A model generated the notes under the pieces. It searched no databases. It saw only the letters and a program-made list of their open reading frames with translations, and was not told where the DNA came from. From NCBI GenBank assembly GCA_017161665.1, contig JADFCT010000001.1, positions 1 to 34,161 of the forward strand: a DNA stretch of 34,161 nucleotides, read 5' to 3'. Position numbers and translations under genes: made by a program. Shown here piece by piece: positions 1 through 34,161 of the stretch. Every line of letters begins with the position of its first letter. The first letter of the stretch is position 1. This DNA comes from Candidatus Sumerlaeota bacterium (GTDB lineage: Bacteria; Sumerlaeota; Sumerlaeia; JADFCT01).

Positions 1-2172
1 CTCAAACCGGATAGCGCGTCCGGTCACAGGTCGGTCTAACCGAACCGTTTGCTGCACGGGATTGTTTTTGATGTTGGCAAAGGAGCCTTTCGCGACCGGC
101 TCGCCCCAGTTCTCTCCGTCGGGGCTGACACGAAGGACATAGTCCTTGACCGTTCCATTGTTGATGCTCCCGCTACGTGGCGTATAGGTGAAGCCGCGCA
201 GGGTCAGCGTCTCGCCCAGGTCGATGGTCATCGAGTGCGGATACGGATCGGCTGTCGGCGACCAGCGCGTGTGCCAGATCGTCGCCGGATCGCCGTCAAT
301 GGCCAGTTCGCCGCCTTCGCCCGGCTGGGCGCTGGAGACGGAGACCACTTTCCACTGGACCGAACAGATGTCCAGCCGGGCGGTTGTGATAGCGCTGCCT
401 TCGTCCCTGGGCGAAACGTCCGATGGAAAGGCGCGGGCCTTGATCACGCCGCCCTGGGCAAACGCAAAGGGCTGCGAATAAAGAGGCGACGCGCTGGTGG
501 GATCACTGCCGTCCGTCGTATAGCGGATCACCGGCCCCGGCGGATCGCAGGCGAGCGTCACCATGCCCGATCGATCCCGTTTCACAATGGGCGGGGTGGG
601 GCGGATCTCTTCATAGAACAGTCCGAAATGTGACAGCGTCATGGCGCATCGGGAATCCAAAATGCGAATGCGAATCTGTTTGGTGGATACCGTGCGCGTT
701 CGACAGATTTTCTTGTATCCGATCGTTTGCCCCTGAGCGATCTCGCGCCAGTCCCCTCCCCCGAAGGCGTCCACGGCGAACCGGGCGACACGCTGGGAAA
801 AGTCGCCAATGGCCTCCTGCAACACCACGCGGTTAAAGGTTCGCGCCTCGGGCAGATTGACAATGATCTCGCCCTGTTCCCTGTTCGGAACGAACCAGGC
901 CGTCTTAGGGTCGCCATCGACCAGATGGACGGCCGGATGGTCGGGACTGCCGGCGTCCTGTGTCGAGACCGTGGCGCCTTCGGATAAGTCTTTGGCGAAT
1001 GTCCTTTTTGTGATGTGGCCCACTTCCTCCAGAACCTTCACGTCCCGTTCCGGAAAAAGCCCTTCCCGGTTGGGGGGGATGTTGAGCAGAAACACCGTAT
1101 TGCCGCCAACCGATCGGTACCAGATGTCCAGGATTTCGTCTGTGGATTTGACGTACTGTTGCTCATCTCTCCAAAACCATCCATGCCGGATCGACGTGTT
1201 GGTTTCGGCGGGATAATAATGAAGATAGTGTCCGGCCGCCAGGGCCGCCTCAATCTTTTCCATGGAGCCCAGATCTTGATCCGTCATATCTGGCCAATCA
1301 AATATGTCTGCCGGTTGGGCGATGGGGACCACGCTCCATTCGGCCTCGCGCGTGCCGCCGCCTTCATTGCCGCACCACCGCACGTCCGGCCCCTTGCCGA
1401 AGATGACCGCCTCCGGCGCCAGCGCGCGGATCAGGTCATACCATTGTGTGTACGTGTAAGTTTGGCCGCCTTTGCGCTTGGGGTGGGCGCCGTCGAACCA
1501 GACTTCATGAATGGGGCCGTATTCGGTGAGAAGTTCGAACAGCTGGTTCAGAAAGTATTCGTTGTAGTCATCGGCTAAGACCTGGAAGGTGCGCTTATCC
1601 TGGAAGGGGCGACCGGGGACGGGCCGGGGGATGGTCCGTTCCGTGTAGGGACTCTGATTGCCGTAAAGGCCATCGGGATGTTCGATTTGATACAGATCGG
1701 CCGGTGACAGATAGACGCCGAGTTTGATGTTGAATTTCCGACAGGACTCGGTCAGATCGCGGAGGACATCGCCTTTACCATCCTGCCAGGGACTGGCGGC
1801 GACGGAGTGGGAGACATTATAGCGCGTCTGCCATAGACAGAAACCGTCATGGTGTTTGACGGTCAGGATCACCATCTTCATCCCCGCCGCCGCCATGGCC
1901 CGGGCCCACTGGTCCGTGTCCAGCCCCACCGGATTGAAGATGGCCGGGTCTTCTGTCCCCGTGCCCCATTCGCGACCCGTGAAGGTGTTGACGCCGAAGT
2001 GGACAAAGGCGATGAATTCGTTTTGATGCCACGCCAGTTGCCGGGGGTGGGGCTTGACGGCGACAGCCGCAGCGCGGGCGGAAGTGTCGTCCGGAGCCGG
2101 CGTCGCTTGAGCGACCGGCGAAACAAAAAGCCATTGAGACAAACAGACCATTGCAAGAATACGGCGAGCCAT
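1..2172 (-). CDS. Secreted alpha-L-fucosidase (GH29 catalytic domain plus two F5/8-type-C/discoidin carbohydrate-binding modules); C-terminus runs off the left edge
   Basis: This gene is absent from the ORF track because the frame never meets a stop inside the window. Manual translation of the minus strand from ATG 2172..2170 gives MARRILAMVCLSQWLFVSPVAQA (signal peptide). GH29 hallmarks follow: HQNEFIAFVHFGVNTFTGREWG, MKMVILTVKHHDGFCLWQT, GPIHEVWFDGAHP and GGNTVFLLNIPPNREGLFPE. Two discoidin-type segments begin VDGDPKTAW and IDGDPATIWHTRW. The frame stays open to nt 1. The other two minus frames carry the short listed ORFs, and the + strand ORFs at 49..1578 are antisense shadows. Confidence 0.85.
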   Translation of the reverse strand, partial: MARRILAMVCLSQWLFVSPVAQATPAPDDTSARAAAVAVKPHPRQLAWHQNEFIAFVHFGVNTFTGREWGTGTEDPAIFNPVGLDTDQWARAMAAAGMKMVILTVKHHDGFCLWQTRYNVSHSVAASPWQDGKGDVLRDLTESCRKFNIKLGVYLSPADLYQIEHPDGLYGNQSPYTERTIPRPVPGRPFQDKRTFQVLADDYNEYFLNQLFELLTEYGPIHEVWFDGAHPKRKGGQTYTYTQWYDLIRALAPEAVIFGKGPDVRWCGNEGGGTREAEWSVVPIAQPADIFDWPDMTDQDLGSMEKIEAALAAGHYLHYYPAETNTSIRHGWFWRDEQQYVKSTDEILDIWYRSVGGNTVFLLNIPPNREGLFPERDVKVLEEVGHITKRTFAKDLSEGATVSTQDAGSPDHPAVHLVDGDPKTAWFVPNREQGEIIVNLPEARTFNRVVLQEAIGDFSQRVARFAVDAFGGGDWREIAQGQTIGYKKICRTRTVSTKQIRIRILDSRCAMTLSHFGLFYEEIRPTPPIVKRDRSGMVTLACDPPGPVIRYTTDGSDPTSASPLYSQPFAFAQGGVIKARAFPSDVSPRDEGSAITTARLDICSVQWKVVSVSSAQPGEGGELAIDGDPATIWHTRWSPTADPYPHSMTIDLGETLTLRGFTYTPRSGSINNGTVKDYVLRVSPDGENWGEPVAKGSFANIKNNPVQQTVRLDRPVTGRAIRFE

Positions 2173-2390
2173 AAAAGCGCCTCCCGAGTGATGGTGACCT
2201 TAACACGTTCATTGTGCCCTTCCGGTTGCGGACAATTCAAGAATGCTTTGCCGGATTTTGCCCGAAATCTGATGGCGGATGCAATTCAGGGGCTGGGCGC
2301 CGTTGATGACGCTTGCCCGCGGCTGAGAAAATGAGATATCCTATTCCATTGCCACCCCAAAATGGTCGCGACCCGAAGGACGTTCCAACG

Positions 2391-3509
2391 ATGTTGCAAG
2401 ACGTATCGAACGCTCGGTTATTGATTGTCGATGAGTCAGAGAGCGAAATTCAGGCTCTGGTTGAAGAACTGGGCGGGACCTATCGGCTGACAGTGGTTCG
2501 CGACGGTGAAGCGGCTTTGCGTGAAGTCAATCCGGTGGCCCCTGACCTCATCCTGTTGAATGTCTTTCTGCCTGACTTCGACGGGTACGAAGTGTGCCGT
2601 CGTCTCAAGGCCGATCCCGCGACGCGTGACATCCCCGTGATTTTTATCTCTGCGCCTCAGGATGCGGAGGATGAATCCAAAGGACTGGCCCTGGGGGCTG
2701 TGGATTATGTGGCCAAACCCCTGCGCGCGCCCATTGTCCGCGCCCGCATCCGAACCCATCTGACCCTGCGCAAGGCCTTTGTCAAACTCGAGCATCAGAA
2801 CCAGGCGCTGCGTGAGGCGGCGGAACTGCGCGAGGATGTCGAGCGCATTACCCGCCATGACATCAAGCAGCCCTTGGACAATATCCTCTCCATCCCGCCG
2901 CTGCTCGAAGCCCAGGGCGATCTGACCGAAACCCAGGCCATGCTCGTGAGTCGCATCCGCGAAAACGGCTATCGGATTCTGGATATGGTCAATCGCTCCT
3001 TTGACTTGTATAAGATGGAAAAAGGCGTCTATCGCCTTCAGGCGCAGCCAATCGATCTGTTGCCCGTGATCCGTCAGGCCCTGGACGATTCTAAACACAC
3101 CGTCCAGTCCAAGAAAATCGAATCAGAGATTCATGGTGGCTCGAGGGAGGATCGGCCGGGTTCGAGCGATGGCGCTTTTATGGTCCAGGGGGAGCAATTG
3201 TTGTGTTATTCCATGCTGGCCAATCTCATCCGCAATGCCGTGGAAGCGTCTCCCGTTCATGGACGGATTCGCGTCGATTTGGGTCGTGAAGGGGCAATGG
3301 CTTTAATCCGCATCCAAAACCAGGGCGCGGTCCCCGAATCCATTCGTGATCGGTTCTTTGACAAATACGTGACCGCTGGGAAGGAAAACGGCTCCGGACT
3401 GGGAACTTATTCGGCGCGACTGATCGCCGAAACCCACCAGGGGACCATCCAACTGGACTGTGGCTCCGATGACACCACGACGGTCACCGTTTTTTTGCCG
3501 CGGGCGTAG
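2391..3509 (+). CDS. Hybrid signalling protein: N-terminal receiver (REC) domain with Asn at the phospho-acceptor position, fused to a HisKA-type helix and an HATPase_c histidine-kinase domain
   Basis: The track ORF is 2313..3509 (TTG start). I prefer ATG 2391 (GAAGGA 10 nt upstream), which gives MLQDVSNARLLIVDESE. REC motifs: LLIVDESE, PDLILLNVFLPDFDGYEV, IPVIFISA, DYVAKP. H-box ITRHDIKQPL; N-box LANLIRNAVEAS; G-boxes IQNQGAVPESIRDRFFDKY and GSGLGTYSARLIAE. Confidence 0.85.
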   Translation: MLQDVSNARLLIVDESESEIQALVEELGGTYRLTVVRDGEAALREVNPVAPDLILLNVFLPDFDGYEVCRRLKADPATRDIPVIFISAPQDAEDESKGLALGAVDYVAKPLRAPIVRARIRTHLTLRKAFVKLEHQNQALREAAELREDVERITRHDIKQPLDNILSIPPLLEAQGDLTETQAMLVSRIRENGYRILDMVNRSFDLYKMEKGVYRLQAQPIDLLPVIRQALDDSKHTVQSKKIESEIHGGSREDRPGSSDGAFMVQGEQLLCYSMLANLIRNAVEASPVHGRIRVDLGREGAMALIRIQNQGAVPESIRDRFFDKYVTAGKENGSGLGTYSARLIAETHQGTIQLDCGSDDTTTVTVFLPRA

Positions 3510-3751
3510 CAGATCCGATCGTTTCGCCGACGGGTGTGTTGGGTTTCCTCTCGATTCCAAAAAGCGATTGACTCGCGGGCTTTGGAAGCAGTATGCACGT
3601 GTTTTGTGAAACTGTTTTTCAGTTGTGGATCTGCAGCCGATTTGTCTTTGGCCCTGAAGAATTCACAGAGGCTTTCCATTGGATGCCTTTGTGACTTCTG
3701 TCGGCTGATGGCATGGCGCTGACAGATAATCATATTTTTGTATAATCAAGG

Positions 3752-6700
3752 ATGCCGGCTATGAAGATGCGTGTTCGCACAGCTGTCTTGAGTTTGATGA
3801 TGGCGCTGGGTTTGACTTTGGAACTTTCGGCTCAGGCGCCGTTGTTTCAGGACTCGTTTAATGAGAGTGTCATTCAAAGACCCGAGAGATGGAAAGTGTG
3901 GGGGGACATGCCGTCGTCCGGTTTGCATTATGTGGTTTCCAATGGTGAGTTTTATACCGGCAACGGGGATGATCTGATTAGCGAAAGCGGTTTCACCTAT
4001 GCCACAGTGGATGCGGCCATTGGAGGGGCGTGGACCGACTACGCAGTCGATGTCTATTTCCGTGGCGCCCAATACAACGGTGAGATTCGTATTGTTGGCC
4101 GCTTTCAAGATTCCGATAACCATTATGCGGCCTATTTTAATATCTCCAACTCCATCGACACCGGTCGTCGTCGCAAGGCCGGTATTGAACGGGTGTTGGA
4201 AGGTCAGCGCACGCTGTTAGGGAAAGAGATTGTGGATGGTGTCAACGGCGTTTCGATCCCGAAGATTGAAGGAATGCGGGAGCGGAATGAACGGCGTCAT
4301 GCGCGTCTGGTGTTTAACGGATCGACGATCGCTCTGTTTCTTGATGATGAGCAGTTGGTGGCCGTTGAAGACGATGCGCTGGAGTCGGGCACGGCTGGAG
4401 TGGGACAGCGTTGGAATGAGGTTTTCTTCAGTGAATTTCGGATTTTTCCGTCCAGACCCGATGATATCAAGATGGCGGGAAAGCCGGGCGAAATTATGCC
4501 GGCCATGACGCGCGCCGCTCAGGCGGAACCGCCGGTTTTCTATTGGGTTAATATGGGCGATGGGTTGTCACAGGCTGAGGCGGAGGCGATGATCTCGGAC
4601 TTGATCGACCAGGGGATATTTAATGGGCGCGCGGTGCAGGAAAATGGCCAGTGGCAGGTTGTGACCGGGGCCTTCTTTTCTTCCGAAGCCGCCGAGCGGA
4701 GTCAGGTCTTTTTAAAGGATCGGGGGTTGTCGCCGAAAGGTGTAATCCAGACGAAAGTGGAACTGGCGGCCAATGAAAAAGAGACACTCTATGAGTATCG
4801 TATTGTCTCCGGAACCTATAACGATCCGGCGACGGCGGGGCTCTTGAAGGACGCGCTGCTCAACGAGGGTTTTGGTACCGCTCGCATCGTAACCGAAGGG
4901 GGCGCGCACGCCGTCGTGGTGGGGCCGTATCCCACACAGCGGAGCGCTTACAGCGCACTGGAACGTATGCGCGCCGGTGGATTCACCGGGATGACAACCT
5001 CACGCCGGGAACTGGTTCGGATCTCGAGCGACATCAAGGACATGGCGTCCGGTGACATTGAACGCATCATCGCGGCCAGTGTTTCACGTCTGGATGAAAA
5101 AGAACGGGATGACATGGAGGCTGTGATCCGTTCGGTCGTCAGTACGGTGATGAAGGAACAGGACGCCCGGACGGTTGAGGAACTCAAGGCCATTCGCGAG
5201 AAATTGGCGGCCATGGAGAACCAACAGGGCCTTGTCGAGCAACTGAATCAGAACATTGCCAACGAAAAGAAACGCCAGGGAAAGATTGCCGGTTTGCTCT
5301 CCATGGTCGGCGAAGCGGTGGATCTGAAAAACTGGGAAAAGGCGGAAACAGCCTTAAAAGACCTGGAGTCCTTTGACCCGAACAATCCCTTGATTGATGT
5401 CAAGCGACAGTCAATCAGCATGGGCAAGGCGCGAATTGATGATCTGGGGGCGTGGATCAATGAGCAGTTCGACGCCCTTCGCAGTCAGGTTCAGTTATTG
5501 AGTATTCAGTCGGTGGCCGATGTGGAGAGCGCGTTGACTTTAGCGGCGCAGTTGGAGCAGGCGGGCGAGACCATTCCCGAACGTCTGGGCCAAGCCTTGC
5601 TGCAGTATGAATCCATCCGCGCCACGGCTAATGCCATGTTGGGCAAGGCCGGCAGCGATCCGGCTTTGCAGGCGGCGTTGCGTGAGGCCCTGACGGTGGC
5701 GCAATCCAAGATACAAATGCTGGATGGACGCTATCGCACGTATCTGGCGGCCAATCAGGATCGCATGGCCCACTTGGATCGGGTCGTAAGCGAACAGGCC
5801 GAGAGCCGTAGGATGAGTCAGTACGTTCTGATTGCCGTCGTGGCCCTGTTTGTTTTGATGGCGGGTGTGATTTATTTTCTGATGAAACAGAATCGTCGCC
5901 ATCGCGAGATTCTGGATTTGGTCAGTGAAATTCCGAATCGTCCGGCGGTGGCGTTTGCCGAAGAGCGGGGAAGCCTGGAATCCACCTCCCAGCCCAAGGC
6001 TTTGACGGCGGCCGCAGGCGTCGGCGCCGCCGGGGCGCTTGATCTGATGGCGGATAACATGGAGGAACCGGAACCCGATTTTGAGGACTCGTCTACCGAA
6101 GAACCCTCAAAATCTCCCGAGAAAACCGCGTCGGAGCCAGATGAAATGGACCAGACGCTGGACGATTGGGACAGTGACACCGTTTCTCTCGGATTAGAGG
6201 ATTCCGAGTCATCACCCATCGCCATGCCGGACATGACAAGCGAGTCTAATGACATCGAAGAAACCACCCCCGACCGTCTCGATGGCGATGTGGGGCTGGA
6301 TATGGACTTTTCTATGGAAGAGCCGATGGAGGAAGAAGAAGAAGAAGAAAAGACAAGGCCGGTGGATGACGTTGCTGAGGAAAAGTCGGAAGCGGAGTCC
6401 TTTGAAATGGGTGGACTTGATTTGGATGGATTCTCTTTGGAGGAATCCTCTCCGGAACTGGAAGAAGAGTCTGTCGAGGCGTCTTCCGAGTCGGAATCAC
6501 AGGAACCCCAATCGGGAAGCGCTTTGGGAGGCATTGATTCCGATCCATTGGAAGAACCGGACATGGATATGTTCGATCTGGGCTTGGATGATATGGGAGC
6601 CGAGCCGGTGACCGACGCCGAAGCGCCAGAGTCATCCACCGCGGCTGTGGAACCCAAGACGGCGGCGGTCGAAGACGAAACGCCCCTGATGGACGCGCCG

Positions 6701-7336
6701 AGTGGAGAGGATTTTGATCTGGGAGGCGATTTCGACTTTGGCGGTCTGGATTTTGATAATCTTACACCCGATGACGGGGAATCATCAAAAGCGGAAGCGA
6801 CAGAAAGCGCTCCGGAGCCGGTCTCTGAACCGGAGCCGAAGCCGGAGACCGTGGCGGAAGCCGATGCGCCGGCCGATCTGGATGACTTGGATCTGGGATT
6901 GGACCTGGGCCCCATGTTTGCCGATGTCGAGGAAAAACCAAAAGTGTCCATGCCTGCGCCGGCTCCAAAGGCCGAACCGGAGGATCTCAGCGGCATTGAG
7001 GATGTCAGCGGCGATGAACTGCTGGATCTGTCCGACATCCTGGGCGATGTGGGCGGGGATGCTTCGGGCGACGATGAGCCGGTGGCGCCGCCGGATGTAA
7101 ATGGGACTCCGAAAGCGCCGGCGTCAACAGAAGCCGCATCCACGGACGACTCGGATAATCCACTGGCGTCCAGCGATGCGGAAACACAGGTCATGAGTCC
7201 TCAGGAAATGGATATCTTCCGTTCGGAAGCGGAAGAGAAGTCGGAGGAGTCTGATCCGATGAGCGCGGACGATATCTTTGACCTTGGGGATATGGATTTT
7301 GACCTGTCCGATACAGAAACGGACAAGACCGAATAA
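3752..7336 (+). CDS. Type-I membrane protein: signal peptide, lectin-like jelly-roll module, two SPOR (peptidoglycan-binding) repeats, long helical region, one TM helix, ~480-aa acidic disordered cytoplasmic tail
   Basis: 1,194-aa ORF. The signal peptide is MKMRVRTAVLSLMMALGLTLELSAQA. A LamG/DUF1080-like jelly-roll spans aa ~30-232 (WKVWGD, YAVDVYFRG, ARLVFNGSTIALFLDDEQL, FFSEFRIF). Two SPOR-like repeats lie at nt 4535-4750 (VFYWVNMGDGLSQAEAEAMISDL...WQVVTGAFFSSEAAERSQVFL) and 4790-4996 (YEYRIVSGTYNDPATAGLLKDAL...HAVVVGPYPTQRSAYSALERM). The TM helix YVLIAVVALFVLMAGVIYFLM (nt 5822-5884) is followed by KQNRRHRE and then an Asp/Glu/Ser/Pro-rich tail to the stop. ATG 3761 or 3767 are alternative starts. 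Confidence 0.8.
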   Translation: MPAMKMRVRTAVLSLMMALGLTLELSAQAPLFQDSFNESVIQRPERWKVWGDMPSSGLHYVVSNGEFYTGNGDDLISESGFTYATVDAAIGGAWTDYAVDVYFRGAQYNGEIRIVGRFQDSDNHYAAYFNISNSIDTGRRRKAGIERVLEGQRTLLGKEIVDGVNGVSIPKIEGMRERNERRHARLVFNGSTIALFLDDEQLVAVEDDALESGTAGVGQRWNEVFFSEFRIFPSRPDDIKMAGKPGEIMPAMTRAAQAEPPVFYWVNMGDGLSQAEAEAMISDLIDQGIFNGRAVQENGQWQVVTGAFFSSEAAERSQVFLKDRGLSPKGVIQTKVELAANEKETLYEYRIVSGTYNDPATAGLLKDALLNEGFGTARIVTEGGAHAVVVGPYPTQRSAYSALERMRAGGFTGMTTSRRELVRISSDIKDMASGDIERIIAASVSRLDEKERDDMEAVIRSVVSTVMKEQDARTVEELKAIREKLAAMENQQGLVEQLNQNIANEKKRQGKIAGLLSMVGEAVDLKNWEKAETALKDLESFDPNNPLIDVKRQSISMGKARIDDLGAWINEQFDALRSQVQLLSIQSVADVESALTLAAQLEQAGETIPERLGQALLQYESIRATANAMLGKAGSDPALQAALREALTVAQSKIQMLDGRYRTYLAANQDRMAHLDRVVSEQAESRRMSQYVLIAVVALFVLMAGVIYFLMKQNRRHREILDLVSEIPNRPAVAFAEERGSLESTSQPKALTAAAGVGAAGALDLMADNMEEPEPDFEDSSTEEPSKSPEKTASEPDEMDQTLDDWDSDTVSLGLEDSESSPIAMPDMTSESNDIEETTPDRLDGDVGLDMDFSMEEPMEEEEEEEKTRPVDDVAEEKSEAESFEMGGLDLDGFSLEESSPELEEESVEASSESESQEPQSGSALGGIDSDPLEEPDMDMFDLGLDDMGAEPVTDAEAPESSTAAVEPKTAAVEDETPLMDAPSGEDFDLGGDFDFGGLDFDNLTPDDGESSKAEATESAPEPVSEPEPKPETVAEADAPADLDDLDLGLDLGPMFADVEEKPKVSMPAPAPKAEPEDLSGIEDVSGDELLDLSDILGDVGGDASGDDEPVAPPDVNGTPKAPASTEAASTDDSDNPLASSDAETQVMSPQEMDIFRSEAEEKSEESDPMSADDIFDLGDMDFDLSDTETDKTE
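6332..6349 (+). repeat. (GAA)6 trinucleotide run (preceded by GAG) encoding a Glu7 stretch inside the acidic tail
   Basis: Read directly as gag gaa gaa gaa gaa gaa gaa aag, in frame with the 3752..7336 CDS (MEEEEEEEK). Confidence 0.9.
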
Positions 7337-7478
7337 TCGGTTCGACTTATTCGAAACGCTTGGGATTGTGGATGGTGGGAGCGACAGGGAGCGCTGTATG
7401 ACGGGAACCCGGGATTGGCGTGATGCGCTTATCTCGGGTTTTGTCATAATGACTGCTTGATTGTGTCCATATAATTGC

Positions 7479-7518
7479 GACAATGAACCCATTGCGCCTA
7501 TGGGATTGTCATTTTTTC
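7479..7518 (+). terminator. Candidate intrinsic terminator downstream of the SPOR/acidic-tail gene
   Basis: GACAAT-gaa-CCCA pairs with TGGG-ATTGTC, giving 10 bp with a 3-nt bulge and a 9-nt loop. The hairpin is followed by A + TTTTTT (7512-7517). Confidence 0.4.
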
Positions 7519-7589
7519 AGACGCAGCCGACATGAAGTTTTATCTTCATTGACCCGATGGATTGATGTTTTGGAAAGTTTGGTTGGCCT

Positions 7590-10500
7590 ATGCCCTTGAC
7601 CGTTGAAAAAGATCTCTTTCGAGCCGTCAATGAGCAAGTGGACCCTCTGGCGATACTGAAACTGCTGGGGTGGTATCCCGAACTGGTCCGCCAGATGGGG
7701 GAGGCTATCCACAGCCGGTGTCCTTTGCACAAGGGGCTGTATTCCACGCTGCTGATTGACCGGAAGCGTCGAACGTATCTTTGTACGCGCCGCAGTTGCC
7801 GAGGGCATCGTGGCGGTGGGCTGGTGGATTTGTGGGCCACGGCAAACCGAATGGAGACGGTGCGGGCGGCTCTGGATTTGTGTGAGCGGTTTCATTTGGA
7901 AATCGATCGCGGGGCGCGGGCCGGCTGGAGTATGCGCTTGTTTGACGGCGCAGAAACCGCTTACGTCAAACGACGGCTGGATGAAGCGCTGGAGTTGACT
8001 CAAAAGTCCTTGGAACTGGATGGAGAGAATCTGGACGCGAAATTGCTCGGTGTCTCCCTTTTCATTGAGCGGGAGGACGTTGGAGGCGCCGTACGGCTGG
8101 GCAAGGAATTGATGGATGCGTTTCTCCGCCGAAATGAGCCGGATCGGGCGATTGAAATTGCGCAACGTTTACTGAGTGTTGAGCCTTACAGCGCAGAGAT
8201 CTACCAGCGCCTCCTGCGCGTTTTTGATGCGAAAGGGCAGCACGACAAGGCGCTGACACTGATTCGGGAAATGTGTGATCATCACAAGCGACAGGGAGAA
8301 CGGTCAAACAATAAGCAGTGGTATCAATTATGGCTCGAACGGGATCCCAGCCATGTGGATGCGCGGCGCGAACTTGCGGAGTTGGAACTGGAAGCGGGAC
8401 GGCAGGGTGAGGCGTTGGTCCATTTAAGACTGTTGCGTGATCAGTTGTTGTCCCAACGCGATGAGACGGCCGCCAATGAAGTTTTGGAGAAAATGATTCA
8501 GATCAAGCCTGACGACAGGCGTTCCTTATATGCCATGGGCCAACAGGCGTTTCGGCGAGGGGAGCGGGACGAAGCGCGGCGCATGTTTCAGCGGCTGGAA
8601 GAACTGTATATCGAAGCGCAGGACTACCCGAATGCGCAGTATTGTCAACGCTGGTTGCTACAAATATCCCCGAACGATCTGCCGACGCTGAGGCGGTTGG
8701 CCTGGGTGTCAGAGGCCTCCGGCGACTATGAAAAAGCCATGGAAGTTTATGAAAAGGCTTTGGGGATCGCCGAGAAAAATAAAGATACTGGAACACACAA
8801 GGAAATCAAAGATCGCCTGACCATGTTGAGCGACGCCGGGGTGGCCCGGCGTGTTGAAGCTGTGGACCAACTGCTACAGGCAGGGCGTGTGGAAGAAGGG
8901 TTGTCGGAACTGCACATGCTCGCAGACCGGCTAATTTCTCTCAAGAGGCTGGATGAGGCCGGGGAACTGAACGAGCGGATTAGTTCGACAGCGGGGAATC
9001 GGCTCGACCATCGTATGCGCGTGGCGCGACGGTGGGAGGCCATCAACAATAAGGAGCAGGCGCTCCGGGAATATTTTGAAGTGGCGCGTCTGGCCGAAGG
9101 TCCAACGAATGCCGTCCTCCGGATCGAAGCCGGCGAGCGTGGGCTTGCGCTGGAACCCAAGAATACGGATATGCTCGAACTGTATTTTCTGGGCCGTCGC
9201 GACGCGGGGGATTGGGAGGAAATGCTGGAATGTGGGTATCGGCTTGTGGACACGTATATCGGGCAAGGTCGGGACGAAGAGGCGGAAGGCATTCTGAAAA
9301 TCTGTCTGGAACAGGCGCCGCGCGACCCTGACAGCCGTCGACGCCTTGTCGATCTCTATGGCCGTCAAGAACGGTTTGACGATTTGCGCGTGTGGTTTGA
9401 CGAATGGGCTGACCCCTTGCCGACGGGTGAACGCGCTGGGGAACTGTTGGATCTGTGCCGGCTTTGTCTGGAGCAATACGCCGGATGCGCCGGCCTTCGG
9501 CTCCGGATCATCGAGATCTGTACCCAGATGGGAGCGGTTGATCTGGTGGCGGACACCATGCGCGTTGAGGCGGAAGTGTTGCTGGCAAATGGCGACGTGG
9601 ACGCCGGTCGTCGGATACTCGAAGAAATCCTGGCCTTGACCCCCGAGGATCACAAGGCGGTCACCGCGTTGGCCAAGGTGGTCCATAAATATGAGTCCTT
9701 TGATGCTGCGGCGCCGCATTATCTCCATGCCATTGAATTGCGGCATCACGATGCGCCGGATAGTACCCTGCGAACAGCCTATCAGCGCGTTCAGGGGTAT
9801 GATGAACACAACCTTTCCGTGCGGAGCGCCTACGCCAACTATCTGGAACGGATGAGCGACTGGCTGGCCGCGAAGGAGCAATACCTCATTTTGGCCGATC
9901 ACCTTGCGGAACAGGGCGACCAGACAGCTGAAGCCATGGCGGTTTTGGAGTATGTCAGTGATGTGGACCCGGATGATCCGTCCGTGGGATTCAAACTGGC
10001 GGCACTCTGTCACGAATCGGGTGAAACAGTTAAAGCCATTTCGGTTCTGAGGGACCTGGCGGCTCGTCTGGCGGCGGGAGGTGATGACGATAGCGCCCTG
10101 GCGGCTTATGAACGGATTCTGACAATGGATCCGCTGGATGGGCCGGCGGGCGAAGGAGTCGCGGACGCCCTGATCCGGCGGGGGGATGTGGCTCAGGGGA
10201 TCGAACGTTGCCTGATCATGGCGCGACAATGTCTCGAAAACGAGGATGAGCGCGAAGCGGCCCGATCGGCGGCGTCATGGCTGGATCGAATCGTCGCCGC
10301 TGATGATACGCATCAGGAAGCGCTCCTCAAGAGCGCCAGAGTCTGGCAGTCTTTGGGAAGCGTGGACAAAGCCCTGGAACGATATCGCCGACTGGCGCAG
10401 TTGCTGGACGCTGGGGATTTAGCATCTGAAGAGTCCATTGAGGTGTATGAGGCGATTGTCTCTTTGGCGCCGGATGATCTGCCGGTTGGCGAACGGCTGG

Positions 10501-13364
10501 CCGGGATGTACGAAACGATCGGACGGTTGGACGAGGCCAAGTCGGAATATCAGCGATTGAGCGATATTTGTGTTTCACGGAAAGATGTCGATCGGGTCGA
10601 GGTTTATTTCAAACGAATGCAGGCGCTGGATCCGAGCGACGCCGTGAGCGCGGAACTGTTGGGACGTTTATACCAGAAGAAAGGCGATTCGACCGCCGCT
10701 TTTGCCGAATACAAGAAAGCGGCGGATATCTATTGCGATGATGATGACGCGCCGCACGCGATCCCCATGCTGAATATCCTGAAAAAACTGAATCCGAACG
10801 CCCTGGATGTTCGCGAACGGTTGATCGCGATGCTGGCCTCAGAGCGGCAGGTGGGGCGGGCGGTTGTGGAATGCAGTGAACTGTGTCGGACGGCTTTTGA
10901 GGCTCAGGATGTGGATTGCGCTTTGCGTGTGGCCAATCGACTGGCTCAGATCGCGCCGGACGCCAAGGGGGCGCGACTGGAAAGTGTTCGCCTGATGAGT
11001 CAGCACGGGCGTCGGGAGGCGGCACAAGCCGAAATGACCGCGCTGTTAGAACGCTTTGAAACGAATCGTCGCTGGGAACAGGTTTTGGAACTTGCGGATG
11101 TCGCGCTGGAATTGTTTCCCGATGAGCCAGCCTACGCTTCCATGCGGCTTAAGGCGTTTAAAGAATTGGGGAGAGAAGGCGAAGCCGTTACCGATGCCCG
11201 GCGTCTGGCGGAAGACTACCGCCGTCAGGGAGAATGGAACGCGGCGGTCGAGGCATACCGTCAGGTGGTGGGTCTGGCGCCACGCGATCTGGAATCACTT
11301 CAGGCGTTGGGGGAAATCTATTCCGAGCAGGGACGCCATGCCGAGGCTTTGGACGCATTCCGTTCGATTGTAACCATTACGGCGGAAGATTCCAATTTTG
11401 AGCGCGCCATTCAGGCGCAGGAACGGATTGTGGGATTGGAGGGAGCGTCTCTGGTTGAGCGGCGGACGCTGGCGCGGCTTTATGATCAGACTGGCCGAAC
11501 GGACGCCATGGCCGAAGAAATGATGACCTATGCCATGGCTTGTGTGGGCCAGAGTAATCCGGCCGAAGCGCGGGCGGCTTTTGAGGCTATTCTGGCGGCT
11601 GTCCCCCATCACGAATCAGCGCTCCGGCACTTGGTGGATTTGTATGCGCACGCCGGCGACGAGGCCGGCGCCTGCCAGCTGCTGATGGACAAGGGACAGG
11701 CGTTCATGAACAGCGGCGATTGGTCTCAAGCAGAGGAGACCTTGCTGTGGGCTAACGAAATGGATCCACAGAACGCCGAGGCGCGCCGAAGATGGGCCGT
11801 CTTGTTGACGAAACTTGGCAAAAAAGAGGTCGCGATCCAGCAATGGAAACGAGTCGCCGAGCTGGTGGGAGAGTATGGCGCTGTCCTGAGCGAACCTGAA
11901 TCGTTGAGCCTGTCTCAAATATGGACACAGGCCGTGGCGCTGGCGCCCGATGACGCCGAGTTACGGGTTGCGCGGGCCTCCGCTCGTGAATCGGAGGGGG
12001 CGGATAGTGACGCGGTTGATGACCTGCTGAGCGCCGTTCGCTTATGCTATGATCAGGGAACGATGGCCCGGGCCCTGGATCACTGCCGCCGGGCGCTGGC
12101 GATTTGCCAGAAGCGGCAACTGGATGAAGCGGCCGCTCGGGCGCATCATCTCCTGATGGATATTTACGCGGAACAGAACGACGCCCCCCGCGCCGTCAAT
12201 GAGATTCAGTTGCTCTATCAGCGTTATGTCAATGCCGGTCAGCTGGCCGAGGCGGAAGAACTGCTCAAGCGGGGGCTGGAACTGGATCCGGAGAATGCCA
12301 GGCTCAATGTCTGGATGGGGGAAACCTTGTTGAGCCTCAATCGAAAAGGACTGGCGGTCAAGTCACTGATCAAAGGGATGAATCTGTTCGACCAGATGGG
12401 GGACGCGGATCACCGGGATGAAATTCTGGATAAGATCCTTGTATTGGAACCGGATAATGCGGAAGTAATCCAACCACTGATTCAGTCTCTACTGCGAAAA
12501 GGTGAAAACGAAGAAGCGTTTCGCAAAATGGCCGATCTCGCCAAAATCCACCTGCAGAAGGGGGGCTTTGACAAGGCCGAAGAAGAGTATCGGCGCATTC
12601 TTTCCTATCAGCCGGACAATGAGCAGGCGTGGCAGGGGTTGATCCAAACCCATGAGCGAATGGGTGCCCCATCGGATCTGACGGCAGACTATATGGGCTT
12701 GAGCGAGGTGTACCTCAAGGTCGGCCGTGTGTTTGACGCTGTACAGACCTTGCGAAAGGCTTTGGATTCGGATCCCGACAATGTTTCCTTGCGCCGGAGA
12801 TATTTGGAACTCTATCTCCAGGTGGGCCCCGAAACGGACTTGATTGATGATTATCTACAACTGGCGGCGGCTTATGAGCGGTTAGGACAGGCGCAGGAAG
12901 CGCGGCGCTGGTATAAGAAGGTAAAAGCCCTGACTCCGGATAACGAAATTGCGAACGAGTTTTTGCGGCGAGGGGAACTGGCCGCGACCATGGAGTTGCG
13001 CCGCGATCGCCTCGACGCCATGATTCAGGCCGCCGTCAATCAACCGGTCGATGAGACTGAAAAAATACCGGAAGAACAAATCGCCAATTATCGAAGTATC
13101 CTGAATATCAATGAACACAATACCGATGTACGCATTGAATTGGCGGAGTATCTGGATCGGGTGGGGCAGGTGGACGAGGCCTATCAGGAATGGGTAAAGG
13201 CCGGGGAATCATTAATCCTCAACGGTTCCGTCAGCGAAGGGATCGAAATTCTTGAACAAATGACCCGACGCAAGCCCAACGACGCCAAAGTTCGCGCTTC
13301 CCTGTCCCGCGCTGTCCTGAAGCGTGACGCCTTTTCCGCCATCGATTCGCTGTTTGACGATTGA
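7590..13364 (+). CDS. 1,924-aa cytoplasmic megaprotein: N-terminal primase-type CHC2 zinc-finger-like domain followed by ~1,800 aa of TPR-like repeats
   Basis: ATG at 7590. Residues 17-105 read VDPLAILKLLGW...HSRCPLHKGLYSTLLIDRKRRTYLCTRRSCRGHRGGGLVDLWA, i.e. CxxH...CxxxxC in a zf-CHC2-like context. The remainder is continuous TPR-like helical hairpins, for example ALELDPENARLNVWMGETLL, ILSYQPDNEQAWQGLIQTHERMG and ALDSDPDNVSLRRRYLELYLQVG. I saw no signal peptide, TM helix or Walker-A (GxxxxGK[ST]) motif. Confidence 0.85.
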   Translation: MPLTVEKDLFRAVNEQVDPLAILKLLGWYPELVRQMGEAIHSRCPLHKGLYSTLLIDRKRRTYLCTRRSCRGHRGGGLVDLWATANRMETVRAALDLCERFHLEIDRGARAGWSMRLFDGAETAYVKRRLDEALELTQKSLELDGENLDAKLLGVSLFIEREDVGGAVRLGKELMDAFLRRNEPDRAIEIAQRLLSVEPYSAEIYQRLLRVFDAKGQHDKALTLIREMCDHHKRQGERSNNKQWYQLWLERDPSHVDARRELAELELEAGRQGEALVHLRLLRDQLLSQRDETAANEVLEKMIQIKPDDRRSLYAMGQQAFRRGERDEARRMFQRLEELYIEAQDYPNAQYCQRWLLQISPNDLPTLRRLAWVSEASGDYEKAMEVYEKALGIAEKNKDTGTHKEIKDRLTMLSDAGVARRVEAVDQLLQAGRVEEGLSELHMLADRLISLKRLDEAGELNERISSTAGNRLDHRMRVARRWEAINNKEQALREYFEVARLAEGPTNAVLRIEAGERGLALEPKNTDMLELYFLGRRDAGDWEEMLECGYRLVDTYIGQGRDEEAEGILKICLEQAPRDPDSRRRLVDLYGRQERFDDLRVWFDEWADPLPTGERAGELLDLCRLCLEQYAGCAGLRLRIIEICTQMGAVDLVADTMRVEAEVLLANGDVDAGRRILEEILALTPEDHKAVTALAKVVHKYESFDAAAPHYLHAIELRHHDAPDSTLRTAYQRVQGYDEHNLSVRSAYANYLERMSDWLAAKEQYLILADHLAEQGDQTAEAMAVLEYVSDVDPDDPSVGFKLAALCHESGETVKAISVLRDLAARLAAGGDDDSALAAYERILTMDPLDGPAGEGVADALIRRGDVAQGIERCLIMARQCLENEDEREAARSAASWLDRIVAADDTHQEALLKSARVWQSLGSVDKALERYRRLAQLLDAGDLASEESIEVYEAIVSLAPDDLPVGERLAGMYETIGRLDEAKSEYQRLSDICVSRKDVDRVEVYFKRMQALDPSDAVSAELLGRLYQKKGDSTAAFAEYKKAADIYCDDDDAPHAIPMLNILKKLNPNALDVRERLIAMLASERQVGRAVVECSELCRTAFEAQDVDCALRVANRLAQIAPDAKGARLESVRLMSQHGRREAAQAEMTALLERFETNRRWEQVLELADVALELFPDEPAYASMRLKAFKELGREGEAVTDARRLAEDYRRQGEWNAAVEAYRQVVGLAPRDLESLQALGEIYSEQGRHAEALDAFRSIVTITAEDSNFERAIQAQERIVGLEGASLVERRTLARLYDQTGRTDAMAEEMMTYAMACVGQSNPAEARAAFEAILAAVPHHESALRHLVDLYAHAGDEAGACQLLMDKGQAFMNSGDWSQAEETLLWANEMDPQNAEARRRWAVLLTKLGKKEVAIQQWKRVAELVGEYGAVLSEPESLSLSQIWTQAVALAPDDAELRVARASARESEGADSDAVDDLLSAVRLCYDQGTMARALDHCRRALAICQKRQLDEAAARAHHLLMDIYAEQNDAPRAVNEIQLLYQRYVNAGQLAEAEELLKRGLELDPENARLNVWMGETLLSLNRKGLAVKSLIKGMNLFDQMGDADHRDEILDKILVLEPDNAEVIQPLIQSLLRKGENEEAFRKMADLAKIHLQKGGFDKAEEEYRRILSYQPDNEQAWQGLIQTHERMGAPSDLTADYMGLSEVYLKVGRVFDAVQTLRKALDSDPDNVSLRRRYLELYLQVGPETDLIDDYLQLAAAYERLGQAQEARRWYKKVKALTPDNEIANEFLRRGELAATMELRRDRLDAMIQAAVNQPVDETEKIPEEQIANYRSILNINEHNTDVRIELAEYLDRVGQVDEAYQEWVKAGESLILNGSVSEGIEILEQMTRRKPNDAKVRASLSRAVLKRDAFSAIDSLFDD

Positions 13365-13377
13365 TCCCGCTGAAACC

Positions 13378-13406
13378 GAAGCGCGCAACGGTAGTTGTGC
13401 GCTTTC
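13378..13406. terminator. Stem-loop between convergent genes; candidate bidirectional terminator
   Basis: GAAGCGCGCAAC-ggta-GTTGTGCGCTTTC forms about 11 bp including one G-U pair. Short U-stretches flank it on both strands (GATTTC on +, GGTTTC on -). It lies 14 nt after the TPR-gene stop and 20 nt after the epimerase stop. Confidence 0.4.
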
Positions 13407-13425
13407 GATTTCTATGGGGGGCTGT

Positions 13426-14376
13426 CTAGGCTTCTTCCGCGATTGACTCGCGATACCAGTCAATCGTTCGCTGGAGGCCTTCCTTGAAGGAAACCGTCGG
13501 TTCATAGTGCAGGTTCTTCCGGGCCAGCGATATGTCGGCCTTCGAGTGCTGGATGTCGCCAACGCGGGGGGGGCCAAACGTTGGTCTCACATCACAGCCG
13601 ACAATTTCGGCGACGGCCTCATATAATTCCAGAAGATTGACCGACTCGCCGCAAGCCACATTATAGACCTGTCCTTCGGCCTTGAAATCGCCTGTGGCGG
13701 CCAGAATATTCGCTCGCACATTGTTTTCCACGTACGTGAAATCCCGCGATTGCAGCCCGTCCCCATATATGGTCGGCGCGTCGCCTTGGAGCAGTTTTGT
13801 GATGAACAGCGAAATGACGCCGCTGTACATGGAGGACGGATCCTGTCGTGGACCGAAGACATTGAAGTATCGGAGGCTGACGGTTTCGAGACCATAACAG
13901 GCGCTGAAGGCGCGCAGGTAGTATTCGCTTGCCAGTTTGGCCACACCATAGGGAGACAGCGGATCCGGACGCATCGTCTCGGTTTTGAAATCGCCGGGTT
14001 GATCGCCGTATGCGGAACTGGAGGCGGCATAAACCAGACGTTTGATTTTGGCGTCCCGCGCTGCCGTGAGCAGATTGATGGTTCCGGTCGCGCAATGATT
14101 GTGTGTGACCAGAGGGTCCTCCACGGATTTGGCTACGGAAGGTAAAGCCGCCTGATGGAGAATGTAGTCCATCCCGTTCACAGCTTTGACGCAATCGGCG
14201 GGATCGCAAATATCGCCTTTGATGAACTCCACTTGATCACCGAATCGATCGACATTCCTTTGATAGCCCGTGGACAGGTTGTCCAGAATCCGAACCGATT
14301 CGCCATTTTTGAGCAAAAACTCCGTAATATTGGAGCCAATAAAACCCGCTCCGCCCGTCACCAGATAGTTGGCCAT
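13426..14376 (-). CDS. NAD-dependent extended-SDR nucleotide-sugar epimerase (UDP-hexose / UDP-HexNAc 4-epimerase-like)
   Basis: The track ORF is 13426..14436. I prefer ATG 14376 (AGGTGA 5 nt upstream), giving MANYLVTGGAGFIGSN (Rossmann GxxGxxG). The catalytic YxxxK is in YGVAKLASE. RYFNVFGPRQDP and YGDGLQSRDFTYVEN are typical of the WbpP/TviC/GalE-like group. The substrate cannot be determined by eye. Confidence 0.88.
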   Translation of the reverse strand: MANYLVTGGAGFIGSNITEFLLKNGESVRILDNLSTGYQRNVDRFGDQVEFIKGDICDPADCVKAVNGMDYILHQAALPSVAKSVEDPLVTHNHCATGTINLLTAARDAKIKRLVYAASSSAYGDQPGDFKTETMRPDPLSPYGVAKLASEYYLRAFSACYGLETVSLRYFNVFGPRQDPSSMYSGVISLFITKLLQGDAPTIYGDGLQSRDFTYVENNVRANILAATGDFKAEGQVYNVACGESVNLLELYEAVAEIVGCDVRPTFGPPRVGDIQHSKADISLARKNLHYEPTVSFKEGLQRTIDWYRESIAEEA

Positions 14377-14624
14377 AAATATCACCTGATTGTCTGTCAA
14401 ATATGAGTGACCCGTGTGGCGGGCCCTACACGTCAAAAAAAAAAATATTATCCTACAATTCGTGCTCTGCTCAATCCCAAATATCGCCCATTTTCACCTG
14501 TTTTGTCTAGCGCGCCAGAGCGACTGAGAAACTTTTCTGAAATATGAGCTTGTTCATTTCGATCCCTTTTCGCCATGGTTGGGCCGCCATATTATTATGA
14601 TTTGGAACAGGATTGTGACCAAGG

Positions 14625-16313
14625 ATGAAAATTAAAAAAAACCTGATAAGACTTTTTCGTCTGGCGCCGGATCGAGAGGACATCACGCAAAATTGGCGCG
14701 AATATCTCGCGGCCGGTTTATCGGGCGGTATCCTCCGTCTTGCCTTTCCCCAACCGGATCTCGGGTGGTTGGCATGGGTGGGGCTGGTTCCCTTGTTTTG
14801 GGCTTTACGCCGGCAAACGGGCAAAGCGGCCTTTTATCGGGGCTGGTTTTTCGGATTTGTTTTTTATTATGGGATTTCGTTTTTTCTGAATACCCTCCAT
14901 GTCTTTGCGCCGGTTGTTGTGATTGGAATCGTGGCGTTGGGCCTGATCCAGGGATTGTATGCCGGTGTCTTTGCCTGGGGGGTGGGCGTCTTGGGGCGAA
15001 AAAGCCGGAAAAGTGTGATTTGGTTTGCGCCCGCCTGGTGGACGCTTCTGGAGTCCATCCGCTCTTCAGGGGAACTGGGCTTTCCCTTCGGCGCCCTGGC
15101 GCATTCACAGTACAATCAGACCGGATTGATCCAATTGGTTTCCCTGACGGGAACAGGGGCGCTGTCATTTTTGATCGTCTGGATTAATGGTCTGGTGGCC
15201 GATCTTTTTTTTGACGATGAACGGCCCATCCGACGTCGGGCGCTGGATTGCACGGTGGGACTGACGGCGCTGGCGACGGTCTGGGGGGCGGGCTATGGCG
15301 TTTCCCGGATTGATTTGGCGCGAGGGGATACGTTTCATCTGACATTGATTCAACCCAGTGTGCCGCAGATCGAAAAATGGAACAGTTATATGATGTATCC
15401 CCAGTCACCGGCCACAGCCATGAAGGCATGGGATGCGATGGCCCGACAGATTGTGGAAATGACGGATGAAGCGCTTGCCGCCGTTGGTTCGGGGGCGGAA
15501 GGATCGACAGCGGCGCCGGATATGATCATCTGGCCAGAGACCGCCATTCCCGATTTTTTCTTCAATGTGTCTGAAGGCGCTGGTCAGCCGCCTCGCTATG
15601 CGCAGCTGGTCGAGGAAGCCGCTGTCAAATGGCGGACACCCATTCTGATGGGCGCGGCCCGTCAGGTGATGGCCGACGATGGCCGTCGAGCCCAGGAGTC
15701 CTATAACAGCGCCTATGTCTTTACGCCGACGGGCGGGATGAGTGATCAGACCTACGACAAAATCCATCTGGTCCCCTTCGGGGAGGATATGTCTTATCTG
15801 CGCTTTATTCCATATATTGAGGCGATCGGTCTGACGGTCGGGAGTTTCGACCGGGGGAAGTCGATGACGGTTTTCGAAGTTCGTGGCGCGGAAACGCAAC
15901 AGTCCATGCGCTTTTCGACGCTGATTTGTTTTGAATCCACCATGCCTTATCTGTTCCGTCGGGCTGCCCGCGCGGGCGCCGAGTTCATGGTCGTCGTCAC
16001 AAACGATGGCTGGTATGGCGTATCCAGTGGGCCGAAACAGCATCAGATTCAATCAATCTTTCGCGCCGTCGAAACCGGCCGGTGGGTGGTTCGGTGCGCG
16101 AATAATGGGATCAGTTGCTTCATATCGCCGCAGGGGCGCATCGCGAGAGCGACCGAGTTGAACGAAATCGGCAGTCTGTCGGCGTCCATTTATCCCAGGA
16201 CGGGACAGACGCCCTATGTGCGCATCGGCCCCTGGTTTGGATGGTTGTGCTTCATACTGTGTGGGGTTGGTTTGGGGAGGGCGGTACGGCGCAAGCCGAC
16301 GCCGGATTTATAG
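14625..16313 (+). CDS. lnt: Apolipoprotein N-acyltransferase
   Basis: 562-aa ORF with a polytopic N-terminal membrane region and a C-terminal CN-hydrolase domain. The Lnt catalytic-triad contexts are IIWPETAIP (Glu), YDKIHLVPFGE (Lys) and TLICFES (Cys). Confidence 0.9.
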   Translation: MKIKKNLIRLFRLAPDREDITQNWREYLAAGLSGGILRLAFPQPDLGWLAWVGLVPLFWALRRQTGKAAFYRGWFFGFVFYYGISFFLNTLHVFAPVVVIGIVALGLIQGLYAGVFAWGVGVLGRKSRKSVIWFAPAWWTLLESIRSSGELGFPFGALAHSQYNQTGLIQLVSLTGTGALSFLIVWINGLVADLFFDDERPIRRRALDCTVGLTALATVWGAGYGVSRIDLARGDTFHLTLIQPSVPQIEKWNSYMMYPQSPATAMKAWDAMARQIVEMTDEALAAVGSGAEGSTAAPDMIIWPETAIPDFFFNVSEGAGQPPRYAQLVEEAAVKWRTPILMGAARQVMADDGRRAQESYNSAYVFTPTGGMSDQTYDKIHLVPFGEDMSYLRFIPYIEAIGLTVGSFDRGKSMTVFEVRGAETQQSMRFSTLICFESTMPYLFRRAARAGAEFMVVVTNDGWYGVSSGPKQHQIQSIFRAVETGRWVVRCANNGISCFISPQGRIARATELNEIGSLSASIYPRTGQTPYVRIGPWFGWLCFILCGVGLGRAVRRKPTPDL

Positions 16314-19300
16314 GGCAGAGTATTTCTGCACGTAATGCAGGAAGGCGTCGTGAATGCGGGTTTGGCATTCCTGGATTTGTTTTGTAAAAGACTGGGTGTC
16401 GTGCGTTACGCCCAGGACCCGTCGAGCCAAAGCATTGATTTCGCCCTCATCCTTGGGGAGCGCGTGGGTTTGGCGGTCTTCCATGATTTGCAGAAAGTGT
16501 TCCGTGCGCCGCAGCAGGATGTAGTCCCGGCTCAGGGAGTCCGCCTGTTCGCTGCTCAAATGGCCGGCGGTGGTTAAGGCGCCAATGGCTTTGAGCGTAT
16601 TCCCCTCGATCAGGTTCTCGTCGTCATGAACGTGGGCCAGTTGCATTCCCTGAACCAGAAACTCGATATCCCGAATTCCTCCGGCGCCGTCTTTGATGTT
16701 TCGCAGTCCGGCCTCCCTTCCGGATTCGAAGAGATGTGAGCCGGATTGGCGAGTGACGCGTTGCATGGCCTGCTTGCGGAGTGAGTCGATAGACCATGCG
16801 ATTTTTGAGGCAGGGCGTTGTCGCTTGAAAAGGGAATGCAGACCGCGCATCAACCGAGCGCCGGTGGATGTGGAGCCGGCGATGGGGCGAAGTTTCAGAA
16901 GGGCCTGAATTTCCCACAAGCCAGCCACTGTTTCGTAGTATCGCTGTACCGATTCAACGGATTGGGCCAGCGCGCCACCCCGCCCATAGGGGCGCAGCCG
17001 CAGATCAATGCGATAGATGTGTCCTTCGGTCGTGTGATCCGATAGGTCATGCCGCAATTGTTCAACAGCAGAAACAAAGACTGGATCAAAGGGACCCTCG
17101 TAAACGGCAAGCAAGTCGATATCGGAACTGTAATTGAGTTCGCTTCCGCCGAGTTTTCCAAAGGCGAGGATACAAAATCGATCGGCTATCTCTTGCGCGC
17201 TTTCTGGATGTTCGGAACTAAAGCGATCCAACGTGGCTTGCACCAGTGAATCGGCGAGCACGGACAGATCGGCCGTGATCTGATCCAGGCGCGCGCCCAG
17301 GCAGACGTCGCGTGCGCCAATGCGCAGGAAGTGTCGGCGGCGGAATCGTCGGAGGGCGTCCAGCCACAGTTCGCGGTCGTGAAGGTCCGCCCCAAGGGCG
17401 CGCAACGCCTCGAGTGTCTCGCGCCGAGTCAGTGAACGATTCAGAACGGCTGGCGATGTGGCCCATTCAAAGAAGTCGGGATTGGTAACAAGCGTATTGG
17501 CCAGGAATTGACTGGTGGCGACAATACTCAGGAACACATCGAGCCGTTTCGGTTGAGCCAAGAGCGTTTCAAAATGATGCTTCGCGTCGGGCAGGACGTT
17601 GACGAAGCGTTCCCAGTTGTTCAGGGCCATATCGGGATCGGCCATGTCCTTGAGCATATCACAGGCTAAGACGGCCAGCATGGCGAATCGTTCCGCCTGT
17701 TCGCCCTCTCCTGCCAGTCGGCGCAGGTTGTGCGCGGCGCGGGTTGTATTTTTGAGACCGAGTTTGTGGAGCGCGCTGTGACTCAGCTCTTCGGACGGCA
17801 TAGATGAAAAAATCACGTCCGCCACGTTTCCTGTCACCGGTCCGGGCAGCGAGTCGCGTCCGAAATGCTTTTCCACAAAGGAGCGAACAACAGCGGTGTG
17901 GGTTTCAAAATCGACGTAGAGTTGATGGGCGGCGCGCAGATCCCCTTTGCGCTCATATCCCATTCGACGCGCCAGGTGTCGGAATTCCGTGGAGTCCATG
18001 ACCGGCAAAAACAGGTCTTTCGCGTTACCCCGGAGCATACGCAGGCCATTGATGACATGGCGAAGAAAATAGTAAGCCTTGTCCAGCCGTTCACTTTCTT
18101 CCGGAGACAGCACCTGGACATCCCGAAGGGCTTGCAAAGCCATGTGAATGCGTGGAGTGCGGGGGGATTCGTTTTCACGTCCACACATTACCTGAAGGAT
18201 TTGCACATCATATTCCAGGTCAACCAGCCCGCCGGGAGAGAATTTGACATTGGGCGTAGGGCCGGCCTTTTCCTGATACTGTCGATGGCGCAGTTCGCGC
18301 AACTGCGTCACATCGATGCTGTCCGCCTCGTAAATGAATTCATCACGCAGCCGTTCGAACCGTTGTCCCAGGTTTTTGTCGCCTGCCAGGGCGCGCAAGC
18401 GAACCAGGGCGAGCCGTTCATACGAATGCGCCTCTCCACCGGGTCCAAAGTATCGACAGAAGGCTTCCAAACTGCACGCCAAGGGACCTTTTTTGCCATG
18501 GGGGCGCAGTTGCAGGTCGATTTCAAAAATCCCTTCCCGCTTGGCCTGAATGATTTCGAGGAATTCGCGGGCCATGCGTTCAAAAAACTGGGCATTTTCA
18601 ATTGGATTGGCCCCGTCGGTCCGACCGTTATCACTGTAAACGAAAATCAATTCCAAATCGGAAGCATAGCCCAGCGCAATGCCGCCGAGTTTTCCTAATC
18701 CCAATACGGCGAAAGGGGCCTCAATGCCGCCGATGGTCCGCGGCACGCCGTACTGTTCCTTCAGGTGCGCATAAGCCAGATGGTAGGCGCTTTGGAGGAC
18801 GGTTTCGGCCAGAAAGGTCAGTTTTTCGGCCATGGCGCGCGGCTCATACGTGCCGGTCCCTAGAATGTTTTCCAAATCGATCAGGAATATCTCATGATCT
18901 TTAAAAGTGTTGAGCGCTTTGATTTTATCTTCATAGATCTCAACCAAATCCAATGCGCTCGTGAGGCGCGCGATCAGAGTTTCCGTATGGAAAAACTGTT
19001 CGGCTCGTTCTGCCGGTTCCAGAATGGGCGACAGGGCTTCATACTGGAGTCGGATGAAATCCTCCCATATAAAATCACTGGCGCCCAGAACCCGAGCGAG
19101 ATCATTGAGATTCCGCGTTTGTGAAAAGGATTCGATCCAACGAATGCTTTCGGGCAAACACATTACATCATGGAGCAGTTTATTGAATCGAGTCAGGGCG
19201 CGATAGGGATCGGGCGCTGTCGGGAGAAAGTAGGTGAATTGCTTGGTGAAAAGGACCGACATGCGAATCAGCCGGAGCGATTCTTCATCTTCAATACGAC

Positions 19301-20102
19301 GCCCCGTGGAATCCGTGAAAGCGATTTCATCTGAGATTTCATGATTCCGTGTTTTGATGGATACGCTTTCAATGTTGACCCCGCCGAGAGACAGGGCATT
19401 GGTCAGTGAGTATAAAAAAGCGGGGGTGTCTTGCGAGACAACTTTCAGGTGAGTGAAGGCGTCCGACTCATTGTCAATGGTCAGATTGACGGGATACAGG
19501 ACCGGTGGTGTTTTGTAATAAAGTGATTCCAGCATGGTGGTGACCATGAGGTTGACTTGCTGGCGGGCCTGCTCAAACGCCTCATTTTCCATGAGTCCGA
19601 CAACGTCTTTTGTCTCGCTGATGAGTCGTTCACGCCAGTGATCGAAGTTTTCCGACATCATGATCATCCCGCGGAAATTATCGATGACTTCTCGCCGTCG
19701 GCCTCTGGGTTTCGGACGGGTTATCTGATAGGAGCGGGGCAAATAAAACCGTTTGTGGGTTTTGCTCGTCGCGTCCGGGTCCGAACTGCGGGCGAGCGTA
19801 AAGCAGTCCCCGTTTTGAATATCAAAGCCCATCCCCGTCAGAATCCCGGCGAACATGGAAAAAAGCCCTGGGTAGTCATAGGCCAGGAAGGTGCATTCCA
19901 CCTGACCCTTGTTGCCCTCCGTTATAATGATATTGACCGGCTGTTCATGATTCAGCGTCGCCAATCCACGAAAATGGGCCGCAATGTCTTCATCCGAATA
20001 CTGTTCATTGTATCGCGCGCCGAGGTTTTCCAGCCGAGACGCAATGGTTTCGGGTGGGATATCCGGGCAAAGGATGTGGATTCGTTCCGTCCGTGTCTGC
20101 AT
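16308..20102 (-). CDS. glnE: Glutamine synthetase adenylyltransferase / adenylyl-removing enzyme (GlnE) with an extra N-terminal region containing two ACT-like segments
   Basis: The track ORF is 16308..20315. I prefer ATG 20102, the first start that does not overlap the upstream gene (stop at 20161). There are two GlnE-type nucleotidyltransferase modules. The first is LGLGKLGGIALGYASDLELIFVY ... FEIDLQLRPHGKKGPL. The second is LAFGKLGGSELNYSSDIDLLAVY ... YRIDLRLRPYGRGGAL. Confidence 0.85.
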   Translation of the reverse strand: MQTRTERIHILCPDIPPETIASRLENLGARYNEQYSDEDIAAHFRGLATLNHEQPVNIIITEGNKGQVECTFLAYDYPGLFSMFAGILTGMGFDIQNGDCFTLARSSDPDATSKTHKRFYLPRSYQITRPKPRGRRREVIDNFRGMIMMSENFDHWRERLISETKDVVGLMENEAFEQARQQVNLMVTTMLESLYYKTPPVLYPVNLTIDNESDAFTHLKVVSQDTPAFLYSLTNALSLGGVNIESVSIKTRNHEISDEIAFTDSTGRRIEDEESLRLIRMSVLFTKQFTYFLPTAPDPYRALTRFNKLLHDVMCLPESIRWIESFSQTRNLNDLARVLGASDFIWEDFIRLQYEALSPILEPAERAEQFFHTETLIARLTSALDLVEIYEDKIKALNTFKDHEIFLIDLENILGTGTYEPRAMAEKLTFLAETVLQSAYHLAYAHLKEQYGVPRTIGGIEAPFAVLGLGKLGGIALGYASDLELIFVYSDNGRTDGANPIENAQFFERMAREFLEIIQAKREGIFEIDLQLRPHGKKGPLACSLEAFCRYFGPGGEAHSYERLALVRLRALAGDKNLGQRFERLRDEFIYEADSIDVTQLRELRHRQYQEKAGPTPNVKFSPGGLVDLEYDVQILQVMCGRENESPRTPRIHMALQALRDVQVLSPEESERLDKAYYFLRHVINGLRMLRGNAKDLFLPVMDSTEFRHLARRMGYERKGDLRAAHQLYVDFETHTAVVRSFVEKHFGRDSLPGPVTGNVADVIFSSMPSEELSHSALHKLGLKNTTRAAHNLRRLAGEGEQAERFAMLAVLACDMLKDMADPDMALNNWERFVNVLPDAKHHFETLLAQPKRLDVFLSIVATSQFLANTLVTNPDFFEWATSPAVLNRSLTRRETLEALRALGADLHDRELWLDALRRFRRRHFLRIGARDVCLGARLDQITADLSVLADSLVQATLDRFSSEHPESAQEIADRFCILAFGKLGGSELNYSSDIDLLAVYEGPFDPVFVSAVEQLRHDLSDHTTEGHIYRIDLRLRPYGRGGALAQSVESVQRYYETVAGLWEIQALLKLRPIAGSTSTGARLMRGLHSLFKRQRPASKIAWSIDSLRKQAMQRVTRQSGSHLFESGREAGLRNIKDGAGGIRDIEFLVQGMQLAHVHDDENLIEGNTLKAIGALTTAGHLSSEQADSLSRDYILLRRTEHFLQIMEDRQTHALPKDEGEINALARRVLGVTHDTQSFTKQIQECQTRIHDAFLHYVQKYSAL

Positions 20103-20160
20103 GATGGGTCCCTGATTCGTTGGTGGCAGCGGTTGGCTCAAGGTTTCGACGGGAGTGGTG

Positions 20161-21408
20161 TCAGGATTCTGGGCGCCCGCTGCCATCCGCTGGATTGTTT
20201 TGTTTGAAATCGGGATAGAGTGTTCCCAGGCATTCCGGGCAAATACTGTGGCTGAACTCGGCCTCGGAGTGTTCGCTGATATAATGCTCGATGCGATTCC
20301 AATAGCCCTTGTCATCCCGAATCTTTTTGCATGAGGCGCAGATTGGCAGCAATCCCGTCAGGGTGCGCACTTTGGCCAAAGCCATTTCAAGCGTCTTGTT
20401 CTTTTCCAGAAGCGCGTCGTGTTGATTGATTATTTCCTGCTGCTGTTTGCGGTTTGTTTTTTCGTATCGGCTGGTGGTGAGGGCCGTGAAGGCTAATGCA
20501 AGGGCGATGATGACCGAACACAAGGCCAGGTTGGCGACCAAGGCGCCGAAGATTTCAGCCACTGCATTGTCTTCCGCTTGCTCCACGAGCAGGCGCCATT
20601 GTAGTTCCGGAATGTATCGGGTGTTCAGATGCATCAGACGCCCATTCTTCTTGTACGTACAGGCGTTCAGTTCTCCGGCGAGTATTGAATCGGCCACAGA
20701 GGCCAGGCCGTCCATGTCCCGGATATTAGTGGCGCCATCGGGCATTGAGGCGCTGTGGATCAGGATATTCCCATCCAGATCCACAAAGTAAATGTCGCGA
20801 TGATACTTTTCCCGGTAGTGCTGTATTAAATCCTGCACGGAGTTGGTCAAGAGTCCCACACCGGTGGCGCCCAGGTAGTTTCCGTCGTGACTATAGACCT
20901 TTCGATTGATGAAGATCGTTATTGTGTTGGGATGCGCCGTGTCCTGGTCCACGTTGATTTCATAGTCGTTGGCCATATCTCGCACGCGGAAGTACCATTT
21001 GTCTTGTGGGTCCTCCCGTTGAACGGTTTTGATGACCCCCGTCGGGTGATAGTATTTTCGGGTGGCCTCGGAGACAAAGAAACTGGTGAAGGCCTGGTGT
21101 TCATCCATGACGGATTGCAGGTATTTTGTGATGGCCCGCGTGTCTTGTTCGCCGTCCAGAATCCAGTCGAGAAGGAATGTGTCGCTGGCCATGAACAGAG
21201 AAACCCAGGTGGGGCGGAGCAGATCCCGCTGGATTTCCGAATAGATGTTGTCACTGGTGAGGGGTAACGTCGATTGGTCGATCTGTGACCGGAGGGCGGC
21301 ACGGGACACAAAGAAACTGACGAAACTGGTCGTGATGTATCCAAAGCACAGCAGAATGCTCAACGAAACGAGAAGTCGGCCTTTTTGACTGGAACGGATT
21401 TTTTGCAT
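20161..21408 (-). CDS. Membrane sensor: TM1, periplasmic Cache/PDC-like domain, TM2, short coiled coil, C-terminal Cys/His-rich ~50-aa module; no classical output domain
   Basis: The track ORF is 20161..21480. I prefer ATG 21408, where MQKIRSSQKGRLLVSLSILLCFGYITTSFVSFFV forms TM1. Cache-like strings are FFVSEATRKYYHPTG, DKWYFRVRD, TIFINRKVYSHDGNYLGATGVGL and IYFVDLDGNILIHS. TM2 is IFGALVANLALCSVIIALALAFTAL. The tail reads LLPICASCKKIRDDKGYWNRIEHYISEHSEAEFSHSICPECL. Confidence 0.8.
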   Translation of the reverse strand: MQKIRSSQKGRLLVSLSILLCFGYITTSFVSFFVSRAALRSQIDQSTLPLTSDNIYSEIQRDLLRPTWVSLFMASDTFLLDWILDGEQDTRAITKYLQSVMDEHQAFTSFFVSEATRKYYHPTGVIKTVQREDPQDKWYFRVRDMANDYEINVDQDTAHPNTITIFINRKVYSHDGNYLGATGVGLLTNSVQDLIQHYREKYHRDIYFVDLDGNILIHSASMPDGATNIRDMDGLASVADSILAGELNACTYKKNGRLMHLNTRYIPELQWRLLVEQAEDNAVAEIFGALVANLALCSVIIALALAFTALTTSRYEKTNRKQQQEIINQHDALLEKNKTLEMALAKVRTLTGLLPICASCKKIRDDKGYWNRIEHYISEHSEAEFSHSICPECLGTLYPDFKQNNPADGSGRPES

Positions 21409-21451
21409 TTTTTTCCCTGACAGAAATATGATGCCGCCACAATCAGTCGAA

Positions 21452-22516
21452 TCAGCCGAGATAAGGATAATCCCCGGCAATCAACTGTTCTGATTTGGCG
21501 GCTTGCCAGAATTCGTTGGGAATTGTTGTCTGCGCAAGATTTACATTTTCACGGACACGCTCCGGAGCGCTGGTGTTTAACGCAATGCTGACGACGCCCG
21601 GCGGTGACAAGGCAAACTGAACACAGGCGGCGGCCGGTTGAATGGCGTGCTGTGCGCAAAGCCGATGAAACCGCTCCCGCCATTCGAACATCGGCTGGTC
21701 CGTCGGGGAATGGGGATCAGGAATTCGATAATCGAAGTAGCGCCCCCCCACCAGAAAGCCGGCATGGAAAACGGCGGAATTGATGACAGCCACCCCTCGG
21801 GCTCGCAGTGCCTCCACGAACCGTAAGAGTTCCGGCGGATGGCTATAAATAGTCAGATTGACAGCCAGCATGACCCAGTCAAGGGCCACACAATCCGCAA
21901 TTTGCCGTACAACGCGCCAGTCCTTCGATCCGACACCAATGGCGCGAACATGTCCCTCGGCCTTCAGTTTGCTCAAAGCGCCATAAGCGGCAATTATGTC
22001 CTTAAATCGCGATTTGCGCTCCAGAGCGGTGGGAGCCGCGGCCAGGTATTCGTCCGGGTCATGGACGGAAACGATCTGAGCGGAATAATCCGAACCCAGT
22101 AGCGCATTGCCTTGCCGCCAGGCGGTAAGAATTCCCTCTGCGCTGATGTCCTGGACGGCGTCATGACTCAATCCCACCCAGGCGCCTGGCTCAAAGGTGG
22201 GTTCCGGCCCCTTGAGCGGAACACGTTTCCACCCCAGCTTATTGCTGATTATGACCTGAGCAGGGGGTATCTTGAGTTTTCTCAACCCTTTTCCAATGGT
22301 TTCCAGGGCCAGTCCCGCTCCATATTTTCCGGCCGAGTCCAGAAAAACCGGCACGTCGACATGGGCGAAAAACTCTTGGAGGATTGCGAGTTTCGTCTCA
22401 TCTGGGACAGCCTGATACAAGTTACCCAAGCAGCTGGTCCCAAAAATAATGGGGGGGATGGTCAGCCCGGTTTGCCCCAAAGGCGATCTCGGTATTGACA
22501 TGACGCGTTTCCACAC
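21452..22516 (-). CDS. Aldo/keto reductase family oxidoreductase (substrate unknown)
   Basis: 354-aa ORF starting at GTG 22516; ATG 22501 is also possible. The AKR-type N-terminus is LGQTGLTIPPIIFGTSCLGNLY, and the length and pattern fit an (alpha/beta)8 barrel. Confidence 0.8.
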   Translation of the reverse strand: MWKRVMSIPRSPLGQTGLTIPPIIFGTSCLGNLYQAVPDETKLAILQEFFAHVDVPVFLDSAGKYGAGLALETIGKGLRKLKIPPAQVIISNKLGWKRVPLKGPEPTFEPGAWVGLSHDAVQDISAEGILTAWRQGNALLGSDYSAQIVSVHDPDEYLAAAPTALERKSRFKDIIAAYGALSKLKAEGHVRAIGVGSKDWRVVRQIADCVALDWVMLAVNLTIYSHPPELLRFVEALRARGVAVINSAVFHAGFLVGGRYFDYRIPDPHSPTDQPMFEWRERFHRLCAQHAIQPAAACVQFALSPPGVVSIALNTSAPERVRENVNLAQTTIPNEFWQAAKSEQLIAGDYPYLG

Positions 22517-22637
22517 AAATGGAGTGTTATCGTGTTCGATTGACGATGGACGACTATAATCAGGGCTCTTGGAGGTTGTCTATGTGGAATGTGCCCGCGA
22601 GATGGTTATCCATCCTGGACAAGGCCGGCGGCGGACC

Positions 22638-23171
22638 TCACAAATACTCGCAAAGGGAGCCACTGGTCTGACGGAGGCGCAGGCTGATCAAGCGGGCGAT
22701 CCGCAGGACAAATGCCAGCGCCAGGTGGGGGGATTCGGTTCGAAGGGTGTCGAAATTGTTTCTGCTCAAGGTGAGAATCACGGAATCCTGTTCCGCTCGA
22801 ATCGTTGCGGAGCGGGGCGTGGCGTCGATCAGGCTCATTTCACCAAACGAATACCCGGAAGGAATTGTGGCAATGCGCTTGACCTCGGCACTGGCCGTTT
22901 CTTTCCATACCGACACCTCGCCTTGCGCCACAATGGCCAGATAGGATTCTTTTTCTCCCTCCGCAAAAATCAGCGCCCCTGTGTGGGCTTCCAAGGCATG
23001 AAATTTGTGCGCCAATAAATCGATCCAGCCCGGTTCAAAGTCCCGACAGAGTCGATTATCCTCCAGAAGGAAGCGGATTTCCGGCAAGGATAAGGCAATC
23101 GGACAGGCGCGCCGAAAGGTGGTTTTCGTCTGGTGGGCAGGCAAGGCCCGGTGTATCGCTCGCTTCGTCAT
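22638..23171 (-). CDS. Stand-alone cyclic-nucleotide-binding (CAP/PKA-type effector) domain protein
   Basis: 177-aa ORF with the phosphate-binding cassette FGEMSLIDATPRSATIRA inside a beta-barrel-length segment. No HTH or other output follows. Its ATG overlaps the ribF stop (ATGA at 23168-23171). Confidence 0.82.
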   Translation of the reverse strand: MTKRAIHRALPAHQTKTTFRRACPIALSLPEIRFLLEDNRLCRDFEPGWIDLLAHKFHALEAHTGALIFAEGEKESYLAIVAQGEVSVWKETASAEVKRIATIPSGYSFGEMSLIDATPRSATIRAEQDSVILTLSRNNFDTLRTESPHLALAFVLRIARLISLRLRQTSGSLCEYL

Positions 23172-24184
23172 TCGGCGAGACCCTTGGCGCTGATTATCGA
23201 ATCGGTTCGCGATTGGGAATCGGCGGTGGCATGTTTATATTGTTTCAAGCGCAAGAGTGTTTGGCGCTTATCTTCCTCCATTTGTCCAATCAGTGATTCG
23301 GCGTTTTCAAATTTAAGAATCTCTCGCAAACGACTGATAAAACGGATTCGAAGGGTCTGTCCATAGATGTCTTGGTTGAAGTCGAAGAGATGCGCTTCTA
23401 TCCGATTTTCGCCCACGCCAAAGGTTGGGGCATGACCCACATTGGCCATGCCCTCCCATTCGCGGCCGTCCGGTGTTTGGACGGTGACGGCATACACCCC
23501 GGAGTGGGGGATGCACATCCCGGCCGTGATGGGGATGTTGGCTGTCGGAAAATTCAGCCGGTGTCCGCGCCCATAGCCTTTAACCACTTTGCCCTCCAGC
23601 TCATAAGGGCGCCCCAGCAGTTCCATGGCTTCTTCCACGTTTCCGGCCAGCAGCGCCTGACGAATTCGACTGCTGCTGACGGGATTGTCCTCGTCTCCAT
23701 GGGGATGGAGTTTTTGGACGCGAACCTGACGGGCCCGTCCCACGGCTTCGATGAGTTCCGGCGTGCCCTGTCCGCGTCGACCAAAGGTGAAATCATACCC
23801 GCAAATCACGACCCCGGCGCCGCAGCCGTCGAACAGATACCGTTCGGTGAAGAGTTCGGCATCCATTCCGGCCAGGGTATCATCGAAGTCCAGACAGGCG
23901 ACGGCATCGATTCCCCGTTCATGGAGCAGACTCACCTTGCGCCGCCAATTGGTCAGCATGAGCGGCGCATGGGGAGGGGCCAAAATTGATAGGGGATGCT
24001 GGGCGAAGGTCACCACGACGGAACGGGCATTGAGTTTTTCCGCTTCGCGCACACAGGCTCCGATGACTTGCTGATGGCCGCAATGAAAGCCATCGAAGGT
24101 CCCGATCGTGACCACGGACGGTCGCCCGTCCGGATCCGGTCTGAGTTCGTCCAAATGCCGATAGAGTATTTTTTTTTTCGTCAT
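23168..24184 (-). CDS. ribF: Bifunctional riboflavin kinase / FMN adenylyltransferase
   Basis: The track ORF is 23168..24244. I prefer ATG 24184 (MTKKKILY). The FAD-synthetase N-domain carries VVTIGTFDGFHCGHQ. The riboflavin-kinase C-domain carries GYGRGHRLNFPTANI and RIEAHLFDFNQDIYG. Confidence 0.92.
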   Translation of the reverse strand: MTKKKILYRHLDELRPDPDGRPSVVTIGTFDGFHCGHQQVIGACVREAEKLNARSVVVTFAQHPLSILAPPHAPLMLTNWRRKVSLLHERGIDAVACLDFDDTLAGMDAELFTERYLFDGCGAGVVICGYDFTFGRRGQGTPELIEAVGRARQVRVQKLHPHGDEDNPVSSSRIRQALLAGNVEEAMELLGRPYELEGKVVKGYGRGHRLNFPTANIPITAGMCIPHSGVYAVTVQTPDGREWEGMANVGHAPTFGVGENRIEAHLFDFNQDIYGQTLRIRFISRLREILKFENAESLIGQMEEDKRQTLLRLKQYKHATADSQSRTDSIISAKGLAE

Positions 24185-24258
24185 CCTGAGCGCCTCCTCG
24201 GGGTCATGCTCTTGTTCTTTGGTCGCAGACCCGGCGCAAATCATTCATTCTAAACGGT

Positions 24259-25176
24259 TTACCACTGCAACTCCGGTGTCCGGACGGCTTCCCGGAGTCG
24301 CCCCATCCGCTCAAGGATCTCGGCTTTGGTCAGGTTGGCTGTGCGCCGACAACTGAAATCTTCAACACAGAACGAGGCCATGACGGACCCGGCCAAGACC
24401 CCCCGCCGAAAGGCGTCTTCATCAATTTCACGCGACAGGGAGGTCGCGCCAACGAACCCGCCGGCGAACGTATCACCCGCGCCGGTGGTGTCTTTGACGT
24501 GGGTCAACGGGAGAGCCGGCAGCGCATAAAAGGTCTCGCCGCCAAAGAGCAGAACCCCTCCGGCGCCTTTTTTGATGATGACACGTTCGGGGCCGAGTTT
24601 GAGCAGCTCTGCCGCCGCCCGGGGCAGGGAATTGACATTGCAGAAGTCGCGGGCTTCGTCTTCGTTGATGCAAACCACTGTGGAGCGCCGGAAAACTTTC
24701 TCCAACTCCCTGGGCGCGCAATGGATCCAGAAGTTCATCGTGTCGCACAACACCATGCGCGGATTCCGAGCCTGATCAAGCACTTCCAGTTGGAGGGAGG
24801 GGTGGATATTGCCCAGCAAGACGAAAGGCGTTTCACGCGCCGCTTCCGGGATTGTGGGGTTAAACGTCTCAAAAACATTGAGTTCCGTCGTCAACGTTTG
24901 AGCGACAGATAAATCGCCTTCATAGGAACCGGCCCAGAAAAAAGTCTTACCTGATTCATCGATTTGCAGACCGTCCAGATTGATACCCCGGTCCTTCATC
25001 AGTTCGATATGCTCCGCCGGGAAATCCCCTCCAACGACCCCTACGATTCCGGGCTGGGAAAAATAGGATGCGGAGACCGAAGCATACATGGCGGCTCCAC
25101 CCAATCCCCGTTCGATATGATCATCCGGTGTCTGGACGGTGTCCAGCGCGACGGATCCGACAACGAGTACATTCAT
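24259..25176 (-). CDS. PfkB/ribokinase-family carbohydrate kinase (substrate unknown)
   Basis: The track ORF is 24259..25224. I prefer ATG 25176 (AGGAG 9 nt upstream). Motifs are MNVLVVGSVALDTV, GGAAMYAS and the C-terminal signature DTTGAGDTFAGGF. Confidence 0.88.
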   Translation of the reverse strand: MNVLVVGSVALDTVQTPDDHIERGLGGAAMYASVSASYFSQPGIVGVVGGDFPAEHIELMKDRGINLDGLQIDESGKTFFWAGSYEGDLSVAQTLTTELNVFETFNPTIPEAARETPFVLLGNIHPSLQLEVLDQARNPRMVLCDTMNFWIHCAPRELEKVFRRSTVVCINEDEARDFCNVNSLPRAAAELLKLGPERVIIKKGAGGVLLFGGETFYALPALPLTHVKDTTGAGDTFAGGFVGATSLSREIDEDAFRRGVLAGSVMASFCVEDFSCRRTANLTKAEILERMGRLREAVRTPELQW

Positions 25177-25321
25177 TCTGTTTTTCTCCTGGGCCATCTG
25201 ATGCCTGTGCCCGGTATTGCACAAGGGATGGCGATGATTTTATGCTTGAGATGTTTCAGCCTAACCCTAATTATTGCAGCAATCATGCAGCGCAGGGTTC
25301 TGATGTTCCTTGAGCGGGCGA

Positions 25322-25555
25322 TCAGTCAAATAACACCAGGACATCTCCTTCACGCACATGATCCCCTTCATCGACCAGTATCTCTTTGATCGTGCCGGTT
25401 TCGGGGGAAGGTAATCGGATGTCCAGTGTCGATGTCGCCAAATGCACAATTTCATCGCCTTCGCGGACATTCTGTCCTTCTTCACAATACCACTCTATCA
25501 CGCGGGCTTCGATCAGGTCACCCGTCAGTTTGGGCATAATCATGGAATGGGTCAT
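25322..25555 (-). CDS. Stand-alone biotinyl/lipoyl-type hybrid-barrel domain protein lacking the modifiable lysine
   Basis: 77-aa ORF reading MPKLTGDLIEARVIEWYCEEGQNVREGDEIVHLATSTLDIRLPSPETGTIKEILVDEGDHVREGDVL. It aligns with E2 lipoyl domains, but the E-T-D-K-A/V hairpin reads A-T-S-T-L. ATG 25543 or 25537 are alternative starts. Confidence 0.7.
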   Translation of the reverse strand: MTHSMIMPKLTGDLIEARVIEWYCEEGQNVREGDEIVHLATSTLDIRLPSPETGTIKEILVDEGDHVREGDVLVLFD

Positions 25556-25646
25556 AATTCAAATATCTTTCGCAATCACCAGGGGGCCCTGGTCAGAAAC
25601 AGCGTTCGATTCCCCGGAACGATGGTTTTGTATTCCAGCCCTTTCA

Positions 25647-25764
25647 GGCGACATGAAGTTGCATAGCCTATCATGCCTTTCTCGCTGTCGCAACCGCTTT
25701 TGGCGACATGAAAGACGGCCACCTGTCGCACGCGGACTGAGTCACGCCATACCGGCGCCATGAA
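25647..25764. promoter_or_regulatory. Three direct copies of GGCG(A/C)CATGAA in the divergent intergenic region; candidate regulator-binding array
   Basis: GGCGACATGAA occurs at 25647-25657 and again at 25702-25712 as an exact 11-mer, both preceded by CTTT. GGCGCCATGAA occurs at 25754-25764. The spacings are 55 and 52 nt. Confidence 0.4.
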
Positions 25765-25921
25765 GGGGCCATGCGGGCCAAGTCCCAGAAAATCAGACTT
25801 GTGCAATCCTGTCATGCGTGGAATATGCAAACGGTTCGTCTCAATTCGGCTTTGTAAGATTGACACCGCTTTGCGGCCGGGCTATCCTTTTATCGTTCAC
25901 TTCAAAAAAGATACTGAGAGA

Positions 25922-26317
25922 ATGCAGCGTCTTCGTATAGATCAACTTCAGCCGAACTACGTTTTGGCTCAAAGTGTTCAGGATTCCAGGGGGCGAATTC
26001 TGATCGCCCAAGGTGTGACTTTAAGCGAAGCGCATATCGATCATCTGAGGCGACGGGGCATTAAAACGGTCCGTGTGCTCGGAAAGCCTGTTCCTGCTTT
26101 CTATCAATCGCCGCCGGAATACCTTCGGAAGCGAATGCGCTATATCGAGGATGCATTTCAGGGGATGGTGATGGATCCAACGATGGAGGCCTTTCAACGG
26201 TCGCTTAAGAAGCAGGCGCTGTTGCGATATGAACGGGATTTTGAGGATGAGAAAAAGTATGCCTATATTGAGCGTGAGACGAGCAAACGGGAAGATGAGA
26301 CCGAAACGCAGCCGTAA
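25922..26317 (+). CDS. Small (131-aa) protein whose N-terminal ~55 aa resemble the accessory module at the N-terminus of many HD-GYP proteins (DUF3391-type); charged helical C-terminal half
   Basis: The track ORF is 25760..26317. I prefer ATG 25922 (GAGAG just upstream). The N-terminal segment is LRIDQLQPNYVLAQSVQDSRGRILIAQGVTLSEAHIDHLRRRGIKTVRV. The functional call is weak. Confidence 0.55.
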   Translation: MQRLRIDQLQPNYVLAQSVQDSRGRILIAQGVTLSEAHIDHLRRRGIKTVRVLGKPVPAFYQSPPEYLRKRMRYIEDAFQGMVMDPTMEAFQRSLKKQALLRYERDFEDEKKYAYIERETSKREDETETQP

Positions 26318-26405
26318 TGGATCGACGTCTATGCCCATCGCAGGTCGCCTGGCTGCCACCGTACCCTGTTGAAATTCAACGAGATAACTTCTTAAGGCCT
26401 GATCA

Positions 26406-27284
26406 ATGCCGCTTCATCCCAAATCCATCCGTCGCGCCTTTTCTGCTGCCGCTTCCATCGCCACGCTGCCGTCGATAACGGCCCGATTGTCCGAATTGCT
26501 GGATGCTTCGGAGGTCTCTTATAAGGATATCACGGATTGTGTCAATTCCGATCCGGTCATTGCCGCCGCATTGTTGAGGGTTGTGAATACAAGTTATTAC
26601 GGTTTTCCGGCCCGAATCAGCACGATATCTCATGCGCTGACACTGCTGGGGTTGAATGTCGTCAATCAAGTCCTGGAAAAGATCCCCACGATCACCAGGG
26701 AGCCTCATACGTTGGTCGGATTGTGGGAGCATTCGTTGGGAGTGGCGTTGGGGGCGGCCCACGTGGCTCGTTTTTCAAAGATTGTGCCGCCGGACGAAGC
26801 CGCATTGGGAGGCTTATTACATGATCTCGGGAAAATTGTGTTGGTTTCTCAGTTCCCGGAGATTTACTACTCAGTGCGTCAACAGCGGGACGAGGGACAC
26901 TTGTCCATTTACGAAGCGGAAGGGCTGGTAATGGGTGGATTAACGCATACCACTGTCGGAGGTTGGATCGCCAAAGAGGCGAACTTTCCGGCAGCCGTAC
27001 GGGAGGTGATGACCTGTCATCACCACCCCGAGCGCGCTCGGGTCTATCCGGCGCTGACCTGTTGTGTGCATCTGGCCAATGCGATTTGCCATGGCTTGAA
27101 TTTCGGATATGCCGGAGACTACAAGGCGCCGCAATTATCGCCGATCTGTCTGAAATCGTTGAATTTAGCATGGAACGACCTGCATATCCTGATTGATGAA
27201 ATCGACGATATGTATCAGGAGGTCAACACGACTGGCCTGTATCGACAGCAAGGGCCCAAGCCATACGATTCGGTGGCCCCCTGA
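26406..27284 (+). CDS. HDOD (HD-related output domain) protein
   Basis: 292-aa ORF with LPSITARLSELLDASEVSYKDITDCVNSDPVIAAALLRVVNTSYYGFPARISTISHALTLLG, LWEHSLGVALGAA and GGLLHDLGKIVL. Confidence 0.85.
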   Translation: MPLHPKSIRRAFSAAASIATLPSITARLSELLDASEVSYKDITDCVNSDPVIAAALLRVVNTSYYGFPARISTISHALTLLGLNVVNQVLEKIPTITREPHTLVGLWEHSLGVALGAAHVARFSKIVPPDEAALGGLLHDLGKIVLVSQFPEIYYSVRQQRDEGHLSIYEAEGLVMGGLTHTTVGGWIAKEANFPAAVREVMTCHHHPERARVYPALTCCVHLANAICHGLNFGYAGDYKAPQLSPICLKSLNLAWNDLHILIDEIDDMYQEVNTTGLYRQQGPKPYDSVAP

Positions 27285-27328
27285 GAGAAGGATGGTCTGT
27301 TGGCTGTCAACCGATTCATTGTCTGACT

Positions 27329-28411
27329 ATGTCCAAACTGATACTGAACATATTGCGCAAGGCCGTTGAAATCGGCGCCAGCGATCTCCACATTCGGGGG
27401 GGGCGACCGGCGCGGGCGCGTGTGGATGGCGATTTGGTTCCGATTGATGAATATTTATATTCGGAGCCGGAACTGAAAAATTTCATTTATGAGATTTTGA
27501 CGGAAGAACAGATCAACCAGTTTGAGGAGCGTCTGGATCTGGATTTTTCCTGTAAGTTACAGGAAATCTGCCGTCTCAGGGTCAACTTATTCAGTCAACG
27601 TGGCGTTTTTGCCATTTCATTGCGGATTATTCCCGATCATATTCCGACCATCGAGGAAGTGTATCTGCCCAATGCCTGCCATGATTTCATGCAGCTGAAC
27701 AAGGGCCTTGTTCTGGTGACCGGACCGACAGGGAGCGGCAAGACCACGACACTCGCTTCCATGTTGAATCATATCAACGCCATCCGGGATTGTCATATTT
27801 TGACGATTGAAGATCCGATCGAGTTTCTCTTTGCCGATAAACGGGCCATGATCTCGCAGCGCGAGGTTTCACAGGATACCGGCAGTTTTTCATCGGCGTT
27901 GCGTCACGCCTTTCGCCAGGATCCCGATGTCATTATGATTGGTGAAATGCGGGATTTGGAAACAATGCAAACGGCGATCACCCTGGCCGAAACAGGGCAT
28001 CTGACGTTTTCGACACTCCATACCGGTGAGGCCGTCCAGACGATTTCGCGCATCATTGATTCGTTTCCGCCGCACCAGCAGAACCAGGTGCGCTCTCAAT
28101 TATCGATCTCACTGGAAGGAATCATTTCTCAGACGTTACTGAAATTAGTCGGCAAGAAAGGACGGGTGGCGGCGCGGGAGGTCCTGGTCTGCACTCCGGC
28201 CGTGAAGAACATGATCCGCGAAAATAAACTGCCCCAGATTCGGTCTGCCATCCAAACGGGGCTTGACGTTGGTATGTTATCCATGAATTACTCACTAGGT
28301 TATCTTTACGAAAAAAAGGTCATTTCCTACGAAACCGCATACTACGCGGCGTTTAACAAAAAGGAATTTGCAGAGAAATACGCTCCCAATTCACCGGGAG
28401 TGTCTGGATAG
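27329..28411 (+). CDS. pilT: Type IV pilus retraction ATPase PilT family
   Basis: 360-aa ORF. Walker A is GPTGSGKTTTLA and the Asp box is ILTIEDPIEF. The Walker B/His box region reads DPDVIMIGEMRDLETM ... ETGHLTFSTLHT. The PilT-type C-terminal helix is TPAVKNMIRENKLPQIRSAIQTG. Confidence 0.88.
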   Translation: MSKLILNILRKAVEIGASDLHIRGGRPARARVDGDLVPIDEYLYSEPELKNFIYEILTEEQINQFEERLDLDFSCKLQEICRLRVNLFSQRGVFAISLRIIPDHIPTIEEVYLPNACHDFMQLNKGLVLVTGPTGSGKTTTLASMLNHINAIRDCHILTIEDPIEFLFADKRAMISQREVSQDTGSFSSALRHAFRQDPDVIMIGEMRDLETMQTAITLAETGHLTFSTLHTGEAVQTISRIIDSFPPHQQNQVRSQLSISLEGIISQTLLKLVGKKGRVAAREVLVCTPAVKNMIRENKLPQIRSAIQTGLDVGMLSMNYSLGYLYEKKVISYETAYYAAFNKKEFAEKYAPNSPGVSG

Positions 28412-28422
28412 GAGCATTCAGA

Positions 28423-28701
28423 ATGACCAAGGCTGAGGTGGTGGCGAAAATCAGCGAGCGGACCGGTCTGACTCAAAAAGAAGCCTATCAGGCGCTGGAA
28501 GTCTTTCTGGAAACGATCAAGCACGGCTTGTGCAATGGGCGGAAGGTGACCCTGGTCGGCTTCGGCACATTTGTGATTAAAGAGCGCCCGGCGCGGGCCG
28601 GCCGGAACCCCCACAGTGGGGAAATTATTCAAATCCCGGCTCGGAGCTCCATTTCCTTCCGGCCCGGCAGCGCCTTCCGTGAATTTGTGGAGGGTGATTG
28701 A
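28423..28701 (+). CDS. hup: HU/IHF-family nucleoid-associated DNA-binding protein
   Basis: 92-aa ORF with AGGAG 8 nt upstream, starting 11 nt after the pilT stop. It reads MTKAEVVAKISERTGLTQKEAYQALEVFLETI ... GFGTFVIKERPARAGRNPHSGEIIQIPA. Confidence 0.92.
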   Translation: MTKAEVVAKISERTGLTQKEAYQALEVFLETIKHGLCNGRKVTLVGFGTFVIKERPARAGRNPHSGEIIQIPARSSISFRPGSAFREFVEGD

Positions 28702-28769
28702 AAACAGATTTCTGTCAGCGTGGTTTGAGCGGAGGTCTTGTTTTTCCGTTCCTGAAATCGAATGAGACG

Positions 28770-28801
28770 CCCGGAGCGCCTGTTGGCTGTCTCCGGGTTT
28801 T
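28770..28801 (+). terminator. Candidate intrinsic terminator after the HU gene
   Basis: CCCGGAG (28770-28776) pairs with CTCCGGG (28791-28797) around a 14-nt loop. The hairpin is followed by TTTT-AG-TTT. Confidence 0.5.
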
Positions 28802-28822
28802 AGTTTGGAGGAGGAACCAAAG

Positions 28823-30538
28823 ATGCTTTCGAACATGAGACGGTTGGCGGTGATTTGTTTTACGGCGGTGATCGTCTTTGCCCTTCGGGGTGAGGTGACA
28901 GCGAATCCCGAGGATGGGATCCTTTCAACGAGAGTTCAATGGACGACGGGCAAATCAATTGCCGGGCCCATGCGGATTGATGGGGAATCCTGGCTGTCAA
29001 TCAAAGATCCGACGATCGTCCGCCATGAGGGGAAATGGCACGTGTTTTGTACCGTGCGGGGGACAACACGCAGCCATGCCATCGTCTATCTTTCCTTTGC
29101 CGACTGGGATCAGGCCGAAGAGGCCGAACAGCGTATTTTGTCTTGTCACGAGGGATATTTCTGCGCCCCCCAGGTCTTTTACTTTCGCCCCCATCAGAAG
29201 TGGTACATGATCTGTCAGGCCTCGGATGACTCCTGGACGCCCCCCTATCAGCCAGCATTTGCCACGACCGACGACCTCAGTGATCCGGATTCATGGTCCC
29301 CGCTGACGCCATTGGTCGGACGTAAAGCCGATCATCTCAATGCGTGGTTGGATTTCTGGGTGATTGGCGACGAAGAGAAGGCGTATCTGTTTTTTACATC
29401 GCTGGATGGAAAAATGTGGCGCGCCGACACGGGGCTGGAAGCGTTTCCCCAAGGATGGTCCGATCCGGTGATCTGCCTGGAAGGGGATATATTTGAGGCC
29501 GGGCATATCTATAGAATCCAGGGACAGCCGCAGTATCTGGCCATCATTGAGGCTCAGGGTGGCCATGGATGGCGTTATCAGAAATCCTACGGGGCGGATC
29601 GACTGGACGGCGAGTGGCGTCCCATTGCGGCGACCCGTGACCTGGCCTTCGCCTCCATGCGCAATGTGGATCAGGCGGAGGAACGATGGACGGACTGTAT
29701 CAGTCATGTTGAATTAATTCGGGCCGGAAACGATGAACGACTCGAAGTGGCGCCTCAAGGAACTGGGGTCGTATTTCAGGGAGTGTTGGATAGCGACCGC
29801 CAGGGAAAGGGTTATGGCGCCATCCCCTGGCGACTGGGTTTGCTGGAGTCCTATCCCTTTGATGGCGAATGGATTTCTCTGTTCAATGGAAACGATCTGG
29901 AAGGATGGACTGTGCGGTGTCTTCCGGAAGACCGGGAAAAAGTCTTTTGGAAAGTGACAGATGGCGTTATCGAATGCGATTCCTTGGGCCAGGGCCCACA
30001 TGACTATGTCTGGCTCATGACAGACAAAGAGTACGATGACTTTGACTTGCGCCTCAAGTTTCAGGCCTTCCGTGAATCAAAAGGCAATAGCGGAGTCCAA
30101 ATACGAAGCCGATACGACGATGGGCCCGAGGCCCCCCGTGGCGGTTGGCTCGACGGCCCTCAAATCGATATTCACCCCACGGGACCGTATCGGATTGGCT
30201 TGATCTATGACGAAACCCGTGAAGAAAAACGCTGGATATACCCCAGCCTGAAAGGATCAGGAATTACGGAAAGCCAAGGCGCCAAGTCCTGGGAATTCAA
30301 CTTCCACGATGAAGGAAATGGCTGGAATGATCTGCGGATATATTGTGAGGGGACGGTGATTCGAACCTTTCTGAATGGTCGCTTGGTCAGTGATTACGAT
30401 GGGAAAGGCGTGTTGGACGATGCAGCCCATCGCAAGCGAAGCGTTGGATTGAAGGGACACATTGCCCTCCAACTCCATACCAATGACGCGCTGAAAATCC
30501 GCTTTAAAGATATTATCCTGCGCGAGTCCACACAATAA
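28823..30538 (+). CDS. Secreted two-domain glycoside hydrolase: GH62-like (non-reducing-end alpha-L-arabinofuranosidase family) beta-propeller fused to a C-terminal DUF1080 (3-keto-disaccharide-hydrolase-like jelly-roll) domain
   Basis: The track ORF starts at TTG 28805. I prefer ATG 28823 (GGAGGAGG 8 nt upstream), which gives MLSNMRRLAVICFTAVIVFALRGEVTA as a signal peptide. GH62-like strings are IKDPTIVRHEGKWHVFCT, YFCAPQVFYFRPHQKWYMI, WLDFWVIGDEEKAYLFFTSLDGKMWRA, FEAGHIYRIQGQPQYLAIIEAQGGHGWRY and CISHVELIR...VVFQGV. The DUF1080 part runs from about nt 29858 with LFNGNDLEGWTV, WKVTDGVIEC, GNSGVQIRS and GHIALQLH...IRFKDIIL. Confidence 0.75.
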   Translation: MLSNMRRLAVICFTAVIVFALRGEVTANPEDGILSTRVQWTTGKSIAGPMRIDGESWLSIKDPTIVRHEGKWHVFCTVRGTTRSHAIVYLSFADWDQAEEAEQRILSCHEGYFCAPQVFYFRPHQKWYMICQASDDSWTPPYQPAFATTDDLSDPDSWSPLTPLVGRKADHLNAWLDFWVIGDEEKAYLFFTSLDGKMWRADTGLEAFPQGWSDPVICLEGDIFEAGHIYRIQGQPQYLAIIEAQGGHGWRYQKSYGADRLDGEWRPIAATRDLAFASMRNVDQAEERWTDCISHVELIRAGNDERLEVAPQGTGVVFQGVLDSDRQGKGYGAIPWRLGLLESYPFDGEWISLFNGNDLEGWTVRCLPEDREKVFWKVTDGVIECDSLGQGPHDYVWLMTDKEYDDFDLRLKFQAFRESKGNSGVQIRSRYDDGPEAPRGGWLDGPQIDIHPTGPYRIGLIYDETREEKRWIYPSLKGSGITESQGAKSWEFNFHDEGNGWNDLRIYCEGTVIRTFLNGRLVSDYDGKGVLDDAAHRKRSVGLKGHIALQLHTNDALKIRFKDIILRESTQ

Positions 30539-30541
30539 AGA

Positions 30542-30573
30542 CTGACGCCCCGGCGCCGACGTCGGTCCGTCAG
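30542..30573. repeat. GC-rich palindromic element, copy 1 (REP-like); may also act as a U-tract-less terminator for the GH62-like gene
   Basis: CTGACG (30542-30547) pairs with CGTCAG (30568-30573), enclosing the palindrome CCGACGTCGG. It shares GACG..GCGCCGA...GTCCGTCAGCG with copy 2. Confidence 0.3.
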
Positions 30574-30878
30574 CGCATTCAAATGTTCGAAATAATCCCC
30601 CATGTCCATAAAATGGACATAACAAATGATGAGAAGGACGCCGAGGCGTAGTGCGAAGAATTTTTCATAAATGCCGGGGCGTGGCGATCCAAAGAAATCC
30701 GGGGGGCGGGACCGCTGTCTGATAAGGCCCGCGCCCCAGAAGCAAAACATCATCCAAGCCCCGAAGGCGGCGACATATAAAAGCCCAGGGTGGAGCGACC
30801 AACGGGAGCGGAGCCCTGGGTTTGAGGAATAGCGACGAGGCGCCGGCGCGCTTTTTGCCGCGCAACGCGCAAAAAGCG

Positions 30879-30903
30879 TGACGGCGCCGATTCCCGTCCG
30901 TCA
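30879..30903. repeat. GC-rich palindromic element, copy 2 (REP-like)
   Basis: TGACGG (30879-30884) pairs with CCGTCA (30898-30903). The 11-mer GTCCGTCAGCG at 30896-30906 is identical to the one at 30565-30575, in the same orientation. Confidence 0.3.
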
Positions 30904-30988
30904 GCGACGCGCAAAGCCCAATCGATTCGGAAGGGACCCTTTTCATGAATGACAGGCGCTTGTTCGGTCTGTTGACTGTTTGCCTTTC

Positions 30989-31489
30989 CTACTTCAACGC
31001 CGCCAGCGCCTTGTCGTAGTCTGGTTCCTCCGCAATCTCGGGCACGAGTTGGCTGTAAATCACTTTCCCGCCTTCGTCAACCACCACGACCGCCCGCGCA
31101 AACAGTCCCGACAGTGGTCCGTCAGTGATGGTGACGCCATACTTGTCGCCAAAAGCATCGTTACGGAAAGCCGATAGCGGGACAACCTTGTCCAGACCCT
31201 CGGCCCCACAGAACCGCGCCTGAGCAAAGGGCAGATCGACCGAAATGCAAAGCACCGTCGTGTTGTCCAGACTCGCCGCCGCCTCGTTGAACCGACGCGC
31301 CGATGCGGCGCAAACCGGCGTATCGATGCTGGGAAATATATTCAAAACCACCTTTTGTCCTTTCAAGTCCGAGAACGTCAACTCAGAGAGATCCGTCTTC
31401 ACCAACGTACAATCTGGCGCGTCATCGCCCGCCTCCGGAAGATGCCCGCAGGTATTGACCGGATTCCCCTTGAATGTAACCTGTGCCAT
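30989..31489 (-). CDS. tpx: Thiol peroxidase (atypical 2-Cys peroxiredoxin, Tpx type)
   Basis: The track ORF is 30989..31546. I prefer ATG 31489 (AGGAGG 8 nt upstream). It reads [11 protein letters not shown]..., with [16 protein letters not shown] (peroxidatic Cys) and [19 protein letters not shown] (resolving Cys). Confidence 0.92.
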
Positions 31490-31790
31490 GTCCTTTTCCT
31501 CCTTTTCAAATTGAGTGTACATTTGATAAATGGGCCAGAGATTCACTCAACTCCCTGGGCTTCTTTTTGAGGCATGGAAAAATCGCTGAATTGCGGCTGG
31601 GGGAGGGAAGAGGAGCCGGAGGCCCCTTTTCCCTACAATTACCCCCATAACCTTGCCTTTGCGTCAATGACAGTTTTGATGTTTGGTCAAGTCAGTCCCG
31701 GAAGCAAGAAGTATCTTTCGGAGTTGTTTGACCAGCCGATTCCGATCATGAAATCGGGATTGCTGGAAAGGGACCCATCGCAGCCTTCCA

Positions 31791-32864
31791 TCAGGGGCAC
31801 ACGAACTTTGGATCCACAACGCACCGGTAGTAGTACCGAAAACCTTGAACCGCTTCCGCGAGTTCGGGAACACCCAACATCACGTCACCCTCCGTATAGT
31901 AGTCGCGAGAATAGTACGATTGTAACGCGCCATCGACAAACTTGACGATGGACATTCCGGGAGCGCTGAATTCCGCGCCGTTGAAAGTCCCGGACATGGT
32001 CCAGGTTGCCATGTAGATCCCATCGACCAGAGTCTCGTCCTCGACGGTGGTGTACAGTTCTGATGATCCGGCAAACAGTCGGCCGAGGAACTCGGCCATT
32101 GTGTCGGGGCCGTAGATATCGACGATGGGATCATGGTACTCATAATTGTCTGCCAGGTATGGCAGGACGTTCGTCCAGTTCATGGCATGGATCTCGACCA
32201 GCTGACGACCGACCTTCATCTGTGCGCGCCGCAGCTGCTCCGGTGAACGCAGGCGATTGTCGCGTCCGCGCAGCGCCTGTGGATTGTCCGTCGCCTTCAA
32301 TCCGGTTTCGCTTTCGCCAGCCATGAAAGGACCTGCCAGCGGGCAATCAAACGTCGGATCCACAGTGCATCGATAGACCGTTCGGAAGCCTTCGATTGCC
32401 TGGTCCAAGCCCGGAATGGTGGTCATGATATCCCCTTCGGAATAGTAGTCACGCTGGTAGTACACCATCGCTGTGCGGGGGCGGAACTTGAAGATGGAGA
32501 TGCCCTTGGCCTCATAGGGAACGCCGAGGAACTGACCGAACATAACCCAGGTGGCGGAATAGATATCCCCCTCCAGGGTCTCGTCCTCGACAATCGTCAC
32601 CAGATCGGGCGAGGCGCCCAGAAGCTGGTAAAGGAATCCGGTCATCTCCTGTATCCCGTAGATGTCCACGATGGGATCGTGATATTCAATATCGTCGGTG
32701 TAGTATGGCAAAACATCCGCCACGTTGGTTGACTGTACCTCGAGCAGGGCGCGGCCGACTTCCATTCGCTGCTCATAGAGCTGGGGGCGACCTGCGCTGG
32801 CTTGGGCCGGCAGAGTCATGACGCTGATCGAGACAAGCACGAAGGCTTGGAATTTTTTTTTCAT
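31791..32864 (-). CDS. Secreted protein made of two tandem ~170-aa NTF2/SnoaL-like repeats (function unknown)
   Basis: The track ORF is 31791..32945. I prefer ATG 32864 (AGGAGG 7 nt upstream), giving the signal peptide MKKKFQAFVLVSISVMTLPAQASA. The two halves align, for example YHDPIVDIYG, VEDETL, YYxRDYYxEGD(I/V)M and YRC(T/V)VDPxFxCP. The NTF2/SnoaL assignment is tentative. Confidence 0.72.
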   Translation of the reverse strand: MKKKFQAFVLVSISVMTLPAQASAGRPQLYEQRMEVGRALLEVQSTNVADVLPYYTDDIEYHDPIVDIYGIQEMTGFLYQLLGASPDLVTIVEDETLEGDIYSATWVMFGQFLGVPYEAKGISIFKFRPRTAMVYYQRDYYSEGDIMTTIPGLDQAIEGFRTVYRCTVDPTFDCPLAGPFMAGESETGLKATDNPQALRGRDNRLRSPEQLRRAQMKVGRQLVEIHAMNWTNVLPYLADNYEYHDPIVDIYGPDTMAEFLGRLFAGSSELYTTVEDETLVDGIYMATWTMSGTFNGAEFSAPGMSIVKFVDGALQSYYSRDYYTEGDVMLGVPELAEAVQGFRYYYRCVVDPKFVCP

Positions 32865-33197
32865 GGTTGGTCCTCCTGAAAAAGGTTGTGCACCATAAGA
32901 TTGCGCCCGGTACGTGTCAACTATTTTGCGACCTGCGTTAGCCATCGATTCGTTATTTGGGTCGCAACGGTGGAAGAATGGGGTGGGGGGGGAGGCGGTT
33001 GAGCAATCGACCGATTTTCAAGGGGACAATTGCTTTTAGATCCACCGGCGGAATCGATTTCATACGGATTGTTTTCAGAGAGCCTTATCGTTCACAACTT
33101 GAGCCCCAACGAGGAATTCGAAGACGCATCGGCCTTTTCGGCAGGGGCTATACTGAATTTGTGACTGTTCCCGGTCGCCTGAAATCCGGCAACAATT

Positions 33198-33230
33198 CCG
33201 GGGGCCGCTCCTGAACAGAGCGGCCCCCGG
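33198..33230 (-). terminator. Strong GC hairpin immediately downstream of the dockerin-protein stop (intrinsic terminator candidate)
   Basis: This is a perfect 13-bp inverted repeat, CCGGGGGCCGCTC / GAGCGGCCCCCGG, around a 7-nt loop. On the minus-strand RNA it is followed by AAUUGUUGCC. It begins 12 nt after the stop at 33242-33244. Confidence 0.6.
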
Positions 33231-33241
33231 CCTGCATGAAC

Positions 33242-34161
33242 TTACAGGATCGGGATGTGCGGCTGGTTGCCCAGCGTCCAGAAGTACAGCCCCACGGCAT
33301 CGATGTTGTTGAGATAACCGTTGGGCTGCACATCCGCATGTCCCACATGGGGGAGCGTCGTCAGATTGCCAAGGATCAGGTTGAAGATCATGATGGCGTC
33401 GAGGTTGTTGGTCCGACCGTCGCCGTTCACATCGCCCAGTTGCGGCCGTGAATTGGGATCCAGCATATCGGAGCCATAGACGGCTTCATAGAAATCCAGG
33501 AATCCATCGCCGTCGGTGTCGGGATTCGTGTCGTCAGGATCCCAGCCCTCGGGCAGTCCGTCGCCATCCTTGTCGATTGCCGAGGAGGGGTCGTTGGGAT
33601 CCAGCGGATTGGTCTCGAGGACGAGGACTTCCAGGCCATCGGAATAGCCGTCCCCGTCGGTGTCGAGCATTTTGGGATTGGTCAGGACAAGCGGACTGGA
33701 CGTAAATGTGTCGCATGAGCCAGGATCTTCCTGACCGTCGAGGAGTCCGTCGCCGTCTGAATCGGGCAACAGGCGGTGCGTAATGGTCAGCAGGGCCGCC
33801 GGCTCGACCGTCTCACAGTCATCCGGTTTCCCATCGCCATCCGTATCGGGTCCCGGCGTCGGCGTGGGACCCGGCGTGGGTGTCGGTGAGGGCGTCGGCG
33901 TGGCCGTTGGTGTCGGAGCCATCGTCGGCGTTACGGTTGGCGTCGGCGTCGGCGATGGAACAGCCGTCGGCGTAGGCGTCGGAGCCACCGTCGGCGTGGG
34001 CGTGGGCGATGGAGCCACCGTCGGCGTAGGCGTCGGCGCTTCTGTCGGCGTCACGGTCGGCGTGGGCGTTGGCGATGGAACCACCGTCGGCGTGGAAGTC
34101 GGATCCACTGTCGGCGTCGTCGGCGTGGGCGTGGGCGTCGGAGCCACGGTCGGCATCGTCG
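33242..34161 (-). CDS. Secreted modular protein (N-terminus outside the window): Pro/Thr-rich linker, thrombospondin-type-3-like Ca-binding repeats, C-terminal type-I dockerin-like domain
   Basis: The frame is open to the right edge, and the track start at 34156 is only the first in-window start codon. TSP3-like repeats are [52 protein letters not shown] and [12 protein letters not shown]. The dockerin-like pair of EF-hand loop-helix segments is [23 protein letters not shown] and [23 protein letters not shown] (nt ~33266-33439). Confidence 0.8.
33848..34161 (-). repeat. Coding low-complexity tandem repeat (Pro-Thr linker; units like [16 protein letters not shown])
   Basis: The protein reads ...[63 protein letters not shown]. 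The DNA shows recurring ggcgtcggcgt / ggcgtgggcgt units up to the window edge. Confidence 0.85.

Follow-up and report, generated by a model that had tools for sequence, protein, structure and literature searches.

A conserved gene pair of Candidatus Sumerlaeota encoding a SPOR-domain membrane protein and a giant zinc-finger/TPR protein

What is encoded by two large neighbouring genes on a contig of a Candidatus Sumerlaeota bacterium, and do their products act together? We have examined this locus in a stretch of 34,161 nt (GCA_017161665.1, contig JADFCT010000001.1, forward strand, positions 1-34,161), the whole of which is called the window here. Sumerlaeota is a widespread phylum known from MAGs (PMC8092238). 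An initial annotation had proposed that the two genes are a candidate undescribed envelope-to-cytoplasm scaffold of FimV/HubP-like logic. Both ORFs are where that annotation put them (Table 1), and the start codon of gene 2 was confirmed by aligning its N-terminus with those of homologues. Profile searches place neither protein in a curated family beyond SPOR, TPR and zinc ribbon, and literature searches found no description of the gene pair or of either family. The pair is thus undescribed, and it is a conserved module specific to Candidatus Sumerlaeota (BRC1): all taxon-named homologues of gene 1 belong to this phylum (family n = 34). Scans for signs of artefact found neither a tRNA nor an Rfam family nor a tandem repeat in the DNA. 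PADLOC gave 0 matches for either protein and the neighbouring genes are housekeeping genes; readings as a defence system or a mobile element were rejected on these grounds, which also suggest a core rather than an accessory role.

Table 1. Coordinates, strand and basis of the features assigned to the gene pair and its flanks
Feature	Position in window	Strand	Basis
Sigma-70-like promoter match, CTGACA, 16 nt spacer, TATAAT	3719..3746	+	11/12 hexamer matches; consensus match only
Gene 1, predicted SPOR-anchored type I membrane protein, 1194 aa	3752..7336	+	ORF and translation
Signal-peptide-like N-terminus, aa 1-27, ending LSA/QA	3752..3832	+	By eye from sequence
ConA-like/CBM66-like beta-sandwich, aa 28-235, predicted periplasmic	3833..4456	+	Pfam, family profile, AF2
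Two SPOR repeats, aa 262-335 and 347-420	4535..5011	+	Pfam SPOR E 7.4e-13, 2 stretches
Periplasmic helical region, aa 422-690, with conserved TPR-like motif DPxNPxID	5015..5821	+	AF2
Single TM helix, aa 691-711	5822..5884	+	Kyte-Doolittle
Cytoplasmic juxtamembrane segment KQNRRHREILDLVSEIPNRP, aa 712-731: positive stop-transfer residues and conserved short helix	5885..5944	+	
Acidic, predicted disordered cytoplasmic tail, aa 732-1194; family C-terminal domain missing	5945..7333	+	Charge, AF2 coil
About eight clusters of motif hydrophobic-D-hydrophobic-[GSDN] (FDLG, LDLG, MDFD and similar)	6296..7309	+	Shuffle test
Intergenic hairpin and U-run, candidate leaky terminator	7479..7518 (hairpin 7479-7510)	+	RNA folding
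Gene 2, zinc-finger/TPR giant, 1924 aa, predicted cytoplasmic	7590..13364	+	ORF, Pfam, no TM segment
DnaG-primase-type CHC2 zinc-binding domain, aa 1-125, ligands C44, H47, C65, C70	7590..7964	+	Pfam, profile, AF2
Continuous TPR solenoid, aa 126-1924 (~1,800 aa)	7965..13361	+	Pfam TPR families down to E 2e-78
Family-conserved C-terminal amphipathic motif (RASLSRAVLKRDAFSAIDSLFDD)	13293..13361	+	Alignment of C-termini
Strong intrinsic-terminator-like hairpin 3' of gene 2	13378..13405	+	12-bp stem

Gene 1 has the modules originally attributed to it: a signal-peptide-like N-terminus, a lectin-like sandwich, two SPOR repeats, a series of helices and one TM helix. A similar hydrophobic N-terminus precedes the mature domain in most homologues. 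The lectin-like sandwich is optional in the family and is found in long forms only. As a single sequence the gene 1 sandwich has a weak Pfam match to 3keto-disac_hyd/DUF1080 (E 0.037); this match reaches E 2.5e-7 in homologues, and the family profile of the sandwich matches the levanase CBM66 structure 4azz with E 1.2e-5. The SPOR repeats score 49.1 bits against a Pfam (PF05036) cutoff of 21, placing gene 1 among SPOR proteins, and SPOR is present in 32 of the 34 family members. The AF2 model of gene 1, built from a 2-sequence alignment, is poor (mean pLDDT 39.8); it is all-beta over the sandwich at low pLDDT, beta-alpha-beta-beta over each SPOR unit (pLDDT ~60-79) and helical over residues 422-724 (pLDDT 60-82 over 500-670). 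Matches to TPR families of Pfam, anywhere in the protein, occur in about 5 family members, and the sole match of this kind in the window's gene 1 is a weak one to TPR_14 (E 0.14, about aa 517-548).

Apart from the N-terminus, the TM helix is the only hydrophobic peak above 1.6 on the Kyte-Doolittle scale (2.97), and the residues KQNRRHRE come next. In related clades the juxtamembrane pattern is [KR]-rich and continues into a ELLRQVQELTLKP-like sequence. Over the 34 family members, the mean number of K+R per 15 residues is 4.6 after the TM helix vs 2.4 before it, and a positive-inside bias is seen in 26 of them. The cytoplasmic location first suggested for the C-terminal tail is therefore also the one predicted from the family. 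Overall, gene 1 shares the family architecture of signal peptide, two SPOR repeats, helical stalk, TM helix, stop-transfer residues and disordered linker. With its only close homologue, P0002, it has 37-41% identity from residue 9 to about residue 970.

Beyond the membrane, gene 1 departs from its family. Residues 713-1194 (~480 aa) have a net charge of -127 and 31% D+E, they are modelled as coil (pLDDT ~25, AF2 from a shallow alignment), and the region contains no DNA tandem repeats. The linker net charge ranges from +16 to -126 in the family, and from +16 to -54 in homologues. The acidic disordered tail that had been described thus holds for the window's gene 1 but not as a trait of the family: the giant acidic tail is specific to the lineage of contig JADFCT010000001.1, and acidity is not kept. 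The conserved cytoplasmic element is instead a ~190-aa beta-rich C-terminal domain (NKYLLGFYxEKDxDFRxSxHT ... LNTxSIRDNLAT), found in 33 of 34 aligned members, i.e. in all 33 homologues, but not in gene 1, nor by tblastn in any of the window's six frames (best E 0.32). This domain is ~50% identical across clades in which the remaining protein is ~20% identical, which suggests that it is under selection. Its profile has no match among PDB sequences. Against Pfam it gives sub-threshold ConA-like matches only (Laminin_G_3 and sialidase CBM, E 0.02-0.05), and an hhalign comparison with the N-terminal sandwich was negative (probability 10%). A metagenome scan for close relatives yielded 2 loci, one from the same organism as locus L001 and the other with a tail that runs off its contig, and no relative with the same loss came to light. 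Since the window's gene 1 is without the best-conserved cytoplasmic domain of the family, its coupling may differ or be lost.

In the tail the motif hydrophobic-D-hydrophobic-[GSDN] occurs 13 times, vs 1.0 +/- 1.0 expected, and 13 copies were reached in 0 of 2000 composition shuffles. One motif cluster, LLDLSDILG (aa 1089-1097), is common to gene 1 and P0002. There are 1-3 copies of the motif in 10 homologues with a TPR neighbour and none in 11 without one, counts that ignore phylogeny.

Gene 2 also proved to be organised as first described, a CHC2 finger followed by TPR repeats, with no TM segment and no Walker A motif. Its N-terminal 125 residues match Pfam Zn_ribbon_DnaG (PF01807) with E 2e-4 and 21.4 bits, just below the cutoff of 24.9, and the gene 2 family profile matches residues 7-122 of the Aquifex DnaG zinc-binding domain (2au3) with E 1.5e-7. 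The four ligands are invariant in 7 homologues, and the finger is modelled by AF2 as a 4-stranded ribbon with helices (pLDDT ~74-91). We conclude from these comparisons that the gene 2 N-terminus is, by predicted fold and sequence, homologous to the DnaG-type CHC2 zinc-binding domain. DnaG primase has the same arrangement of CHC2 ligands and, likewise, a zinc ribbon with helices after it; DnaG, however, also has TOPRIM/RNA-polymerase and helicase (DnaB)-binding domains, whereas gene 2 has neither and carries ~1,800 aa of TPR instead. The AF2 model of residues 1-340 has a pLDDT of 91, and its Foldseek matches are consensus TPR, OGT and APC/C TPR structures; with this model Foldseek returned TPR matches only, the finger adding none. 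The C-terminal motif is kept in P0005-P0010 and P0012, and tblastn with the C-terminal 150 aa recovers orthologues.

The gene 2 family was recovered with the full-length protein as query and later with a profile. The profile search gave 458 clusters in public data, with many length classes and architectures, and the TPR giants range between 1,900 and 3,300 aa. The finger is degenerate in P0012 and P0013. In some paralogues the same zinc-finger/TPR head is joined to the domain III ATPase of DnaA: with TIGR00362, P0013 reaches 315 bits (model positions 87-338) and P0088 matches Bac_DnaA with E 1.6e-65. Faint BTAD-type matches are seen in some of the giants. The giant of the window has a net charge of -91 and a pI of 5.0; being itself acidic, it is unlikely to make a simple charge-driven contact with the -127 tail. 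Its zinc-binding domain is the only basic part (pI 9.3), and this basicity is not conserved, the homologous domains having pI values of 4.5-9.0.

Are the two genes expressed together? The promoter match before gene 1 is the best within positions 3300-13800. Its end lies 6 nt ahead of the first ATG, and translation may therefore begin at M4 (3761) instead, the start assigned in P0001, the database copy of gene 1. In the 253-nt gap between the genes, the candidate terminator noted in the initial annotation is a real hairpin with a U-run (-11.4 kcal/mol, z -3.05 when folded alone) but a modest one; in its 61-nt context it folds like the shuffles (z -0.77). The hairpin after gene 2 has -23.2 kcal/mol and z -4.87, and none of 200 shuffles folds equally well. 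The layout looks operon-like, with a promoter match ahead of gene 1, a weak hairpin between the genes and a strong predicted terminator only after gene 2.

The pairing itself is conserved across Sumerlaeota, an uncultured phylum. With the C-terminal domain of the gene 1 family (A2 alignment) as query, 33 loci were found in 33 Sumerlaeota species genomes, a query blind to copies without this domain, so that the window's own lineage is under-sampled. In 21 of the 33 genomes a zinc-finger/TPR giant lies directly downstream of the SPOR gene on the same strand, with gaps of 45-289 nt; the adjacency is missing in the other 12, mostly of one clade. Next to P0002 (41% identical to gene 1), the N-terminus of a CHC2/TPR protein 56% identical to gene 2 begins 5 nt downstream. 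Viewed from the TPR giants, 4 of 6 independent contexts have a same-strand SPOR gene as the immediate upstream neighbour, and giants P0008 and P0009 have no SPOR neighbour. Linked pairs occur in at least 5 deep clusters of the gene 1 family. Clustering of all ORFs found these two genes alone to be co-conserved; the next, a GT4 glycosyltransferase, is in 9 loci, and the other flanking genes are unrelated housekeeping genes. The adjacency that had been proposed from a single contig is therefore that of a syntenic pair, with no other conserved neighbour.

Which known systems does the pair resemble? FimV and HubP have a signal peptide, a periplasmic peptidoglycan-binding module and a single TM helix; a cytoplasmic region follows that is long, variable in length, unstructured and often acidic, and then a TPR surface for clients (PMC12918733). 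The Sumerlaeota pair has its parts in the same order as FimV, HubP and TspA, with the single TM helix and the acidic unstructured cytoplasmic region both present in gene 1. Relatives of HubP, like members of the gene 1 family, differ greatly in how long and how charged this disordered region is. There is, however, no sequence homology between FimV/HubP and the pair. FimV, HubP and TspA use LysM, whereas gene 1 has two SPOR repeats, which in the family occur with or without the ConA-like sandwich; a search of gene 1 for LysM (Pfam, NCBIfam, E up to 0.1) found SPOR only, and none was found in 34 homologues (E up to 0.01). The FimV model matches neither gene 1 nor gene 2, and there is no FimV C-terminal motif. 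FimV-type TPRs sit on the same polypeptide, whereas in Sumerlaeota the TPRs belong to a separate giant gene with a primase-type zinc finger, and most gene 1 family members end in the beta-rich cytoplasmic domain, which FimV and HubP do not have. The FimV/HubP-like logic thus survives as a parallel of overall architecture (PMC12918733); without LysM or the FimV motif the two proteins are not members.

SPOR proteins of the FtsN, DamX and RgsS type act at the septum (PMC12772221, PMC7327166). Through SPOR, these proteins and DedD bind denuded peptidoglycan there, and their cytoplasmic part makes contact with partners in the cytoplasm; in RgsS and DamX this part is large and little conserved (PMC7327166, PMC12772221). 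Like FtsN, DamX, DedD and RgsS, gene 1 is single-pass, with a cytoplasmic part and SPOR domains that by analogy would bind the wall. In FtsN, DamX and RgsS the N-terminus is cytoplasmic and SPOR C-terminal, and FtsN has a short cytoplasmic peptide that binds FtsA; gene 1 is reversed, with SPOR N-terminal behind the signal peptide and the cytoplasmic part C-terminal; unlike in these proteins and DedD, its SPOR domain is duplicated. The FtsN model (NF008179) matches gene 1 over the SPOR region only, with E 0.016 and 14.7 bits vs a cutoff of 525, which leaves gene 1 outside that family. Myxococcus SgmX is, as gene 2, a large soluble TPR solenoid and a plausible recruitment platform at a membrane site, but unlike the Sumerlaeota pair it has no zinc finger and no SPOR partner. 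The SgmX model (NF052243) gives gene 2 97.9 bits vs a cutoff of 1800, a generic TPR similarity and not membership. Treponema pallidum Arp reportedly combines an acidic repetitive region and SPOR in one envelope protein; its acidic repeats are said to be tandem, with no membrane span between them and SPOR, and it is said to have no TPR partner.

The reading that we prefer, and to which we give an even chance, is that the pair forms a phylum-specific, peptidoglycan-anchored trans-envelope scaffold, with division or chromosome coupling as a lead to the process it serves. Cleavage of the signal peptide, assumed from other systems, would leave gene 1 as a type I membrane protein. On the periplasmic side, the optional sandwich, the SPOR pair and a stalk of helices, TPR-like in part, would anchor it to peptidoglycan, where the SPOR repeats, judging from other SPOR proteins (FtsN, DamX and CwlC), may prefer denuded septal glycan. 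The TM helix would lead through the conserved juxtamembrane helix into a long disordered cytoplasmic linker. Nearly every relative has a linker ending in the ~190-aa domain; here the domain is missing, the linker having grown into a 480-aa polyacidic, motif-bearing tail. Gene 2 would then be recruited to the membrane by the cytoplasmic end of gene 1, through the domain in most lineages and through short motifs here, and its solenoid could serve as a platform for further clients. The kept adjacency, the predicted topology, the operon-like layout, the selected cytoplasmic domain and the presence of the motif in TPR-linked homologues only all suggest such a scaffold. The acidity of the giant, the 12 genomes without adjacency, the two giants with no SPOR neighbour, the missing domain in the window's gene 1 and its poor structural model speak against it.

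A refinement of the scaffold idea names the client: SPOR would mark the septum, and the DnaG-type finger of the giant would grip DNA or part of the replisome, so that the nucleoid, or the origin or terminus, is tied to the division site. The DnaG zinc-binding domain binds template DNA, and the gene 2 N-terminus is homologous to it; the finger is the one basic part of the window's gene 2, and P0013 and P0088 fuse the same head to a DnaA ATPase. SPOR proteins also act at the septum in model bacteria (PMC12772221, PMC7327166). Nevertheless the basicity of the finger varies with the homologue, the finger itself is degenerate in P0012 and P0013, the DnaA fusions are in paralogues and not in SPOR-linked giants, no replication or segregation gene is among the conserved neighbours, and zinc ribbons are often reused for protein contacts. 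We regard this coupling as unlikely. In its most elaborate form, which we consider improbable, the pair would be the core of a phylum-wide, hitherto unknown system of cell organisation, with a reversed-topology SPOR anchor that would mark the division site or new pole and dock a megadalton-scale TPR solenoid via a cytoplasmic beta-sandwich domain or multivalent acidic motifs; the zinc finger would engage DNA or the replisome, coupling the state of the septal wall to chromosome replication or segregation, and the DnaA-fused paralogues would be a sister branch.

Alternatively the two proteins may be independent, gene 1 serving division or the envelope as a SPOR protein (a counterpart, with reversed topology, of FtsN, DamX and RgsS), gene 2 being a cytoplasmic TPR protein unrelated to it and their adjacency an inherited order with no physical link behind it. 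The loss of adjacency in 12 of 33 genomes, the two giants that stand alone, the candidate terminator between the window's genes and the acidity of both proteins are in keeping with this, and with 458 clusters, whose neighbours were viewed in a handful of loci, the zinc-finger/TPR family may exceed the SPOR-linked set. Adjacency that outlasts all other neighbours is, however, usual for functionally coupled genes, and here the same-strand order is held over at least 5 deep clades while all other neighbours changed, with gaps down to 5 nt. Independence seems to us unlikely.

Still less can be said for transmembrane signalling, which we judge very unlikely. Gene 1 would sense the state of the wall and hold or release gene 2 as a DNA-binding regulator, in the manner of membrane-tethered regulators and anti-sigma systems. 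A protein that crosses the membrane once, with modules for glycan binding in the periplasm and a conserved domain in the cytoplasm, would suit the sensor, and a potential nucleic-acid-binding zinc ribbon and, in some giants, the faint BTAD-type similarity would suit the regulator; in the window, a gene just upstream codes for a hybrid histidine kinase/receiver. This kinase is not a conserved neighbour, however, there is no helix-turn-helix or sigma-related domain, and TPR arrays of 1,900-3,300 aa are typical of scaffolds and not of regulators. The architectural parallel (PMC12918733), the weak TPR-only matches to SgmX and PilW models, pilT at 27329 and the type IV pilus genes reported in all Sumerlaeota MAGs (PMC8092238) might speak for a hub of type IV pili or polar motility, comparable to FimV/TspA or Myxococcus SgmX. 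As the main explanation this was rejected on the ground that the conserved neighbours in 36 loci include no pilus gene, and we give it hardly any credence: LysM and the FimV motif are absent, the scores (SgmX 98 bits vs 1800, PilW 131 vs 154) reflect generic TPR similarity, and pilT, as the initial annotation had cautioned, is 14 kb off, beyond unrelated metabolic genes and with no tie to the pair.

No curated family exists for the cytoplasmic C-terminal domain or for the DnaG-type finger fused to TPR, and each is a candidate for a new family definition. A concrete, testable hypothesis comes from the paralogues fused to a DnaA ATPase. If the scaffold reading is true, the plan of FimV/HubP, in which a TM helix and a disordered linker join a wall anchor to a TPR platform, would have arisen independently from different parts, and a module of wall anchor and giant TPR scaffold would rank among the first clues to envelope, division-site or chromosome organisation in Sumerlaeota.

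The zinc-finger/TPR giant gene (gene 2) is found next to the SPOR-anchored membrane protein gene (gene 1) in a large part of the relatives of this bacterium. A search of 5.8 billion clustered proteins returned one close homologue of gene 1 (P0002, 41% identity), and on its contig the next gene, 5 nt downstream, has an N-terminus 56% identical to that of gene 2. The gene 2 relatives P0005, P0006, P0010 and P0012 each have a SPOR gene immediately before them on the same strand; none was found upstream of P0008 and P0009 on their contigs. The pair was surveyed with an alignment (A2) of the ~190-aa C-terminal domain of the gene 1 family as query and one genome per GTDB species. This survey yielded 33 loci in 33 genomes, 31 of which are named Candidatus Sumerlaeota, Sumerlaeia or BRC1 and two only "bacterium"; all Sumerlaeota genomes recovered are metagenome-assembled. 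The synteny implied by the initial annotation holds for 21 of the 33 loci, distributed over at least five deep clusters, where the giant comes directly after the SPOR gene on the same strand and 45-289 nt separate the two, but adjacency is not universal: the giant is absent from the fetched flank in 12 loci, mostly from one clade. Judged by its gene pair, the window probably belongs to a divergent lineage of Sumerlaeota. When all ORFs in the loci were clustered, only the gene 1 and gene 2 families were co-conserved. The next commonest neighbour, a GT4 glycosyltransferase, occurs in 9 loci, and the rest of the neighbourhood consists of unrelated housekeeping genes (ispH, rpoA, menaquinone genes and others). 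In one Sumerlaeota clade a ~1,820-aa protein with a weak AsmA-family match (E 7e-4) precedes the SPOR gene, and may be of the envelope-spanning lipid-transfer type.

The window is a complete NCBI contig (34,161 bp), and both ORFs were recovered at the coordinates first assigned to them. The two SPOR repeats of gene 1 were also confirmed. The lectin-like jelly roll proposed for the N-terminal module is weak in the single sequence (3keto-disac_hyd/DUF1080, E 0.037), but a profile of 11 gene 1 family members reaches E 1.2e-5 with the Bacillus levanase CBM66 (4azz) and the DUF1080 model finds gene 1 homologues down to E 2.5e-7; the module can thus fairly be described as a predicted ConA-like sugar-binding sandwich. 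The AF2 model of gene 1, built from a 2-sequence alignment, has a mean pLDDT of 39.8; its best parts are the SPOR units and helices 500-670 (pLDDT ~60-82) and the tail is featureless coil (pLDDT ~25). No DNA tandem repeats were found in the tail, and the protein contains no cysteine. The best promoter match (3719-3746) stops 6 nt before the first ATG, and the gene 1 mRNA may be leaderless or translated from M4 (3761) or M6 (3767). The terminator suggested between the genes stands out when its hairpin is folded alone, but in a 61-nt context it equals shuffled sequence; co-transcription of the two genes, with some attenuation, is plausible.

Features of the pair, its homologues and the rest of the contig. 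Locations are window positions or protein residues, except that those with the prefix L are in homologous loci.
Feature	Location	Strand	Details
Gene 1	3752-7336	+	1194 aa; database copy begins at M4
Signal-peptide-like N-terminus, gene 1			ends LSA|QA
Beta-rich module, gene 1	residues 28-235		
Two SPOR repeats, gene 1	residues 262-335, 347-420 (AF2 units)		Pfam 49 bits, cutoff 21
Helical region, gene 1	residues 422-690		
Hydrophobic span, gene 1	residues 691-711		sole span apart from N-terminus; KQNRRHRE next
Tail, gene 1			482 aa; net charge -127; D+E 31%
Further tail motif example, gene 1			DDIFDLGDMDFDLSD
Gene 2	7590-13364	+	1924 aa
Promoter-like site	3719-3746		11/12 matches
Intergenic hairpin and U-run	7479-7510		-11.4 kcal/mol, z -3.05 folded alone
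Hairpin after gene 2	13378-13405		strong; -23.2 kcal/mol, z -4.9
C-terminal domain, gene 1 family	L002:8700-9274, L004:9320-9884 and 31 further loci (A2)		beta-rich, predicted cytoplasmic; motifs NKYLLGFYxEKDxDFRxSxHT, LNTxSIRDNLAT
Protein with weak AsmA-family match	L028:2733-8192, L037:2319-7808, L038:2547-8084		
DnaA-ATPase paralogue P0013	L043:5249-9382		
Short TPR gene	L045:5868-9215		
GlnE-type adenylyltransferase	16308-20315	-	
HDOD/HD-domain protein	26406-28411 (together with the PilT-type ATPase gene)	+	
GH62-DUF1080 protein	28805-30538	+	
TSP3-dockerin protein	33242-34156	-	
ORFs of 125-194 aa	49-633, 1015-1578, 1849-2334, 25386-26317		

SPOR is present in 32 of 34 members of the gene 1 family, and one TM helix is common to all of them. 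The N-terminal sandwich is restricted to long forms (~1,000-1,190 aa); in short forms (~750 aa) SPOR follows the signal peptide with no sandwich between. Across the 34 members the mean number of K+R is 4.6 in the 15 residues that follow the TM helix and 2.4 in those that precede it; the corresponding net charges are +2.7 and +0.2, and 26 members are more positive on the C-side. This bias, the signal peptide and the periplasmic-type domains jointly support the predicted N-out/C-in topology and the cytoplasmic placement of the tail made in the initial annotation. The giant acidic tail fared differently as a hallmark. The cytoplasmic linker varies in length from 152 to 484 aa and in net charge from +16 (in proline-rich forms) to -54 among homologues, reaching -126 in the window only, and the acidic tail is therefore a peculiarity of the window's lineage. 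The conserved elements on the predicted cytoplasmic side are two others, a juxtamembrane helix (consensus ELLRQVQELTLKP-like; REILDLVSEIPNRP in the window) and the C-terminal domain. The latter retains ~50% identity across clades where the remaining protein is at ~20%. It has no relatives in Pfam, NCBIfam or PDB sequences, where only sub-threshold ConA-like matches were seen, and is a candidate new domain family.

This domain is absent from all six frames of the window. The tail has instead 13 hydrophobic-D-hydrophobic-[GSDN] motifs (FDLG, LDLG, MDFD and similar), against 1.0 +/- 1.0 expected per shuffle; none of 2,000 composition shuffles reached 13. One instance, LLDLSDILG, is kept in P0002. 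Each of 10 homologues with a TPR neighbour has 1-3 such motifs and 11 without that neighbour have none, a suggestive association between predicted motifs and partner among sequences that are not phylogenetically independent. A metagenome scan for relatives sharing the loss of the domain found none; of the two loci returned, one belongs to the organism of locus L001 and the other is truncated.

Gene 2 agrees with its first description in having Pfam TPR matches over its entire length, no hydrophobic span and no Walker A motif. The zinc finger at its head also stands: a DnaG-type zinc-binding domain occupies the first 125 aa and scores below the cutoff against Pfam Zn_ribbon_DnaG (E 2e-4; 21.4 bits, cutoff 24.9), while a profile of ten homologues aligns with the Aquifex primase 2au3 over its residues 7-122 (E 1.5e-7). 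Seven homologues all keep the zinc ligands C44, H47, C65 and C70. Residues 1-340, modelled with AF2 from an 8-sequence alignment (pLDDT 91), show a four-stranded ribbon and helices directly continuous with the TPR; Foldseek returned only TPR structures for this model. Full-length relatives of 2,400-3,120 aa share the finger and the C-terminal motif with gene 2, and P0059 (1,918 aa) aligns with gene 2 from end to end at 39% identity. The TPR gene of the L001 organism, as read on its longer contig, is 1,115 aa long and ends in non-TPR sequence, which may reflect a chimeric assembly or a frameshift.

The predicted zinc-finger/TPR family extends beyond the SPOR-linked pair. The finger profile matches 458 clusters (at 50% identity) at E <=1e-3 and 220 at E <=1e-10, in length classes of ~3,050, 2,950, 2,600, 2,400, 1,920 and 1,360 aa; one 1,360-aa protein tested has only finger and TPR. 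In at least two members, P0013 and P0088, finger and TPR are fused to the ATPase domain III of DnaA, and DnaA domains I and IV are both missing. P0013 reaches 315 bits with TIGR00362 (model positions 87-338) and its finger is degenerate; P0088 matches Bac_DnaA at E 1.6e-65. Their architecture is similar to that of Hda, but these paralogues add a giant TPR arm, and no description of such a fusion was found.

Elsewhere in the window, a GlnE-type adenylyltransferase of 1,335 aa has GlnE and GlnD_UR_UTase domains in two stretches each; a typical GlnE is shorter, at ~950 aa. The gene for an HDOD/HD-domain protein, which has no link to the SPOR/TPR pair, immediately precedes that for a PilT-type ATPase, and the protein is a possible partner in pilus retraction with a c-di-GMP-related or signalling role. 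A polysaccharide-degrading lifestyle is indicated by a GH62 arabinofuranosidase joined to a DUF1080/3keto-disac_hyd module, of the same superfamily as the gene 1 sandwich, and by a protein with a TSP3 repeat and dockerin. Pfam gave nothing for four to five short ORFs (125-194 aa).

The best-supported reading of these sequences is a two-part module specific to Sumerlaeota, in which a type I membrane protein anchored to peptidoglycan is paired with a giant TPR solenoid in the cytoplasm. The cytoplasmic end of the anchor would recruit the solenoid, which would then serve as a platform. FimV/HubP proteins are defined by a signal peptide, wall-binding domain, TM helix, variable acidic disordered region and TPR (PMC12918733). 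The order of parts in the Sumerlaeota pair is parallel but the parts are unrelated, and gene 1 and gene 2 have neither LysM nor the FimV motif; the FimV/HubP-like logic first proposed is retained as an order of parts. FtsN, DamX and RgsS use SPOR alike, but the topology of gene 1 is opposite (PMC7327166, PMC12772221). Against a simple version of the scaffold in the initial annotation, the TPR giant is itself acidic (net -91, pI 5.0), the basicity of its zinc-binding domain (pI 9.3, the only basic part of the window's copy) is not kept in homologues, and not every locus has the two genes adjacent. Of the specific hypotheses, the most interesting is that the pair is coupled to DNA or replication, to which the primase-type finger of gene 2 and the DnaA-ATPase fusions among its paralogues point indirectly. 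Within the reach of PADLOC, a defence role is excluded. A pilus role finds no support, the SgmX and PilW matches being generic TPR similarity far under cutoffs and a pilus gene never being a conserved neighbour.

As the initial annotation had suspected for the pair, curated libraries and the searchable literature yielded no description of it, of the C-terminal domain or of the finger/TPR family. The conservation of the wall-anchored module is solid and its parts are unusual; with the function that we infer for it, the pair would belong with the wall-anchored trans-envelope hubs.
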